Shown: positions 1 to 64,000 of the stretch, one piece after another
How positions within the stretch are numbered: position 1 is the stretch's first letter
Layout of the letters: every line of letters starts with the position of its first letter
NCBI GenBank assembly: GCA_963763775.1
Contig: CAVXPZ010000004.1
Location: 480,001 to 544,000 of the forward strand
DNA length: 64,000 nucleotides
Source of the DNA: an uncultured Chloroflexia bacterium
GTDB lineage: Bacteria > Chloroflexota > Limnocylindria > Limnocylindrales > CSP1-4
Direction: 5' to 3'
Notes under the pieces: generated by a model
Seen by the model: the letters and a program-made list of their open reading frames with translations, nothing else
Told to the model about the DNA's origin: nothing
Database searches by the model: none
Program-made: the position numbers and the translations under genes

Positions 1-414
1 GTCCGGCTCGCCGATCCCGACGCGGAGCCGGCTGAACTTCTCCGTGCCGAGCTCCTCGATGATCGAGCGGAGGCCGTTGTGCCCGCCCGGCCCCCCACCT
101 TCGCGGAAGCGCAGCTTGCCGAACGGCAGCGTGAAGTCGTCCGCCACGACCAGGAGGTCGCCGAGCGGCGCGTGCTCGCGCGCCAGGACCTTCCGGACCG
201 CCCGCCCCGAGTCGTTCATGTAGGTGAGGGGCTTCACGAGCGTCAGGTCGAGGCCGCGGAACCGGCCCATGACGACGTTCGAGGCGTCGCGCTGACGGCC
301 CTTGCCGGTCCAGCCGGCCTGTTCGGCGAGACGGTCCATGACCAGCCAGCCGACGTTGTGGCGCGTGCCCGCATACGGCGTTCCCGGGTTCCCGAGCCCG
401 ACGACGACCTTCAC
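1..414 (-). CDS. pth: Peptidyl-tRNA hydrolase (3' end runs off the window)
   Basis: Manual translation from GTG at 414: MKVVVGLGNPGTPYAGTRHNVGW...KPLTYMNDSG...GGHNGLRSII, all Pth motifs; GGAGG RBS upstream. Confidence 0.95.
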   Translation of the reverse strand, partial: MKVVVGLGNPGTPYAGTRHNVGWLVMDRLAEQAGWTGKGRQRDASNVVMGRFRGLDLTLVKPLTYMNDSGRAVRKVLAREHAPLGDLLVVADDFTLPFGKLRFREGGGPGGHNGLRSIIEELGTEKFSRLRVGIGEPD

Positions 415-592
415 CGACCCTCCGAGGACAGCACGACAGGGCCCGATCCCGGCTCGGACGGACCGACGGGAGGGCCTCCCGGGATGGTACCAGCCCGCGC
501 GCTCTCGGCCGCCGGGGGCGCTCGATTCGCGGCCGGACGATCCCTCCTGAAGGGCCAGGGTCTGACGCAGCCAGCCCACCGGCCCGCAGATG

Positions 593-683
593 CGACGCTT
601 TCGTACTACGCTCTCGTACTACGCTCTCGTACGACGCTCTCGTACGACGCTTTCGCACAACGAAGTCGCACGACGAAATCGCA
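593..683. repeat. Tandem array of seven 13-bp units, consensus CNACG-NNN-TCGYA
   Basis: Units read directly: cgacgctttcgta, ctacgctctcgta x2, cgacgctctcgta, cgacgctttcgca, caacgaagtcgca, cgacgaaatcgca. Confidence 0.9.
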
Positions 684-748
684 TGACCGCGGCAGAGGGA
701 GCGGCAGCGCGGAGCTGCCGCCGCGAGATCAGGGCACCGGAGGCGATG

Positions 749-1216
749 ATGGCCACCCTCGGGGTTCCGACGATCCTGGGCTCGCTGCAACGGGCGACCA
801 ACACCTACGAGCAGCGCCTCGACGAACGGCTGATCGAGCTGGGACTCACGTCCCGTGAACTCCAGGTGATGCGATCGGCCTTCATCGAGGACGCGACGAT
901 CGCGCAGGTCCGCGCGGCGACGGGCATGCACCCGTCGACGCTGTCGAGTCTCGTCGCCCGCTTGATCCGTGCCGGCTACCTGCGGAAACGGCGTGGCGGC
1001 CCGGATGGCCGCCATCGAGTCATCGAGCTCACGATCCCCGGCGCCGAGGCCGCACGGATCGCCGAGGACATCCTCTTCGAACTCGAGGCGGCGATCCAAC
1101 GAGAGACCGACGATCGAGGCGGACTCGACGCCCTGACGTCGGTCGTCGACGCCATCTCGCGCCTGCCCATCGCGTCGACCGATCCCGCGGATGGACTACC
1201 CGAAACGACGGCATGA
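749..1216 (+). CDS. MarR-family winged-helix transcriptional regulator
   Basis: LGLTSRELQVM...STLSSLVARLIRAGYLRKRR..DGRHRVIELT.G pattern; GGAGG at 739-743; start uncertain. Confidence 0.85.
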   Translation: MATLGVPTILGSLQRATNTYEQRLDERLIELGLTSRELQVMRSAFIEDATIAQVRAATGMHPSTLSSLVARLIRAGYLRKRRGGPDGRHRVIELTIPGAEAARIAEDILFELEAAIQRETDDRGGLDALTSVVDAISRLPIASTDPADGLPETTA

Positions 1217-1229
1217 GCGGCGGCGGCGA

Positions 1230-1736
1230 TCAGGGATCGCCCACGGCCGGATCGCGGAGCAGGCGCCGTTCCATTGATCGCATCGCGGCCTCCTCGGCCG
1301 GCTCGGCATGGTCCATGCCCATGATGTGGAGCGTCCCATGGGTGACGAGCAGTCGCAGCTCGTCGGCCGGCGCCCAGCGGACGTCGCCCGTCTGGCCGCC
1401 GCGTCCGGCCTCGGCCTGCTCGACGGCCCGTTCCACGGAGACGACCATGTCGCCGAGGTGCGGCCGTCGGCCCGGCGGGAGCGGGAACGGATCGTCCGAC
1501 AACAGCGGGAACGAGAGGACGTCCGTCGGGCCGTCCTTCCCCATGTGCGTGGCGTTGAGGCCGGCCAGCTCGGCGTCGTCGCTGAGGATGAGACCGATCG
1601 AGGCCGGCTTGGGGGCATCGGCCGCGGCCAGCGCCGCGACGATCGCCCGTGCGAGGACGACGGTGGCGACCGGCGGGCGGACGCCGTCACGGACGTCGAC
1701 GTCGATCCGCCATGGCCCGAGGTAGATACTTCGCAC
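1230..1736 (-). CDS. ybeY: rRNA maturation endoribonuclease YbeY
   Basis: LN..HMGKDGPTDVLSFP, LGDMVVS, HGTLHIMGMDH (HxxxHxxxxxH). Confidence 0.92.
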   Translation of the reverse strand: MRSIYLGPWRIDVDVRDGVRPPVATVVLARAIVAALAAADAPKPASIGLILSDDAELAGLNATHMGKDGPTDVLSFPLLSDDPFPLPPGRRPHLGDMVVSVERAVEQAEAGRGGQTGDVRWAPADELRLLVTHGTLHIMGMDHAEPAEEAAMRSMERRLLRDPAVGDP

Positions 1737-1807
1737 GGCGACACGGTAGTCGAGTCGAGGGCGTGCAGGGTCGATGGACGCAGCGTCGCGACGATCCTGG
1801 CCTCGAG

Positions 1808-4002
1808 CTAGGAGGCGGTCCCGCCCCCGGTGCCGCCCGCCCGTCGCGCCGCCGCCGCCGGCCGCCGCGCGCCGCGACTCGAGCTCCACCACGGTGTTCT
1901 GCGGGTAGGCGATCCGCGTGTGGTACATGCCGAGCAACTGCTCGACGAAGGCCTCGCGGATCCGCTCGAGGTCGCGGAGCGTCAGGTCGCACTCGTCGAA
2001 CTGGGCATCCGAGGTGCGCTCCTCGATGATGCGGCTGACCATGCCGCGGATGGCCGGCTCGTCGCGCGACGCGAGGGATCGGACGGATGCCTCGACGCCG
2101 TCGGCGAGCATGATCAGCGCCGCCTCACGCGTCTGCGGCTTCGGCCCGGCATGGCGGAACACGCGTTCGTCGACCGCCGCGGCGGCCTTCGCGCCTTCGG
2201 CGCTGGTGAGCCCGCCGTACGCGGCGGCAGCCCGCTCCTTCGCCCGGGCGAAGAAGTAGCTCATGATCGCGGTCCCGTGGTGCTGCGGGATGTAGGCGAT
2301 CAGGGCCTTCGGCAGGCGGTTCTTGTACGCGAGGTCGATGCCGTCGACCACGTGCTGCTTGACGATCTGGGCGCTGACCTCGGGCTCGAGCTGGTCGTGG
2401 ATGTTCTCGCCGCCGGCCTGGTTCTCGATGAAGGCGAGCGGGTTCGCGAGCTTGCCGATGTCGTGGTAGTACGCCGCGACGCGCGTCACGAGCGGGTCCG
2501 CGCCGATGGCCTCGGCCGCGCGTTCGGCGAGGTTGCCGACCATCAGCGAGTGGTGGTAGGTGCCGGGCGTCTCGACGAGCAGCCGTCGCAGGAGCGGCTG
2601 TGACGGGTTCGCCAGCTCGAGGAGCTGGAAGACGGTCAGGATCCCGAAGACCGAGCCGAGGACGGCGAACGTCCCGACGGCCGCGATCCCGGACCCGGCC
2701 GCCGATGCGGCCGAGGCGAACCACAGCTCGACGATGCCCTGGATGTCCCTGCGCCCCGAGGAGCGAGAAGACCGTGACGACCGCGGCATTCACGACGAAG
2801 ACCGCGAACGCGGCCTGCACGAACACCTGCAGGCGGTCGCCGCGCCGGATGGTGATGATCCCGGCGAGCCCGCCGAGGAAGATGTAGGACGCGAATTCGA
2901 GCGAGCCGCCGTTCACGGCGCCGCCGATGATCGCGACCAACGCCATCACGACCGTCGCCAGCGAGGCATCGAGCAGGATCGCGAGCAGCATCCCGATGGC
3001 CGCCGTCGGGAGGAAGTACTGCAGGATCGACCGGCCGGCGGTGACCTTCAGGGCGACCGTGGCGCCCGCCACGAGGAGCCCGGTCAGCAGGAGCGCGTTG
3101 TCCCGGTGCCACAGACCCGGGCGGAACCGCCACAGCCAGCCGAGCAGGATCCCGACGATCAACGCGCCGAGGATCGCCCAGCCGACCAGGCTCGCGACAT
3201 CCGGTCCGCGGTCGCCGGTCAGCCCGATCGCGTCGATCTTCTCGATGTCCTCGGCGGTCAGGCGCTCGTTGGCCCGGACGATGGCCTCGCCCTGGAGGAT
3301 CTGGACCATCACCGGGGCGACGGCCTCGGCCGCCTTCGACTGCTCCTGCGCGGTGAGCGGTGCGCTGAACGACGAGTTGGGGACGACGAGCGGGTTGATG
3401 AGCTCCGCCGCGAGGGCCCGCTGGTCGGCGTCCAGGCCGCCCGCCATCAGGCCCGCCAGGCGCGTCCGCGTCTCCGCGACCTCGGTGTCGCGCAACTCGG
3501 CTCGAAGCAGCGCATCGAGGACGCGCGCGGACTCCGTGCGGATGATCGGCCAGTCGCCCGGCTTGACCGCCGCGAGCGTCGCCCGTGCGTCCTTCGACAG
3601 GTCCGGGATGGCGGTCTCGAGGAGCGACGCGCGCTCGGCCTCGGGCAGGTCGGCGGCGAACGTCGTATCGACGCGGGAGACGCGCTGCTCGAAGGCGAGC
3701 TGCTGCTCCTGGGCGATCGCGATCGCGTTGTCCGTCGTGAAGTCGTACTGCGGCGGGACCGCCTCGCGGGCGGTGGCCCGCGCGGCCTCGGTCTGCGCGG
3801 CGCTCTCGAATTCCGTGGTCTTGGTCGCGATGATGTCGCGCGGCGCGAGGTCGCCGGCGGCCAGCGACAGCGGCTGCTGCGGCAGGATGTCCGCCCCGAG
3901 CACCACCGTCAGGATGATCACGAGGATCGCCGCGGAGATCCCGAGGCGCGTGGCGTCGCGGCGCGTGAATCGGGCGATCGCGTCGACGCGCTGGGTCAGC
4001 AT
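1808..4002 (-). CDS. 7TM-HD phosphohydrolase (PgpH/YqfF-like c-di-AMP phosphodiesterase family); frameshifts near 2750 and 1830
   Basis: Extracellular 7TM-HDED region and TM helices in ORF 2125-4002; PGTYHHS, YYHDIGK, QHHGT, LADGVEA HD motifs in ORF 1230-2789; typical ybeY neighbour. Confidence 0.88.
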
Positions 4003-4005
4003 CGG

Positions 4006-4488
4006 TCAGTGCCCGCCGTCGCCGTCGTGCGCGGCCAGGTCCGCCTTCGCGAGGGCCGCTGCCACCATGCCGCTGACGACCTTGCCGTCGGCGCGCCCGC
4101 GGGTCCGCGGCGAGAGCCAGCCCATGACCTTGCCGAGGTCGCGCGCGGACGAGGCGCCCGTCGCGGCGATGCCCTCGTCCACGAGGGCGGCGATCTCCGC
4201 CTCGCTCATGGCCTCGGGCAGGTAGTCGCGGAGGATGGCGATCTCCGCCTCCTCCTTGGTCGCGAGGTCCTCGCGACCGGCCCCGCGGAACGCCTCGACG
4301 GATTCCCGGCGCGTCTTCACCTCACGGGTGAGCACGGTCAGGACCTCGTCGTCGGTCAGGGGCTTGCCCTGCCGCTTCTCGACGTTGTAGATGGCGTTGA
4401 CGGCCATCCGCAGCACGTCGCGGCGCAGGGCCTCACCGCCGCGCATGGCGGTGGCGATATCGGTCTGGATGCGATCTCGAAGGGACAC
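4006..4488 (-). CDS. GatB/YqeY domain protein
   Basis: SLRDRIQTDIATAMR...EVKTRRESVEAF..AGREDLA..EEAEIAILRDYLP...DLGKVMG...GRADGK; next to rpsU. Confidence 0.93.
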   Translation of the reverse strand: MSLRDRIQTDIATAMRGGEALRRDVLRMAVNAIYNVEKRQGKPLTDDEVLTVLTREVKTRRESVEAFRGAGREDLATKEEAEIAILRDYLPEAMSEAEIAALVDEGIAATGASSARDLGKVMGWLSPRTRGRADGKVVSGMVAAALAKADLAAHDGDGGH

Positions 4489-4586
4489 CGGTTCGGCAAC
4501 CTCGGGCGGCGGTCGGCCGATCACTCGGCCTGGTGCCGGGACGCCCGCGGGGGCGCAGGGTCGGTCGGGTGCGAGCGGATGCTCGC

Positions 4587-4772
4587 TCAGCCGGCCTGCG
4601 TTCGGGCGTTCTTCTTGCGCTTCGCTTCCTTGCGCTTCCGCTTCACCGACGGCTTCTCGTAGTGCTCGCGTCGGCGAGCCTCTGCGAGGATGCCGCTCTG
4701 CTGGATCTTCTTGTTGAAGCGACGCAGGGCGCTCTCGAACGTCTCGTTCTCTCCCACTCGGACTTCAGCCAA
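4587..4772 (-). CDS. rpsU: 30S ribosomal protein S21
   Basis: [15 protein letters not shown]...[18 protein letters not shown]. Confidence 0.97.
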
Positions 4773-4900
4773 TCCCGGTTCACCTCCCCAGGCCTAGGGT
4801 CGTGTCTTCCGGCGTCGGGCTCGCGGCCAACCGGCCCGCACGCGTCCTGGACGGCTTCCCGCCAAGGGCCGCCGGAGCATAGCCGAGGCCCCCGAGGCGG

Positions 4901-5242
4901 TCAAACGGCCGGAAGGTGCTGTCCGAGGACGAAGATCCAGTAGGCATCCAGTCCAGCGACGACAGCCCAGAACCCGATGATGAGCGTCGGGCGCCGAAGG
5001 AAACACTTGCTCCACGACACGCCGAGCGTGATCGAGCGGGTGTACAGCACGATCGCGACGATCGCGACGACGAGCACGAAGACCGCCGGACCGACAAGCC
5101 AGGCGATCAGACCGATCGTACCCATCCGGCAGAAGGTGAACGCCAGCCGCTCGTACTTTTCGGGCCGACTCAGCGGAGGCCGGACGTAGGAGCCGGGCCC
5201 GACCGCGGGCGGCGCGAGGGAGTCACCGTGGATGCTCGTCAT
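4901..5242 (-). CDS. Small membrane protein (about 113 aa, two Cys), last gene of the radical SAM operon
   Basis: Start overlaps the rSAM stop (ATGA at 5242-5239); hydrophobic segments; FCRMGT and SKCFL. Confidence 0.75.
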   Translation of the reverse strand: MTSIHGDSLAPPAVGPGSYVRPPLSRPEKYERLAFTFCRMGTIGLIAWLVGPAVFVLVVAIVAIVLYTRSITLGVSWSKCFLRRPTLIIGFWAVVAGLDAYWIFVLGQHLPAV

Positions 5243-6825
5243 GGCACCGTCCTCAGCTCGCCTGACTCGAGTATGGGTGCCTGAGCAGCGGCGTCCAGAC
5301 TGACCAACCGGGCTGCGGGCACCATCCCTGCCGACGTTCGGCGACGCAGTTCCCCGAACACTTGCCTCGCGCAGAACGGGACCCGCACCGGGTTCGCTTC
5401 GCCGTCCGTCGACCCGACGTGGACACAGCATTGCTGCAGGCGCTCGACGTTCAGGGTCCATGGATCCATGAACGTCTTGATCGACACCCGCTTGACGCGC
5501 AGGGCGATCTCGTCGAGCGGCGCGCTCCCCCGGTTCGTGAGCCAGCGGCCAAGGCCCTTGATGAACCCCGACACCCCGAGGTCGCAGACCTCGCAGATGT
5601 CCAGGAGATAGTCGATGACCTCGCGCCGGCTGACCATCGCGGTCTCCGAGAGCAAGCCGGTCAGGGATTCCCAGAGCGCATCATCGGGCGCGAGGCGATT
5701 GCCGAACACGGCCATCCGCTGCTTCAGACGATCCCGTCCGATCAGTTGCACGATCGACCGATGACCTCCGTCATCGCCTCGGATGAAGTAGGTGAGCGAC
5801 GAGCAGTCCGGGTGGCTGCACGGCAGCGCGATGAAATCGTCCGGTCCGACCCGACCGTCGGTCTGCTCGCCGAGCCGGCGGATGGTGCCCGTCGTCGTCG
5901 CCCGTGCCATGGGATCGACCGGGTTGGCCCGCCCGGAGGTGAACATCGGCTGGATGGCGACCCCCGCGATGTAGTCGGTCGCGAAGGCATGGTCGACGAC
6001 GGCACCCACCTCGTCATCGTTGACCCCCTTGGCGACGGCCATCGCCAGCGTCGTGAAGATCCGCTCTCCCGTGAGCCGCCGGATCGCCTCTGCCTTCATG
6101 TCGCGAAGGTCCTCACCTCGATGGAACAGGTGGGTCTCCAGTCGAAAGCCGTCGAACTGGAGGTACACCTCGACGCGGTCCCGCAGGCGCGCGAGCTCCG
6201 CCAGGAACCGGTCGTCTCGAGCGATCCGGATCCCGTTGGTATTGAGGACCACGCGGGTGACCTTGCGCTCCGCGGCCGCGGGGAGGATCTCGACGATCTC
6301 CGGATGGACGGTCGGCTCGCCGCCCGACAGCATGAGGGCGTCGACCCGGCCACCCTCGCGCTCGATCGCCGTGTCGAGCGACCGCAGGATGTGCGGAAGT
6401 CGGGCATGACGATTGATCCCGGGACCACTGTCGGCGAAGCAGGTCGGGCAATGCAGATTGCAGTTCTGGGTCACGTCGAGCAGCAGGATGCAGCTGTGCT
6501 GGGTCTGGAGATCGCCGAGGCCGTCCAGGTAGCCCATCGGGATCGGCCTGACGTTGTCGGGGACGTCCGGCGTGATCTCGCGCGTCGGGATCCGCCAATC
6601 CTGGAGGTCCTCCCAGAGGTCGTGGTCCTCTTCGTACAGGCTCACCACCTCTCCGTGGCCCCGCTGGCAGTAGCGCCGCAGGTAGACCGCGCCGTCCATC
6701 GCCACGAGGTTGCCCTGGAGGATGTCGGTCTCGTAGTCGATCTCCCGATCGGGATCGTCGCTGAAGCACTGACCGCAGACGGTCAGCACCATTCGGAGCG
6801 GCAGATAGGGGCGAAGCTCCAGCAT
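5239..6825 (-). CDS. Radical SAM enzyme of the Tes/GDGT-MAS (MJ0619)-like family
   Basis: N-terminal CGQC...YCQRGHG; DVTQNCNLHCPTCFA (CxxxCxxC); SGGEPT; NTNG; VYLQFDG; PCSHPDC; C-terminal FMDPW..NVERLQQCCVH...VPFCAR. Confidence 0.85.
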   Translation of the reverse strand: MLELRPYLPLRMVLTVCGQCFSDDPDREIDYETDILQGNLVAMDGAVYLRRYCQRGHGEVVSLYEEDHDLWEDLQDWRIPTREITPDVPDNVRPIPMGYLDGLGDLQTQHSCILLLDVTQNCNLHCPTCFADSGPGINRHARLPHILRSLDTAIEREGGRVDALMLSGGEPTVHPEIVEILPAAAERKVTRVVLNTNGIRIARDDRFLAELARLRDRVEVYLQFDGFRLETHLFHRGEDLRDMKAEAIRRLTGERIFTTLAMAVAKGVNDDEVGAVVDHAFATDYIAGVAIQPMFTSGRANPVDPMARATTTGTIRRLGEQTDGRVGPDDFIALPCSHPDCSSLTYFIRGDDGGHRSIVQLIGRDRLKQRMAVFGNRLAPDDALWESLTGLLSETAMVSRREVIDYLLDICEVCDLGVSGFIKGLGRWLTNRGSAPLDEIALRVKRVSIKTFMDPWTLNVERLQQCCVHVGSTDGEANPVRVPFCARQVFGELRRRTSAGMVPAARLVSLDAAAQAPILESGELRTVP

Positions 6826-7367
6826 CAGGCGGACCCCATCCCCACGAAGGGGAGGCAGAGCCCCGTGATCGCGAGGAGCACGACGACCGGGACGACGAGC
6901 AAGATCGCCAGCGCGCGGCCAGCGCGCTCGGGGTCCGGATGGAGGGCCCGCAGGACCAGGGCCGAGATGCCGAGCCCGAGGAGGAGGGCGACCGTGAGCA
7001 CCCCCTGGGCCATCGGACCGGCGCCGTACGTGGTTGGACGACCCAGGTAGGCGAACGCGAATAGCACCCAGACGATGCCGTACGCACCCAGGATCGCCCA
7101 TCTCGCCCTCGATCTGATGGGCTTCATGGCATCGCGTTCATGCTCGCGGGCGGTGCGGAGGGCGAATGCCTCGCGGACCTCGTCAGCCGTGTATCCGCCG
7201 GCGATCGCCGCATGTTCGAGGGCGGCGTCGGTGAACTTCGATCGATTCACGGTCAACCAGGTGGCGAGCTGCTCCACCCTGGAGGCCCCTTGCCACCCGG
7301 TCGACGGGGAGACCGGCGTCGGATCCGGGTCGCTTGCTGCGGCGTCGCCTCGGCCGTTCTCAGTCAC
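6825..7367 (-). CDS. Membrane protein with three C-terminal TM helices ending in ...LLAITGLCLPF
   Basis: GTG start overlaps the lgt stop; its stop overlaps the rSAM ATG (TGATG). Confidence 0.75.
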   Translation of the reverse strand: MTENGRGDAAASDPDPTPVSPSTGWQGASRVEQLATWLTVNRSKFTDAALEHAAIAGGYTADEVREAFALRTAREHERDAMKPIRSRARWAILGAYGIVWVLFAFAYLGRPTTYGAGPMAQGVLTVALLLGLGISALVLRALHPDPERAGRALAILLVVPVVVLLAITGLCLPFVGMGSA

Positions 7368-8182
7368 GAGGTTCCCTCCATGTGGATGACGGGCGGCGGC
7401 GTGGGCACCCGGTAGGCGTCGCGTCGCACCTGGCGGATGAAATGGAGCACCAGGAGCGCGACCATGGGGATCAGGACCCATTGAGGCCCTGTCAAGCCAA
7501 GCGCCTGCGGTTCGTTCCCGCGAACGAACTCCACGAGAAATCGAAAGACCCCCGCAGCGACGAGGTACATCTTCACGGCATCGCCGGGGACGCTCACCTT
7601 GTCGCGATACCGCAGGATGACGGCGATCGCGATGAGATTGAACGCGATCTCGTACAGCATCGACGGATGCATCGGAACGTCGCACCCTGGGCAGCGAGCG
7701 AAGGCGGCTGCGGCGGCGGCATCGACGCTGATCCCCCAGGGCAGCCCCGTCGGCGTCCCGAGTGGGAGCTCCGAGAAGAAGCACCCGACCCGCCCGATCG
7801 CCGTCGCGACCGGGATCGCCAGCAGGTAGCAGTCGCCCGTGGAGCGCGTGTACCCGAAGGCGCGTTTCGTGAGGGCGATCGCCAGATACCCTCCCGCGAG
7901 CGCGCCCAGGATGCTCTTCCCGCTGTGCTCGATGACCTCGCTGAACGGGCGGTCGGCGAAGGCCGCATAGAGCTCGACGTGCTCCCACGACGTGATGACG
8001 CGCGCGCCGATCGCCCCACCGAGGACGGCGGCCAGGGAGATCCAGACGATCGGTCCGCCGAGCCATCCGCGGACCCGCAGTTCGCGGTAGTAGATCGCCA
8101 GGCCGACGGCCAGCGCGAGCACCGTGAACGCATCGTGCGTCATCAGGGTCAGGGGACCCAGCTGGAACAGGACCGGATGCAT
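7364..8182 (-). CDS. Prolipoprotein diacylglyceryl transferase (Lgt)-family paralog
   Basis: MHPVLFQLGP, IGARV, IGRVGCFF, GTPTGLPWGI, HPSMLYE, RFLVEFVR. Confidence 0.88.
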   Translation of the reverse strand: MHPVLFQLGPLTLMTHDAFTVLALAVGLAIYYRELRVRGWLGGPIVWISLAAVLGGAIGARVITSWEHVELYAAFADRPFSEVIEHSGKSILGALAGGYLAIALTKRAFGYTRSTGDCYLLAIPVATAIGRVGCFFSELPLGTPTGLPWGISVDAAAAAAFARCPGCDVPMHPSMLYEIAFNLIAIAVILRYRDKVSVPGDAVKMYLVAAGVFRFLVEFVRGNEPQALGLTGPQWVLIPMVALLVLHFIRQVRRDAYRVPTPPPVIHMEGTS

Positions 8183-8326
8183 CAGCGCCACTCCGCGACC
8201 GGTTCGTCGGAGGCTCGGGCTCCACGGATCCGAGGCCGTCCGTCTCGCACGGTACACGGTCGGGCAATGCCCGAGCGTCGCGCGGCCGACGTCTCGCTCC
8301 GCCCAAGGCGTAGGCTGGCGCACAGC

Positions 8327-9991
8327 ATGACGACCCTGCTCGATCTGCTCGATTCAGCCGTCGGACGCTACGGCGACCGCGGGGCCCTGGCCCTGCGACG
8401 CGACGACGGCACCACGGCCGAGTGGAGCTTCCGCGAGCTCCAGCGTCGCTCCCGGATCGCCGCGTGGCGGCTGCGCGCCCTGGGCCTCGAGCCGGGCGAC
8501 CGCATCCTGACGTGGTCGCCGTCCATGCCCGAGCTCGCCGCCGCCTACTACGGGGCGATGGAGGCCCGGCTCATCCTGGTGCCGCTGGACCTGCGGATGT
8601 CGCCGCAGGCGGTCGAGGGGATCGTGGCCGCGTCGAACGCTCGGCACCTCGTCCTGGGCACGGGCCGGGACGCGCCGGACCCGCGCGAGGCCGGCCTCGA
8701 GCACTTCCCGACGACGACCGTGGAGGCGCTGTGCGCCGAGCCGGCTCCGGATGACCCGGCGTTCCCGCCCGACTGGGAGGCGCGACAGGGCGCCTGGGAG
8801 CGACCGACCACGGACGAGACCTTCGAGCTCGTGTTCACCTCCGGCACGACCGGGAATCCGAAGGGCGTGACGCTCACCCACGACAACGTCGTCGCCTCGA
8901 TCGAGTCGTTCCACCGGATCGTGCCGCCGATGGAGCACCGGATCGTCTCGCTGCTCCCGCTCTCGCACCTGCTCGAGCAGGCCGTCGGGTTGTACTACGC
9001 GCTCGACGTCGGCGCGGACATCCTGTACGTGCGCAGCCGAAACCCGCGCGTGATCTTCGATGCGCTGCGCGACCACCGCGTCACGTCGATGGTGGTCGTC
9101 CCGCAGGTGCTCGACCTGTTCTGGAGCGCCATCGAGCGCGAGGTCGAGAAACGCGGACGCACGCGCGCGTTCGAGCGGCTTCGCTGGGTCGCGCGGCACC
9201 TGCCGATGGGCCTGCGGCCACGGCTCTTCGGCAGCATCCACACGCAGCTCGGCGGCCACTTCCGCCTGTTCCTCTCCTCGGGGGCGTTCCTGCCGCCGAG
9301 CCTCCAGCAGGCGTGGGAGGACATCGGCGTCACCGTCCTCCAGGGCTACGGCGCCACCGAGACCGGGACCGGCACCTGTACGACCCTCCAGGACCACGGG
9401 CCGGGCACGGTGGGGCGACCCCCAGAGGGCATCGAGATGCGGCTCGCGGCCGACGGCGAGATCCAGTTCCGCGGCCGCACGGTCTTCGGCGGCTACTGGA
9501 ACGACCCCGTGGCGACGGCCGACGCGTTCACCGAGGACGGCTGGTACCGGACCGGCGACATCGGCCACCTCGACGCGGACGGCCGGCTCATCCTGTCCGG
9601 GCGGACCAAGGACATCATCGTGCTGCCCAACGGGTTCAACGTGTACCCGGAGGACATCGAGAACGCCCTGCGGATCGCCGGCATCCGCGATTCGGTGGTC
9701 GCCGAGACCGAGCCGGGCCGCATCGAGGCCGTCGTCCTCGCCGGGACCCCGATCGGCGAGACCGTCGCGCCGCCGCCGCCGGCCGAGTTCCGCGCCCGCA
9801 TCGACGCGGCCGTCAAGGCCGCGAACGGGACCCTGGGCCCGAACCAGCGGATCGCGGCGTGGCGCCTGTGGCCGCAGGAGGACTTCCCGCGCACCCACAC
9901 GCTCAAGATCAAGCGGGCGCCCGTGCGCGCGTGGCTCGCCGCCGATCATCCCCTCCCGGTCTCGGACGAGTCGGCTCAGCCCACCGGGTAG
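8327..9991 (+). CDS. AMP-binding long-chain acyl-CoA ligase-like enzyme
   Basis: FTSGTTGNPKGV, LPLSH, QGYGATE, WYRTGDIG, GRTKDII, NVYPEDIE. Confidence 0.92.
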   Translation: MTTLLDLLDSAVGRYGDRGALALRRDDGTTAEWSFRELQRRSRIAAWRLRALGLEPGDRILTWSPSMPELAAAYYGAMEARLILVPLDLRMSPQAVEGIVAASNARHLVLGTGRDAPDPREAGLEHFPTTTVEALCAEPAPDDPAFPPDWEARQGAWERPTTDETFELVFTSGTTGNPKGVTLTHDNVVASIESFHRIVPPMEHRIVSLLPLSHLLEQAVGLYYALDVGADILYVRSRNPRVIFDALRDHRVTSMVVVPQVLDLFWSAIEREVEKRGRTRAFERLRWVARHLPMGLRPRLFGSIHTQLGGHFRLFLSSGAFLPPSLQQAWEDIGVTVLQGYGATETGTGTCTTLQDHGPGTVGRPPEGIEMRLAADGEIQFRGRTVFGGYWNDPVATADAFTEDGWYRTGDIGHLDADGRLILSGRTKDIIVLPNGFNVYPEDIENALRIAGIRDSVVAETEPGRIEAVVLAGTPIGETVAPPPPAEFRARIDAAVKAANGTLGPNQRIAAWRLWPQEDFPRTHTLKIKRAPVRAWLAADHPLPVSDESAQPTG

Positions 9992-10521
9992 GGGATCCCG
10001 ATCGTCTCGAGCGCGGCCTGGATGTCCGGGGCGGTGGGATCGGTCGCGGCGCCGGGAAGCCAGTCGTACACGATCACCGTCGTCCCGAGGCCGCGGATGA
10101 CGTGGACCGTGCCTTCCGGCGACTGGACGCGACCCGGGCCGGTGGCCAGCCACTGCTGCTGCTCGGCGGCCGCCGCGGCTGCGCGCTGCGTGTCGGGGAA
10201 CTCGTAGACGGCGATGAGGCCGCGGTCCTGGTCCTGCGGCATGAACGCCTGGTAGACGGCGCGCGGCGCCGAGGCCAGCAGCGGCGCTTCGGCCGGGCGG
10301 AACGGCGTCTGCGTGTCGAGGAGGGTCATCCGCCGCTCGCCGAGCGCGGCCGAGATGGCCGCGCGCGTCTGGAGGATCGCGTCGGTGGTCGGCCGGTCGG
10401 GAGCGGTCGTCGTCGCCGGGAAGGTCGCGGCGGGCGGCGGGGCCCCGGCAGCGCATCCGGCGACCACGAGCGCCCCGGCGAGCGCTCCAGTAAGCGCGAC
10501 GGCGCGGACCAGTCGGCTCAT
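9976..10521 (-). CDS. Putative lipoprotein, unknown function
   Basis: Signal peptide ending in lipobox VVAGC; coupled to the HIT gene (ATGA overlap). Confidence 0.7.
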   Translation of the reverse strand: MSRLVRAVALTGALAGALVVAGCAAGAPPPAATFPATTTAPDRPTTDAILQTRAAISAALGERRMTLLDTQTPFRPAEAPLLASAPRAVYQAFMPQDQDRGLIAVYEFPDTQRAAAAAAEQQQWLATGPGRVQSPEGTVHVIRGLGTTVIVYDWLPGAATDPTAPDIQAALETIGIPYPVG

Positions 10522-10883
10522 CCGGGCGGCCACTCGAACGGCCGGCCGCCCATCAGGTGCAGGTGCAGGTGGTCGACCGTCTGCCCGCCCCAACGGCCCA
10601 CGTTCGTCACGACGCGGTAGCCCGCGTCGGCGATGCCCTGCTCGCGGGCCACGGCCGCGCTCACCGCGAAGAGCCGGCCAAGCAATGGGCCGTCGGCCTC
10701 CGTCAGGTCCGCGGCCGAGCCGATGTGCCGGCGCGGGATCACGAGGATGTGCGTCGGCGCCCGGGGCGCGATGTCGCGGAACGCGATGACCTCGTCGTCC
10801 TCGTGGACCCGGGTCGATGGGATCTCGTCCGCGACGATGCGGCAGAACAGGCAGTCGGCGGCCACGGGCCCTCCTTCGGTCAT
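10518..10883 (-). CDS. Histidine triad (HIT/Hint) nucleotide-binding protein
   Basis: DCLFCRIV...AFRDIAPRAPTHILVIP...GQTVDHLHLHLMGGR. Confidence 0.95.
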   Translation of the reverse strand: MTEGGPVAADCLFCRIVADEIPSTRVHEDDEVIAFRDIAPRAPTHILVIPRRHIGSAADLTEADGPLLGRLFAVSAAVAREQGIADAGYRVVTNVGRWGGQTVDHLHLHLMGGRPFEWPPG

Positions 10884-10887
10884 GGTC

Positions 10888-11350
10888 TCACCACAGGACG
10901 GGTTTCGAGCTCATGAGGAACCCGATCGTGCCGACGAGGCCGGCCATCAAGTACGAGATGTAGCGCTGGCGCCGCGCCCGATCCATCCACACCGTGTCGT
11001 CGGCCGCGGCCGTGACGCCGACGAGCCGCCGGAGGTTCGGCCGCTGGATGAAGAACGCGATGCCGAGGTTCACGAAGTAGATCGTCAGCGCCACGAGCAG
11101 CCACGGTTGCTGGAGCAGCCCCGAGCCGAGCACGGAGATCAGCGCGAGACCCGTGATGGCGAGGCCCAGGCCGATGACGATCGTGCCGTTGGACTGGACG
11201 TACAGCAGTCCCTGGACCACCCGGTTACCGGAGTCGACGGTGGCCCGGCGCGTCCGCAAGGGCGAACGGGAGCAGGATCGACGGCAGGACCAGGCAGACC
11301 GCCAGCGAGATGTGCGCGACGAGCAGCAGCGGGAAGACGGCAGCGGGCAT
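10888..11350 (-). CDS. DUF2269-like membrane protein; frameshift near 11258
   Basis: MPAAVFPLLLVAHISLAV joins ITGLALI...PWLLVAL...FLMSSKP after a one-base shift; TACAAT 7 nt upstream of the ATG. Confidence 0.65.
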
Positions 11351-11377
11351 CCGCGCGATTGTAGGGTGGCCGAGCCG

Positions 11378-12325
11378 TCAGGCCGGACGACGCGCCTCGA
11401 GGGCCACCCATTCGCCCTCGGCCGTACGGTCGCCGATGACCAGACCGGCGGCCTCGAGGGCGGCGCGGACATCGGCCTCGCGGTCGATGAAGATGCCCGA
11501 GGCGACCAGCCAACCCCCGGGACGGAGCTCGTCGTGGAGGGCCGTCGCCAGCGGCACGAGCACGCCCGCGATGAGGTTCGCGAGGACCACGTCGTACGGC
11601 GGCTCACCGGACGGGAGGCTGCCGTCGCGCGCGCGGATCCGACGGGCGAGGTGGTTCCGGCGGGCATTCGCGTGCGTGGCCTCGATCGCGATCGGGTCCG
11701 TGTCGACGCCGAGCGCCGACACGGCGCCCAGGCGGACCGCGGCGATCGCCAGGATGCCGCTGCCGCAACCGACGTCGAGGACGCGGGCACCGTCGAGCGC
11801 GCCGCGGTCCGCGAGCACCTCCAGGCCGGCGAGGCACAGCCGCGTCGTCGGGTGCAGGCCGGTCCCGAAGGCCATCCCCGGGTCCAGCGCGAGCACGACG
11901 TCGTCGGGGGCCGCGTGGTGACGGCGCCACGTGGGCCGGATGACGATCCGCCGCCCGACTCGGAGCACGGGGAAGTACGCCTTCCAGGCGTCGGCCCAGT
12001 CGGCCTCGTGGATCAGCCGTGTCCGGATCTCGCCGATCGGCCGCAGCCCGAACGCCTGGAGGTGGCCCAGGGCCTCGGACGCCTCGGCGACGCCGCGCTC
12101 GGCGGCGGCCGGGTCGCGGGCCGGGAGGTAGGCCCGGATCGTCGCCGGCCGCGATGGGTCGATGCGCGCCCCGAGCCCCTCGTCGACGAGGTCGAAGGCG
12201 GGCTCCACGGCGACCCCGCCGGGCGCGACACGCCCGAGGATCTCGCTGACCGCCTCGACCGCCTCCACGTCGGCCTCGACCGAGACCTCCAGCCAGGCAT
12301 CGCGGTCCGTCGGGTCCGGGCTCAC
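11378..12325 (-). CDS. prmA: Ribosomal protein L11 methyltransferase
   Basis: DWADAWK, LDPGMAFGTGLHPTTRLCL, VLDVGCGSGILAI, ANL; follows dnaJ. Confidence 0.95.
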   Translation of the reverse strand: MSPDPTDRDAWLEVSVEADVEAVEAVSEILGRVAPGGVAVEPAFDLVDEGLGARIDPSRPATIRAYLPARDPAAAERGVAEASEALGHLQAFGLRPIGEIRTRLIHEADWADAWKAYFPVLRVGRRIVIRPTWRRHHAAPDDVVLALDPGMAFGTGLHPTTRLCLAGLEVLADRGALDGARVLDVGCGSGILAIAAVRLGAVSALGVDTDPIAIEATHANARRNHLARRIRARDGSLPSGEPPYDVVLANLIAGVLVPLATALHDELRPGGWLVASGIFIDREADVRAALEAAGLVIGDRTAEGEWVALEARRPA

Positions 12326-13442
12326 CCCAGACCGAGCTTCTCGAGGAAGCCGCCGGAGCCGTGGACCTCTTCGCCGCTCTCGGCCGCGAGTTCGGTCAGC
12401 AGCTCGCGCTGCCGCTTCGAAAGCTTGGTTGGCACGACCACGTCGACCATGACGTGGAGGTCGCCGCGCGACCCCGCCCGTCGCAGGTGCGGGACGCCCT
12501 TGCCGCGCAGGCGGATCTCGGTGTCCGGCTGGGTGCCGGCCTTGATCTCGACCTCCTCCTCGCCGTCGACGGTCGGGACGCGGATCTTCGTCCCGAGCGC
12601 GGCCTGGGCGATCGAGATCTTCGCCTCGTACAGGAGCTCCGTGCCCTCGCGCTTGAGCGTCGGATGCGGGGCCACGTGGACCGCCACGTAGAGGCTGCCG
12701 GGCGTCCCGCCTCGGGGACCGACCTCGCCCTCGCCCGAGAGGCGGATCTGGTGGCCCTCGTCGATGCCGGGCGGGATGCTGACACCGGCAGCGTGCGCTT
12801 GCGCTCCGTCCGACCGTCGCCCTTGCAGGTGTGGCACGGCGTCTCGACGATCTTGCCTTCGCCCTTGCAGCGCGGGCAGGCGCTGACGTTGACCATCTGG
12901 CCGAGCATCGTCTGGCGCACGCTGCGGATCTCGCCGCGGCCCTCGCACTGGGGGCAGGTCGTCGCCTCCGTGCCGGGCTCGGCGCCGTTGCCGTGACACG
13001 TCTCGCACGGCTGGAGGACGCGGAACTCGATCTCCTTCTCGGTGCCCTTGACGGCTTCCTCGAAGGTGATGCGGAGGTCGTACCGCAGGTCCGCGCCAGG
13101 CTGCGGCCGTCCGCGCCGCGCCGCCCCGGCTCCGGCCCCGCCGCCGAAGAACGCGTCGAAGATGTCCGAGAACCCACCGAACCCGTCGAAACCCGGGGCA
13201 CCGCCCGCCGCGCCGTCGACCCCCGCGCGGCCGAACATGTCGTACCGCTGGCGGCGGTCCGGATCCGAGAGGACCTGGTACGCCTCGTTGATCTCCTTGA
13301 ACTGCTCCTGCGCGGCTGGATCGGTGTTGACGTCCGGGTGCCATTGCTGGGCGAGCTTGCGGAAGGCGCGCTTGATCTCGGCGTCGGATGCCCCGCGCTC
13401 GACGCCGAGGACCTGGTAGTAGTCGCGCTCGGTGGTGGCCAT
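12322..13442 (-). CDS. dnaJ: Chaperone DnaJ; frameshift near 12785 (likely assembly indel)
   Basis: [11 protein letters not shown] motif, G/F region, four CxxCxGxG repeats; C-terminal IPPGIDEG...GDLHV in a second frame. Confidence 0.95.
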
Positions 13443-13555
13443 GGAGGCTCACAGGATACGGGAGGCGACTCCGGGACTCGTGCGCGCGGGCGGCGCGGTA
13501 CTGTGCGAATGTCCGTCCCGCCCGTCCCGCACGTCCCGCCCGGCTGGAGCCCCCG

Positions 13556-14386
13556 ATGACCGATGCGCCTCGCCTGACCGTCGCGCTCACCTTCGATCAC
13601 GACGCGATCTCCGACTCGGTCCGCCGCGGCGACCCGCCGGTCAAGTTCTCGCACGGCGAGTTCGGGCCGCGCGTCGGCGTGCCGCGGATCCTGTCGCTGC
13701 TGGCGCGCCACGCGATCCCGGCGACCTGGTTCGTGCCCGGGCACACGCTCGAGACGTTCCCGGACTCGATCGACGCGATCCTCGCCGGTGGCCATGAGCT
13801 CGCCTGCCACGGCTGGTATCACGAGGACTTCGCCGAGCTCGACGCCGACGCCCAGGGCGAGATCCTGCGGCGGTGCGTGGAAGCCGTCCGATCGCGGACC
13901 GGCGCCGCGCCGAGCGGCCATCGGGCGCCGTACTGGTCGCTCGGGGCCGGCACGCTCGCGCTCGTGGAGGCGGCCGGGTTCGGCTACGACTCGTCGCTGA
14001 TGTCCGACGACTACCGGCTCGCGCGCGTCCGGCACGGCGACCGGCACTCGACCGCGGCCGGGACGACGTGGGGCGGGGCCGGCCGTCTGGTGGAGGTGCC
14101 CGTCTACTGGGGCCTCGACGACTGGCCGATGTTCGAGCCGGGGCCTGGTCGTGACGGGCTGTCCGCGCCGTCGCGCGTCCTCGAGATCTGGCTTGGCGAG
14201 CTTCGGTACGCCCACGCCAACGCCCCGGGCGGCCTCCTCACGGTGACCATGCACCCGGAATGCATCGGCCGAGGCCACCGGATGGCGATGCTCGAGACGT
14301 TCATCGCCGAGGCGGCCGCCCTCCCGGGCGTCGTGTTCGAGCGCCTGGATGCCGTCGTGAGCCGCTGGTCGGCCGCAAACCCCTAG
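13556..14386 (+). CDS. Polysaccharide deacetylase (CE4/PuuE-like)
   Basis: LTFDHD, ATWFVPG, HELACHGWYH, RAPYW, YDSS, TMHPECIG. Confidence 0.9.
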   Translation: MTDAPRLTVALTFDHDAISDSVRRGDPPVKFSHGEFGPRVGVPRILSLLARHAIPATWFVPGHTLETFPDSIDAILAGGHELACHGWYHEDFAELDADAQGEILRRCVEAVRSRTGAAPSGHRAPYWSLGAGTLALVEAAGFGYDSSLMSDDYRLARVRHGDRHSTAAGTTWGGAGRLVEVPVYWGLDDWPMFEPGPGRDGLSAPSRVLEIWLGELRYAHANAPGGLLTVTMHPECIGRGHRMAMLETFIAEAAALPGVVFERLDAVVSRWSAANP

Positions 14387-14402
14387 GGGACCGAGGCCAC
14401 GC

Positions 14403-14921
14403 ATGATCCTCCCCAAGGTCCGCGATCCGCGGTTCATCACGGTCCGTCGCGGCGGGACCCTGCAGGACGACGACCATCGTCGCCTCGCGATGTGGGCGGC
14501 CGACTGCGCGGAGCACGTGCTGCATCACTTCGAGGTCGCACGGCCGCAGGACGACCGGCCACGTCGCGCGATCGAGCTCGGGCGCTCCTGGGCCAGAGGC
14601 GAGATCCCGTGGGCCGAGGCCCGCACGGCGGCCGGCCATGCGAACGCCGCGGCCAGGGACCTGCGCGGGGCGGCACGGTACGCGGCGTACGCGGCCGCGC
14701 AGGCCGCGGCGGTGGGCCACGTGGCGGCCCATGAGCTCGGTGCGGCCGCCTACGCGATCAGGGCCGTGCAGGCGGCTACGGCCGGAGACGACGAGCGAGC
14801 GGCGGCCGGCCGAGCGGAGTGTCAGTGGCAGCGCGCTCGACTCCCCCGCGAGATCCGGGAACTCGTGCTCGATGACCAGCGGTTGCGCAACGAGCTGTGC
14901 TGGTTCGTGTTCGTGGACTGA
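14403..14921 (+). CDS. Imm5-like putative immunity protein
   Basis: LAMWAADCAEHVLHHFE...DDRPRRAIE..RSWARGE...AHELGAAAYA...ECQWQ helical family pattern. Confidence 0.7.
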   Translation: MILPKVRDPRFITVRRGGTLQDDDHRRLAMWAADCAEHVLHHFEVARPQDDRPRRAIELGRSWARGEIPWAEARTAAGHANAAARDLRGAARYAAYAAAQAAAVGHVAAHELGAAAYAIRAVQAATAGDDERAAAGRAECQWQRARLPREIRELVLDDQRLRNELCWFVFVD

Positions 14922-15708
14922 CGCCGCCGGTCCCGCCCAGGGGGCGTGCGCGAGGACCATAGACGTGACGGCTGGACGCCGGTAGAGGTGGAGTACCGTT
15001 GTCCCACGAGCGCGGATGCTGCGGTCCGGGATCGAATCCCGAGGGTTTGGAAAGGTCAACGTCGAGAGCGTCGGCTGTCAGGCTCGGACGAGTCGCGACC
15101 GCGTTGAAGAACGGACTGCATGGGGTAGGCCGAGCCATCGAACTCGACGGTCTCCGGATCGCCGCGTCAGAGAGCCGCGACCGTGATCTGACGTATGACA
15201 GTCGCCAGCTGGATCGACCAGCCGGTGAGGGATGGCAGGTCGCGGCCAAGGTCGCCGTTGAGGAGGACGGTCTCGGGAAACGGGATGGCCTCCGTGTCGC
15301 TGGCCGAACGCGTCGTATGCGTCGGCCTGCTCGACAAAGGCCGCTGCGCCACCGGCCAGTCGCGATCGACGGACGCGCTACGGCTGCGAGGCGCGCATTG
15401 AGACGCACCACGGCTGCTCGAACCTCTGGACCGAGCCGCATCGATCGTCGTCGCCGCCAGGCTGGCGCTCGGCGAGGACGCGGCGGCAGGTGACGCAGCA
15501 TCGGCGTCGCGTCGTGTCGACGTCGGAACGGGACCGTGATGGATGGACTTGCGGTGGCGCCGACCGCGAGCCTGCGACCAGGAGGGCGACCATCAGTGGG
15601 CGCTTCATCGGCCGAGGCTACTCCACTGTCGGCTGGACGCGCAAGGTCAACTCGTGATCAGCGGCCGACCACGCGCGGGCGTCAAGCGGGCGGACTTCTA
15701 CCCGGCGA

Positions 15709-16398
15709 TCACGGCTCATCGACTAGCCGGCGCGCTCGGTCGAGGACCGCGTCGAACATGGTCGCAGTCAACCGGCCGGTGAACATGTTCTGCTGCGACG
15801 GGTGGTACGAGCCCAGCAGCACGTGTGGGCCGACCCGCGCCTCCGCGAGGTGCCCGAACTGGGGCTTGGGCCTCGCCTGATGGCCCATGTCGGCGAACGC
15901 ACGGATGGCCGCGTCCCAGCCGAACCCGCCGAGCGCGACGACGACCCGGAGCTCCGACAGCAGCCGCATCTCCCGGACGAGGAACGGTGCGCAGGCGTCG
16001 CGCTCGTCGACGGTCGGCTTGTTGGCGGGTGGCGCGCAGCGGACGGCCGCGGCGATGTACGTGTCGCTGAGGGTGAGCCCGTCGTCAGCCCGACGCGAGA
16101 TCGGCGACGAAGCCAGGCCGGCCCGGGAGAGCGCAGCGAACAGGAAGTCCCCGGAAGCATCGCCGGTGAACACGCGGCCGGTCCGGTTGCCGCCGTGGGC
16201 GGCCGGTGCCAGGCCGAGGAGCAGGATCCGCGCCTCCGGGTCGCCGAACCCCGGCACCGGCCGACCCCAGTAGGTCTCGTGGCGGAACCGCGCCACCCTG
16301 TCGCGGGCGACCCGCTCCCGCCACTCGACGAGCCGGGGGCAACGGCGACACTCGGTGATCTCGTTCGTGAGGGCGTCGAGCGCCACGCGGTCAGTCAC
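15709..16398 (-). CDS. Uracil-DNA glycosylase family 5 (UdgB-like, Fe-S)
   Basis: CRRCPRL, GLAPAAHGGNRTGRVFTGD, RCAPPANKP, YHPSQQN. Confidence 0.93.
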   Translation of the reverse strand: MTDRVALDALTNEITECRRCPRLVEWRERVARDRVARFRHETYWGRPVPGFGDPEARILLLGLAPAAHGGNRTGRVFTGDASGDFLFAALSRAGLASSPISRRADDGLTLSDTYIAAAVRCAPPANKPTVDERDACAPFLVREMRLLSELRVVVALGGFGWDAAIRAFADMGHQARPKPQFGHLAEARVGPHVLLGSYHPSQQNMFTGRLTATMFDAVLDRARRLVDEP

Positions 16399-16430
16399 GT
16401 CGCCGCTCGCCCACCCGCCCGACCATGCCG

Positions 16431-17231
16431 CTATTTGAGGAGCAGCTGGTCGAGCCGCCGCGACACGACGAGCAGCCCCGCCATCCCCATGACCGTCAGG
16501 TACACGACGTGGATCAGCAGGTCCGGGCTGATCGCGCCCACCGTGAGCGAGCGGATGAGGTCCACGCCCTGGTACAGCGGTGTCAGTCGGACGACCAACT
16601 GGAGTGCCGGCGGGTAGGTCGAGAGCGGGTAGAACGTGGCCGAGAAGAGGAACATCGGCAGGACGACCAGCTGGATGAGGTCGAAGTCCTGCCAGGTCTT
16701 CATGAAGGACGTGGCCGCCATGCCGACGGCCCCGAAAGCGAACCCGACGAGCAACGCCGCCGGGAACGCGAGGATGACCCACGGCGAGACGATGAGCCCG
16801 AGCACCGCCATCACGACCATGAACCCGATCGCGTACAGGCCACCGCGCATCAGCGCCCACGCCAGCTCGCCGACCGCGATGTCTCCGGGCGATAGCGGGG
16901 TCGACAGGATCGCCGTGAAGGTCTTGTTGTAGTTGAGCTTGAAGAAGAAGTTGAACGTGCTCTCGCTGATCGCGCCATTCATCGCCGCGCTCGCGAGCAG
17001 CGCCGGGGCGACGAACAGCTGATAGCTGATGGGCTGGCCGTCGGGTCCCGGCACGTCCCCGACGAGGGCGCCCAGCCCGAACCCGATGCTCAGCAGATAG
17101 AACAGCGGCTCGAAGAACCCGGACAGCAGGATGAGCCAGCCGTGGCGGTACAGGTAGAGGTTGCGCTCGACCAGGCGCCACGACCGACGACTGCCGATCA
17201 GGAAGGTAGAGCTCAGGGGCAGCGACGTCAT
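16431..17231 (-). CDS. ABC-2 type exporter permease (NodJ-like)
   Basis: EPLFYLLSIGFGLG, PALLA, PMFLFSATFYP, TPLYQGV. Confidence 0.9.
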   Translation of the reverse strand: MTSLPLSSTFLIGSRRSWRLVERNLYLYRHGWLILLSGFFEPLFYLLSIGFGLGALVGDVPGPDGQPISYQLFVAPALLASAAMNGAISESTFNFFFKLNYNKTFTAILSTPLSPGDIAVGELAWALMRGGLYAIGFMVVMAVLGLIVSPWVILAFPAALLVGFAFGAVGMAATSFMKTWQDFDLIQLVVLPMFLFSATFYPLSTYPPALQLVVRLTPLYQGVDLIRSLTVGAISPDLLIHVVYLTVMGMAGLLVVSRRLDQLLLK

Positions 17232-18043
17232 CAGCGGACCAGCTTCCGACGGATCGTCGTGACCATCAGGACGGTCCCGATCGCGAACATCGTCGTCAGG
17301 TAGACGACGTCGATCACGGCGGCCAGCGGGTCGTCGGCCACGGTGCCGAGCGACAGGGCGCGGGTCAGCTCGACGCCGTGGAAGAGCGGCGTGAACCAGG
17401 CGAGCACCTGCAGCGGCTCCGGCAGGCTGCTGATCGGGTAGAACGTGCCCGAGAACAGGAACAGCGGCGTGATCCCGAACCGGAAGATCGCATTGAACTT
17501 GCTCGGGGTCGGTTGGGTCGCCGCGAACGCGGCGATGGGGGCTGCGAACGCGAGTCCGGTCAGGACCGCGGCGGGGATCGCGAGCACGACGGTCGGCGAC
17601 GCCGCCGCGCCGAACAGCACGATCACGATCGTGAAGATCGTCGCGATCATGAGCATCCGGACCGCGATCCACGCGAGGTTGCCCAGGGCGATGTCCCGGG
17701 GCGAGATCGGCGTCGCGTGCATCGCCTGGAAGATCCGGGTCCAGATGAGTCCGCTCATGATCGGGAACATCGCCTCGAACGAGGCCGATTGCATGCAGGT
17801 CGCCGCCAGCAGCCCCGGGGCGAGGAACTGGAGGTACGAGACGCCGCCGAGCGCGGCCGTGTCGGCAGCACTGTCGACGTACGAGCCGAGGCCGATCCCC
17901 ATCGCGGTCAGGAAGAGGACCGGGGTGAGGAACGAGCTGAAGATGCTCGCGCGGTACGTCCGCCGGTACTGGAGGAACCGGTGCTCGAAGACCCGGCCGA
18001 TCGCCGACGTCTGACCCTGGGCGGCGCCGCTGATGGCGGTCAC
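17231..18043 (-). CDS. ABC-2 type exporter permease
   Basis: YLQFLAPGLLA, PLFLFSGTFYP, TPLFHGVEL. Confidence 0.9.
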   Translation of the reverse strand: MTAISGAAQGQTSAIGRVFEHRFLQYRRTYRASIFSSFLTPVLFLTAMGIGLGSYVDSAADTAALGGVSYLQFLAPGLLAATCMQSASFEAMFPIMSGLIWTRIFQAMHATPISPRDIALGNLAWIAVRMLMIATIFTIVIVLFGAAASPTVVLAIPAAVLTGLAFAAPIAAFAATQPTPSKFNAIFRFGITPLFLFSGTFYPISSLPEPLQVLAWFTPLFHGVELTRALSLGTVADDPLAAVIDVVYLTTMFAIGTVLMVTTIRRKLVR

Positions 18044-18050
18044 GACGCGC

Positions 18051-18989
18051 CTACTCGATCAGCGAGCGGCCGGTCAGCCGCAGGAACACGTCCTCGAGGG
18101 ATGATCGGCGCACGAGGACGGCCTCCGGCTGGAGGCCGCGCTCGTGGACGGCCACGGCCGCCGCCTCGCCGTCGTCCGTGTAGAGGAGAACGCGGTCGGG
18201 AAGGTGCTCGGTGCGCTCCGCCAATCCCTCGAGCTGGCCGTCGAGCGTCTCGGCGACGCCGGGGGCGAAGCGGAGCTCCGTGACCTCCTTCGTCGAGTAC
18301 TGCTCGATGAGGCCGCGGGGGCTGCCCTCCGCCACGATCTTGGCCTTGTCCATGACGACGAGCCGGTCGCACAGCTGCTCGGCCTCGTCCATGTAGTGGG
18401 TCGTGAGGACGAGGGTCACGCCACGCTGCTTGAGCCGGTACAGCCGGTCCCAGAGAAGGTGCCGCGCCTGCGGGTCGAGGCCGGTCGTCGGCTCGTCGAG
18501 GAGGAGGACGTCCGGCTCGTTGATGAGCGATCGAGCGATCGTCAGACGGCGCTTCATGCCCCCCGACAGCGGCTCGACCTGATCGCCGCCGCGCTCGGTG
18601 AGCTGGGCGAAGTCGAGGAGTTCCTCGGCGCGTTTCGCGACCTCGGCCCGGGTCAGCCCGAAGTACCGCCCGTAGATGAGCAGGTTCTCGCGCACCGTGA
18701 GCTCGGTGTCCAGCGTGTCCTGCTGCGGGACCACGCCGAGACGGGCGCGGATCTGGGGACCCTGGGTCGTCGGGTCCATCCCCATGACCCGCAGCTCGCC
18801 GTCAGTGGTCGGCGACACGCAGCCGATCATCCGCATCGTCGAGGTCTTGCCGGCCCCGTTCGGCCCCAGAAAGCCGAACGATTCGCCGGGCGCGACATCG
18901 AAGTCGATGGCGTCCACGGCGGTGAAGTCACCGAAGCGCTTGGTCAGGCCGCGGGCATGGATGAGCGAGGCGTCGGGGGTCTCAGGCAT
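18051..18989 (-). CDS. ABC exporter ATP-binding protein (NodI/DrrA-like)
   Basis: GPNGAGKT, LSGGMKRR, LLLDEPTTGLD, TTHYMDEA. Confidence 0.95.
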   Translation of the reverse strand: MPETPDASLIHARGLTKRFGDFTAVDAIDFDVAPGESFGFLGPNGAGKTSTMRMIGCVSPTTDGELRVMGMDPTTQGPQIRARLGVVPQQDTLDTELTVRENLLIYGRYFGLTRAEVAKRAEELLDFAQLTERGGDQVEPLSGGMKRRLTIARSLINEPDVLLLDEPTTGLDPQARHLLWDRLYRLKQRGVTLVLTTHYMDEAEQLCDRLVVMDKAKIVAEGSPRGLIEQYSTKEVTELRFAPGVAETLDGQLEGLAERTEHLPDRVLLYTDDGEAAAVAVHERGLQPEAVLVRRSSLEDVFLRLTGRSLIE

Positions 18990-19105
18990 GGGCGGGCATG
19001 GTACTGCGACGGCCGGCTGGATGCTCACAGAAACGTGCTACAGTCGAGTAGCACAAGCTTGCAGCGGCGTGCCGACGCCGCCCGCCCTCGAACGGAGCCA
19101 TCGCC

Positions 19106-21199
19106 ATGCGCACGCTCGCCCGTCCCATCGGTCTCGGTCTCGCCGCCCGTGGCGACGTGGAGGAGGTTGTGACCTGGGCGCGGCAGGCACGCGACCAGGG
19201 GCTCGATTCGGTCTGGGTCCACGACAGCTACTTCGAGCGGGACGGCGTCTCGTTCGCGACGGCCATCGCCCTCGCGATCGCGCTCGACGACGACGGCGAC
19301 GAAGCCGGCTTCCGCGTCGCGCTGGGCGCGGCCAACCCGTTCACCCGGCACCCGGTCGTCCTGGCCATGACCGGCTCGGCGCTCGACGAGATCCTGCCCG
19401 GACGGTTCGTGCTGGGCCTCGGGACCGGGCTGCCGCTGCGGCTCAAGCAGATGGGCATCCCGTACGAGCCGGATGCGGCCGTCGAGGGCGTGTCCCAGGC
19501 GATGGACCAGATCCGCGCCCTGTGGGTCGGCGAGCGCCTGCCGTCCGCCACCCCGGGCTTGCCGCCGATCCAGCCGATGTTCCCGCCGACGCACCGCATC
19601 CCGATCGTCATCGCGGCGTACCGCAAGGCGTTCGTGGAGCTCGCGGGCCAGAAGGCCGACGGCTATCTCGCGCGCCCGGCCGAGTCGATCCCGTCGCTGC
19701 GCGGGATCCTGGAACGACTCCGCGCGGCGGCCGTGGCCGCGGGCCGCGACCCGCACGAGATCGAGACCGCCGGGTACCTGCTGTCCCTCGTGGACAAGAC
19801 CCGCCGCGAGGCCCTCAACCGCGCGAAGCGCGAGCCGTTCGTCATCTACATGATGTCGGTGCTCTCGGACGTGTCGCTGCAGCGAGCGGGGTTCGACAAG
19901 GAGCTCCGCGACCGCATCGCCGCCGCCTGGCGGGCCGAGGACTACACGACCGCCGGCAACCTCATCCCCGACGAGCTGCTCGATGCGTTCATGTTGTGCG
20001 GCACGCGCGAGGACGTGGCCGCGGGCGCCATGGCCTACCACGCGCAGGCCGGGCTGCAGTTGCCGCTCCTCCAGCCGGTCCTCCAGGAGGACCGCCAGAT
20101 CGACGAGCTGATCGCCGCGGCGGCGATCTACGCCTCGGTCCCGAAGACCGCCGAAAGCGAGGTGCCGGCCCTCGCTGGGGCGGCCGTCGTCGGGGGCGGG
20201 GAGGGCTCCGGTACGGGCGCGCCCAGCGGCGCCTCGAACGGGACCCCGGTCACCAGCCTCGCCGACGATCGCCAGCTCGGGTTCCGGGACCGCGCGTCGC
20301 GACGCGCCGGGGCCTTGTACGAGATCCTCCGGCCGTTCGCGTTCACCGCCTCGGTCATCCCCGTCCTGGCGGGCGCGGCGCTCGCCTGGGTCGACGAGCT
20401 GTGGAACTGGGCGCCGTTCATCGCGGCCCTGCTCGGCGCCGTCTTCCTCCATGCCGGCACGAACATCGTCAATGAGGTCTACGACGTCCGGAAGGGCGTC
20501 GACTCGATCACGAGCCCGCGGGCCAGCCACGCGATCGTGAAGGGCCGGATGAAGGAGCGGACCGCGCTGATCATCGCGGGCGTCTTCTTCGCGCTCGCCG
20601 TCGTCGTCGGGCTGTACCTGGTCTGGCTGCGCGGGCCGGCGATCATCGTGCTCGGCGTCCTCGGCCTCATCGGGGGGTACGGCTATACCGCGCCGCCACT
20701 CGAGTACAAGAACCGCGCGCTCGGCGTGCCGATCGTCTTCCTGCTGATGGGCCCGCTCATGGTCGAGGGGTCGTACTTCGCGGTCAGCGGCGAGTGGTCC
20801 CTGACCGCGCTCGTGCTCTCGATCCCCGTGGGCCTCCTGGTCGCGGCGATCCTCCACGGCAACGAGTGGCGCGACATCCGCGAGGACAGCCGGGCCGGCA
20901 TCTCGACCATGTCCGCGAAGATCGGCCGACGATGGGCGCACTACGGGTACGTGGCGCTGGTGCTCGGCGCGTACATCGTGCTCGCTCTCGCGGTGATCGC
21001 CGACGTGCTGCCGGCCTGGACGATGCTCGCGATCCTGTCGCTGCCGTTCCTGGCGCAGGTCATCCGCTCCGCGGAGCTCGGCGCCACGGGCCAGGCCCGA
21101 GCCATCGCGATGATCGACCTCCAGACGGCCCGGCTGCATCTGGCCTTCGGGTCCTTGTTGGTGCTCGGGTTGGTGCTGTCCCGGGTCATCGGTGGCTGA
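19106..21199 (+). CDS. Fusion: LLM-class (Mer-like, flavin/F420-dependent) oxidoreductase plus MenA/UbiA prenyltransferase
   Basis: N-half: VWVHDSYFERD, ANPFTRHPVVLA, GRFVLGLGTG. C-half: LRP, NIVNEVYDVRKGVD, YTAPP, NEWRDIREDSRAG and multiple TM helices. Confidence 0.88.
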   Translation: MRTLARPIGLGLAARGDVEEVVTWARQARDQGLDSVWVHDSYFERDGVSFATAIALAIALDDDGDEAGFRVALGAANPFTRHPVVLAMTGSALDEILPGRFVLGLGTGLPLRLKQMGIPYEPDAAVEGVSQAMDQIRALWVGERLPSATPGLPPIQPMFPPTHRIPIVIAAYRKAFVELAGQKADGYLARPAESIPSLRGILERLRAAAVAAGRDPHEIETAGYLLSLVDKTRREALNRAKREPFVIYMMSVLSDVSLQRAGFDKELRDRIAAAWRAEDYTTAGNLIPDELLDAFMLCGTREDVAAGAMAYHAQAGLQLPLLQPVLQEDRQIDELIAAAAIYASVPKTAESEVPALAGAAVVGGGEGSGTGAPSGASNGTPVTSLADDRQLGFRDRASRRAGALYEILRPFAFTASVIPVLAGAALAWVDELWNWAPFIAALLGAVFLHAGTNIVNEVYDVRKGVDSITSPRASHAIVKGRMKERTALIIAGVFFALAVVVGLYLVWLRGPAIIVLGVLGLIGGYGYTAPPLEYKNRALGVPIVFLLMGPLMVEGSYFAVSGEWSLTALVLSIPVGLLVAAILHGNEWRDIREDSRAGISTMSAKIGRRWAHYGYVALVLGAYIVLALAVIADVLPAWTMLAILSLPFLAQVIRSAELGATGQARAIAMIDLQTARLHLAFGSLLVLGLVLSRVIGG

Positions 21200-21912
21200 C
21201 CGGTCGGGGGTCGGTGGCGACGCGGCCGCGGCCGCGGGTGGCTCCGGCTCGGGCGTCGCGCCGAGAGCCGCAGCGCTCCCCGGCTCGGGCGTCGCGCCAG
21301 GCGCCCTCGGTGTCGGCCTCCTTGCGGCGCAGGCCGCGTTCGCCGCGACCTTCCGCGGCCCACGCGACCGCTTCTGGCACCGGATGACGCTGACCGGCCT
21401 GTCGCTCGGGTCGCTCGCGTTGCTGACCAGCCGGCCCGCGCGTCGGACACGGATCGGTCCGACCGAGGTCGCGCTCGGGCTCGCGTCCGCGGCAACGCTC
21501 TATGCCACCTTCCGGGTCGGCGACGCGTTCGCGCGGCGGTTCGTGCCGAGCGGCGATGCCGAGATCCGCGACATCTACACGTTGCGGACCCTGCGGCCGA
21601 AGCCGGAGATCGCGGCCCGTCTCGCGACGATCATCGGGCCTGCCGAGGAACTGTTCTGGCGCGGCCTCGTGCAGGAGGCGCTGATGGCCCGCTACGGCCG
21701 CTGGCCCGGGGCCGCGATGGCGGCGATGGCCTACGGCGGGGTCCACATCGTGACGGGCAACTTCACGCTGTTCGGCGCCGCGGGGATCGCGGGTGCCCAT
21801 TGGTGCGCGCTGTACGCGGCCGGCGTCCCGCTCGGGGCGCTGGTCGTCAGCCACGTCACGTGGGACGTCTGGATCTTCCTCATCCAGCCGACCGGCGAGA
21901 TCGCCCCGCTGA
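21192..21912 (+). CDS. CPBP (CAAX protease/Abi) intramembrane metalloprotease; true 3' end uncertain
   Basis: AEELFWRG, AYGGVH, SHVTWD; start overlaps the fusion gene's stop. Confidence 0.82.
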
Positions 21913-22006
21913 CAACCCGCGGCCGCCGGCACGACGTAAGCGCCGGCGAAGCACTCCGACCACCCGGTAAGCCGTGGGCGAAGCGGCCGCCCGCCATCCT
22001 CGCGCG

Positions 22007-22790
22007 ATGGACATCGTCCGGTCGGCCTCGATCTGCGGGCGCTCCGCCACCGACGACGGCTGGACCCAGCGGCGCGCTCGCGAGCGAAGGCCAGGGTCTC
22101 GAGGTCGGTCGATCTGGCGTGATCGAGCGCGGTCATGCCGATCGACGTCGCGGTCGCGACGGTCGTCGCGCGTCGCGGCGGCCCTCGGCGGTCGGTATCG
22201 GTATCCGGCTGCTCTGGCACGGCGAAGGGCTCGACCGACTCCTCGACCGGCGTCACGCCGTCTCGTGGAACGCATGGTCGACGTCCTCCGGGACGAGGGA
22301 TGGGACGTCGACACCGAGGTGACCGTTCAGCGAGTTCGCGGCGAGCGCGGATCCGATCGACATCCTCGCGTTCCATGCCGGTGACCGGCGCCCTGCTCGT
22401 CATCGAGGTCAAGTCGGTCGTCCCCGACCTGCAGGCGATGCTCGTCGGCACTCGATCGGAAGGGCCGGCTTGCACCCGACATCGCCGCCGAGTCGGCTGG
22501 CGGGCGACGTCGGTCTCGCGGTTGCTGGTCCTCCCGGACGACCGGACGTCCCGACGTCGAATCGCGCATGCACGCGGCCACGTTCGCGATGGCCTTCCTG
22601 CCGACGCGGACGGTCGAGGTCCGAGCGGTGGCTCCGTCGGCCGGAGGCGCGATCGCGCGGCCTGTTGTTCCTGACAGATGCCACATCAGGCGGCCACACG
22701 TCACCGGGTCGGGGGCTCGCCAGCCAGACCCCGACGTCCGCGCGGAGCGCGCACGCTCGAGGCGTGAGATGTCGAGCGGCCGAACTCCTG
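22007..22790 (+). pseudogene. XRE-type HTH plus restriction-endonuclease-like domain protein, multiply frameshifted
   Basis: Fragments across frames: GWTQ, IERGH, LLWHGEGLDRLLD, LRDEGWDVDTEVT, GALLVIEVKS, SRLLVLPDDRT, LLFL. Confidence 0.55.
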
Positions 22791-22932
22791 ACATCGGTCT
22801 CCGTCAGGCGGCCTCTGGCAGGAACCGCGGACGTAACGGCCAACCAGAGCGGCCGATGGCAGGAGATCGGGCCGGCGCGATCCGCGACCGCGCAGGCCAC
22901 GGCCCCGCCGACCGGCACGCCAACCCCCGAAT

Positions 22933-22965
22933 CGCGGAGCCCGGGCCGACGGCCCGGGCTCCGCG
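22933..22965 (-). terminator. 15-bp perfect hairpin downstream of dnaK
   Basis: CGCGGAGCCCGGGCC-gac-GGCCCGGGCTCCGCG; weak U-tract. Confidence 0.7.
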
Positions 22966-22991
22966 TGTCCACGACTGATCGAGGCGGGGGC

Positions 22992-24965
22992 CTAGACCTC
23001 CTTGAACTCGCCTTCGACGGTCTCCTCGCCCTCGGGTGTCGAGCCCTCGGCGGAGCCGTCCCCGGCACCGGCCGAGCCGTCACCCGAGCCTGCGCCGGAC
23101 CCGTCATCGGCGCCCGAGCCGTTCCCGCCGTCCGTGCCGGCACCGGCCGCCGACGCGGCCTGGTACGCGGCCGTGGACACCCGGTTGAGGGTCTCGGCCA
23201 GGGACGTCATCTGGCTCTTCACCGCGTCGACGTCCGAGCCCTTGAGCGCCTCGCGCAGCCCCTCGACCTTGTTCTCGACCTCGATCTTGTCCTCGGACGA
23301 GATCTTGTCGCCGAGGTCCTTGACGACGCGCTCGGCCTGGAAGGTCAGGGCCTCCGCATCGTTGCGGACCTCGACCTCCTCGCGCCGTGCCTTGTCCTCG
23401 GACGCGTGCTCCTGCGCCTCTCGGACCATCTGGTCGACGGCGCTCTTGTCGAGCATCGACGACGCCGTGATCCGGACCTGCTGTTCCTTGCCGGTCGCCC
23501 GGTCCTTGGCCTTGACGTCGAGGATGCCGTTCGCATCGATGTCGAACGTGACCTCGATCTGCGGCACGCCGCGCGGCGCCGGCGGGATCCCGTCGAGGAT
23601 GAACCGGCCGAGCGTCTTGTTGTCCGCCGCGAAGTCGCGCTCGCCCTGGAGGACGTGGATCTCGACCTGCGACTGCGAGTCGCTCGCGGTCGAGAACACC
23701 TGCGACTTCGATGTCGGGATGGTGGTGTTGCGCTCGATGAGCTTCGTCATGACGCCGCCGAGCGTCTCGATGCCGAGCGAGAGCGGCGTGACGTCGAGCA
23801 GCAGGACGTCCTTGACGTCGCCCGCGAGGACGCCGGCCTGGATCGCCGCCCCGATGGCCACGACCTCGTCCGGGTTGACGCCCTTGTGCGGTTCCTTGCC
23901 GCCGAACATCGCCTTGACCGCCTCGACGACGGCCGGCATCCGCGTCATGCCGCCGACGAGGATGACCTCGTCGATGTCGCCGGCCTTGAGCCCGGAGTCC
24001 TTGATGGCGGCCTTGACCGGACCCTCGGTCTTCTTGACCAGGTCCGCGACCAGGTCCTCGAGCTTCGCCCGGGTCAGCGAGACCACGAGGTGCTTGGGGC
24101 CGGTGGCGTCGGCGGTGATGTAGGGGAGGTTGATCTCGGTCGTCGTCGTCGACGAGAGCTCGATCTTCGCTTTCTCGGCGGCCTCCTTGAGGCGCTGGAG
24201 GGCCTGCTGGTCCTTCGCGAGGTCGATGCCCTGATCCTTCTTGAACTCCGCGAGCAGCCACTCGATCACGCGCTGGTCGAAGTCGTCGCCGCCCAGGTGG
24301 GTGTCGCCGTTGGTCGCCTTGACCTCGAAGACGCCTTCGCCGAGCTCGAGGATCGAGATGTCGAACGTGCCGCCGCCCAGGTCGTAGACGGCGATCTTCT
24401 CGTCGCCCTTCTTGTCGAGGCCGTAGGCGAGCGCCGACGCGGTCGGCTCGTTGATGATCCGCTTGACGTCGAGGCCGGCGATCCGCCCGGCGTCCTTGGT
24501 CGCCTGGCGCTGGGTGTCGTCGAAGTAGGCCGGGACGGTGATGACCGCCTCGGTGATCTTCTCGCCGAGGTACGCCTCGGCGTCCGTCTTGAGCTTCTGG
24601 AGGATCATCGCGCTGATCTCGGGCGGCGTGTACGACTTGCCGTCGGCCAGGTCGACGGCGACGCCGTCGGACTTGCCGTCCTTGGCGACCGTGTACGGGA
24701 CGAGATCCTTCGAGCGCTTGACCTCCGGGTCGTCCCAGCGGCGGCCCATGAACCGCTTGATCGAATAGACGGTATTGGCCGGGTTGGTCACGGCCTGGCG
24801 CTTGGCGAGCTGGCCGACGAGCCGCTCCCCGGTCTTCGTGAAGGCGACGACCGAGGGGACCGTCCGGCCGCCCTCGGCGGACGCGATGACGGTGGGCTCG
24901 CCGCCCTCCATGACGGCGACGACGGAGTTCGTCGTCCCGAGGTCGATGCCGATGATCTTGCCCAT
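22992..24965 (-). CDS. dnaK: Chaperone DnaK
   Basis: [45 protein letters not shown]. Confidence 0.99.
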
Positions 24966-25015
24966 TGGCGTGGTGCTCCTTGGATCCTTAGAGGGGGGGT
25001 CGGTGTCGGGATGGA

Positions 25016-25579
25016 TCAGTTGATGGGGGTGCTCGAGGCGTCGCCCGCGACGGCCACGAGGGCCGGCCGCAGGACGCGGTCGCGGAGCCGGTAGCCGCGC
25101 CGGACCTCCTCGACGATCTCGCCCTCGGGGCGCCCGGTACCGGGCACGTTCACGATGGCCTCGTGCTCGCGAGGGTCGAACGCGAGTCCCGGCGCTGCGT
25201 CGATGCGGCTGACGCCCTCGGACTCGAGGAGCGTGCGCAGCTTGCGGTCGATGGCGGCGATGCCCTCGAACCACGGGTCGTCGGCGATGGACGCCGGCCG
25301 AGCCTCGATGGCCCGGTCGAAGTCGTCGGCGAGGGTCAGGACCTTGCGGATCAGATCCTCGTTCGCCAGCCCGAGGTCGCGGTCGCGCTCCTCGGCCGTG
25401 CGGCGCTTGAAGTTGAGGAACTCGGCGCGCTCGCGCTGGAGCGCCGCCAGGTAGTCCTCGGCGTGCTGCTGGCTCTCGGCCAGGGCCGCCTGGAGCATCT
25501 CGATGTCGGCGAGGAGCTTGGTCGGCGAGACATCGATCTCGTCGACGCGCGCCTGCGCGCGCGTCCGGTGACTAGGCAT
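25016..25579 (-). CDS. grpE: Nucleotide exchange factor GrpE
   Basis: [38 protein letters not shown]. Confidence 0.96.
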
Positions 25580-26639
25580 AGAGGTGGTCCACCAGTTCGT
25601 TCATCAGGCCCGAGACGAAGCGGACCGTGCCGATCGCCTGCGAGTAGCTCATCCGGGTCGGTCCGAGGACGCCGACGACGCCGATCGCCCGACCGGGTCG
25701 CCCGTACGGGGCGAGCACCAGCGAGACGTCGCGCATCTCGACCGGCGTGTTCTCGTGGCCGATGTAGACCTGGATCCGGCCGGCGTCGGCCACGTCGCCG
25801 ACGAGCTGGCCGAGATAGGCCCGGTTCTCGAGGGCCGAGAAGACGCGGCGGAGCTTGTCGCTCTGCGCGAACTCCGGGGCGTCCATCACGTTGAGGAGAC
25901 CGTCGCTGAAGACCTCCTCGATGGCCTCGGCGTCGTAGTCGCGCACGACCCGCACGACGCGGTCGCCGATCCGGCGGGCGAGGCCCTCGACCCGGTCGTC
26001 CGGTCGGAGCCGACCGATGACCGTCTCGGCGCGATCCGCCGTCGCACTGCTGAGCCGGTCGTTGAGCAGGGCGGCGACCTGGTTGAGCGTGGGCTGGTCG
26101 ATGGCGTCGTCGTCCGCGAGACCGACCAGCGCCTGCTTGATCGCGCCCTCGCGCAGGACGAGGATGAGGCTCGCCATGCGCTCGTTGATCGCCACGAGGT
26201 CGATGCGGCGGATGTGGGCAGAGCGTGCCTTGGCCGGCGTCGCCAGGCCCGCGGACCGGGTGATGCTCGCGAGCGTCGTCGCGGCGAGGCGGAACCAGTG
26301 CTCGCTGGCGAACTCCACCTGGCCGAACTGGTGACGGATCATCAACTGCTCGACAGCGGGCAGCGGCACGACGTCCGAGATCGATTCCACGTAGAAGCGA
26401 TAGCCCGAATCGGTCGGCATGCGGCCCGCGGAGGTATGCGGGTGCGTCAGGAGGCCGGCCGCCTCGAGCTCCGCCAGGATGCTGCGGACCGTCGCGCTCG
26501 ACACACCGAGCCCGTATCGCTCCACGAGCGCCTGCGAGCCGACGGGGACGGCGGTCGCGACATATTCCTCGATGACGGCCCGGAGGATCGCCTGTGAACG
26601 GAGGTCCAGGGGGCCGAGGGGGCGGTTTCGACGCGCCAA
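25572..26639 (-). CDS. hrcA: Heat-inducible transcription repressor HrcA
   Basis: ILRAVIEEYV, PVGS, SSATVR, PHTSAGRMPTDSGYRFYV, GVLGPTRMSY. Confidence 0.97.
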   Translation of the reverse strand: MARRNRPLGPLDLRSQAILRAVIEEYVATAVPVGSQALVERYGLGVSSATVRSILAELEAAGLLTHPHTSAGRMPTDSGYRFYVESISDVVPLPAVEQLMIRHQFGQVEFASEHWFRLAATTLASITRSAGLATPAKARSAHIRRIDLVAINERMASLILVLREGAIKQALVGLADDDAIDQPTLNQVAALLNDRLSSATADRAETVIGRLRPDDRVEGLARRIGDRVVRVVRDYDAEAIEEVFSDGLLNVMDAPEFAQSDKLRRVFSALENRAYLGQLVGDVADAGRIQVYIGHENTPVEMRDVSLVLAPYGRPGRAIGVVGVLGPTRMSYSQAIGTVRFVSGLMNELVDHLYA

Positions 26640-26658
26640 GGTCGGTCTCCCAGCGTGG

Positions 26659-26685
26659 TTAGCACTCTACCATCGAGAGTGCTAA
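26659..26685. promoter_or_regulatory. CIRCE operator
   Basis: Exact TTAGCACTC-N9-GAGTGCTAA just upstream of hrcA. Confidence 0.98.
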
Positions 26686-26698
26686 CGAGGTTGCCGGC

Positions 26699-26728
26699 AT
26701 CGTAGCAGTCACGAGGTCCGAGTGTCAA
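26699..26728 (-). promoter_or_regulatory. Sigma70-type promoter of hrcA-grpE-dnaK
   Basis: Minus strand TTGACA (26728-26723), 18 nt spacer, TGnTACGAT extended -10 (26704-26699). Confidence 0.75.
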
Positions 26729-26766
26729 CGGAGTTCGGGCGGGACTGGTCGGCGGCCCCGCCTCAG

Positions 26767-27994
26767 TCAGACCAGGCGGGCGAACAGCTCGTTCGAGAGC
26801 AGGCGGCCGCGCGTCGTGAGGACGACGCGGTCGTCGGGTGTCACGTTCACGAGCTCGGCGGTCAGTGCCCAGCCGAATGCGTCCGCGAGCGGGGGCTCGG
26901 TGGTGGCCGCGAAGGGCACGCCGGTGTCGAGCCGAAGGCCCAGGATCACGCGTTCCACGGCCGCCGTCTCCGCGTCGACCGACTCCGAGTCACCGGGCGG
27001 CAACGACGGGGTCGACCCGTCCCCCGGGGTCAAGCGCCGCGACGTAGCCGTCGAGCCGGGCCGCGTTCCATCGACGCGTCGCGCCGTCGAAGGCGTGCGC
27101 CCCCGGACCGACCGCCTCATAGGGTCGCCGCTCCCAGTACGCGCGGTTGTGCCGGCTCTCGTGCGAGGGTCGGGCCCAGTTGCTGATCTCGTACCCGCGA
27201 TAGCCCGCCTCGGCGAGTCGAACGACCGCATGGTGGTACTGGGCCGCAGCGTGATCCTCGTCCTGCGTCGAGCGGGCGATCTCGCGCCACCGTCGAGCGC
27301 CGGCGGTCGTCGGCAGATGGTCGCCGCCCAGCCCGGTCAGACCCTCGGCGTCGGGGTCGTCGAGCGTGAGGGCGTAGAGCGACAGGTGATCCGGACCGAG
27401 GTCGATCGCCGCGTCGAGGGTGGTCATCCAGCTCACGACGCTCTGGTCGGGGAGGTCGTACAGCAGGTCGAGGCTGACCGACCGGACGCCGGCCCGCCGG
27501 GCCTCGCGAACGGCGTCGCCGACGTCAGCGGCGCGGTGCCGCCGGCCCAGGCGCTTGAGCTGGCCGTCGTCGAGGGACTGCGCCCCGATGGACAGACGCG
27601 TGATCCCGGCCTGGAGCCAGGCCGCCGGGTCGCCCCGCTCGTCGGGACCGGGGTTCGCCTCGAGGGTCACCTCGGCGCCTGCGATGAGGCCGAACCGGCG
27701 GCGCACCTGCTCGACGATCCGCGCGACCTCGTCCGGGGCGAGCAGCGACGGGGTCCCGCCGCCGAGGTACAGGCTCTCGAGCGGCGCGCGACCCGGCCCG
27801 ACCGCGACATCCAGCGCATCGGCCCGGAGATCGATCTCGACGGCGAGGGCGTCGAGGAAGGACGCCGTGCGAGCCGCGGGTCCCCTGGCTGCGGCCCCCG
27901 CGTACACGACGAAGTCGCAGTACGGACAGATCGAGACACAGAACGGGATGTGCACGTACATCGCGACCGGCGGACCCCCCGCGGCGACGATCAT
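26767..27994 (-). CDS. hemW: Radical SAM heme chaperone HemW (HemN-like); frameshift near 27030
   Basis: YVHIPFCVSICPYCDF, GGGTPS, EANP, YEISNWA, HNRAYW; C-terminal LGLRL...LTTRGRLLSNE in a second frame; lies between lepA and hrcA. Confidence 0.9.
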
Positions 27995-28761
27995 CGCTCC
28001 CTCGTCGCCGATTCGCGCGTCCCGATGACGCGCCAGCCGTCCGGCGGCCGGCGCCGTTTGTCGATCTCCTCCACCTCGCGACCGCGCGGCTTCGTCTGAC
28101 CCGCGTGCCCGGTGCACAGGAAGACCGCGAAGCGGGTGATCGCGTGGCCAAGGAACGCCGCCGCGATGCCGCCGGTCACGACCGTCAGCCAGCCGCCGAT
28201 GAGGCCCATCCCCAGCGTCATGAAGAACAGGTACTTGTCACGTCCGGACGCCCCGAGGCGGGTCGTCAGGGTGTAGAGGAAGGCCTGGATGACGTTCGCG
28301 AGGGACGGATTCATCCCGGTGGACAGCAGCAAGCCGAAGATGGCGCCGCGGAACGCGACTTCGTCGATGAACGCGGTGGCGACCGAGTTGAGCAACGCCC
28401 CCGGATACGACCAGGCCCCCGGGAAGCGGATGCGGTGGTACCGGTAGGTGGCGAACGCCACGGCGAACGCGACACCGCCGAGCCCATACAGGAGGCCGCC
28501 CAGGACGGCCAGCAGCCGGTCGCCGGAGCCCAGGAACAATCGGTTCTGCGGGTCCGGGTGGATGATCAGGATCATGAGGGCCAGGCCCACGCCGATCCCG
28601 TACCAGGCGAGTCGCCGGCGGATCTTGGGGCTCTCGCCGTCCCGCGTGGCCTCGTAATACTCGGCGGTGCCGAAGCGCTCCGACTCGAGGCGGAGCATCG
28701 CCATCAGCAGGGCGAGCCCGACCGTGACGAGGCCGCGGGACCACTCGATATAGGCGTCCAC
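27991..28761 (-). CDS. CPBP-family membrane protein with degenerate motifs
   Basis: IDEVAFRG and GHAITRF; second motif lacks the His (LYTLTT). Confidence 0.7.
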   Translation of the reverse strand: MDAYIEWSRGLVTVGLALLMAMLRLESERFGTAEYYEATRDGESPKIRRRLAWYGIGVGLALMILIIHPDPQNRLFLGSGDRLLAVLGGLLYGLGGVAFAVAFATYRYHRIRFPGAWSYPGALLNSVATAFIDEVAFRGAIFGLLLSTGMNPSLANVIQAFLYTLTTRLGASGRDKYLFFMTLGMGLIGGWLTVVTGGIAAAFLGHAITRFAVFLCTGHAGQTKPRGREVEEIDKRRRPPDGWRVIGTRESATRER

Positions 28762-28771
28762 GTCCGCTCGC

Positions 28772-30583
<1,812 letters not shown>

Positions 30584-30727
30584 GGTGCGGGAGTGTAGCC
30601 GGTCACGCTCCGGGGGCGGCCACGATGACGACGATGGGCGCCGCAGCCAAGGCGCTGACGCCGACCGTCATGATGGACCGGCGATGTTTCACGAGGATCG
30701 AGATCGGCGGGAGTCAAGGAGGGCACC

Positions 30728-31225
30728 ATGAACTCACTCGTTCGGGACCACCTGCCGGCGACGTTCTTCGCCGAGTACCTGGGGCTCCGGAGCCAGCTCA
30801 TGGACCTCCTGACGGACGACGACCTGACGTATCGCCCGGCGCCGGGCACGTTCAGCCTTGGCGAGCTCTGTCGGGAGATCGGGGACATCGAACACTCGTA
30901 CGTCGAAGCGCTTCGGGTGTTCCGGCAGGACTTCGACTGGCGCAACCCGGATCCCCGGATCGAGCGCAGCGTCGAGGCGCTGACGGCGTGGTACGCAGGA
31001 CTGGACCGAGACCTGCTCGCCGCCATCGAGGCGCTGTCGGAGGACGACATCGCCGGCCGGCGGATCCAGCGCGGCGACTTCGAGGTGGAAGGGTTCACGC
31101 CGCTCGCCGCCCAGGAGCTCGACATCTACCGGGAGGCGTTGCTGATCTTCTACGCCAAGGTGAGCGTCTACCTGCGGGCGATGGGCCGACAGCTCCCGCC
31201 GCAATGGGAGCACTGGATCGGCTGA
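30728..31225 (+). CDS. DinB/YfiT-like protein
   Basis: LTDDDLTYRP..GTFSLGELCREIGDIE...KVSVYLRAMG four-helix pattern; AGGAGG RBS. Confidence 0.65.
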   Translation: MNSLVRDHLPATFFAEYLGLRSQLMDLLTDDDLTYRPAPGTFSLGELCREIGDIEHSYVEALRVFRQDFDWRNPDPRIERSVEALTAWYAGLDRDLLAAIEALSEDDIAGRRIQRGDFEVEGFTPLAAQELDIYREALLIFYAKVSVYLRAMGRQLPPQWEHWIG

Positions 31226-31257
31226 CCGGTCCCGGCGGGCGCCGGCCCGGACTCCCG

Positions 31258-32226
31258 TCAGGCCTGGGCGCCGGCCAGCACGGTGACGCCAACGATGATC
31301 AGGGCCACGCCCGCGACCTGGATGCGCGCGAGCCGCTCGCCGAAGAGGAGGAACGCCGCGACGGCGCTGATCGCGGCGAACTGGCTGCCCATCACCGCCA
31401 CGATCGGGATGCTCTCCCTGGCGCCCCACGCCGAGGCCGTCGAGCCGAGGATCTCGCCCGCCCCGGCCACGACGAGCAGCGGCAGGGCCGCGCGCGTCAA
31501 GCGCAGCCGACCGGCCAGGGCGATGGGGATCGTGATGACGGCGATGCCGACGAACCGTGCGGCGAGCGCGACCCACACGGCTGGCACGAAGGCGGCGGCC
31601 CGACCGCTCGACACGAGACCGACGCCAAAGACCAACGCGGCGGCGATCGCGAGGATCACGCTGCGCCGCATCTCGCGGTCGGAGACGGGTGGCGTGTGGC
31701 TCCGCGGGCCGGGCGGTGCCGTGACCGGGGGTGCCGACTCGGGCGCCGGCGTGGGTGCCGGTGCGTCGAGCGCCTCCGGGACGAAGTCCAGGTCCCCGGC
31801 CGGGACGTCGCCCGCGGCACGCTCGAAGGAGGAGAGGACCACCCCGATCGCGATGACCGCCAAGGCGACCCCGGCCACCACGCCGACCGTGTCCCCCAGC
31901 GCGATCGCGATCAGGGCGGCCACGGCGCCCTCGGTGGCGACGATCGGTGCGACGATCGAGACCTTGCCGATCGTCAGGGCCATGTAGGTCAGCATCAGCC
32001 CGAGCGCGTAGCAGATGCCCGCGACGAACAGCAGCCCGTAGGTCGACGGCTCGACGACGGCCGGCATCGGGGTGACCAGGGCGAGCGGCGCGCCGACCAG
32101 GACCCCGATGAGCATCACCCAGGCCAGGACCACGCGCGACCCGAGCATCCGGCTCGTTCGCGAGGAGCAGAGGGTGGCAGCGGCCCACAGCACGGCGGCG
32201 ATGAGGCCGCCGACGATCGCGGTCAC
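31258..32226 (-). CDS. EamA/DMT family transporter
   Basis: About ten TM helices, GKVSIVAPI, C-terminal FGERL..IQVAG. Confidence 0.88.
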   Translation of the reverse strand: MTAIVGGLIAAVLWAAATLCSSRTSRMLGSRVVLAWVMLIGVLVGAPLALVTPMPAVVEPSTYGLLFVAGICYALGLMLTYMALTIGKVSIVAPIVATEGAVAALIAIALGDTVGVVAGVALAVIAIGVVLSSFERAAGDVPAGDLDFVPEALDAPAPTPAPESAPPVTAPPGPRSHTPPVSDREMRRSVILAIAAALVFGVGLVSSGRAAAFVPAVWVALAARFVGIAVITIPIALAGRLRLTRAALPLLVVAGAGEILGSTASAWGARESIPIVAVMGSQFAAISAVAAFLLFGERLARIQVAGVALIIVGVTVLAGAQA

Positions 32227-32365
32227 GCGATGCAGTGTGCCGGGTACCATCCGGCCTCGCCGGGCGGGACCGTCCGACGGACTGTGCTACCATCCGCCTT
32301 CGCGCCCGGCGCTCGTCTCGCGCCGCGTGCCGTCGACCATCCATCACTACTGAGGTCTTCCTACC

Positions 32366-33028
32366 TTGGCCAAGACGCCCCGCACCTGGACGGGCGCTCG
32401 TACGCCGTCGGGACTCAAGCGTGTCCGTCAGGCCGAGCGTCGGAATGAAGTCCTCCAGCCGCGCCGAAGCGCGGCCAAGACCTACGTCGCCAAGGCGCTG
32501 CGCGCCGCGGCGGCGCCGGCCGAGTCTTCCGTCGAGCCGACGGTCGCCCTCGCCGAGGCCCTCAGCGCCCTCGATCGCGCGGCCAAGGCCGGGGCCATCC
32601 ACCCGAACGCCGCCGCGCGTCGCAAGTCGCGCCTGACCCGCAAGGTCAACGCGGCCCTCGGTGGTGCCCAGGTCCAGACCGCCGGCCACGTCACGAAGTC
32701 GACCGGCAAGGCCGCGGCCCAGAAGGCCGCGAAGGCCCGCATCGCCGCCGGCAAGGCCGACAAGGCCAAGGGCGCGCAGACGGCCGCCGGCAAGGCGCGC
32801 GCGGCGCTGAGCAAGACCGCCCGAGCCGAGGCCGCCGCGGCCAAGGCCGCGGAAGCCGCGACGGCCGAAGTCGCGGCCACGACCCCCGCGCCCAAGGCGG
32901 CCGCCGCGAAGACGGCCACGAAGGCCGCACCGAAGAAGACCACGGCGGCCAAGGCGGCCGCGCCGAAGACGGCCCCCAAGGCCACGGCCAAGGCCGCGCC
33001 GAAGGCGAAGAAGACCACCGAGAAGTAG
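32366..33028 (+). CDS. rpsT: 30S ribosomal protein S20 with a long Ala/Lys-rich C-terminal extension
   Basis: KRVRQAERR...RSAAKT...LDRAAKAGAIHPNAAARRKSRL; divergent from the lepA side. Confidence 0.92.
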   Translation: MAKTPRTWTGARTPSGLKRVRQAERRNEVLQPRRSAAKTYVAKALRAAAAPAESSVEPTVALAEALSALDRAAKAGAIHPNAAARRKSRLTRKVNAALGGAQVQTAGHVTKSTGKAAAQKAAKARIAAGKADKAKGAQTAAGKARAALSKTARAEAAAAKAAEAATAEVAATTPAPKAAAAKTATKAAPKKTTAAKAAAPKTAPKATAKAAPKAKKTTEK

Positions 33029-33053
33029 CTCGCGGGTTCGCCCCCGAGTCGAC

Positions 33054-33080
33054 GACGCCCCGGTCACCGACCGGGGCGTT
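33054..33080 (+). terminator. Hairpin terminator after rpsT
   Basis: GACGCCCCGGTC-acc-GACCGGGGCGTT. Confidence 0.7.
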
Positions 33081-33119
33081 CCCATGTCCGCCGGCGTCAG
33101 GCGGGCCGGGTCGCCGGCG

Positions 33120-35023
<1,904 letters not shown>

Positions 35024-36232
35024 TCAGGAAGCGGGGACGGCGGGGCGGTCGAGCAGGACGGTGACGCCCGGGAGCTCGCGGCCCTCGAGGAATTCCAGCG
35101 ACGCGCCGCCGCCGGTCGAGATATGGGTCATGCGGTCGGCGAGGCCCTGCTGGGTCACCGCCGCCACCGAGTCGCCACCGCCGACGACCACGGTCGCGCC
35201 GCCGTCCGCGCGGTCGGCCAGCATCCGGGCCACGGCGTTGGTGCCGTGGGCGAACGAGGGGATCTCGAAGACGCCGAGCGGGCCGTTCCAGAAGACGGTC
35301 TGGACGTCGGCGAGCTCGCTCATGATCAGGTCCTGGCTGGCCTTGCCGAGGTCCACGATGTGCCAGCTCGCCGGGATCTTCTCGGCGGGCAGCGTCTTGT
35401 ACTCGGTGCCGCGGGTGACTTCCTTGGCCACGATGACGTCGATGGGCAGGACGACTCGGACGCCGTTCTTCTCGGCGGTCTCGAGGATCCGCCGGGCGTC
35501 GTCGGTCCGGTCCGGCTCGGCGAGGCTCTTGCCGATGGCCTTGCCCTGCGCGAGCAGGAACGTGTTCGCCATGCCGCCGCCGAGGACGAGCATGTCCACC
35601 TTCTGGAGGAGGTGGTCGATGACCTTGATCTTGTCCGAGACCTTGGCGCCGCCGAGGATCGCGGCGAACGGCCGCTTCGGCGCGTCCATCAGGTTCGACA
35701 GCGCCGCGATCTCGCGTTCCATCAACAGGCCGGCATAGGCGGGCAGCAGCTTGGCGATGCCGACCGTCGAGGCGTGTGCGCGATGCGCCGTCCCGAAGGC
35801 GTCGTTGATGTAGATGTCCGCATAGGCGGCCAGGGCCGCCGCGAACCCGGGGTCGTTGGCCTCCTCCTCCACATGGAACCGGAGGTTCTCGAGCAGGAGC
35901 AGCTCACCGGGACGGAGCCGGTTCACGGCGTCCACGGTCCCGACCCCGAGGGCGTCGCCCGTCACCGGGACGTTGCGCCGGATCAGCTCGGTCAGGCGCA
36001 GTCCGACCGGCCGGAGCCGGAGGCTGTCCTGGACCTTGCCGTCCGGCCGGCCGAGGTGGCTGGCGAGCACGACGCGCGCGCCGGCGTTGAGGAGCAGGGC
36101 GATCGTCGGGATGGCCGCGCGGATGCGCGAGTCATCGGTGACCTTGCCGTCGGCGAGCGGGACGTTGAAGTCGACGCGGACGAAGACCCGTTTGCCCGCG
36201 ACGTCGGCGTCGCGGACCGTGAGCTTATCCAT
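35024..36232 (-). CDS. pgk: Phosphoglycerate kinase
   Basis: [44 protein letters not shown]. Confidence 0.99.
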
Positions 36233-36250
36233 GATGGAGATGCCTTTCGG

Positions 36251-37271
<1,021 letters not shown>

Positions 37272-37490
37272 CCTGGTTCTCCTCGCGGTGCGGTCGGCGG
37301 CGGGCGCCGAACCGGGTGTGGAAGGGCTCGTGCATCAGGGCGGATCCGACGCGTGGACGGGCGTCAGGAGACCGCTGAGGCCCCAATCCTACGCCCTCGA
37401 CCCTCGAGGTGAAGGATGCGAACGGGTTGCGAGGTCGGCCTCGCCGTCCCCTCGCGTGGGAGCCGGATGGCCCTTGACGGGCCGGACATG

Positions 37491-37523
37491 GAACGACCCC
37501 CACCGGATCGGTGAGGGTCGTTC
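37491..37523 (-). terminator. Hairpin downstream of the DUF5679-like gene
   Basis: 15-bp stem with one G-U pair on the minus-strand transcript. Confidence 0.6.
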
Positions 37524-37547
37524 GGGCTTCGCGTCGCGAAGGTCGCG

Positions 37548-37688
37548 TCAGCCGCCGATCCTGAAGACCTTGCCACCACAGACCGGGCAAGTGCCCTGCA
37601 GCGCCGGCTTGCCGTTCTTCATCGTGATGTGCTGCGGGTTCTGGACTTCGACCTTCTTCTTGTCCTTGACGCAGTAGGCCTCGGCCAT
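37548..37688 (-). CDS. Small basic DUF5679-like protein (46 aa)
   Basis: MAEAYCVKDKKKVEVQNPQHITMKNGKPALQGTCPVCGGKVFRIGG; GAGGAG RBS. Confidence 0.85.
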   Translation of the reverse strand: MAEAYCVKDKKKVEVQNPQHITMKNGKPALQGTCPVCGGKVFRIGG

Positions 37689-37770
37689 CGGGCTCCTCCT
37701 CGATCTGGCGAGCGTCACGGGAACCTCTGTCCCGCACCCACTCTGGGCTTCCGTGTTCGCTGGGCTGTCG

Positions 37771-38640
37771 CTATCGCTCCTGCCAGAGCGACGGTCGCCA
37801 TCGATCCGTCGCGGCGTCGCGCTTCTGGCGGTCCATCTCGGCCAGGACGAGCAGGCTTTCGAGCCCCGTCTCGACACAGGCCGCCTCGGCCGCGTCCTTC
37901 GCTTCCCCGGTGACGAACTCGCCGGTCGTCCGGTTGGCATACACCGCACAGACGACGCCGGCTCGGCAGCGGGCGAGGGACGCGAGGACGAGGAGTGCCG
38001 ACGCCTCCATCTCGAAGTTGATGACCCGTTGCTTGGCCATCTCTTCAGCGAGGTCAGGGTAACGGATGGGCAGCTGCGGGATCGGACGCCCTTGCGCACC
38101 GAAGAATCCCGGAGCGGTCGCCGTCACGCCGACGTGGGAGCGGTGGCCCAGCCGAGCCGCCGCCTCGATGAGGGCCGCGATCGCCTCGTAGTCCGCGACC
38201 GCTGGGTAGCCATCGTGGACGAAGAAGCTCGTGGTCGCCTCGAGGCGGACGGCTCCCGTCGTGATGGCCAGATCGCCAAGCTGCATCTCCGGCTGGAGGG
38301 CCCCACAGGATCCGACCCGGATGAAGGTCGGGCGGTCCGTGATCGCGAGGATCTCCGCGACCACGATCTCGACGTTGTCGGTCCCGATCCCGGTCGAGAC
38401 CACCGAGACGCGCAGGCCGCGGTACTGACCGGTGACCGACGCGAACTCGCGATGCCGATGCTCGAGCTCGATCGAGTCGAAGCGCGTCGCGATGCGGTCG
38501 GTCCGATCAGGGTCACCAGGGAGGAGGATGTACTCGGCCAACTCTCCAGGGCCGAGTCCGATGTGGTACTGCCGTTCGCCGGTGGGGATCGCGATGCGGC
38601 GATCCGGTGGGTTTTCGACGCGGGTGTCCGCGTTCGGCAA
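37771..38640 (-). CDS. Uridine/nucleoside phosphorylase
   Basis: QYHIG, LLPGDPDR, HREF, STGIG, IRVGSCG, FFGAQGR, NFEMEAS; upstream TTGACG-N17-TATCCT promoter. Confidence 0.92.
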   Translation of the reverse strand: MPNADTRVENPPDRRIAIPTGERQYHIGLGPGELAEYILLPGDPDRTDRIATRFDSIELEHRHREFASVTGQYRGLRVSVVSTGIGTDNVEIVVAEILAITDRPTFIRVGSCGALQPEMQLGDLAITTGAVRLEATTSFFVHDGYPAVADYEAIAALIEAAARLGHRSHVGVTATAPGFFGAQGRPIPQLPIRYPDLAEEMAKQRVINFEMEASALLVLASLARCRAGVVCAVYANRTTGEFVTGEAKDAAEAACVETGLESLLVLAEMDRQKRDAATDRWRPSLWQER

Positions 38641-38715
38641 GACCGATCCCTCGCTCAGGTGCACGCTCCGCAAGCGCGAAGTTCGGCCGAGGATAGTCCC
38701 GGCTTCTCACGAGCG

Positions 38716-41553
38716 TCAAGCCGAGTCGGCCGTGCGTGGATCGTGCTCAGCCGTGCGTGACGGCAGCGTCGCCGACGACGACACGACGCCCGGGTCCGTC
38801 CTGGGTGTCTCGCCGGTGCCCACGAAGGACGCCAGACGATGCGCCACCCGGGTCGCCAGCTGCCGGTTTCGGTACCGCCGACGGGCGAGCGTCACGGCCA
38901 GCGAGGCGAGCGAAAGCCCGGCCAGCGCGCCGATGCCGGCGGCGCCGAACGGTCCGTTCGCGGGGAACGGGGTGAGGGCCGCCGAACGGTGGGTGACGTC
39001 GGCGGTGATCGTGCCGCCCGGCTGCCCCGACGGCGACGGCGAACGCGGACGCGGGCGCGGTACCGGCCGGGGTCGTCGTCCCGGTCATCGCGATGGCGGA
39101 TGCGTCCTCCACGATGACGACCGGCCCGGCCGCGCTCCGGTCCACGCGACCGGAGACGTTGATCGCATCGCCGACCTCGACGAGGTCGAGCAGGTCGACC
39201 GCGGTGCCACGGACCTGGACACTCCCGATCGCGGTGCCGTCGTCGAGGCGGAAACCGCCGGACTGGAGGTCGACCACGAGACCGCCGATCCGCACGGTCC
39301 GGCCGATCGCGGCCGCCAGATCGCGGATGTCGACGTCCGGCGCGGAGGGGAACGCAGCGGCAGCGGCGGTCGGGGACGCGCCGGCGGCGGGCGCTGTCGA
39401 AGAGGTGCCCGTCGTCGGGCGACCGGCCGCGGCGCTGCCGACACCTGCTGCTGCAGAGGCCGCATCGACGTGCACGTCCGAGCGGTCCCGCGGCAGGACC
39501 GCGAACCGCCGATCCGTCGCCGTGGGATAGGGCCGGCGGACGATGCCAACGACCGTCGCCAAGCGGCCCTCGATGAGGCGTTCCACGGGGATGGCGGCCC
39601 CGGCCTGGCCGATCACCACGACCGAGGCCGCGCCGACGCGCAGCTCGGCCCGCCACCGGTCACCGAGCTTGCGGACCGTGTCGATCCGACCCCTCACCGT
39701 CACGAGCCGCCACTCCTGGGCTTCGGTCGGGTTGGCATGGATGGCGAGGGGCGTCGGCACGGTCGCGGTCCCTTGACGGGCGAGACGCACGGCGTCGAGC
39801 CTCGGCGCGCCGTACGCCCGCCCGATCGACCCTTCTGCGCGAACCTGCGTCCCGACCGGCGGGGCCGGGACATCCTTGGGCAGGTGGACCTCGATGGCCC
39901 CGGTCGCGTCCTGGACGACGATCCGCCGCCCGGACGCGTCGAGCAGGGCCGCCGGGTGCGGTGACGACGGCGACGATCGCGACCGCGTGACCCGTGGCCT
40001 TCCTGGCCGCGACGATCGTCACGACCGCCGGCGCGGGTGTCGGGCTGGCCGTCGGCTTGGGCGTGGCCGTCGACTTCGGGGTCTTGCTCGGCGTCGGCGA
40101 GGGCGTGGGCATCGGCACCGGCGCCGCCGTGCGCGTGATGTCGCCACGATCGCGCGGCCACAGCCGATAGCCGTCGAGCGCGCCGGCCCGGGTGGCGTGC
40201 TGGCCGCCGATCCCCACGACGTGGTACGTCGCGCCGACCTCGACGTCGGTGGTGACGAGACCGCTCGAGGCATCGGCGACGACCTTCACCTCGCCCCCGG
40301 TCGCCCGCTGGAGGTAGAAGGTCACGTCCCCGCCCGAGGAGCGCGTCGGCCGTTTCGCCAGGACGCCGTCGACCGAGACCAGGCGGCCCTCCGTCGACTC
40401 ATCGAGCCCGGCCGTCCCGAGCGGCGCCGGACTCGGCATCGCCCCCGTTCCGAGCACCACGACCCCGTCGGTCGCCGGCCGCAGCTCCGATTGACCGTAT
40501 GGCGCGGCGAGCTTGCCGCGGACCTCGACGAGCGTGCCGCGAGTGGGCAGCGCGCTCGTGGCCGGGAGGCGGACGCCGAGGCCGCCGGTGAGGTCCGCGA
40601 TCGTGATCACCCGCGGGATGCCTGTGCGGCCCGCCTCGCCCACCACTGTGCCGCGGACCACGACCGATGCCGCCGCCGGCATGGCTCGCGCCGCCGCGAT
40701 GTCGACGACCGAGGCGGGCGTCGGGACCGGCGTGGGCGTCGGGGTCACGCCGGGCGTGGGCGATGGTGTCGGAGCGGGTGTCGGGATCGGCGTCGGCACC
40801 GGTGTCGGAGCGAGGGTCGGCGTGGGCGTGGGCGTGGGCGGGGGCGCCGCGGTCGGCACGGGCGTCGGCACGACCGTGGGTGCGGGCTCGTCGACCGGGG
40901 TCGGAGTCGGGGTCGGCGTGGTGCCCGGGACCGGTGGCGCCGCCAGACCCTGCGGCGACGGCGCGGTGTTCACGACGAAATCGGCGGCGCCGTCGTTCGT
41001 GTCGATGCCGTTGCCCGCTGCCCCGCCCGGGCGCCGCTCGAGACTCGAGCCGGTTGCCGGCGCCGTGGCCGCCGTCCCCTCGACGAACCCGCTCGCGGCG
41101 TCGCCCCATCCCAGGGAATCCACGACCGCCCCGCCGACGACGCGCAGCGCGATGGCTCCACCCGTCGCCGCCAACCCGCCCGTGTAGGTCGCGTCGGCGA
41201 TCGCGGCCTGCACCCCGCTCGCGTTGGCGATGAGGATCCGCCGGCCCGGTTCGAGGACCGTCGTGGTCGACCCAGGTCGCCTTCCGGGTCACGGTCGAGC
41301 CGGATGCGGTCACGTACACGACCTCGAGACCGCCGAGATCCACCGCGACCGCCCCTTGATTGGCCACCTCGACGAACTCGTCCGACGCGGAGGCGCCGCC
41401 CGTCTGGACCTCGCTGATGACGAGGCTCGAGACCGGCCAGCTCACGGCCGCCGCGAACGACAGCGCGGGTGGCGCCGGCGACCACGCGGAGATCCCGACC
41501 GTCCAGGCAGCGACAAGGGACACGGCGATCCGAACGATCCGGGCACGAGCCAT
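38716..41553 (-). CDS. Secreted, membrane-anchored lamin-tail-domain protein with PT-rich linkers and several OB-fold domains; multiple frameshifts
   Basis: Signal peptide, [20 protein letters not shown] (LTD), TPTP linkers, repeated IxDxTG.I/L and G..V.V.G OB-type segments, C-terminal TM helix followed by RRR. Confidence 0.7.
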
Positions 41554-41705
41554 GACTGACCTCCCGGCGGGGCACGGGTGGCGGTCATCGGGCGAGGACG
41601 TCGTTGTACCGACGGACGGTCAACCGCCGCTTAGCTGCGGCTCGATACGGGCGCCATCGACTACGATGCGCACCACGACAGCCGTCACCCATGACAGGAG
41701 ACACC

Positions 41706-42431
41706 GTGGCCCGCGCCAAGAGGACCGATCGCGCAGAGGCGCGCCGCCGCTATCGAGCCGAGATGGGCGTCGCCGACGGCGTCGAGGGGACCGACGATGT
41801 CGTGGATGCGGGGGGCACCGCGACCGCCGCGGCGACCAAGCCGCGCCCGCGCACGGACCCGAAGTTCTCGAGCCCGCCCGGCAAGCTGAGCATCACGGCG
41901 GCCTTCCGCGAGTCGATCCACCCGGTCAACCTCCGCGAGGACCTGCGGGCGCTGCCCTGGCTGGCCATCCATACGAAGGCCCTCTGGGTCCCCAGCCTCA
42001 TCACCATCGTCAGCGCCATCGCGTTCACCATCACCGCGGGCTCGGACTTCGTCACCCGCTTCGGGTTCGCCTACTTCGTGCAGACGCCCGCGATCGGCAG
42101 CGTCTTCCTCGCCGGATTCCTGGCGCCCCGGGCCAGCTGGCTGATCGGCGCGATCGTCGGCGTCATCGCCGCCGTGTGCTACTCGGCCGTGATCGCGTAC
42201 GTCGCGCTCGGGACGACAGAGGCCGCGATCGCGCGCGACGCGATGATCTCGTCGGTGTTCCTGTCCCCGGTCATGGGCGCGCTGTTCGCGGCCGCCGCCG
42301 CCTGGTACCGCCGGTTCCTGCAGCTGTCGAACCCGAACCGCGGCCGCCGCGCGGCGGCCCCGAAGAAGACGGGCAACGACGGCAAGTCCCGCAGCGCCGG
42401 CGCATCGAAGGCGACCGGCGCCCGGCGCTAG
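41706..42431 (+). CDS. Membrane protein of unknown function
   Basis: AGGAG RBS, four hydrophobic helices, basic termini. Confidence 0.7.
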   Translation: MARAKRTDRAEARRRYRAEMGVADGVEGTDDVVDAGGTATAAATKPRPRTDPKFSSPPGKLSITAAFRESIHPVNLREDLRALPWLAIHTKALWVPSLITIVSAIAFTITAGSDFVTRFGFAYFVQTPAIGSVFLAGFLAPRASWLIGAIVGVIAAVCYSAVIAYVALGTTEAAIARDAMISSVFLSPVMGALFAAAAAWYRRFLQLSNPNRGRRAAAPKKTGNDGKSRSAGASKATGARR

Positions 42432-42450
42432 TCCTCTCGGGCAAGGCCGT

Positions 42451-45400
42451 TCAGCCGAGCCGCCGCATCCCGGCATAGCCGGTCTGCCGGACGCCGTCTG
42501 GCCGATCCGGCCCGCCGGCAGCGGCGGCCAGCTCGGGGAGGGCCCGGACGTCGCGGGCCACGACGTTCACGACCGAGCCCTCGCGCTGGAGGTCGCCGTC
42601 GATGAGCAGCAGCGCGTGCCGTCGGACCACGGACCGCAGCCGCGCCCAGGTGTCCGGCCAGAGCGTGACGTTGGCCATCCCGGTCTCGTCCTCCACCGCG
42701 AGGAAGACCGTGCCCTTCGCCGTCATCGGGTGCTGGCGGGTCACGACCAGGCCCCCGATCCGGACCGGCCCGGGACGGTGCTCGGAGAGCGCCGCGTTGG
42801 TCACCGCGCCCATCCGCTCGAGCACGGGCCGGAAGAGTTCCGTCACCTGGTGCCGCGCATCGAGCCCGATCACCGCGTAGGTGTCGCCGATCCGCTCCGA
42901 TTCGGTGAGCGGCGGGAGGTCCGGCGCATCCGTCGCGGGTAACCGCAGGTCCATCGCCCGGCCAGCCGAGGCCTTGGACCGGCCGGCGGATGCGGAGCGG
43001 CGACCCGCCACTTCCCGGAGCTGCCAGAGCAGTTCCCGCCGTGGCCGACCCAGCGAATCGAGCCCGCCGGTCCGGATCAGCCGCTCGAGCACCTCCTCGG
43101 GGAGCCCGGTCCGCTCGACGACGTCCTCGAGCGAGGTGTACGGCCCGCGGGCCAGTTCGCCGTCGAGGAGCGCGGCGTGCTGCTCGCCGATCCCCTTGAC
43201 CAGGTGGAGGCCGAGGCGGACGCCCCAGCCGGCGGTGACCTCCGGGACCCAGCGCTCGAGCGATGCGGGCGAAGGGATGACGCAGGCCGGTGCGCGGATG
43301 GGCTCCGGACGGGCGGCGATCCCCGTCCCCGGGGGCAGTGGCTCGCCGGGCCGGCCCACCCACTCGGTCGTCGTCTTGTAGCTGGACGCATTGAGATCCA
43401 CCGGGAGCACCGCGACGCCATGGCGCTTCGCATCGTTGACGAGCACCTCCACCGGGTAGAAGCCCATCGGCTGGGCGTTCACGAGCCCGACGAGGAACTG
43501 CGCCGGGTAGAAGAGCTTGAGGAACGACGACTCGTAGGCCGTCCGTGCGAAGGCGGCCGCGTGCGACTTCGCGAACCCGAACGACGCGAACGCGGCGACC
43601 TGGCGGAACAGCTCCTCGGCCGTCTCCTCGGCCATGCCCGGCTGCCGGAGGCAGCCGTCGACGAACCGGCGGTGCAGCTTCTCCATCTCGCGGCTCGAGC
43701 GCCACGTCCCCATCGCGCGCCGGAACCCGTCGCTCTCGCCCGGGGAGAACCCGGCGACCTCGATCGCGACGCGCATGACCTGCTCCTGGTAGAGGATCAC
43801 GCCCATCGAGTCCTTGAGGACGGGCTCGAGTGAGGGGTGGAGGTACGTCACCGGCTCGAGGCCCTGTCGGCGACGCAGGAAGGGGTGGACGGCGTTCCCC
43901 TGGATCGGGCCAGGGCGGATGATCGCCACCTCGACCACCAGGTCGTCGAGGTTCTGCGGCCGGGACTTGGGCAGCGTCTGCATCTGCGCCCGGCTTTCCA
44001 CCTGGAAGACCCCGACCGTGTCCGCGGCCTGGAGCATCTCGAAGACCTCGGGCACGTCCTCGGGCAGCCGGTCGAGATCGAGACAGACCGCGCAGTCGTG
44101 CTCGATGAGCTGCATCGTCTCGTCCATCGCGGCGAGCATCCCGAGTCCGAGCAGGTCGAGCTTGATGAGCTTGAGCGTCTCGACGTCGCGCTTGTCGAAC
44201 TGGACCACGACCCGGTCCACCATCGTCGCCCGCTCGATGGGGGCGATGTCGATGAGCGGCGCCGCGGTCACGAGCATCCCGCCCGAGTGGATCGAGAGAT
44301 GGCGCGGGAAGCCGTCGATGCGGGCGCAGAACTCGAGCCAGCGCTCCCAGTCGCTCATGCCCACCGTCGAGCCGCCACGGGCCTGCGGGGGCGGCTCGGG
44401 CTCGACCCGCGCGACCGAGGAATGGGCGCCCGCGGCCCCCTGGTCGGCCCGCCGCGGGGCCGGCGGATCCCAGTGGTTCGGCCGCCCGAGCTTGTCCGTC
44501 CGCCGGGGCGGCGGGAGGAGCTGGCCGCTCTCGGGATCGATGGGCTCGTACCCGGTCCCGCGGCCCGCCCGCAACCAGGCCACGCTCGCGGGCGTATCGC
44601 CCGGCCCACCCTCGTCGTCGGAGGTGCCACCGCTCCGGATCGCCGTGCGCGGCGCCAGCGGGTCGTCCGAGTCCCGCGGGTCCGACCCCCCGGCCGCCGA
44701 CGGATCGTCCCCCGCCGGGATGTCGCCCTCGCCGAGCCAGGCGAACGGTCGCGGTGCGTTCGGGTCGTCCGGCGTCGACGGCTGGCGCCAGGGCGGGACC
44801 TTGCCGACGAGCGGGACTCGCTGCTGCAATCGGCCCATCCCGTCGACGAGGCCGTGCGCCTCGGCCTGCTCGGCGGCGATGGCCTCGGCCGGCGTCCGTT
44901 CGTCGACGCGTCGGAAGAACTCGGCGAACCCGCCATCGGCCTCGAGGTCGCGCCGGACCATCACCGAGTCGTAGGTCTCGAGCGCCTTGGCCACCCGGTC
45001 GACGAGCGGCCGCGGGAACCCCAGGGCGTACCCGACCTCGCGCACCGCGGACCTCGCCCGGTACGTGACGAGGTTGCAGACCATCCCGGTGTGGTCGGGC
45101 CCGTAGCGGCCGTAGATGTACTGGATGACCTCCTCCCGGCGCGCCGAGCTGAAGTCGATGTCGACATCCGGGTACGTGGTGCGGCCCGGATTGATGAACC
45201 GCTCGAACAGGAGGTTGTGGGTGATCGGCTCGACCCGGCTGATCCCGAGCGTGTACGACACGATCGAGCTGGTGGCGCTGCCCCGGCCCTGCGCCGGGAT
45301 CCCCTGCTCCTTCGCGAATCGCATCAGGTCCCAGCAGATGAGGAAGAACTCGGCGAGGCCGGCCCGCTCGATGACGTCGAGCTCGTGGGCGAGCCGCGTC

Positions 45401-46593
45401 ACGACCGCCGAGGTCAGCGGGTGGTACCGGCGCCGGGCCCCGGCCCAGCACAGCTCCGAGAGATAGGAGAACGGCGTCTCCCCGTCGGGCACCGGGAACC
45501 CCGGGAAGCGGTACTGCTCGAACCCGAGGTCGACCGTGCACGACGCCGCGAGCTCCACCGAGGTCGCGATCCCCTCCGACCACGCGCGCGCCATCCTCGC
45601 GTCCCCGCTGCCCGGCGGCATCGCCGCCAGTTCCGCGCCGGACTTCAGGAACGACTCCCCCTCGGGCCGGCGCAGGTCCCCGAGCGTCTCGAGCGTCCGG
45701 CCGTGCCGGATCGCGGTCAGGACGTCCGCCAGCTCGCGGTCCTCGGGCCGGGCGTAGTGGACGTCGTTGGTCACGACCACCGGCAGCCCGAGCCCCTCGG
45801 CGAGCTCGATCGATTCGGCCACGAGCCAGTCGTCGTCGGCGAGGAGGTGGTGCGAGACCTCGATGAAGCAGCCGCTCGTGGCCGGGCTCTCGCCCCGACC
45901 GTACAGCCGGGCGAGGCGCTCGGCGGCGGCGCGGGCGCCCTCGCGATCCCCGACCCGCAGCCGCCGTGCCAGCTCCCCGTCACGGCAGCCGGTCAGCGCG
46001 ACGAGGCCCTCGGCATGCTCGGCGAGGAGGGCCTGGGTGAAGCGCGGCACGCCCTTGGTCCCGGCCATGTTGGCCCGCGAGACCAGCCGGCACAGGCTCC
46101 GCCAGCCGATCGCGGACCGGGCGAGGAGGACGAGGTGCGGTCCGCGGATCCGATCGCCGATCCCCCGCAGGTCCTCCTTCACCGGCTCACGGTGCCCGGG
46201 GAGGCGGGCGCGGTCCGGACGAGGCCGCACCGGGACGCCCTCGGCGACGACCCCGGGCAGGCCCAGGTCCCCCGCCCCCGGCTCCGCGGTCGCGTCGGCC
46301 GGCCGTCGTGTCCCCCGCCGTCGCGGCCGTCGGGCCGGGATCACGATCCCGTCGGGGTCGGCGACGAGCGGGTCGCGCAGCTCGATCTCGATCCCGATGA
46401 CCGGGTGGAGCCCCACGGCCTCGGCGGCGCTGACGAACCGGACCGCGCCGTACAGCCCCGCGTGGTCCGTGACCGCGAGCCCGGTCAGGCCCAGCTCGAC
46501 CGCCCGGTCGACGAGGTCGTCCGCCGGCGAGGCGCCGTCGAGGAACGAGAAGTTGGTGTGGCTGTGGAGTTCGGCGAACGGGGTGGGTGCCAC
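42451..46593 (-). CDS. dnaE2: Error-prone DNA polymerase DnaE2 (ImuC)
   Basis: PHP ELHSHTNFSFLDGAS, GRGSA, LLFERF, PDVDIDF, FPRHLSIHSGG, KLDLLGLGML, GFAKSHAAAFA, NAQPMGFY, OB domain; no tau-binding C-terminal domain; LexA box upstream. Confidence 0.93.
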   Translation of the reverse strand: MAPTPFAELHSHTNFSFLDGASPADDLVDRAVELGLTGLAVTDHAGLYGAVRFVSAAEAVGLHPVIGIEIELRDPLVADPDGIVIPARRPRRRGTRRPADATAEPGAGDLGLPGVVAEGVPVRPRPDRARLPGHREPVKEDLRGIGDRIRGPHLVLLARSAIGWRSLCRLVSRANMAGTKGVPRFTQALLAEHAEGLVALTGCRDGELARRLRVGDREGARAAAERLARLYGRGESPATSGCFIEVSHHLLADDDWLVAESIELAEGLGLPVVVTNDVHYARPEDRELADVLTAIRHGRTLETLGDLRRPEGESFLKSGAELAAMPPGSGDARMARAWSEGIATSVELAASCTVDLGFEQYRFPGFPVPDGETPFSYLSELCWAGARRRYHPLTSAVVTRLAHELDVIERAGLAEFFLICWDLMRFAKEQGIPAQGRGSATSSIVSYTLGISRVEPITHNLLFERFINPGRTTYPDVDIDFSSARREEVIQYIYGRYGPDHTGMVCNLVTYRARSAVREVGYALGFPRPLVDRVAKALETYDSVMVRRDLEADGGFAEFFRRVDERTPAEAIAAEQAEAHGLVDGMGRLQQRVPLVGKVPPWRQPSTPDDPNAPRPFAWLGEGDIPAGDDPSAAGGSDPRDSDDPLAPRTAIRSGGTSDDEGGPGDTPASVAWLRAGRGTGYEPIDPESGQLLPPPRRTDKLGRPNHWDPPAPRRADQGAAGAHSSVARVEPEPPPQARGGSTVGMSDWERWLEFCARIDGFPRHLSIHSGGMLVTAAPLIDIAPIERATMVDRVVVQFDKRDVETLKLIKLDLLGLGMLAAMDETMQLIEHDCAVCLDLDRLPEDVPEVFEMLQAADTVGVFQVESRAQMQTLPKSRPQNLDDLVVEVAIIRPGPIQGNAVHPFLRRRQGLEPVTYLHPSLEPVLKDSMGVILYQEQVMRVAIEVAGFSPGESDGFRRAMGTWRSSREMEKLHRRFVDGCLRQPGMAEETAEELFRQVAAFASFGFAKSHAAAFARTAYESSFLKLFYPAQFLVGLVNAQPMGFYPVEVLVNDAKRHGVAVLPVDLNASSYKTTTEWVGRPGEPLPPGTGIAARPEPIRAPACVIPSPASLERWVPEVTAGWGVRLGLHLVKGIGEQHAALLDGELARGPYTSLEDVVERTGLPEEVLERLIRTGGLDSLGRPRRELLWQLREVAGRRSASAGRSKASAGRAMDLRLPATDAPDLPPLTESERIGDTYAVIGLDARHQVTELFRPVLERMGAVTNAALSEHRPGPVRIGGLVVTRQHPMTAKGTVFLAVEDETGMANVTLWPDTWARLRSVVRRHALLLIDGDLQREGSVVNVVARDVRALPELAAAAGGPDRPDGVRQTGYAGMRRLG

Positions 46594-46632
46594 GGGTCGC
46601 TCCGGTCGGGGGCCGGCTCATCGGGGCAGGTC

Positions 46633-46651
46633 AGTATAGAACATCCGTTCG
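46633..46651 (-). promoter_or_regulatory. LexA (SOS) box abutting the dnaE2 -10 element
   Basis: GAAC-ATCC-GTTC at 46639-46650; TATACT on the minus strand at 46638-46633. Confidence 0.85.
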
Positions 46652-46726
46652 AGTCTGAAGGAAGAAGCGGTGCCTGGGACCAACGGGCGGCTGGACAGAA
46701 CCGGCGAAGCCGGTCTTACTTCCCGC

Positions 46727-48244
46727 ATGCGACCCCACCTGCTGCTCCGCCGTGCCGTCGCCCCTGCCCTGGCCCTGCTCCTCGCGTGCTCGATCATCCC
46801 GACGGCCGGGCTGTTCGGCGCCCCGGCGGCCCATGCCGCCACCGAGATCCGCCCGCGCGTCACCGGCATCAAGCCGCTCAGCCACGAGGTGTACGGCTAT
46901 CTCCCGTACTGGCGTCTGGACTCGGGCACGGTCGATCGGATCCACTACGACCTGGTCTCGACCATCGCGTTCTTCGGGCTCGGCATCAACGCGAACGGGG
47001 CTCTCGACACGAGCTGGGTGGGCTACAAGGAGTACATCGGCGAGGACGCCGCCGCCGTCACGAACGCCGCCCACGACCGAGGGGTCCGCGTCGTCCCGAC
47101 GTTCCAGCTCTTCGACAGCGCCTCCGGCTACCCGAAGATGACCGCGTTCCTCTCGAGCACCGCGGCGCAGGACAAGTTCATCGGCCAGGCGCTCGACCTG
47201 ATGGACACCCGAAAGGCGGACGGCGCCGGCCTCGACTTCGAGTCGGTCATCGGGCTCAACCCGCTCGCGACGAAATACGTCGCCTTCGTCAAGCGCTTCC
47301 GCGATGCGATGAAGGCGCGCTTCCCCGATGCGACTCTCGTGAACGCCCTCTCGGCCGGCGCGAACGCCACCACCGTCAAGGGGCTCGTGGGCGTCGTCGA
47401 CCACGAGATGGTCATGACCTACAACTACCGCTGGTCGGGCTCGACCATCACGGGCGCGATCGCGCCGCTCGACCATGCGACGCGCAACGTGAAGATCCAC
47501 ATCGCGCGGTTCCTCCAGTGGGCGCCGGCCAAGTCCCTGCTGCTCGGCGTCCCGTACTACGGCTACAACTGGCCCGTGAAGACCAACACGCCGAACGCGG
47601 CGGTCCGCACCCCCAAGGCGACGTACGGCGGCGTGGTCAGCATCACGTACGCCGCCGCCCGGGACTGGCTCAAGGCCCACCCCAAGACCAAGCGGAAGTA
47701 CGACGCGCTCGAAGGCAGCGCCTTCTACACGTACTGGTCCACCAAGTACAAGACCTACCGCCAGGTCTACTTCGAGGAAGAGCGCAGCCTCGCGGCGAAG
47801 TACGACTACGCGATCGTCACCGGGCTCGGCGGCGTGGGCATCTGGACGCTCGACAACGACCGGGGCTACGAGGACCTCTGGAACGTCCTCCGGGCGAAGT
47901 TCTACGCCCCGATCCGGGATGTCCATGTGACCGGAAAGGTCCTCTCGGTCCGGAAGTCCAGCGGCGTCGTCTGGACGAAGATCCGCCTCCAGGCTCGCGA
48001 GGTCGGAACCGTGCCGGAACGCGGCGTCCTCAAGTGGACGCTCCGTGACACGAACGGCAAGCTCATCCGCTCGGGATCGCTGCCACGCGAGACGGTCTAC
48101 CCGGCCAAGACGCGGACTCACGATCGCCTCGTGAAGCTCGGCACCAGCGCCGGATTGAAGGCCGGGACCTACACGCTCCGCGTACGGTTCGAGACGTCCA
48201 AGACGTGGCGCTCGCCCGACATCCGGTTCCGCCAGCCGTACTGA
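46727..48244 (+). CDS. Secreted glycoside hydrolase family 18 protein with a C-terminal beta-sandwich domain
   Basis: Signal peptide, YGYLPYW, ADGAGLDFE, VMTYNY, LLGVPYYG, GLGGVGIW. Confidence 0.85.
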   Translation: MRPHLLLRRAVAPALALLLACSIIPTAGLFGAPAAHAATEIRPRVTGIKPLSHEVYGYLPYWRLDSGTVDRIHYDLVSTIAFFGLGINANGALDTSWVGYKEYIGEDAAAVTNAAHDRGVRVVPTFQLFDSASGYPKMTAFLSSTAAQDKFIGQALDLMDTRKADGAGLDFESVIGLNPLATKYVAFVKRFRDAMKARFPDATLVNALSAGANATTVKGLVGVVDHEMVMTYNYRWSGSTITGAIAPLDHATRNVKIHIARFLQWAPAKSLLLGVPYYGYNWPVKTNTPNAAVRTPKATYGGVVSITYAAARDWLKAHPKTKRKYDALEGSAFYTYWSTKYKTYRQVYFEEERSLAAKYDYAIVTGLGGVGIWTLDNDRGYEDLWNVLRAKFYAPIRDVHVTGKVLSVRKSSGVVWTKIRLQAREVGTVPERGVLKWTLRDTNGKLIRSGSLPRETVYPAKTRTHDRLVKLGTSAGLKAGTYTLRVRFETSKTWRSPDIRFRQPY

Positions 48245-48321
48245 TCCGCGCCCGGACGAATCGCGTCGAAGTTCGCCCGCCGATCCCGAAACATTCGGCG
48301 CGGGTTCGGCGTCTCAGAGCC

Positions 48322-48444
48322 ATGCAACTCCACTTCGCCTCGATCGCCACGGCCGCGCTCCGGCGCGCGCTGCTGGTCGCGATGGCGGTGGGCCTCATCC
48401 TGGTCATCCTCCCCGCGGTCCTGGCGGCCGAGGCGGGCGGCTGA
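48322..48444 (+). CDS. Small single-TM protein (40 aa)
   Basis: MQLHFASIATAALRRALLVAMAVGLILVILPAVLAAEAGG; GC3-rich codons. Confidence 0.5.
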   Translation: MQLHFASIATAALRRALLVAMAVGLILVILPAVLAAEAGG

Positions 48445-48819
48445 CCCACCACATGACGTCTCGGCGCCTGGGGGCCTCGGGACAATTCGGCGGCGATCGA
48501 CTGCGATGGTCGAGACGCCAGCCCGTCGGCAGAGCCGGTGAGCGACTCGGCCGACCTGCAGGACCCCGTCGCTTGGGGGCGACGGGGTCCTGCCACGTCT
48601 CAGCGACGATCGGACCACCATCCCGTAGACGGCTCCAGCGACCACGACGACGAGGAGGTACGCCAACGCCGGCGTGGGGGTGTCCGCGCCGTCCGATAGG
48701 AGGACGGCCACGAGCAATCCGGGTCCGATCGCCCAGAACGTCCAGTGGCTCGGACGGTTCACGGTGGGACGGATTCTAGTCGGCCTGCCTAGGCCCCCCG
48801 ATCTGCTCGGGATGTCGCT

Positions 48820-49571
48820 CTACGCCGGTGACCCCGAACGAGAGCTCGCCGTCGCCCGCCACCCGGTCCCGTCACCAACAGATTGACGGGCGATGGCAGC
48901 TGGGTCGAACCCCTTGGCGATCAGCCAAACCGCCAGGACCATCTCCTGCAGGAAGATGGGAAGAGCCAGGACGATCTGGATCGTCGACATCGGCTCGGCA
49001 AGCCGGAGCATCACGAGGATGCCGGACAGCATGACCGACGCGACGGCCACGAGACCCCAGACGGACAGCCATCGCGGGACGAGTCCCGATCGATAGAACA
49101 CCCGAGTAGTACATGAGTGCCCCGAGGCCAAAGGCCAGCACGGCCACTTCGCCCAGCGCATCACGTGCCGCCACCAGCAGCACAGCCTGGGCTTCATATG
49201 CAGGTCCAGCCGCAGATCCAGCGTTCGCAGATCCCTGGCTCAAGGTCGACCAGCAGCAGGAGGCAGACGACGATGCCGATATAGAGGGCTCCTTCGACGA
49301 GCCTGAAGCCGACTGACCCAAGTGCCAGACCTTCGCTGTGCTGCCTCAAGACCGGGTAGAGGGCCATCGCGATCCCAGTAGCCGCCGCGCCACCGATGAA
49401 GAGGAAGAGCGCGCCCAGGAGGACCTGGTCTTGGTTCGCCGAGATCTTCGCGAGATCGACCGGGGCCTCCAGGATCGGCTGTACCAGCACCACGCGCGAG
49501 ATCAGGTCGGCAACCGTCGCGATGATGAACAGCAAACCAGCGACGACGGCGATCCTTCGGTTCCCATCCAT
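48820..49571 (-). CDS. DUF4386-like membrane protein; frameshifted
   Basis: RRIAVVAGLLFIIAT, LYPVLR, FRLVEG, YRSGLVPRWLSVWG, EMVLAVWLIAKGF across frames. Confidence 0.7.
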
Positions 49572-49745
49572 CTGCTTCCCTCGCGTTCAGGGTCCCGACG
49601 CAGTCCGACGGCCAAGCTCGGCCGCGAACCGTCCTTGTGCTTTCGTCGAGCGTCGCGGCGACTCGTGGTCCTGCCAAGTGCCGTTGGTCGTCAAGTGACG
49701 GGAGGTCACGCCAGGTCCTGCCACGTCTCGGGGTAGGATGCCTCG

Positions 49746-50273
49746 GTGACCCCGCGTCCCCACGTCTCGCTTCGTCCTGTCCTCCTGATCGCGGCCCTGG
49801 CGCTCCTCGCCGCGTGCGGGCCGGGATCGACGTCGACGACGAAGCCGGTCGCGGCGACCGGGGCGGGGACCGCCGAGCCGGAGACGCCCGCTCCGACCTC
49901 CGTCGCGGTCTCCACCGAGGCTGCGCTCGCCGACCAGACCGACACCGATTGGGGCCGGATCTGGGACAAGCTTCCCGCCGGCTTCCCGATGTACGCCGGC
50001 TCGACCGCGGCCGACGAAGCCGCGACAGGGCCGGTGAGTGGCATCTATGCGCTGCCCACCGGTGACGCCGCCACCGTCGCGAACTGGTTCAAAGACCAGC
50101 TGACGGCGGCCGGCTTCAGCACGGAGGCCCTGACCGGCCCGCTAGAAGACGGCGGCTACGTGCTCGACTCCACCGGCAGCGAGCCCGGTTGCCGGACCGA
50201 GGTCACGGTGTCGCCGCTCGGTGGCACGATATCGGTGACGATCCTCTACGGCGCCGCCTGCCCGCTCCGATGA
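49746..50273 (+). CDS. Lipoprotein of unknown function
   Basis: Lipobox LLAAC; TAGGAT 6 nt upstream of the GTG. Confidence 0.75.
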   Translation: MTPRPHVSLRPVLLIAALALLAACGPGSTSTTKPVAATGAGTAEPETPAPTSVAVSTEAALADQTDTDWGRIWDKLPAGFPMYAGSTAADEAATGPVSGIYALPTGDAATVANWFKDQLTAAGFSTEALTGPLEDGGYVLDSTGSEPGCRTEVTVSPLGGTISVTILYGAACPLR

Positions 50274-50299
50274 CGATCCCCGAAGGAGCCTGACCCGAC

Positions 50300-50410
50300 A
50301 TGCACCCACGAACGCGCGACTTCATCGGCGCGGCGCTCCTCGCCATCGTCCTGATCGGGCTCGTCGCGCTCATCGTCGGGACGGCGTTCGCCAACAAGGC
50401 CATCGCCTGA
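50300..50410 (+). CDS. Small single-TM protein (36 aa)
   Basis: MHPRTRDFIGAALLAIVLIGLVALIVGTAFANKAIA; AAGGAG RBS. Confidence 0.6.
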   Translation: MHPRTRDFIGAALLAIVLIGLVALIVGTAFANKAIA

Positions 50411-50538
50411 CGGGCTGACGAGCGAGCGACAACCTCGGGACCGCGTCGGCCGCGCGACACGCGCCGGCCACGCCGGGCGTCTATGCTGGCGACGGACCGG
50501 CCGGGACCCGGTCCAAGCAGCGCCGGGGGAAGCGCACC

Positions 50539-50643
50539 GTGCAGACCGCACAGCCACGCGACGTCGGGATGCTCCTGCTCGTCGTGGGCGTCCTGCTCAT
50601 CCTGTTCGTCGTGACCTTGACGGTGGGCGGGCCGGCTCGCTGA
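50539..50643 (+). CDS. Small single-TM protein (34 aa)
   Basis: MQTAQPRDVGMLLLVVGVLLILFVVTLTVGGPAR; GGGGGA RBS-like; overlaps the tetR 3' end. Confidence 0.4.
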   Translation: MQTAQPRDVGMLLLVVGVLLILFVVTLTVGGPAR

Positions 50644-51214
50644 CGCTCGCGAGGGCTGACGAGCTCACGCCCGCCAGGAGCACCTCGATCCCTTCTGCGT
50701 AGGCCGCGTCGAGGTTGCCGCCGAGCCGGAACGCACCGGCAAGCTCCATCGAGACGAAGCCGTGCGCCCACGCGACCATGGTCCGAGCGGCCGACAACGC
50801 GCGGTCGTCGCCGACGAGCTCGGTCATGGCCGCGATCAGTGGCTGCGCCAGGTCCGCCAGGCGCGCCGGGTCCGGCTGGAGCTCCGGGGCGAGGTGGGCG
50901 AACAGCAAGCCGTAGCCATTCGGGTTGGCATGGACGAAGTGGCGATAGGCGTGCGCCGTGGCGACGAGGTCGCGCCTCGGATCCCCGGTCGACACGGCCG
51001 TGGCGAGGGCCGCTGCGAGGTCGTCCGTGACGGCGTCCGCGACCGCACGGACCAGCGCGGCGCGGTCCTTGACGTGCTTGTAGAGCGACGGTCCACGCAC
51101 GCCGACACGCTCGGCGACACGGCTCATCACGACCGCGTCGAGGCCGTCCTCCTCGAGGACCGCCCGCGCGGCGACGACGATCGCGTCCTTCGATGTGCGG
51201 GCCGGGGCTGGCAT
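50597..51214 (-). CDS. TetR-family transcriptional regulator
   Basis: IVVAARAVLEEDG...VAERVGVRGPSLYKHVKDRAAL; WAHG in the C-terminal domain. Confidence 0.92.
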   Translation of the reverse strand: MPAPARTSKDAIVVAARAVLEEDGLDAVVMSRVAERVGVRGPSLYKHVKDRAALVRAVADAVTDDLAAALATAVSTGDPRRDLVATAHAYRHFVHANPNGYGLLFAHLAPELQPDPARLADLAQPLIAAMTELVGDDRALSAARTMVAWAHGFVSMELAGAFRLGGNLDAAYAEGIEVLLAGVSSSALASVSEPARPPSRSRRTG

Positions 51215-51221
51215 GGCGCAG

Positions 51222-51266
51222 ATTATAGGCTATTGACACTAGCCATGAAGGCTATACAATGTAGCC
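51222..51266. promoter_or_regulatory. Divergent promoter with two GGCTA-N7-TAGCC operators
   Basis: GGCTA-TTGACAC-TAGCC (51228-51244) and GGCTA-TACAATG-TAGCC (51250-51266); minus-strand TATAAT at 51227-51222. Confidence 0.85.
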
Positions 51267-51315
51267 ATGCCGGATGACAAAGGTCCGGCCGGCCACTCAC
51301 GGAAGGGATCGTTCG

Positions 51316-51750
51316 ATGCATCAGAGTCTCATCGCCGGGTCGGAGTCCTCGCGACCGGCGGATCCCACGATCGTCGCGACGCCGCCCTTCGCGCGCACCT
51401 GGCTCCGTCTCGAGGGCGCGGCCGCCTTCGCGGCCGGGGTCGCCCTGTACGGCTGGCTCGGAGCGCCGTGGCTGCTGGCGCTGCCCCTCCTCCTCGTCCC
51501 GGACGTCTCGATGGTCGGGTACCTGCGCGGCCCGCGACTCGGGGCGCTCACCTACAACGTCGTCCACAACTGGGCCATCGGGCTGGCCATCCTCGGCCTC
51601 GGGCTCGCGACCGGCATCGACGCCGTCTCGGTCGCCGGGGCGATCCTCATCGCGCACGTCGGCATGGACCGGACCATGGGCTACGGCCTGAAGCTCCCGA
51701 CCTCGTTCCAGGACACGCATCTCGGGCGCATCGGCAAGCGCGAGGTCTAG
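51316..51750 (+). CDS. DUF4260-like membrane protein
   Basis: LRLEG, PDVSMVGYL.GPR.GA..YN.VH, AHVGMDR.MGYGLK....FQDTHLG. Confidence 0.85.
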   Translation: MHQSLIAGSESSRPADPTIVATPPFARTWLRLEGAAAFAAGVALYGWLGAPWLLALPLLLVPDVSMVGYLRGPRLGALTYNVVHNWAIGLAILGLGLATGIDAVSVAGAILIAHVGMDRTMGYGLKLPTSFQDTHLGRIGKREV

Positions 51751-51754
51751 CCGC

Positions 51755-52003
51755 TCAGTCGTACAGCCGCTCGAGGTGCCACGTGCCTTCGACGCGGTCG
51801 AGATAGACGAGCGCCAGCCAGCGCGGGCCGACCACCTTGACGTAGTCGCGGGCGATCGGCCCGCGCCACCACGCCTCCTCGACGCGCCAGCGGTTGCAGA
51901 CCTCGACCGGTTCGCGGCGACCGTTCCAGACGATGGCCGTCGGCTGGCCGGCGGCGTCGATCTCCACCTGGATCGCGGGGTGCTCCCGCAGCAGGCGGGT
52001 CAT
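51755..52003 (-). CDS. Small ImuB-C / DUF6504-like protein
   Basis: GQPTAIVWNG...RWRVEEAWW....RDYVKV...WHLERLYD; ATGA-coupled to imuB. Confidence 0.75.
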   Translation of the reverse strand: MTRLLREHPAIQVEIDAAGQPTAIVWNGRREPVEVCNRWRVEEAWWRGPIARDYVKVVGPRWLALVYLDRVEGTWHLERLYD

Positions 52004-53286
52004 CGACCGCTCCCCGACCCGGACGGGTCGAGCTCCACCGACCGCCAGGCCCAGCGGGCCTCGGGGAGCGGCGCCTCGGGGTCGAGCAAGGCGACCCGTC
52101 GGACCCGGTCCTCCCCGAACGTGAGCGCGAGCCGAGCCAGCTGCCAGCCGAGCCGGGCGTCGCGGGCCGCCTGCGGGATGAACAGCGGCAACTGCTGACC
52201 GGCCGCCGGTCGTGCCCCGGCCAGCTCCAGGGTCACGCGCGCCACGGCGGCCGGCGGCGGGGTCCGCTCCAGGCGGGCGAACAGCAGGCGCTCGATCGCT
52301 TCCGCGTCGGCGGTGGGCTCGGGGAAGCGCTGCTCCACGGCCAGCTCGGGCGCCGTCCCCGCCCGGGCGAACGCGAGGTCCAGGTCGAGATGCAGCTGGG
52401 CGCTCGTCGCCGCCAGGCCTCGCGCCGACAGTTGCCCGGTGAGCGCGCCGGCGAGCCGGTGGAGGACGAAGCGGAGCGACTCGAGTTCGTCCGACGGCGG
52501 TTCGATGGGGAGCCGGAGGACGAGTCGCTCGGGGGCCGCGCGCGGCCGGAACGGGTCGATCTCCTCGCCGCGGGCACGAGCGTGGATCCGCGCCCCCTCC
52601 TCCCCGAAGCGCGCGATGAGCGCCGAGCGGGCGAGCTCCGCGACAGCCCCCACGCGACGGAGGCCGAAGCGGGCGAGCCGGGCCCGGATGTCGAGGTCCT
52701 GGGTGAGGAGGCCCGAGGGATACGGCGCGAGGAACGCCGTCTCGCCGCCGCGCGGGACGAGGATCGGCTCGCCCGGCCGGGCGTGGACCGCGGCGATGGT
52801 CGCGACGAAGCGCGTCCCGGCGACGCCGGCACGGACCGGGGAGCCGGCACGCCCCGGGGCCGCCGGCAAGGCCCGCTCCAGGACCTCGGCCAGACGCGCG
52901 GCGAGGACCGGTTCCGGGCCCCACAACGGCTCGAGGCCGTCGGCCTGGACCTCGAACAGCCCGAACGACGCGTCCGCCGGATCGGTCGTCCCGGCGAGAC
53001 CCGGGCTGAACGCGGCGAGGGCCTCGAACGCGGCCTCGGCCGCGGCCCGGTCCGCCTCAGGATCCGGATCGACGAAGACCGCCTCCGGTGCCAGCCGATG
53101 CGCGCTCCCCAGCGGGATCCCCCGCCGGACGCCGAGCGACCGGGCGTCGCGGTTCGCGTCGATGACCGTCCCCGGATCCCACGGCCGGCCGCCCAGGACG
53201 AGCGGCCCCGTCGGGAAGGGCTCGGAGGCGCGGGCCGCCGCCAGCGCGAGGGGGAGATGCGGTCGGTAGAGGTGCAGCAGTCGCAT
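52000..53286 (-). CDS. imuB: Inactive Y-family polymerase ImuB
   Basis: VIDANRDARSLGVRRGIPL, L.RFGLRRVG, LIARFG, QLPLF clamp-binding motif; catalytic acidic residues absent. Confidence 0.85.
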   Translation of the reverse strand: MRLLHLYRPHLPLALAAARASEPFPTGPLVLGGRPWDPGTVIDANRDARSLGVRRGIPLGSAHRLAPEAVFVDPDPEADRAAAEAAFEALAAFSPGLAGTTDPADASFGLFEVQADGLEPLWGPEPVLAARLAEVLERALPAAPGRAGSPVRAGVAGTRFVATIAAVHARPGEPILVPRGGETAFLAPYPSGLLTQDLDIRARLARFGLRRVGAVAELARSALIARFGEEGARIHARARGEEIDPFRPRAAPERLVLRLPIEPPSDELESLRFVLHRLAGALTGQLSARGLAATSAQLHLDLDLAFARAGTAPELAVEQRFPEPTADAEAIERLLFARLERTPPPAAVARVTLELAGARPAAGQQLPLFIPQAARDARLGWQLARLALTFGEDRVRRVALLDPEAPLPEARWAWRSVELDPSGSGSGR

Positions 53287-54166
53287 CGCGATGGGTCCGT
53301 TCGGTGTCGGTGGCGGGGGCCTGGTCGACGGTGGGGATCGCCTCGACGAGGAGGTCGTCCCGGCGGAGGCAGCGGTCGCGTTCGCCGCCCTCCGCGTAGA
53401 GGATCCGGAGGGTCGCCCGCCGCCCCGGCGGGCCGTATCGATTGCGGGCGACCAGCGCCTCCGTCCGCTGGCCGACGATGTCGCGTCCGAGCCGGATCCA
53501 CGATCGCCGCGCGAGCTCGAGCCGGAGTCCGCTCGACTCGGCGACCGCGCTGGCCATGGGGCCGGCGAGCCCGGGCGGCTCGAGGACGACGAACAGCGAC
53601 TCCGCTCGACGGGCGAGCGCGGCCAATCGGCCGAGCCGGTCCGCGACCTTGTTCGGCCGGTCCGTCTTCGCGAGACGCCCGCCCGGCAGGTCGAGCAGGA
53701 GCAGGTCCACGGACCGGCCGGCCAGCAGGCTCCCGGCGATGGCCAGTCCCTCGTCGAGGGTCTCGGGCGTGATGACCACGAGCCACTCGAGGCGGACCCC
53801 GCGCGCGACGGCCTCGACCGGGTCGAACGTCCGGGCCAGGTCCAGCCAGGCCACCACCGAGCCGGCCACCTGCGCCTCGGCCACGAGCCGGAGCGCCAGG
53901 GTGGTCCGTCCGCTCGAGCCGTCGCCACGGATGGCGACGCTGGCGGATCGCGGCAGGCCTCCTGGTCCCAGGATGGCATCGAGGCTCGCGAACCCGGTGG
54001 GGATGACCCGGTCGTCGGGGCGGGCGGCGGGCCGTGGTCCCCCGTCGGGAAGCGGCTCGTCCGCAGGCGCCAGCGCCATCGACCCGATGACCCGCGGAGC
54101 TGCGGCACCCCACCGGGCCTGGAGGCCCGCGACAGCGGCGTCCACATCACCACGAGCGGTCGTCAT
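53057..54166 (-). CDS. imuA: RecA-like ImuA protein (true stop probably near the imuB start)
   Basis: IPTGFASLDAILGPGGLP, degenerate Walker A GDGSSGRTT, VAWLD, DLLLLD; LexA box upstream. Confidence 0.85.
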   Translation of the reverse strand: MTTARGDVDAAVAGLQARWGAAAPRVIGSMALAPADEPLPDGGPRPAARPDDRVIPTGFASLDAILGPGGLPRSASVAIRGDGSSGRTTLALRLVAEAQVAGSVVAWLDLARTFDPVEAVARGVRLEWLVVITPETLDEGLAIAGSLLAGRSVDLLLLDLPGGRLAKTDRPNKVADRLGRLAALARRAESLFVVLEPPGLAGPMASAVAESSGLRLELARRSWIRLGRDIVGQRTEALVARNRYGPPGRRATLRILYAEGGERDRCLRRDDLLVEAIPTVDQAPATDTERTHRDATAAPLPTASPPRAGGGPRLRALPDGAARPGRPAVGSGDGHRREPRRPVARRPAGDPAGERASAGTGGGLRRSGS

Positions 54167-54175
54167 CGGACGGCC

Positions 54176-54195
54176 ATAGTAGAACATCTGTTCTA
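54176..54195 (-). promoter_or_regulatory. LexA (SOS) box and -10 element of imuA
   Basis: TAGAAC-ATCT-GTTCTA (core 54182-54193); TACTAT on the minus strand at 54181-54176. Confidence 0.88.
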
Positions 54196-54223
54196 CTCGG
54201 ACAAGACCCGAAACGTGGCCGGG

Positions 54224-55823
54224 CTACTCCACCGTCGAGCCGGTGAACGTGATCGAGCCGACCCAGGAAGAAGATGCCCGGGTAGGTCTTGAAGCCGTCG
54301 CCGGTGTTGTCCCGCAGGACCGAGCCGACGATCTCCACCGAACCCGACCGGTCGTTGCTCACGAAGAAGATCGCGCTCCCGCCCTCGTGGTTCGAGGTGT
54401 TGCCCTCGATGCGGGTCCCCTCCACGTGCAGGAGCATCTCGTTGCCGTCGTTGTAGATGGCGCCGCCGTTGCCGCCGCCGGGCGTGCCGGCCTTCGCCGG
54501 GTTCGCGCCCGAGCCGATCGCCTTGTTGCCCGTGAACAGGCTGTCGAGGATCGACCACGACACGCCGATGCTCGAGATGGCGCCGCCGTTCGAGCACTCG
54601 TTGCGCCGGTCCCCGGACCCGCCGAACGTGCTGCGCACCACGTAGACCGGGAGGCCGTGGTACTGCGAGAAGACCTGGATCGCGGCGCCGCCGACGTCCG
54701 GCCCGGTCGGGGCGCAGCGGTTGCCGTAGAACTGGCTGTCGATCACGCGGAGCCGCCCGCCGCGGACGAAGATCGCGCCGCCGCCGTCCATCGTGTCGGA
54801 GCCGGACGACTTGCCGTTGCGCGAAGACGAGGCGCTGGACGGTCAGCACGGGATGGTCCTGGTCCTGGCAATGACTCGTCGTCCAGTGCTGGGCCTGGTC
54901 GCACGTGTTCTGGTACAGGATCCGGCGGGCGCCCTGCCCGTCGAGCGTGACGAGGCCGCCGCCGTCGAGCACGACGTCGGGCTGGTCGTTGAAGACCTTG
55001 GCGGTCACGGTCATCGGGATCGTCGACCGGGTCCGGGCCGCAGTCGAACGTGATGACCCCGCCCTTCGCGACCGCGGCGGCGACCGCCGCGCCGGTGCAG
55101 CTGGCCGGGGTGCCCGTCCCGACCACGTGGTCGGGACTCGTCGTGTCCACCAGCTGCGCTTCGGCCGGGATCGTCGCGCCGCCGCCGGGGTTGCCCGGCG
55201 TCGGGGGTGGCGGCGTGACGGTGGTGCCGCGCCATGACCCTGGCGAGGAACGCGGCGGTCTCGGCCCGGGTGATCTTGCGGTCCGGGCAGAAGCTTGGCG
55301 GCGCCGCAGGTGACCGCCAGCCCGGCCGTCGCGAGTCGGTCGATGGCCGACGCGAACGATGGTGCTCTTCGGGACGTCCTTGAAGTGCGGGCCGCCGGTC
55401 GCCGTCAGGTGCAGCGCCTTGACGAGGTAGGAGGCCATGCTCGCTCGCGTGACCTTCGTGCCCGGGCAGAAGCGCGTGGTCGAGCAGCCCTTCATGATCC
55501 CGGCCGCCACGACCATCTGCACGGCCTTCTTCTGCGAGCTCGAAACGTCGTGGAAGTGGGTCGTGACCGTCACCTTGAGGCGCAGCGCGCGGGCCAGGTA
55601 CACCGCCATGCTGCCCTTCGTGACGACCGTCTTGGGACAGAAGTGGTGGGTCGTGCAGCCGGGCATGACGCCGGCCGCGGCGACGGCCTCGATCGCCTTC
55701 TCGTAGGTCGACCCGTTGTCGTCGGTGAAGCGGCCGGCGGCCGCGACCGTCCCCGGCGCGACGATCGCGAGCACCGACGAACACGAGGACGAGGGCGGAT
55801 CCGATCCGGCGCGGACGTGGCAT
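54224..55823 (-). CDS. S-layer homology (SLH) domain protein with a C-terminal beta-helix (pectin-lyase-like) domain; multiple frameshifts
   Basis: Three SLH-like repeats (F.D....AI...AAG...GC...FCP...TR..MA..L), Pro-rich linker, repeated GGAI/GGAA motifs. Confidence 0.75.
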
Positions 55824-55995
55824 CCGCCAACGCTACCCAAGGCCCGGCTGTCGGCGGCAAGCACCATCGGTACCGGTGCGCACCGGCCATTCGAGCCCCG
55901 GCCGCTCCGCCGAGCACGCAGCCGGTGCGGGCGCGGGGCGGGCGTATGATCGCCCGAGCCAAAGCCGCGTCGCGACTCGAAGGACGCTCGTGACC

Positions 55996-56361
55996 ATGAA
56001 CCAGGATCCACCGCCCGAGCGCGGCATCTGGGAGGGCCTGCCGACACCGCAGCGGTCCTCCACGGTCCCGCGATGGGCCGTCCCGGCCCTCGTCATCGGC
56101 GTCGCGTGTTCTCTTGCCGTCGCGTGGATCTCCGCCGACTACTTCGCGGGTCTGACTCGCGGCGATCCTCCGTCGCTCGCGATGGCCTACATGCTGGAAG
56201 AGCTCCCGTTCCTGCTCCTCGGCGTGCCACTGATGTTGGCCGGTGCGATGGGCGTCGCGAGACCTTGGACGGCCCGACGGACGTGGTTGCAGTTCCCCAT
56301 CATCATGGCCGTGATCGGCTGGATGCTCATCGTGATCCAGGGGCCGGATCTACTCGTCTAG
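55996..56361 (+). CDS. Small membrane protein
   Basis: Three hydrophobic helices; AAGGA upstream. Confidence 0.6.
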   Translation: MNQDPPPERGIWEGLPTPQRSSTVPRWAVPALVIGVACSLAVAWISADYFAGLTRGDPPSLAMAYMLEELPFLLLGVPLMLAGAMGVARPWTARRTWLQFPIIMAVIGWMLIVIQGPDLLV

Positions 56362-56421
56362 GGCGACGTCACTCGATCGACACGTTCGGGGCCGTAGCGT
56401 CGCTCCCCTACCATGCTGCCG

Positions 56422-57166
56422 ATGCCGAGCCCGTCCGACCCGCCGCTCCCCGAGCGCCCGATCCTCGTCGTCGACGACGACGCGAAGATCGTCCGCCTGG
56501 TCCGCACCTACCTCGAACGAGAGGGGTTCTCGGTCGTGACCGCGGCGGACGGCCCGGGGGCGCTCGACCAGATCGAGACCCAACGGCCGGCCCTCGTCGT
56601 GCTCGACCTGATGCTCCCCGAACTGGACGGGCGAGCCGTCATCCGGGCCGTCCGCCGCGACGAGGAGGCGTCCCACACGCCGATCATCGTGCTCTCGGCG
56701 CGCGGCTCGACGATCGACCGCATCGCCGGGCTCGAGGACGGGGCCGACGACTATCTGCCGAAACCGTTCTCCCCGGCCGAGCTCGTGCTCCGCGTGAAGT
56801 CCATCCTCCGGCGCGCCGCACTGCCGGTGACCGCGGGCCAGACGCGACCGCTGATCGTCCATGGCGATCTGACCCTCGACCGCGACCGGCACGAGGTCGC
56901 CCGCGATGGTCGCCCGATCGCCCTGACGCACGTGGAGTTCCGGCTGCTCGAGGCGATCCTCGTGGCGGACGGGCGGGTGCTGAGCCGGGACCAGCTGCTT
57001 GATGCGGTCTACGGCGCCGACCAGGACGAGATCATGGACCGGACCATCGACGTCCACATCCGGCGTCTCCGCGACAAGCTCGACGACGATCCCGAGGCGC
57101 CGCGGTACGTCGCCACCGTCCGGGGCGTCGGATACCGGGCGGCCCGCGTCGAGCCGGCCTGCCTGA
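56422..57166 (+). CDS. OmpR-family response regulator
   Basis: ILVVDDD, LDLMLP, GADDYLPKPFS, RTIDVHIRRLRDKL, TVRGVGY. Confidence 0.93.
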
Positions 57167-58228
57167 TGGGTCGCGGCATCGCCGTCCGCATCGCGCTCGC
57201 GGCGCTCGCCTCGGCGGCCGTGGGCCTGGTCATCCTCGCGGTCGGCGTCGCGGTCGTCGGGGCCGACGTCTTCACGGCCCTCATGGTCAAGGCGGGCGAC
57301 GACGCCACGCACGCCCGGGCGATGTACGACGAGTCGGTCACGGTCGTCCTCATCGCCGCCGTCGCGCTCGCGGCGCTCGCGAGCATCGTGCTTGCCGTCG
57401 TCCTGGCCCGGATGCTGGCGCGGCCGCTCGCCGACGTCGGGGTCGCGGCGCGACGCGTGGCCGAAGGCGACTACGCGGCGCGCGTCCCGCGCGACGGGCC
57501 CGAGGAGATCGCGTCGCTCGCCGACTCGTTCAACCAGATGGCGGCGAGCCTCCAACGCCAGGAGACCATGCGGCGCGACTTCATCGCGAACGCCGCGCAC
57601 GAGCTCCGGACGCCGCTCACGAACCTCCAGGGCTACCTGGAGGCGCTCCGCGACGGCGTGATCGTCGCGGACCGGGCGACGTACGAGTCGCTCTGGGACG
57701 AGGCCGAGCGCCTCGTGCGGCTGTCACGGTCGCTCGATGCGCTGGCCGAAGGCGATGCCGCCGACGGCCCTCCGGAACTCGTCGACCTCGACCTCGCGGC
57801 GGCGATCCGCGCCGCGCTCGACCTCGCCCTGCCGAGCCTCGAGCGTGCCGGGCTGACGGTCGTCACGGAGATCCCCGAGCATCTCGCCCGCCCGCGCCAA
57901 CCCGGACCAGGTCGCCCAGGTCCTCGCCAACCTCTTCTCGAATGCGGCGCGCTACACGCCGACCGGCGGCTCGGTCACGGTGCGGGCCGAGCGCCGCCCC
58001 GCGGACCTTCTGGTCTCGGTCGTGAACACCGGGGAGGGCATCCCGCCGGAGGACATCGACCGCGTCTTCGAACGCTTCTATCGCGTCGAGAAATCACGCG
58101 ACCGCGAACGTGGCGGCGCCGGCATCGGTCTCGCGGTCGTCAAGCAGCTCGTCGAGGCGGCCGGCGGTCGCGTCGGCGCCGAGTCGGGCGAGGGCCGGAC
58201 ACGCTTCTGGTTCAGCCTCCCGACGTGA
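57166..58228 (+). CDS. HAMP-domain sensor histidine kinase (BaeS-like); frameshift near 57890
   Basis: FNQMA, AHELRTPL; QVLANLFSNAARY, VFERFYR and GAGIGL in a second frame. Confidence 0.9.
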
Positions 58229-58240
58229 CGTCGGTCCCCG

Positions 58241-59134
58241 TCAGGAGGGGAGGCCGATGAAGATCATCCCGAGGCAGATCCCGGCCAGACCGAACCACTG
58301 GACCCGTTTGAGGCGCTCGCCGAGGAACGCGACCGCGACGACGATCGTCACCGCCGGCCCGAAGGACGCGGCGAGTCCGACCATCCACGTCGGGGCGGAC
58401 TCCAGGCCGATCGCGAAGGAGATGAGACCGACGACGTCCAGGACACCGGCGAGCACGATGGTGCCGCCGATACGCCCGGATGACCACCCCGGCCCGCCCG
58501 ACGGCGGCAGCCCACGCCGGCTCATCGTGAGGGCCAGATAGGCCACCGCGGCGATCGAGATCGCGGCATTCACGCTGCGCGCCACTGTATAGACCTGGAT
58601 CCACGACATGGTCTCGAGGGCGATGTCCGTCGCCATCGTCATGAGCGCGAACAGGATCAGGGCGGCGATCGAGAAGATGACCCCGGGACCGGCGAACCGG
58701 GTCGAGCGCCAGCCGCCCTCGAAGGCGACGCCGGTCAGGACCACGCCGACCGTCGCGACCGTGGCACCGAGCGCCTGGAGCGGCGTGAGGGTCTCGCCCC
58801 GGAAGACCACCGAGAGCACGACGGTCAGGCCGCCGAACGCGGCCACGACCCCGCTCACGACCGCGATCGGGCCGATCTGGAGACCGGTGAAGTAGGCGAG
58901 GTAAGCCCCTGCCCCGATGAGGCCGAGCAGGGCGGCCATCGCGAGCTGGCCCGGGTCGGTCGGCAGCGCCGCGCCGGTCACGAGGAACAAGCCGATGAAG
59001 AGCACGGCCGTGACGAGCTGCATCCCGGCGGTCACCCGGAGGCTGCCGATCACCCGGCTCGTGAGCGCCGTGACGATGTCGAGGGTGCCCCAAGCGAGGG
59101 CGGCGCCAAGGCCGGTGAGGAGTCCGAAGGGCAT
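58241..59134 (-). CDS. EamA/DMT family transporter
   Basis: Two EamA repeats, GPIAVVS, FLGERL..VQWFG. Confidence 0.88.
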   Translation of the reverse strand: MPFGLLTGLGAALAWGTLDIVTALTSRVIGSLRVTAGMQLVTAVLFIGLFLVTGAALPTDPGQLAMAALLGLIGAGAYLAYFTGLQIGPIAVVSGVVAAFGGLTVVLSVVFRGETLTPLQALGATVATVGVVLTGVAFEGGWRSTRFAGPGVIFSIAALILFALMTMATDIALETMSWIQVYTVARSVNAAISIAAVAYLALTMSRRGLPPSGGPGWSSGRIGGTIVLAGVLDVVGLISFAIGLESAPTWMVGLAASFGPAVTIVVAVAFLGERLKRVQWFGLAGICLGMIFIGLPS

Positions 59135-59287
59135 CGGCGCAGCCTAGCGGCCCACCCGTCGATGCGCGCCGGCATCCTGCCCGACGGGACTGGCGAGCCG
59201 CGTCGGCGGCTCTCGGCGGGGTCGGGTCCTGAAGGTCGAAGTGCTACACTCTGCCACCGGTCAGGCGCCTCGCGCCGACCTTCCCGT

Positions 59288-59363
59288 GGGGATGTAGCTC
59301 AGCTGGAAGAGCACCGCGTTCGCATCGCGGGGGTCAGGGGTTCGAGTCCCCTCATCTCCACCA
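59288..59363 (+). tRNA. tRNA-Ala(CGC)
   Basis: GGGGATG acceptor stem with G3-U70, anticodon loop TTCGCAT, GTTCGA T-loop, encoded CCA; TGnTACACT upstream. Confidence 0.96.
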
Positions 59364-59478
59364 TCCCCACTCGGCCACACCGCTGGCCTGCGTGTCCTCC
59401 TCGTCCGATCATCGAGACGTGATCGTCGATGCAGACCGGATTTGGTCGCAGCTAAGCGACCGTCGGCACGATGCGGGC

Positions 59479-60216
59479 ATGAAGAGCTCGAAGGATCATC
59501 ACGCCATCACATCGGCCAAGGCGGAACGCCGGGCTCGACGCGCCGCGCGTGAGCACGACGGCCATCGGCGATCGTGGCAGGCATACCCGCTCGGTGGCCC
59601 GGTCGACCCGCTGGTGGTCCGGCGGACCATCGACGCGTTCAGCGCGATCGACCTCGCTGCGCCGTGGTCCGACCTGTCGCCGATGGTGCTGCCGCTGCTC
59701 AAGCGCGTTCGACACCCGTTCCCCGCGACGATGGCGCCGATCCACCTCCGGGTGCCGCCGGGGGTGTGGGCGGGGTTCGGCATCGATGTCGGGCCCGCCT
59801 GGGCACATGTCTCACGGGAGCTCATCGACGGATGGGGCGTGGACCAGGCCACCTTGCTTGGCACGGCCCTGGCCAACCTGCGGCGACGGGCGATGGAGGA
59901 GCCCCCACAGGTCGAGCGGGCGACGTTCGGCGACGTTCGCGCGACCGTGATCCAGGCGCAAGGGTGGGGATCCGCGTTGATCCTCGCGCCAGACAGGCTC
60001 GCCGAGATCCTTGGCGCGCGCCCGAGGATCCTCCTGACTCCGGTGCGCAACGCCCTGATCGCCCTGCCGGAGGAGGTCGATGTCGACCTGGCCGTCGCGA
60101 TCTGGGAGGCGTTCGCCGACGAGAGCGGCGACGAGCTGGATGTCGACCCCCTCCGCTGGACGGGTTCGAGCGTCGTGCAATTCGACGAGGGCCGGGTGCC
60201 GTCGCCGGTGCACTAG
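59479..60216 (+). CDS. Hypothetical protein (weak resemblance to DUF1444)
   Basis: Clean ORF; WGV....L...ALANL and SALIL...L...P.RN.L segments. Confidence 0.55.
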   Translation: MKSSKDHHAITSAKAERRARRAAREHDGHRRSWQAYPLGGPVDPLVVRRTIDAFSAIDLAAPWSDLSPMVLPLLKRVRHPFPATMAPIHLRVPPGVWAGFGIDVGPAWAHVSRELIDGWGVDQATLLGTALANLRRRAMEEPPQVERATFGDVRATVIQAQGWGSALILAPDRLAEILGARPRILLTPVRNALIALPEEVDVDLAVAIWEAFADESGDELDVDPLRWTGSSVVQFDEGRVPSPVH

Positions 60217-60995
60217 TCCTCGAGGGCGCCGTGCAACTCGAACGAGTGGTCGTGGAGCCAGCGACGCCAGACCGCGTGGTCGGGCCGATGCTCCGCGACG
60301 ATGTCCCAGAACCGCGGGCCGTGTCCGAAGATCCGAAGGTGGGCGAGCTCGTGGATCACGACCGTCTCGAGCGCCTCGGGCGGCGCGAGGATGAGCCGCC
60401 ACGAGAACGAAAGCCGGCCCTTCGGCGACGCGCTTCCCCACCGCGACCGCTGGTCGCGGACGGAGATCGACGTCGGGCTCACGCCCAGGGCCGGGGCATG
60501 CCGGGCGATGTCGCGCTCGATCGCCGCGGTCGCCTTCGGCCGCAGCCAGGCCTCGAGGACCTGCCCGGTGGACCGTCGGTCCCGAGCCGCGTGCTGGACG
60601 ATGAGCTCGTCCTCGGTGACGCCAAGGACACGCTCGACAGAAGATCGACGCGCCGTCGGCGGCGCGGCCGCGAGATGCAGCCGGTGGAGGTCGCCGCGGA
60701 ACCGGATCGTGGCGCCATCGCGCAGTCCGCCCTGGGCCGCGAGGTCGGCGCGGGCACGCGCCTGCTGGGCGAGATGCCGCCGGAGCCACGGCTCCCGGTC
60801 CATCAGGAAGGCGCGGACGTGCCCCTCGGGGTCCGACCAGCCGCGCCGACCCGTCATCGGGATCGTGACGACCACACCGCGATCCGGGTGGATCACGACG
60901 CGGAGGGTCCGCGCCCGCGAGGAGCGGCGGAGCGTGTACGCCAGCGGGCCGTCGCGCAGCTGGACGACCGCCGGGGTCTCGATCGTGCCCGTCAC
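60213..60995 (-). CDS. M48/YgjP-family zinc metallopeptidase-like protein
   Basis: RRSSRARTLR, RDQRSRWGS, SWRL, VVIHELAH, HGPRFW. Confidence 0.9.
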   Translation of the reverse strand: MTGTIETPAVVQLRDGPLAYTLRRSSRARTLRVVIHPDRGVVVTIPMTGRRGWSDPEGHVRAFLMDREPWLRRHLAQQARARADLAAQGGLRDGATIRFRGDLHRLHLAAAPPTARRSSVERVLGVTEDELIVQHAARDRRSTGQVLEAWLRPKATAAIERDIARHAPALGVSPTSISVRDQRSRWGSASPKGRLSFSWRLILAPPEALETVVIHELAHLRIFGHGPRFWDIVAEHRPDHAVWRRWLHDHSFELHGALED

Positions 60996-62611
60996 GCGTC
61001 GCGGCGCAGCAGTCGCCCGGGTCGCTCGCCGGTCTCGACGCCGCCGAGGACGGCGGCGTGGCCATTGACGATGACGTGGTCGATGCCGAGTGGGTGGCGC
61101 GCAGGCGACAGGTACGTCGCGACGTCGGCCACCGTCATCGGATCGAAGACGACCAGATCCGCCACGGCGCCGTCACGGATGACCCCGCGGTCGCGAAGGC
61201 CGAGCCGGGCCGCCGGCACGGACGTCATCTTGGCGACCGCCGTCTCGAGCGACAGCACGCCTCGATCGCGGACGTACGAGCCGAGGACTCGGGCGGTGCT
61301 CCCGTAGGTGCGCGGATGCGGGCGCCCGGCGTCCAGGACGGCGTGCCCCGGCCGGCGGCCCTCCGCGTCGGTGCAGACCGCGATCCAGGGGACGGCCATG
61401 ATGGCCTCGACGTCCGGCTCGTCCATGCAATCGATGACCACCGAGACGTCGAGCCGGTCGTCGATCAGGGCGTCCAGTGCGAGGTCCACGGGGTCCGCGT
61501 CGAGGTCACGGCCGAGGTCGCCGAGCGATCGCCCCGCCCAGTCCGCATGACTGCCCGCATGGGCGATCCGGATCCCGTCCCAGCCCGGGTCGGAGGCGAC
61601 GTTCTCCCAGCCCGAGCTCCCGCGCTCCATCTCGAGGCGGACGCGGAACCGGACCTCGTGATCGCCGAGGGCCGCGACGCACTCCTCCACGCCAAGACCG
61701 AGGAGGGCCGGCGGGAGGATCGTCGCGAGCGTCGTGTTCGCCGCGGTGTACGGGTATTGATCCGCGGCGACGTCGAGACCGTCCGCTCGGGCCCGCCCCA
61801 GGACGTCGACCGCCTCGGCCGCTCGCCCCCAGACGGCGGTCGAGCCGCACTTGAGGTGCGAGACCTGGAGCCGCGCGCCGTCGCCGGCGGCCCGGGCCGT
61901 GGTCAGGGCCTCGTCGAGCGCCTCGAAGAGGCCGGCCGCCTCGTTGCGCATGTGCGTCGCGTAGAGGCCGCCATGACGGGTCGCGGCGGCCGCGAGCGTG
62001 GCCACCTCGTCGGGTCCGGCATGCATCCCCGGGGCGTAGATCAGCCCGCTCGAGAGCCCGATCGCCCCGGCGTCCATCGCCGCATCGACCTCGCGGACCA
62101 TCGCCGCGAGCTCGGCCGGGCTCGGCGGTCTCGCCTCCGCGCCGAGGATGGCGCCGCGAACGGTCCCGTGCCCCACGAGGAACGCCACGTTCGGTCCGAG
62201 CGCCTCGCGCTCGACCTCGTCGAGGTACTCCGCGAACGACGTCCAGCGCGCCGTCAGGCCGTTCGGGCGCAGGGACAGCGAGACGAGGTCCCGGCCGACC
62301 GCGGTGATCGGCGCGAGCGTGTCACCGCAATTCCCGGAGAGCTGGGTCGTGAACCCCTGGCGCAGGTGGCTCGCGAGGGCGCCGTCGAGGAACAGCGAGC
62401 CGTCGGAGTGGCCGTGCGGGTCGATGAACCCGGGCGAGACGACCCGGTCCGTGGCGTCGATGACGAGCCCGACCTCGTCAGCGCTCACCACCCCGAGATC
62501 GCCGACGGCAAGGATCCGATCCCCGAGCACCCCGACATCGGCACGCCGAGCGGGGGCCCCCGTGCCATCGATGACGGTCCCGCCCCGAAGGAGCAGGTCG
62601 AAGCCGGTCAC
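60992..62611 (-). CDS. N-acyl-D-amino-acid deacylase (D-aminoacylase)
   Basis: GGTVIDGTG, PGFIDPHGHSD, GNCG, HMRNE, SHLK, DQYPY, HPRTYG, ADLVVFD. Confidence 0.92.
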   Translation of the reverse strand: MTGFDLLLRGGTVIDGTGAPARRADVGVLGDRILAVGDLGVVSADEVGLVIDATDRVVSPGFIDPHGHSDGSLFLDGALASHLRQGFTTQLSGNCGDTLAPITAVGRDLVSLSLRPNGLTARWTSFAEYLDEVEREALGPNVAFLVGHGTVRGAILGAEARPPSPAELAAMVREVDAAMDAGAIGLSSGLIYAPGMHAGPDEVATLAAAATRHGGLYATHMRNEAAGLFEALDEALTTARAAGDGARLQVSHLKCGSTAVWGRAAEAVDVLGRARADGLDVAADQYPYTAANTTLATILPPALLGLGVEECVAALGDHEVRFRVRLEMERGSSGWENVASDPGWDGIRIAHAGSHADWAGRSLGDLGRDLDADPVDLALDALIDDRLDVSVVIDCMDEPDVEAIMAVPWIAVCTDAEGRRPGHAVLDAGRPHPRTYGSTARVLGSYVRDRGVLSLETAVAKMTSVPAARLGLRDRGVIRDGAVADLVVFDPMTVADVATYLSPARHPLGIDHVIVNGHAAVLGGVETGERPGRLLRRDA

Positions 62612-62685
62612 CCGCAGATGATGCCACCTCGCACCGGCCGACACGGCGGGTCGCCTCATCGCCTCTGGTAAACTCCGCGTTCCGT

Positions 62686-62761
62686 GGGGCCATAGCTCAG
62701 CTGGAAGAGCGTCTGCATGGCATGCAGAAGGTCCGGGGTTCGAGTCCCCGTGGCTCCACCA
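62686..62761 (+). tRNA. tRNA-Ala(GGC)
   Basis: GGGGCCA acceptor stem, anticodon loop ATGGCAT, GTTCGA T-loop, encoded CCA. Confidence 0.96.
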
Positions 62762-62777
62762 TGAGTGACCGCCGACC

Positions 62778-62806
62778 GTCACCCCTCGCCAGCGGCGGGG
62801 GGTGAT
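62778..62806 (+). terminator. GC-rich hairpin between tRNA-Ala and leuS
   Basis: GTCACCCCTCGCC-agc-GGCGGGGGGTGAT; no U-tract. Confidence 0.45.
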
Positions 62807-62828
62807 GCGCATCCGAGGCAGCAGGATC

Positions 62829-64000
62829 GTGACCGACTCGCCGGACCGGACGCACATCGAGCGCTACCAGCCAGCGACCATCGAGCCGCACTGGCAGTCG
62901 CGCTGGGCGGAGCTCGGCCTGTACGACACCGACCTCCACGACGAGACCCGGCCAAAGTACGACCTGACCACGATGTACCCGTATCCGTCGGGCGACCTGC
63001 ACATCGGCCACTGGTACATCGTCACGCCATCGGACGCGCTCGCCCGCTATCGCCGGATGCACGGCTACAACGTCTTCTTTCCGATCGGCTTCGACGCCTT
63101 CGGCCTCCCGGCCGAGAACGCCGCGATCAAGAGCGGCGGGCACCCGTTCACGTGGACGATGCAGAACATCGACACGATGCGGCGACAGTTCCGCTCGATG
63201 GGCGCGATGTTCGCGTGGAAGAACGAGGTCGTCACCGCCGATCCCGCCTACTACGTCTGGAACCAGTGGCTGTTCCTGCGCTTCCTGGAGGCAGGCCTCG
63301 CCTATCGCGCGATGTCGCCCGTGGACTGGTGTCCCAACGATGGCACGCTCGCCCGTGAGCAGGTCGAAGGCACCGAACGGCGCTGCTGGCGCTGCGGCGC
63401 GCTCGTCGAGAAGCGCGACCTGGAGCAGTGGTTCCTCAAGACGACCGCGTACGCGGACGAGATGCTGCGCTTCGACGACATCGATTGGCCCGACCCCATC
63501 CGCCTCCAGCAGACGAACTGGATCGGCCGGTCCGAGGGCGCCGAGATCGACTTCCTGACGGCGGCCGACGAGCACCATCCGGGCGACGAGGTCCTGCGCG
63601 TCTTCACCACCCGCCCCGATACGCTGTTCGGCGCCACCTTCATGGTCCTCGCGCCCGAGCATCCGCTGGTCGACTCGTTGACCCATCCCGATCGCTGGGA
63701 AGAGGTCAGCGCGTACATCGGCCAGGCGCGTCGACGGACGGAGATCGACCGGCTGTCGACCGACCGCGAGAAGACGGGCGTCGCCCTGGGTGCCGATGCC
63801 GTCAACCCGGTGAACGGCGAGCGCATCCCGATCTTCATCGCCGACTACGTGCTGTCCGGCTACGGGACGGGCGCCATCATGGCCGTCCCCGCCCACGACG
63901 AGCGTGACTTCGCGTTCGCCCAGAGGTTCGGGTTGCCGATCCGACGGGTCGTCGCCGGCTCGGGCGTCGAGGCGGACGATCCGCTGGGGTCCGCCTTCAT
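62829..64000 (+). CDS. leuS: Leucine--tRNA ligase (runs off the window end)
   Basis: Manual translation: IEPHWQSRW...MYPYPSGDLHIGHW, GFDAFGLPAENAAIK, QTNWIGRSEG, FTTRPDTLFG, GTGAIMAVPAHDERD. Confidence 0.97.
   Translation, partial: MTDSPDRTHIERYQPATIEPHWQSRWAELGLYDTDLHDETRPKYDLTTMYPYPSGDLHIGHWYIVTPSDALARYRRMHGYNVFFPIGFDAFGLPAENAAIKSGGHPFTWTMQNIDTMRRQFRSMGAMFAWKNEVVTADPAYYVWNQWLFLRFLEAGLAYRAMSPVDWCPNDGTLAREQVEGTERRCWRCGALVEKRDLEQWFLKTTAYADEMLRFDDIDWPDPIRLQQTNWIGRSEGAEIDFLTAADEHHPGDEVLRVFTTRPDTLFGATFMVLAPEHPLVDSLTHPDRWEEVSAYIGQARRRTEIDRLSTDREKTGVALGADAVNPVNGERIPIFIADYVLSGYGTGAIMAVPAHDERDFAFAQRFGLPIRRVVAGSGVEADDPLGSAF

What the first reader, a model, noticed from the sequence alone, without database searches (positions are those of the whole stretch)
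4901..8182. Candidate undescribed lipid-crosslinking system: Tes/GDGT-MAS-like radical SAM enzyme in an operon with an Lgt paralog
Seen: four genes coupled by overlapping stop/start codons (lgt-like, membrane protein, rSAM, membrane protein). The rSAM has an N-terminal CxxC...C..(G)HG metal site, DVTxxCNLxCPxCFA, HPxC, and a C-terminal FMD...R...CCxH...PFC. Established: this is the layout of the MJ0619/Tes (GDGT-macrocyclic archaeol synthase) family, which joins lipid tails by C-C bond formation, and Lgt moves diacylglyceryl groups from phosphatidylglycerol to Cys. Inference: a bacterial pathway that makes membrane-spanning or macrocyclic lipids, or crosslinks the tails of a diacylglyceryl group attached to a dedicated membrane protein. 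I know of no characterised function for this gene combination.
Basis: partly seen in the sequence, partly recalled or inferred. Interest (0 to 1): 0.88.

Follow-up and report, generated by a model that had tools for sequence, protein, structure and literature searches.

The report
Conserved Lgt-like plus Tes-like enzyme module
A four-gene membrane operon pairs a variant of the lipoprotein-lipidating enzyme Lgt with a relative of the archaeal enzyme that welds lipid tails together; the pair stays adjacent or fused across many bacterial phyla, and its product is unknown.

Summary
Four minus-strand genes with overlapping stops and starts encode:
- an Lgt-family protein (8182..7364);
- a 3-TM protein, B (7367..6825);
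- a radical SAM enzyme (6825..5239);
- a 2-TM protein, D (5242..4901).

The rSAM has the whole-length fold of GDGT-MAS/Tes (Foldseek TM 0.75-0.79). [quoted passage not shown]

The Lgt linkage is strongly conserved:
- an Lgt-like match lies in the locus in 79 of 80 species-level genomes, mostly Actinomycetota and Chloroflexota;
- 57 of 61 usable metagenome loci of a second rSAM clade also hold one;
- 57 protein clusters are natural Lgt-rSAM fusions, the three named ones being Planctomycetota or Verrucomicrobiota.

The Lgt-like clade keeps Lgt's Arg143 and Arg239 but has His for Tyr26 and Cys for Asn146. A preprint reports the same two changes in M. smegmatis MSMEG_5408. B and D carry invariant Cys.

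Best reading (inference, about 0.4): a diacylglyceryl unit from phosphatidylglycerol is placed on a thiol and its tails are radical-coupled. Coupling of free phospholipids is a close rival. No paper found describes the pairing.

The parts
7364..8182 (-). Gene A: Lgt-family 7-TM protein (272 aa), a paralog and not the housekeeping Lgt. It keeps E. coli R143, E151, G154, R239, E243 and R246 and the HPS-LYE motif. It has His at Y26, Cys at N146, Leu at H103 and Ala at Y235.
   Evidence: Pfam PF01790 scores 111.4 bits. All NCBIfam lgt equivalogs are below cut-off, for example TIGR00544 at 57.4 against 118.9. Alignment to E. coli Lgt 5azb is. The genome holds a better Lgt elsewhere at 207.7 bits.
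6825..7367 (-). Gene B: small membrane protein (180 aa as called). It has an N-terminal soluble part and three predicted TM segments. An invariant G-x-C sits near the far end of the last TM (window ...LAITGLCLPF...).
   Evidence: No Pfam or NCBIfam family. An iterated HMM finds relatives in 69 of 80 loci, with 0 hits in the reversed-sequence decoy. The Cys is present in 65 of 69, and Gly at -2 in all 65 of those. It also hits 19 of 80 clade-2 loci.
5239..6825 (-). Gene C: radical SAM enzyme (528 aa) of the Tes/TrsS/GDGT-MAS superfamily. It has a rubredoxin-like C17, C20, C53, H57 site, a radical SAM C122, C126, C129 motif and a C-terminal C466, C467, C485 motif. Extra conserved Cys are C336, C341, C411 and C414. 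It has no N-terminal auxiliary-cluster Cys motif.
   Evidence: NCBIfam TrsS scores 217.3 (cut-off 490) and Tes 182.7 (cut-off 450). PDB 7tol matches at E 6.6e-36. The AF2 model has pLDDT 85.4 and pTM 0.87. Foldseek hits 7tom at E 7.2e-37, TM 0.75/0.79. The clade has SH-aLRT 100.
4901..5242 (-). Gene D: 2-TM protein (113 aa) with two invariant Cys (C38 before TM1, C80 before TM2).
   Evidence: No family found. The Atlas lists only 'hypothetical protein' clusters of Chloroflexota and Actinomycetota. An HMM hit lies just after the rSAM in 60 of 80 loci. The Cys are kept in 60 of 60 and 58 of 60. None was found in 80 clade-2 loci.
8327..9991 (+). Divergently transcribed AMP-binding (acyl-CoA-synthetase-type) gene. 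It is a possible but non-universal accessory.
   Evidence: Pfam PF00501 scores 219.2 bits. The start was read. The same family lies near the module in 16 of 79 clustered loci.

Best explanation
The four genes form one conserved membrane module. It handles a diacylglyceryl (DAG) unit taken from phosphatidylglycerol (PG) and performs radical chemistry on its hydrocarbon tails.

Shown:
- A is an Lgt-family 7-TM protein. Its phosphate-binding Arg pair and most of the Lgt motif are under strict conservation. Two essential Lgt positions are replaced by an equally invariant His and Cys.
- C is a soluble enzyme with the full GDGT-MAS fold.
- A and C are neighbours or one polypeptide (A's C-terminus joined to C's N-terminus) across at least six phyla, going by record titles.
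- B and D are small membrane proteins with invariant Cys.

Inferred:
1. A keeps the family's chemistry. It transfers DAG from PG to a thiol at the outer-leaflet face and releases glycerol phosphate. The thiol is most likely the G-x-C cysteine at the outer end of B's last helix. Alternatives are D's Cys38 or A's own Cys134, activated by His16.
2. A's cytoplasmic C-terminus holds C at the inner face of the membrane.
3. C cleaves SAM, abstracts a hydrogen from an unactivated acyl-tail carbon held in a hydrophobic tunnel, and forms a new bond. As in GDGT-MAS this would be a tail-to-tail C-C bond made through a cluster-sulfur intermediate.

The predicted product is a tail-linked DAG, 2 Da lighter per bond, that is macrocyclic or bridges to a second lipid.

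My odds for this thiol-bound version are about 0.4. My odds that the module performs radical chemistry on a lipid tail in some form are about 0.7.
For: Linkage of A and C:
- An Lgt-like match lies in the locus in 79 of 80 genome loci; the one miss has only 608 bases upstream. It is upstream in 73 and downstream in 6.
- By record titles the 80 loci are 56 Actinomycetota, 19 Chloroflexota, 2 Armatimonadota and 1 each Gemmatimonadota, Verrucomicrobiota and Bacillota.
- In a second rSAM clade, 57 of 61 metagenome loci with at least 900 bases upstream hold an Lgt-like gene.
- 57 of the best 120 relatives of P0187 are LGT-Zn_ribbon-Radical_SAM fusions of 656-825 aa, on contigs up to 6.2 Mb (first seen).
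- Among 40 relatives, orthologs of A occur in exactly the 5 genomes that hold orthologs of C.
- Only A and C recur among the neighbours.

A looks like an active enzyme with changed specificity:
- R131, C134, R214, E218 and R221 are invariant in 61 sequences.
- The His and Cys signature holds in 94% and 99% of 69 paralogs and in 81% and 88% of 16 fusions. In clade-2 genes it holds in 58 and 59 of 59.
- A preprint says Y26 governs PG entry, N146 H-bonds PG, and R143 and R239 position the phosphate (10.1101/2025.03.27.645668, passages).

C is GDGT-MAS-like over its whole length. The in-vitro substrate of GDGT-MAS is archaetidylglycerol, the archaeal counterpart of PG. The enzyme made in E. coli bound what were interpreted as bacterial phosphatidic acid molecules (PMC9433317, passages).

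Topology fits. Lgt has seven TM helices with a periplasmic head after TM4, so its C-terminus is cytoplasmic. That is where a SAM-dependent domain must sit. The fusion model shows 7 helices, then a linker, then the rSAM domain.

Thiol candidates: B's G-x-C is present in 65 of 69. D's two Cys are kept in 60 of 60 and 58 of 60.
Against: - No product was observed, so every chemical step is inference.
- Y26 and N146 are essential in E. coli Lgt. The preprint's authors presume low Lgt activity for a protein with these changes.
- B's motif is not a canonical lipobox. Gly sits at -2 and a bulky residue at -1.
- B was not found in 11 of 80 loci and D in 20 of 80. In clade 2, B was found in only 19 of 80 loci and D in none. 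The universal core therefore needs no encoded acceptor.
- A's active site and C's active site lie on opposite faces of the membrane, and I cannot say how a tail would reach C.
- The auxiliary clusters are not conserved across the Lgt-linked clades. The window clade lacks the N-terminal Cys motif, and clade 2 lacks two of the three C-terminal Cys.
- Other branches of the superfamily pair with methyltransferases, not with Lgt, so superfamily membership does not guarantee lipid coupling.
- From recall, cultured carriers such as Mycobacterium, Nocardia and Arthrobacter are not known for membrane-spanning lipids.
Confidence: 0.4

Rival explanations
1. Free-phospholipid tail coupling. The Lgt-like protein binds PG and presents it to the rSAM, or anchors the rSAM to the membrane. 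The rSAM joins the tails of free phospholipids into macrocyclic or membrane-spanning (diabolic-acid-type) lipids. B and D are accessory subunits and no protein is lipidated.
For: - The universal core is only the Lgt-like protein plus the rSAM, including single-chain fusions.
- The rSAM has the whole-length GDGT-MAS fold.
- GDGT-MAS acts on free archaetidylglycerol (PMC9433317, passages).
- The PG phosphate-binding arginines are kept, while positions tied to PG entry are changed.
- Bacterial Tes homologs have been proposed, without experimental proof, as brGDGT synthases (PMC8941075; PMC11868695).
Against: - It leaves unexplained the invariant His and Cys pair in the Lgt-like active site.
- It leaves unexplained the strict conservation of the rest of the catalytic motif.
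- It leaves unexplained the invariant Cys of B and D.
- From recall, no membrane-spanning lipid is reported from the cultured Actinomycetota that carry the module.
- The auxiliary-cluster Cys vary between clades.
Confidence: 0.3
2. Protein maturation. The rSAM acts on the small Cys-bearing membrane proteins B and/or D, for example forming a thioether or modifying a Cys, as peptide-maturing rSAM enzymes do. The Lgt-like enzyme lipidates or merely docks them, and no lipid tail is the radical substrate.
For: - B and D are small, co-encoded, and carry invariant Cys.
- Beyond GDGT-MAS, the next structural neighbours of the rSAM core include peptide maturases: SkfB, SuiB and anSME.
Against: - Those matches cover only the rSAM core (TM 0.32-0.35). 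GDGT-MAS matches the N- and C-terminal domains as well.
- D is absent from 20 of 80 loci and from all clade-2 loci searched. B was not found in 61 of 80 clade-2 loci.
- The fusions show that the constant partner is the Lgt-like protein.
Confidence: 0.12
3. Non-lipid small-molecule chemistry, such as methylation or cofactor work as once annotated for MJ0619. The Lgt-like protein serves only as a membrane anchor.
For: - JGI names many relatives '7,8-dihydro-6-hydroxymethylpterin dimethyltransferase'.
- Sister branches of the superfamily are fused to or adjacent to class I methyltransferases (P0259; L010). This shows functional diversity in the superfamily.
Against: - Lloyd et al. could not corroborate the pterin methylase assignment of MJ0619 and judged it incorrect from the structure, which shows a hydrophobic tunnel (PMC9433317, passages).
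- A mere anchor would not keep an invariant active site.
Confidence: 0.08
4. Ordinary redundancy. A is a spare housekeeping Lgt that happens to sit beside an unrelated rSAM gene.
For: A preprint speculates that MSMEG_5408 is redundant with the main Lgt in M. smegmatis (10.1101/2025.01.07.631728, passages).
Against: - Adjacency holds in 79 of 80 and 57 of 61 loci, and 57 clusters are fusions.
- Co-presence and co-absence are strict in 40 relatives.
- A distinct invariant His and Cys signature marks the clade.
- Every relative with the paralog also has a canonical-type Lgt.
Confidence: 0.03

Closest known systems
GDGT-MAS / Tes (tetraether lipid synthase; MJ0619, PDB 7TOL/7TOM; NCBIfam NF045702)
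   Same: - Best solved-structure match by sequence (E 6.6e-36) and by fold over the whole chain (TM 0.75/0.79, 535 columns).
- The rubredoxin-like Cys3His site, the CX3CX2C motif and the C-terminal FMD...CC...PFC motif are kept.
   Different: - 182.7 bits against a cut-off of 450, and 22% identity in the structural alignment.
- The three Cys of the N-terminal auxiliary [4Fe-4S] cluster are absent in the window protein and in every window-clade row displayed.
- Extra conserved Cys: C336, C341, C411 and C414.
- It is bacterial, and always partnered with an Lgt-like membrane protein. Such a partner does not appear in the passages I read of the Tes papers.
Lgt (prolipoprotein diacylglyceryl transferase; PF01790, TIGR00544, PDB 5AZB)
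   Same: - Pfam domain over its full length.
- Seven-helix layout (fusion model).
- E. coli R143, E151, G154, R239, E243 and R246 and the HPS-LYE motif are kept.
   Different: - Below every NCBIfam lgt cut-off.
- Y26 is His and N146 is Cys, both invariant in the clade. Y235 is Ala in the window clade.
- It co-exists with a canonical-type Lgt in the same genome.
MSMEG_5408, the second Lgt homolog of Mycolicibacterium smegmatis
   Same: [quoted passage not shown] That is the signature of this clade. Eleven of the 80 loci are from Mycobacteriaceae.
   Different: I could not reach an M. smegmatis record. Whether MSMEG_5408 has the rSAM neighbour is therefore not checked. In the passages I read it is treated as a weak or redundant Lgt, not as part of an rSAM system.
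TrsS, radical SAM (seleno)protein (NCBIfam NF045646)
   Same: Highest-scoring curated family for the rSAM at 217.3 bits. It belongs to the same superfamily.
   Different: The cut-off of 490 is not reached. A bona fide TrsS (P0244, 569.9 bits) falls in the other half of the midpoint-rooted tree, beside a methyltransferase fusion. It keeps the GCPxDCGLC motif.
Mss, bacterial membrane-spanning lipid synthase of Thermotoga and Thermoanaerobacter
   Same: An rSAM enzyme shown to couple fatty-acyl tails into diabolic acids when expressed anaerobically in E. coli. The authors describe it as remotely related to Tes (PMC13159169, passages).
   Different: No Mss sequence was at hand, so no comparison was made. 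Mss is reported from anaerobes, and no Lgt partner appears in the passages I read.

Membership tests
Tes / GDGT-MAS (NF045702) | Score at or above NCBIfam's curated equivalog cut-off (450 bits) | tested here: not met
   182.7 bits. A whole-genome search gave 177.6 bits, not over the cut-off. None of 20 nearest representatives scanned reached it either.
Tes / GDGT-MAS (NF045702) | Radical SAM CX3CX2C cluster motif | tested here: met
   C122-NLH-C126-PT-C129. Pfam PF04055 scores 71.1 bits. The motif is invariant in 66 sequences.
Tes / GDGT-MAS (NF045702) | N-terminal rubredoxin-like Cys3His site (C9X2C12X20C33X2H36 in MJ0619; PMC9433317, legend) | tested here: met
   C17, C20, C53 and H57 align with it, with a clade-specific insertion between the Cys pairs. 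Pfam Zn_ribbon_HMPTM scores only 17 bits, below its cut-off of 27.
Tes / GDGT-MAS (NF045702) | N-terminal auxiliary [4Fe-4S] cluster bound by three Cys (C73, C77, C80) and a His | tested here: not met
   The GCPxDCGLC motif is replaced by P-I-P-M-G-Y..GL..QTQH in the window protein and in every window-clade row displayed. Only the His (H110) remains. Twelve of the 13 other relatives displayed, including TrsS, keep GCPxDCGLC; the thirteenth, P0141, has a Cys-rich variant.
Tes / GDGT-MAS (NF045702) | C-terminal auxiliary-cluster domain | tested here: inconclusive
   FMD...CC.H...PFC aligns with 7tol and is nearly invariant. The passages I read do not number the liganding Cys, and no metal can be tested here.
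Tes / GDGT-MAS (NF045702) | Overall four-domain fold with hydrophobic lipid tunnels | tested here: inconclusive
   The fold matches (7tom TM 0.75/0.79; model pLDDT 85.4). Tunnels could not be measured because no coordinates are returned.
Tes / GDGT-MAS (NF045702) | Catalyses C-C coupling of lipid tail termini | not testable with these tools
   This needs an enzyme assay or lipid analysis.
TrsS (NF045646) | Score at or above the curated cut-off (490 bits) | tested here: not met
   217.3 bits. A true TrsS (P0244, 569.9 bits) lies elsewhere in the tree.
Lgt (PF01790 / TIGR00544) | Pfam LGT domain over the gathering score | tested here: met
   111.4 bits against 24.9, covering residues 3-248.
Lgt (PF01790 / TIGR00544) | NCBIfam lgt equivalog cut-off | tested here: not met
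   TIGR00544 scores 57.4 against 118.9. NF000778 scores 69.8 against 334.
Lgt (PF01790 / TIGR00544) | 13-residue Lgt motif Y26 H103 G104 G142 R143 G145 N146 E151 G154 Y235 R239 E243 R246 (10.1101/2025.03.27.645668, passage) | tested here: not met
   R143, G145, E151, G154, R239, E243 and R246 are kept. Y26 is His, H103 is Leu, N146 is Cys and Y235 is Ala. Y26 and N146 are essential in E. coli.
Lgt (PF01790 / TIGR00544) | Transfers diacylglyceryl from PG to a lipobox Cys | not testable with these tools
   This needs a biochemical assay.
MoaA (TIGR02666) | Score at or above the curated cut-off (284 bits) | tested here: not met
   42.1 bits, covering the rSAM core only.
Mss (bacterial membrane-spanning lipid synthase) | Sequence similarity to the characterised Thermotoga or Thermoanaerobacter enzymes | not tested

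The most novel reading that the evidence does not exclude
The Lgt-like/rSAM pair is a machine that builds a tail-linked diacylglyceryl structure across the bilayer. The Lgt-like subunit fixes a PG-derived diacylglyceryl at the outer leaflet, on its own invariant Cys or on the small partner's Cys. The tethered GDGT-MAS-type enzyme welds a tail from the inner face. This would be a bacterial solution to making bipolar membrane-spanning lipids or anchors. It would also be a candidate for the unassigned source of membrane-spanning (iso-diabolic or brGDGT-type) lipids in aerobic soil Actinomycetota, Chloroflexota, Planctomycetota, Verrucomicrobiota and Acidobacteriota.
Probability: 0.15. Interest if true: 0.92.

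Novelty: new variant of a known kind. Interest (0 to 1): 0.78.

Why it matters
Three open questions become testable together.

1. What do bacterial Tes-like enzymes do? As of 2025 their role was still described as not confirmed experimentally (PMC11868695, passage). They are the main candidates for the bacterial membrane-spanning lipids used as palaeoclimate proxies (PMC8941075).

2. What is the second, 'low-activity' Lgt of mycobacteria and many other bacteria for? The His and Cys signature reported for MSMEG_5408 is the hallmark of the rSAM-linked clade.

3. How can a lipid-tail-coupling enzyme be coupled to the membrane? The natural fusions give a defined architecture to study.

The module occurs in easily grown, non-pathogenic genera such as Arthrobacter, Knoellia, Microbacterium, Nonomuraea and Aquisphaera. 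Knock-outs with lipidomics are therefore ordinary experiments.

Tried and rejected
**Complex prediction.** I sent three chains (A4 Lgt-like, A3 rSAM, A2 D) with D as the partner. The score was 0.00 and the tool gave no verdict. It counts neither for nor against binding.

**Fold of a natural fusion (P0279 with 58 rows).** Both domains fold (pLDDT 82.2). pTM is 0.63 and the linker at 247-262 is disordered. The relative placement of the domains is therefore not fixed, and I draw no docking conclusion.

**Expression.** No RNA holder was listed. All holders had small shares of 0.17 or less. I did not lay reads.

**D outside the window clade.** The D HMM found 0 of 80 clade-2 loci.

**Naming B and D.**
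- Pfam and NCBIfam gave nothing above cut-off. An actinobacterial B (L040) also had no Pfam match.
- The Atlas gave only 'hypothetical protein' clusters.

**Conserved neighbours beyond the module.** There are none. The next most common neighbour is an AMP-binding enzyme in 16 of 79 loci. The rest are regulators, a P-type ATPase or housekeeping genes.

**Phylogeny against archaeal Tes.**
- I could not obtain a bona fide Tes sequence. The control genomes give no loci.
- The tree therefore holds one TrsS but no true Tes. It is a quick LG+G4 tree rooted at the midpoint, and its deep split has only 53% support.
- I left the third protein search unused.

**Lipid tunnels.** They could not be examined, because models are returned without coordinates.

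**Literature.**
- Searches for the pairing found nothing relevant.
- Searches gave the Tes, brGDGT and MSMEG_5408 papers cited here.
- Supplements were closed. Supplementary Fig. 4 and Table 2 of PMC8941075 and Suppl. Fig. 5 of 10.1101/2025.03.27.645668 may already show these clades.

**Rejected reading.** A fusion of Lgt-like and rSAM in L077 or L020 is not real. The long ORFs there are upstream extensions in the rSAM frame, and the Lgt-like gene lies in another frame.

Full report
**What is in the sequence**

Region 4901-8182 holds four co-directional minus-strand genes.
- A runs from 8182 to 7364 (272 aa).
- B runs from 7367 to 6825 (180 aa, GTG start).
- C runs from 6825 to 5239 (528 aa).
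- D runs from 5242 to 4901 (113 aa).

The junctions are GTGA, TGATG and ATGA, so each stop overlaps the next start. Downstream lies rpsU (4587-4772; Pfam S21, 77.2 bits). Upstream and divergent lies an AMP-binding enzyme gene (8327-9991). G+C is 0.67-0.68 over the operon and 0.70-0.75 in the flanks.

**Family assignments**

- A matches Pfam LGT at 111.4 bits. C matches Radical_SAM at 71.1 bits, with a sub-threshold hit to the HMPTM zinc ribbon.
- In NCBIfam the only strong matches of C are TrsS (217.3 bits, cut-off 490) and Tes (182.7 bits, cut-off 450). MoaA scores 42 bits. A is below every lgt equivalog cut-off.
- B and D match nothing.
- The genome is a Limnocylindria-type Chloroflexota MAG, going by the names attached to near-identical proteins. 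It holds three LGT-family genes. A better Lgt sits on another contig at 207.7 bits, so A is a paralog.

**The rSAM is GDGT-MAS-like but is not Tes**

- By sequence the best solved structure is 7tol/7tom (GDGT-MAS, MJ0619) at E 6.6e-36.
- An AlphaFold2 model built on a 66-row alignment has pLDDT 85.4 and pTM 0.87.
- That model matches 7tom over 535 columns at TM 0.75/0.79. The next hit (SkfB, TM 0.35) covers only the rSAM core.
- Compared with the metal sites described by Lloyd et al. (PMC9433317, passages and legends), C keeps three sites. These are the rubredoxin-like Cys3His site (C17, C20, C53, H57), the CX3CX2C motif and the C-terminal CC...C motif.
[quoted passage not shown] In its place stands P-I-P-M-G-Y..GL..QTQH-S-C. 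All window-clade rows displayed share this loss. Of the 13 other relatives displayed, 12 keep GCPxDCGLC, including a true TrsS; P0141 has a Cys-rich variant.
- Of 20 nearest full-length cluster representatives scanned, none reaches the Tes cut-off and one (P0244) reaches the TrsS cut-off.
- In a quick IQ-TREE of 78 rows, the window clade (19 rows) has SH-aLRT 100 on a long stem of 0.70. TrsS lies in the other half of the midpoint-rooted tree. No bona fide archaeal Tes could be included.

**The Lgt linkage is conserved**

- A scan of one genome per species returned 80 loci. By record titles these are 56 Actinomycetota, 19 Chloroflexota, 2 Armatimonadota and 1 each Gemmatimonadota, Verrucomicrobiota and Bacillota.
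- The Actinomycetota include Mycobacteriaceae (11), Nocardiaceae, Streptosporangiaceae, Micromonosporaceae, Microbacteriaceae, Micrococcaceae and Intrasporangiaceae.
- tblastn finds an Lgt-like gene in 79 of 80 loci. The exception has only 608 bases upstream. The gene is upstream in 73 and downstream in 6.
- Clustering all neighbours shows only the rSAM (79 loci) and the Lgt-like gene (68 by BLAST clustering) as recurrent. Next comes an AMP-binding enzyme in 16 loci.
- Within the window's own genus the pair is patchy and strictly co-inherited. Of 40 relatives, five (G006, G014, G017, G019, G021) hold an rSAM ortholog at 73-88% identity. The same five hold the Lgt-like ortholog at 66-88%. All others have only a 29-36% identical canonical-type Lgt. 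These relatives are kin, so this is not a statistical test.

**Fusions and a second clade**

- Among longer cluster representatives, P0187, P0226 and the fragment P0251 carry LGT, Zn_ribbon_HMPTM and Radical_SAM in one chain.
- A search with P0187 lists 57 such fusion clusters among its best 120 hits. They are 656-825 aa long, on contigs up to 6.2 Mb. Only three carry an NCBI organism name: Tepidisphaeraceae, Tepidisphaerales and Verrucomicrobiota.
- Their closest unfused relatives include Aquisphaera, Acidobacteria, Kapabacteria and Opitutaceae.
- In 80 metagenome loci of that unfused clade, 62 have an Lgt-like HMM hit. Of the 61 loci with at least 900 bases upstream, 57 have one. In 56 of those it is upstream on the same strand.
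- Again, nothing else recurs near these genes.
- The order in the fusions is Lgt-like first, rSAM second. Lgt has seven TM helices with a periplasmic head after TM4. Its C-terminus is therefore cytoplasmic, which is where an rSAM domain must work.
- The fold of a fusion shows seven helices, a disordered linker and the rSAM domain. Its pTM of 0.63 does not fix their orientation.

**A signature for the rSAM-linked Lgt-like clade**

Alignment to E. coli Lgt and to the genome's own canonical-type Lgt gives these results.
- E. coli R143, G145, E151, G154, R239, E243 and R246 and the HPS-LYE motif are kept.
- Y26 is His in 94% of 69 paralogs, in 81% of 16 fusions, and in 58 of 59 clade-2 genes.
- N146 is Cys in 99%, 88% and 59 of 59 respectively.
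- Y235 is Ala in the window clade but Tyr in clade 2.

A preprint on Lgt (10.1101/2025.03.27.645668, passages) reports that Y26, R143, N146, G154 and R239 are essential in E. coli. It says Y26 acts in PG entry, N146 H-bonds PG, and the two arginines position the phosphate. [quoted passage not shown]

That is this clade's signature. I could not reach an M. smegmatis record to check for the rSAM neighbour. A second preprint treats MSMEG_5408 as possibly redundant or as preferring another lipid (10.1101/2025.01.07.631728, passages).

**The small membrane proteins**

D:
- D has HMM relatives directly after the rSAM in 60 of 80 loci. It is missing from most Mycobacteriaceae loci and from truncated contigs. 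None was found in clade 2.
- Its two Cys are kept in 60 of 60 and 58 of 60. The seed set was chosen with a pattern that required the first Cys, so only the second is an independent observation.

B:
- By BLAST, B looked lineage-specific.
- In 56 of the 73 loci with the Lgt-like gene upstream, the gap between it and the rSAM holds an open frame with two or more predicted TM segments.
- An iterated HMM recovers relatives in 69 of 80 loci, either in that gap or after D. It gives no hit in a reversed-sequence decoy.
- 65 of the 69 share a Cys with Gly at -2, near the far end of the last TM.
- The same HMM hits 19 of 80 clade-2 loci, always on the rSAM strand and next to it.
- The HMM was built by iteration on the same loci, and TM proteins are compositionally biased. 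This family is therefore less secure than the others.
- The loop before B's last helix is positively charged, so I place the Cys at the outer face. That is an inference.

**How it most likely works**

Shown:
- a conserved pair, sometimes fused, of an Lgt-derived membrane enzyme with a conserved but altered active site and a cytoplasmic GDGT-MAS-fold rSAM;
- Cys-bearing small membrane partners.

Established for the families:
- Lgt moves diacylglyceryl from PG to a Cys thiol at the outer leaflet.
- GDGT-MAS abstracts H from a terminal carbon of a saturated tail of archaetidylglycerol. It couples two tails through a cluster-sulfur intermediate (PMC9433317, abstract and passages).

Inference:
- Each family keeps its chemistry. 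A PG-derived diacylglyceryl is placed on a thiol. The candidates are B's Cys, D's Cys38 or A's own Cys134 with His16.
- The tails are then radical-coupled, giving a species 2 Da lighter. I put this at about 0.4.
- The close rival, at about 0.3, is coupling of free phospholipids, with the Lgt-like protein as a PG-presenting or anchoring subunit. It fits the minimal two-part core but does not explain the invariant His and Cys pair or the partners' Cys.
- Weaker rivals are maturation of B and D as protein substrates (0.12), non-lipid chemistry (0.08) and coincidence (0.03).

Against all lipid readings:
- No product is known.
- The two active sites face opposite sides of the membrane.
- The auxiliary-cluster Cys differ between the Lgt-linked clades.
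- Sister branches of the superfamily pair with methyltransferases instead.

**Comparison with the literature, and novelty**

- Bacterial Tes homologs were proposed as brGDGT synthases (PMC8941075, passages; 10.1101/2022.04.07.487437, passages).
- They were not found in known diabolic-acid producers (PMC13159169, passages).
- They remain unconfirmed experimentally (PMC11868695, passage; review PMC13459092, passages).
- Those surveys used thresholds such as E below 1e-50 against archaeal Tes. The window protein scores 127 bits against MJ0619. This clade was probably below those thresholds, which is an inference.
- Four full-text searches for the Lgt-rSAM pairing found nothing relevant. Supplements were closed.
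- I rate the module a new variant of a known kind. Both parts belong to known families, but the conserved partnership, the His and Cys signature tied to it, and the small Cys partners are not described in what I could search.

**Limits**

- Complex prediction gave no verdict.
- No RNA run was listed.

Noticed in passing
G000:C1:1294458-1295174 (locus L003), outside the window: A third LGT-family gene in the same genome (71.1 bits). Its translation lacks the GR.GN signature. It resembles the divergent subgroup without R143 and R239 that the Lgt preprint mentions for Anaerolineales and others.
   Followed up: partly
L010 (G018:C116:3953-8251), a same-genus relative: A second kind of Tes/TrsS-like rSAM (32% identical to the window protein) that keeps the GCPLDCGIC motif. 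It has no Lgt-like gene within 1.5 kb and is followed by a class I methyltransferase gene. P0259 is a methyltransferase-rSAM fusion that is sister to a true TrsS. Another branch of the superfamily therefore seems tied to methyl transfer.
   Followed up: partly
window 8327-9991 (+): An AMP-binding (acyl-CoA-synthetase-type) gene lies divergent from the operon, 144 bases from the Lgt-like start. The same family lies near the module in 16 of 79 loci. It may supply activated fatty acid, or it may be a chance neighbour.
   Followed up: partly
window 4500-8000; loci L014, L027, L029, L047, L049: The operon's G+C (0.67-0.68) is below that of its flanks (0.70-0.75), and only 5 of 24 same-genus genomes searched carry it. 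Gemmatimonadaceae and Oscillochloridaceae copies nest inside the actinobacterial clade. Contigs titled Verrucomicrobiia, Rubrobacter and Clostridia carry copies 64-80% identical to the Chloroflexota ones. This points to horizontal transfer, mis-binned contigs, or both.
   Followed up: no
Alignment A6 (fusion proteins), positions 246-247 of P0279: A conserved Cys-Cys pair (C246 invariant, C247 nearly so) sits at the end of the Lgt-like domain, just before the disordered linker to the rSAM domain. Its role is unknown.
   Followed up: no
window 1230-2789 (-), 4587-4772 (-), 10518-10883 (-): The module is set among housekeeping genes: an HD/YbeY fusion, rpsU and a HIT-family protein. In related Limnocylindrales-type loci (L016, L017) the genes after D include YqeY and a 7TM-HD protein.
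   Followed up: partly

What the first reader, a model, noticed from the sequence alone, without database searches (positions are those of the whole stretch)
19106..21199. In-frame fusion of an LLM oxidoreductase with a MenA-like prenyltransferase
Seen: one 697-aa ORF with a complete luciferase-like TIM barrel, a Gly/Ser/Ala linker of about 60 aa, and a full UbiA-family membrane domain with both Asp-rich motifs in variant form (NEVYD..KGVD, NEWRD..ED). I found no stop codon in any forward frame from about 20112 to 20470, so a single indel is unlikely to have created the fusion. Inference: coupled flavin/F420-dependent redox and prenylation chemistry, for example a modified menaquinone or another prenylated aromatic. 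I know of no characterised enzyme with this architecture.
Basis: partly seen in the sequence, partly recalled or inferred. Interest (0 to 1): 0.75.

Follow-up and report, generated by a model that had tools for sequence, protein, structure and literature searches.

The report
Reductase fused to menaquinone-type prenyltransferase
A real and widely conserved gene in uncultured soil and freshwater Chloroflexota joins a soluble reductase-like domain to the membrane enzyme that puts the lipid tail on vitamin-K-type quinones, and it sits, with a small membrane protease, where relatives carry the whole classical menaquinone operon, which points to an unstudied way of making or salvaging a respiratory quinone.

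Summary
Window 19106-21199(+) is one 697-aa ORF with a Mer-like luciferase-like (LLM) TIM barrel (14-313), a disordered Gly/Ala/Ser linker (about 346-392) and a 9-helix MenA/UBIAD1-type UbiA domain. It is not an assembly artefact: the same open frame is in 65 of 151 genomes of the class, in 23 genomes of other classes of the phylum, and in 60 of 62 testable metagenome loci. This scan found the fusion before on other DNA (notes e1-1535522, e1-720482).

New here:
- A Rce1-like CPBP gene follows the fusion in every testable locus, including the rare unfused form.
- The pair lies between an ABC-2 transporter and dnaK, exactly where a relative carries menG-E-C-A-B-D-F.
- Fusion and MenB almost exclude each other (3 of 65 fusion genomes have MenB; 0 of 9 in a second order). 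MenG travels with the fusion (60 of 65) and is often adjacent.

Best reading (0.45): a reductase-prenyltransferase that feeds a ring precursor not made by the known pathways, probably scavenged and oxidised, into a MenG-methylated menaquinone-type quinone.

F420 use is likely in this genome but unproven: 27 of 65 fusion genomes lack cofD. No paper describing the fusion was found.

The parts
19106..21199 (+). Fusion ORF, 697 aa (P0001): LLM domain, linker and MenA/UBIAD1-type prenyltransferase
   Evidence: conserved as one open frame
19145..20044 (+). Luciferase-like (LLM) TIM-barrel domain, residues 14-313; closest to F420-dependent methylene-H4MPT reductase (Mer)
   Evidence: Pfam. PDB by sequence: 1z69, E 2e-29. 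Foldseek: Mer chains with TM-score 0.85-0.89 normalised to the target
19811..19855 (+). Invariant LLM segment A236-LNRAKREPFVIYM-M250, specific to the fusion family
   Evidence: Invariant in 25 of 25 aligned sequences. Used as the search pattern that found 384 loci
20141..20281 (+). Low-complexity Gly/Ala/Ser/Pro linker, residues about 346-392; variable in length and sequence among homologues
   Evidence: (pLDDT under 50 at 351-386)
20282..21196 (+). UbiA-superfamily membrane domain, residues 393-697; amphipathic lead helix plus 9 long helices
   Evidence: Pfam; NCBIfam MenA models, all below their cut-offs; UBIAD1 8djk by sequence, E 3e-24, and by fold, TM-score 0.82 normalised to the target; helices
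20471..20503 (+). First Asp-rich motif, N456-EVYDVRKGV-D466
   Evidence: Aligned with the UBIAD1 motif. D460 invariant; N456, E457, G464 and D466 at least 90% conserved
20861..20887 (+). Second Asp-rich motif, N586-EWRDIRE-D594
   Evidence: Aligned with the UBIAD1 motif. R589 and D590 invariant; N586, E587, W588 and D594 at least 90% conserved
21192..22322 (+). Rce1-like CPBP intramembrane protease gene. Its GTG start overlaps the fusion's stop by 8 nt. The conserved core is residues about 43-235 (21318-21896). The tail beyond about residue 245 is unique to this assembly.
   Evidence: Pfam Rce1-like, 41.5 bits against 22.4. Invariant E152, E153, R157, H185, H221 and D225 in 15 of 15 sequences. 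Overlap. Directly downstream in 20 of 20 genome loci and 63 of 63 testable metagenome loci
16431..19028 (-). Divergent ABC-2 transporter: ATPase 18051-19028 and permeases 17231-18043 and 16431-17672. Left border of the variable 'men site'.
   Evidence: Pfam. The 75-84% identical ATPase flanks the men operon in G098 and the fusion locus in L037
22992..25274 (-). dnaK (then grpE 25016-25579 and hrcA 25572-26639). Right border of the 'men site'.
   Evidence: Pfam. dnaK flanks the men operon in G098 and the fusion locus in L037/L033, and the MenA3-menG locus in G008

Best explanation
The gene encodes a bifunctional membrane enzyme of quinone biosynthesis. The C-terminal domain is a MenA/UBIAD1-type polyprenyltransferase whose active site faces the cytoplasm. 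The N-terminal Mer-like LLM domain is tethered to it by a flexible linker. I propose that the LLM domain is a hydride-transfer reductase, using a deazaflavin (F420 or Fo) or a flavin, that converts an oxidised ring precursor into the quinol, the only form such prenyltransferases accept, right at the prenyltransferase. The ring precursor is not made by the classical or the futalosine pathway. Most probably it is a naphthoquinone head group taken up from the environment (oxidised DHNA, 1,4-naphthoquinone or similar). In most carriers the prenylated product is then C-methylated by MenG to give a menaquinone-type respiratory quinone. The Rce1-like CPBP protein encoded by the overlapping downstream gene is an obligatory membrane partner of this prenyltransferase subfamily, and its role is unknown. 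Shown: the domain identities, the conservation of the fusion, the CPBP linkage, the location in the men site, the near-exclusion of MenB and the co-occurrence and adjacency with MenG. Inferred: the reductase role, the cofactor, the nature and origin of the ring, and any contact with CPBP.
For: Domains. The fusion's PT domain is the most MenA-like protein in this genome: 169.5 bits on NF004749, against 94 for the only other MenA-like paralogue. The genome encodes NuoH and COX1, so it needs a quinone. It has no MenB, MenD, MqnA/D or MenG over the cut-offs.

Synteny:
- G098 has ABC-2, MFS, menG-E-C-A-B-D-F, then dnaK.
- The window has ABC-2, fusion, CPBP, then dnaK.
- Close relatives (L037, L033) have ABC-2, a MenC-like gene, a PPOX gene, a stand-alone MenA3, fusion, CPBP, then dnaK.
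- G008 has dnaK, MenA3, PPOX, menG, then ABC-2.

Profile in 151 genomes of the class: 65 carry the fusion and 20 carry MenB, with only 3 carrying both, one of which has an in-frame TAG in the fusion. In a second order (16 genomes), 9 carry the fusion and 5 carry MenB, with no overlap. MenG is matched in 60 of 65 fusion genomes, 17 of 17 genomes with MenB only, and 23 of 69 genomes with neither. It is matched in 7 of 9 fusion genomes of the second order. menG lies divergently next to the fusion in 26 of 45 testable metagenome loci, and 5 of 5 tested pass the TIGR01934 cut-off.

Precedent for the need of a reduced ring: UBIAD1 shows no activity without reductant, and 'reduction of MD is required for prenylation' (PMC4398444, passages read). 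A scavenging lifestyle is plausible: cofD is over its cut-off in 116 of 151 genomes, but the Fo synthase cofH in only 2 of 151.
Against: No transporter or uptake gene is tied to the module; ABC-2 systems are usually exporters. This genome and G101, unlike most carriers, lack MenG, so here the product would stay unmethylated, or the assembly (87% complete, with several frame-split genes) misses the gene. 27 of 65 fusion genomes of the class show no cofD, so F420 cannot be the universal cofactor. All scores on the curated MenA and Mer models are below their cut-offs. The PT domain forms a clade separate from canonical MenA, so its ring substrate may differ from DHNA. 69 of 151 class genomes have neither the fusion nor MenB, so absence of MenB alone does not predict the fusion. 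Genomes of one lineage are not independent samples. Nothing here shows catalysis.
Confidence: 0.45

Rival explanations
1. The LLM domain acts after prenylation. It would reduce demethylmenaquinone to the quinol for MenG, like the type II NAD(P)H dehydrogenase NdbB/NDC1 in phylloquinone synthesis, or saturate a tail isoprene unit, like MenJ.
For: Adjacency and co-occurrence with menG. A dedicated reduction step before MenG is established in Synechocystis and Arabidopsis (PMC5299476, passages citing Fatihi et al. 2015). The MenJ comparison is recalled and comes from no call.
Against: It does not explain why the fusion replaces the whole men operon and almost never coexists with MenB. The source of the ring stays unexplained. 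The window's own genome has the fusion but no MenG.
Confidence: 0.15
2. The ring is not a naphthoquinone. The module prenylates, with loss of CO2, a common benzenoid hydroquinone such as homogentisate. A UbiE/MenG-type methylation follows, giving a plastoquinone-like, higher-potential quinone suited to these aerobes. The reductase domain keeps the easily oxidised ring reduced.
For: No known naphthoate pathway in carriers. 4-hydroxyphenylpyruvate dioxygenase is present in this genome (418 bits against 277). The adjacent methyltransferases also score 155-169 bits on the methyl-plastoquinone MpqE model, below its cut-off. The PT clade is separate from canonical MenA. That plant plastoquinone synthesis needs only such a two-step route is recalled, not taken from a call.
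Against: The best sequence and fold matches of the PT domain are MenA models and UBIAD1, not homogentisate prenyltransferases. The module sits in the men site next to MenA3 and MenC-like genes in close relatives. HPPD is a common catabolic enzyme.
Confidence: 0.15
3. The module is not for a respiratory quinone. The prenyltransferase and the Rce1-like CPBP protease act together on another substrate, for example a prenylated peptide, protein or secondary metabolite, with the LLM domain as a tailoring enzyme.
For: The CPBP gene is tied to this PT subfamily even without the LLM domain (L118, L119). Its catalytic-type residues are invariant. Eukaryotic Rce1 cleaves prenylated proteins (recalled).
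Against: The MenG linkage, the men-site location and the complementarity with MenB. No candidate substrate gene is conserved next to the pair. UbiA-family enzymes are not known to prenylate proteins (recalled).
Confidence: 0.07
4. The fusion is an assembly or frameshift artefact, or a decaying pseudogene, in this genome.
For: This assembly shows several frame-split genes: nuoH in three pieces, heme o synthase, a UbiA paralogue and a methyltransferase. It also has an odd 130-aa tail on the CPBP ORF. One relative (G146) has an in-frame TAG in the fusion.
Against: The frame is intact here. 120 of the 120 best database clusters carry both domains. The frame is open with no stops in the class and phylum scans. 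60 of 62 testable metagenome loci have both halves in one frame with no stop. GC3 is 0.96.
Confidence: 0.01

Closest known systems
MenA (1,4-dihydroxy-2-naphthoate polyprenyltransferase), e.g. E. coli b3930 and the men-operon MenA of relatives
   Same: UbiA fold with 9 helices, both Asp-rich motifs, best NCBIfam matches, and a location in the men site with menG linkage.
   Different: Only 30% identical to E. coli MenA and 34% to the canonical MenA of G098. Below every curated MenA cut-off. Forms a separate clade (100% SH-aLRT) among stand-alone MenA-like proteins of unknown function. Carries an N-terminal LLM domain. Always followed by a CPBP gene. Occurs without DHNA synthesis genes.
UBIAD1 (animal menadiol geranylgeranyltransferase; PDB 8djk)
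   Same: Best solved relative of the PT domain (E 3e-24; TM-score 0.82 normalised to the target). The motifs match residue for residue. UBIAD1 also works on a ring supplied from outside the pathway and needs it reduced (PMC4398444).
   Different: UBIAD1 has no reductase domain and relies on other reductants. Its product needs no methylation, whereas most carriers of the fusion keep MenG.
F420-dependent methylene-tetrahydromethanopterin reductase (Mer) and the 'reductase' clade of F420-dependent LLMs
   Same: Best sequence matches (1z69 2e-29, 8qpl 2.6e-25) and best fold matches (TM-score 0.85-0.89 normalised to the target) for the LLM domain. F420 LLMs split into reductases and dehydrogenases (PMC6279831, passages).
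   Different: 134 bits against a cut-off of 276 on the Mer model. No methanopterin context. Has the family-specific invariant segment 236-250. Many carriers lack cofD.
NdbB/NDC1 (demethylphylloquinone reductase) and Ddn/Fqr (F420H2-dependent menaquinone reductases)
   Same: They are precedents for a dedicated quinone-ring reduction inside vitamin K synthesis (PMC5299476) and for F420H2 as a two-electron donor to menaquinone (PMC8498797, table passages; PMC3567243, search listing and start of abstract only).
   Different: They have different folds (NDH-2; split beta-barrel FDOR), are separate proteins, and are not linked to a prenyltransferase.
Rce1 / bacterial CPBP intramembrane proteases (for the partner gene)
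   Same: A Pfam Rce1-like match, and the three motifs EExxxR, (F/Y)xxxH and HxxxD are invariant. The motif definitions are recalled.
   Different: No known CPBP is tied to a quinone prenyltransferase. It has a conserved basic N-terminal motif, F54-RGPRxRFWxRM-T66. Its substrate is unknown.

Membership tests
UbiA superfamily | Pfam UbiA (PF01040) match above the gathering score | tested here: met
   115 bits against 34.2, residues 417-650
UbiA superfamily | Two Asp-rich motifs on cytoplasmic loops, and about 9 transmembrane helices | tested here: met
   The motifs at 456-466 and 586-594 align with UBIAD1 and are conserved. The AF2 model has 9 long helices and matching hydropathy segments. Sidedness is inferred from solved family members (recalled).
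MenA (DHNA polyprenyltransferase) equivalog | Score above NCBI's curated equivalog cut-offs | tested here: not met
   NF004749 169.5 against 277; NF004751 153.7 against 264; TIGR00751 79.8 against 102.15. The canonical MenA of G098 passes, at 307.7 against 264.
MenA (DHNA polyprenyltransferase) equivalog | Falls within the clade of canonical MenA | tested here: not met
   Quick IQ-TREE tree of 70 rows rooted on E. coli UbiA. The canonical MenAs plus E. coli MenA form one clade (99%). The fusion domains form another (100%), among uncharacterised stand-alone proteins.
MenA (DHNA polyprenyltransferase) equivalog | Genome makes DHNA (menF/D/H/C/E/B or the mqn genes) | tested here: not met
   The own genome has no MenB, MenD or MqnA/D over the cut-offs. 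In the class, MenB is found in 20 of 151 genomes and PF02621 in 2 of 151.
MenA (DHNA polyprenyltransferase) equivalog | Linked to demethylmenaquinone methyltransferase MenG | tested here: inconclusive
   Not in the own genome. MenG is matched in 60 of 65 fusion genomes and is adjacent in 26 of 45 metagenome loci.
MenA (DHNA polyprenyltransferase) equivalog | Prenylates DHNA with loss of CO2 | not testable with these tools
   Needs an enzyme assay or complementation.
Luciferase-like (LLM) TIM-barrel oxidoreductases | Pfam Bac_luciferase match above the gathering score, and the fold | tested here: met
   144 bits against 27.9. The Foldseek top 30 hits are all LLM proteins.
F420-dependent LLM reductases (Mer-like) | Closest relatives are F420 enzymes | tested here: met
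   All 13 LLM-type NCBIfam matches but one are F420 families, none above its cut-off. Mer is the best PDB match by sequence and by fold.
F420-dependent LLM reductases (Mer-like) | Host makes F420 | tested here: inconclusive
   The own genome has cofD (298 bits against 257) but no cofH. Among fusion genomes of the class, 38 of 65 have cofD and 27 of 65 do not. In the second order, 9 of 9 have it. cofH is over its cut-off in 2 of 151.
F420-dependent LLM reductases (Mer-like) | Binds F420 and transfers hydride | not testable with these tools
   Needs cofactor binding and activity assays.
CPBP / Rce1-like intramembrane proteases (partner gene) | Pfam Rce1-like match and conserved Glu-Glu/Arg, His and His/Asp motifs | tested here: met
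   41.5 bits against 22.4. E152, E153, R157, H185, H221 and D225 are invariant in 15 of 15 sequences.

The most novel reading that the evidence does not exclude
The fusion plus its CPBP partner is the core of a third, unrecognised route to a respiratory quinone in aerobic Chloroflexota (Limnocylindria and the Dormibacteria-type lineages). The ring would not come from chorismate by the men or mqn pathways. It would be either a recycled environmental naphthoquinone or a common metabolite such as homogentisate. The reductase domain would deliver it as the quinol, and the CPBP protein would take a catalytic part (for example releasing or trimming a ring donor). The result could be a new quinone type in some of the most abundant uncultured soil bacteria.
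Probability: 0.15. Interest if true: 0.9.

Novelty: new variant of a known kind. Interest (0 to 1): 0.65.

Why it matters
Quinones are indispensable for respiration, and only two routes to menaquinone are known. Here a large group of abundant, uncultured soil and freshwater bacteria carries a conserved two-gene module at the very place where relatives carry the classical operon, and the module almost never coexists with that operon. At least 384 species-level genomes hold a relative of the fusion. The genomes keep the respiratory chain and usually the last methyltransferase, but none of the ring-forming genes. If the module is a salvage enzyme, it shows that quinone head groups are traded as public goods in soil, and it gives a bacterial counterpart to the animal UBIAD1 system with the long-sought reductase built in. 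If it belongs to a de novo route, it is a new quinone pathway. Either way it gives concrete, clonable genes for testing. It also predicts growth factors (naphthoquinones, and the deazaflavin Fo) that might help to culture these lineages.

Tried and rejected
- Complex prediction of the PT domain (392-697) with the CPBP core (40-245), both with alignments: score 0.00, below the mark, verdict 'no answer'. This is no evidence either way.
- Sequencing runs: 8 DNA holders, all with 0.09 or less of the sampled words, and no RNA holder listed. I therefore could not check this genome's linker or its expression, and I did not lay reads.
- Conserved neighbours beyond CPBP, menG and the ABC-2 transporter: GNAT acetyltransferase, gltX, a molybdopterin oxidoreductase, hisA/F-like, glcDEF-like, RND efflux and a phosphoribosyltransferase vary with lineage and give no coherent pathway.
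- Names of the nearest stand-alone homologues: only automatic labels, and no taxonomy.
- P0128, a '53% full-length representative', is a frame-scrambled sequence. I dropped it from alignment A3 and from the tree.
- G027 looked like a split gene, but the two halves lie at the ends of two short contigs, so the break is in the assembly.
- Artefact and pseudogene readings are rejected (see rivals).
- Literature: six full-text searches found no paper on the fusion or on a CPBP-MenA pairing. The searches were 'luciferase-like/UbiA/fusion/F420', 'Limnocylindria/menaquinone' (0 papers), 'Dormibacterota/menaquinone' (0 papers), 'CPBP/menaquinone/MenA/UbiA prenyltransferase' and 'luciferase-like/MenA/naphthoate/prenyltransferase/fused' (none of the 10 listed holds 'luciferase-like'). 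Subscription journals and supplementary files were not searchable.
Full report
OBSERVATION. The ORF at 19106-21199(+) exists as described: 697 aa, ATG to TGA. Its codon-position GC of 0.71/0.48/0.96 is that of a genuine gene in this 70% GC genome. Pfam finds Bac_luciferase at residues 14-313 (144 bits) and UbiA at 417-650 (115 bits), both far above their cut-offs. An AlphaFold2 model built on 45 aligned sequences has mean pLDDT 89.5 and pTM 0.73. It shows a TIM barrel, a disordered stretch at 351-386, an amphipathic helix and nine long helices (hydropathy).

WHAT THE DOMAINS ARE. The N-terminal half matches F420-class LLM families, with Mer best, in NCBIfam; none reaches a curated cut-off (Mer model 134 against 276 bits). 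Among solved structures the best matches are F420-dependent Mer, by sequence (1z69, E 2e-29) and by fold (TM-score 0.85-0.89 normalised to the target). F420-dependent G6P and alcohol dehydrogenases come next, and FMN enzymes follow. The C-terminal half matches MenA models best (169.5 bits on NF004749, cut-off 277). Among solved structures it matches human UBIAD1 (E 3e-24; TM-score 0.82 normalised to the target). In a tree of 70 UbiA-type sequences rooted on E. coli UbiA, the fusion's PT domains form one clade (100% SH-aLRT). That clade is nested among uncharacterised stand-alone MenA-like proteins. It is separate from the clade that holds E. coli MenA, the men-operon MenA of relatives and a third local type, MenA3 (identities of 30-35%). 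It works like a MenA, but it fails the equivalog tests.

THE FUSION IS REAL, OLD AND COMMON.
- All 120 best clusters in the 5.8-billion-protein search carry both domains at 77-91% identity and about 680-700 aa.
- In 151 genomes of the window's class, 65 have both halves at 57% identity or more in one open frame. I counted genomes with best E of 1e-85 or lower: f1 18 of 45, f2 0 of 6, f3 38 of 49, f4 8 of 50, f5 1 of 1.
- In a 401-genome sample of the phylum, 36 have it, and 23 of these lie outside the class, in at least six families.
- A pattern scan of one genome per species found 384 stretches that encode a relative. The 80 best are all labelled Chloroflexota, Chloroflexia or Limnocylindr*, but for one.
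- In metagenome contigs found with the nearest stand-alone homologue, 60 of 62 testable loci have the LLM part directly upstream in the same frame with no stop.
- The distribution is patchy: only 3 of 10 genomes of the window's own genus have it.
- An apparent split in G027 is only a contig break. G146 has one in-frame TAG.
- The scan had met this fusion twice before on other DNA. My results agree with those notes and extend them.

AN OBLIGATORY PARTNER. The next gene (21192-22322) starts 8 nt before the fusion's stop. It is a Rce1-like CPBP membrane protein. It follows the fusion on the same strand in 20 of 20 genome loci that have downstream DNA and in 63 of 63 testable metagenome loci. It also follows the two unfused prenyltransferases of the sister group (L118, L119), where no LLM gene is near. 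So the PT-CPBP pair is older than the fusion. The Glu-Glu/Arg, His and His/Asp residues typical of the family are invariant in 15 of 15 sequences. The window's copy has a 130-aa tail that the 14 others lack.

CONTEXT: THE MEN SITE. This genome has no MenB, MenD, MqnA/D or MenG above the cut-offs, although it encodes NuoH and a heme-copper oxidase. Its other UbiA paralogues are heme o synthase, a 411-aa MenA-like protein of another type (L002), a frame-split copy and a PT-glycosyltransferase fusion. In G098, of the same family, an ABC-2 ATPase 75% identical to the window's is followed by an MFS gene, menG, menE, menC, menA (307.7 bits, above its cut-off), menB, menD, menF and then dnaK. In the window the same two borders enclose only the fusion and CPBP. 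Close relatives (L037, L033; 87-92% identical fusion) have, between these borders, a MenC-like gene, a PPOX-class gene, the stand-alone MenA3, the fusion and CPBP. The window's genome lacks the first three. G008, without the fusion, has MenA3, PPOX and menG there. So the module occupies a variable site devoted to menaquinone genes.

PROFILES.
- MenB is over its cut-off in 20 of 151 class genomes. PF02621 (MqnA/D) is over its cut-off in 2 of 151.
- Only 3 genomes have both the fusion and MenB: G020, G022 and G146, the last being the copy with the stop. 62 have the fusion only, 17 have MenB only and 69 have neither.
- In a second order (16 genomes), 9 have the fusion and 5 have MenB, with no overlap. 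The 2 genomes with neither are 58-64% complete.
- MenG/UbiE is matched in 60 of 65 fusion genomes (59 above the cut-off), in 17 of 17 MenB-only genomes and in 23 of 69 genomes with neither.
- In family f1, MenG is matched in 31 of 34 genomes with MenB or the fusion, against 2 of 11 with neither. In f4 it is matched in 8 of 8 fusion genomes against 11 of 42 others. In the second order it is matched in 7 of 9 fusion genomes.
- menG lies divergently next to the fusion in 26 of 45 testable metagenome loci, and 5 of 5 tested copies pass the TIGR01934 cut-off.
- The L002-type prenyltransferase (50 of 151) is found mostly in genomes without MenG and in none of the 18 f1 MenB genomes. The class therefore seems to hold three alternative MenA-like systems.
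- These genomes are related, so the counts overstate independence. The replication in a second order is the best control I have.
- The tallies include nine genomes flagged as unpublished (G067, G087, G091, G096, G106, G112, G123, G281, G456).

COFACTOR. For F420: the relatives of the domain are F420 enzymes, and this genome has cofD and 29 Bac_luciferase matches. cofD is present in all fusion genomes of f1 and f4 and of the second order. Against: 26 of 38 fusion genomes of family f3, and the single f5 genome, show no cofD. Several of these are 91-96% complete, yet their LLM domains keep the family's invariant residues. The Fo synthase cofH is over its cut-off in only 2 of 151 genomes, and it is absent here. 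F420, where it is made, must therefore start from scavenged Fo. The cofactor could be F420, Fo itself or a flavin, and I cannot decide which.

MECHANISM. UbiA-type enzymes of this branch accept only the reduced ring. UBIAD1 shows no activity without a reductant, and the authors conclude that menadione must be reduced before prenylation (PMC4398444, passages). A Mer-like hydride transferase tethered to the cytoplasmic face of such an enzyme is therefore most simply a ring reductase that hands the air-sensitive quinol to the prenyltransferase. The module replaces the whole ring-forming operon but keeps company with MenG. So the ring must come from elsewhere, and scavenging fits a class that also seems to scavenge Fo. 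Exogenous DHNA and related quinones are used by quinone-auxotrophic bacteria (PMC10746273 and PMC6687433; search listing and start of abstract only). The steps from 'reductase' onward are inference.

The rivals are as follows.
- Reduction after prenylation, as by NdbB/NDC1 (PMC5299476).
- A benzenoid ring such as homogentisate (HPPD is present).
- A non-quinone product processed by the CPBP.

All three are kept with lower odds. The artefact reading is rejected.

NOVELTY. Databases name these proteins automatically as 'LLM class flavin-dependent oxidoreductase' or as a DHNA prenyltransferase. Six full-text searches found no paper on the architecture or on the CPBP pairing. Supplements and subscription journals could not be searched. 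I rate it a new variant of a known kind: known folds and known chemistry in an uncharacterised combination whose genomic behaviour suggests an unrecognised entry into quinone biosynthesis.

LIMITS. There is no experiment and no read-level check of this assembly, which is 87% complete by markers and has several frame-split genes. Complex prediction gave no answer, and no RNA data were found.

Noticed in passing
G000:C1:1282662-1285827 (L004:148-1140 and 1166-3328): A second LLM/UbiA pairing in the same genome. A 330-aa Bac_luciferase gene lies directly upstream of a 720-aa fusion of a UbiA-family prenyltransferase (PRK13105-like, below its cut-off) with a GT2 glycosyltransferase (HpnB/CruG-like).
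   Followed up: partly
class-wide; own genome C1:1116327-1117244: cofD is over its cut-off in 116 of 151 genomes of the class, but the Fo synthase cofH in only 2 of 151, and not in this genome. This suggests that the deazaflavin Fo is scavenged. An LLM gene lies next to cofD here.
   Followed up: partly
G000:C1:1309204-1310436 (L002:1205-2440): A third MenA-like prenyltransferase type (411 aa, PRK05951-like). It is found in 50 of 151 class genomes, mostly those without MenG (all 6 small f2 genomes; g21 9 of 9), and in none of the 18 f1 MenB genomes. Its function is unknown.
   Followed up: partly
L037:1693-4912, L033, L115: Close relatives carry, between the ABC-2 transporter and the fusion, a MenC-like enolase-superfamily gene (135 bits against 288), a weak PPOX/F420-class gene and a diverged stand-alone MenA ('MenA3', 141 bits against 264). 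These genes are absent from the window's genome.
   Followed up: partly
G000:C3:458741-459880; C1:1474996-1475746; C1:182030-182717; C1:907427-908436: nuoH, heme o synthase, a UbiA paralogue and a methyltransferase each match in two or three adjacent frames. This suggests indel errors in the assembly, or pseudogenes.
   Followed up: no
window 21927-22322: The CPBP ORF runs about 130 aa beyond the point where the 14 orthologues end. It may be a lost stop or an assembly indel.
   Followed up: no
window 27991-28761 (-): A second Rce1-like CPBP gene lies 6 kb away, next to a radical SAM gene (26990-28117) and lepA.
   Followed up: no
window 13388-14921 (+): A polysaccharide deacetylase gene is followed by an Imm5-like putative immunity protein gene (125.8 bits).
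   Followed up: no
G146:C8:68091-70196 (L013): One of the three genomes that have both MenB and the fusion carries an in-frame TAG in the LLM part of the fusion (ORFs of 152 and 550 aa). This may be decay where the classical pathway is present.
   Followed up: no
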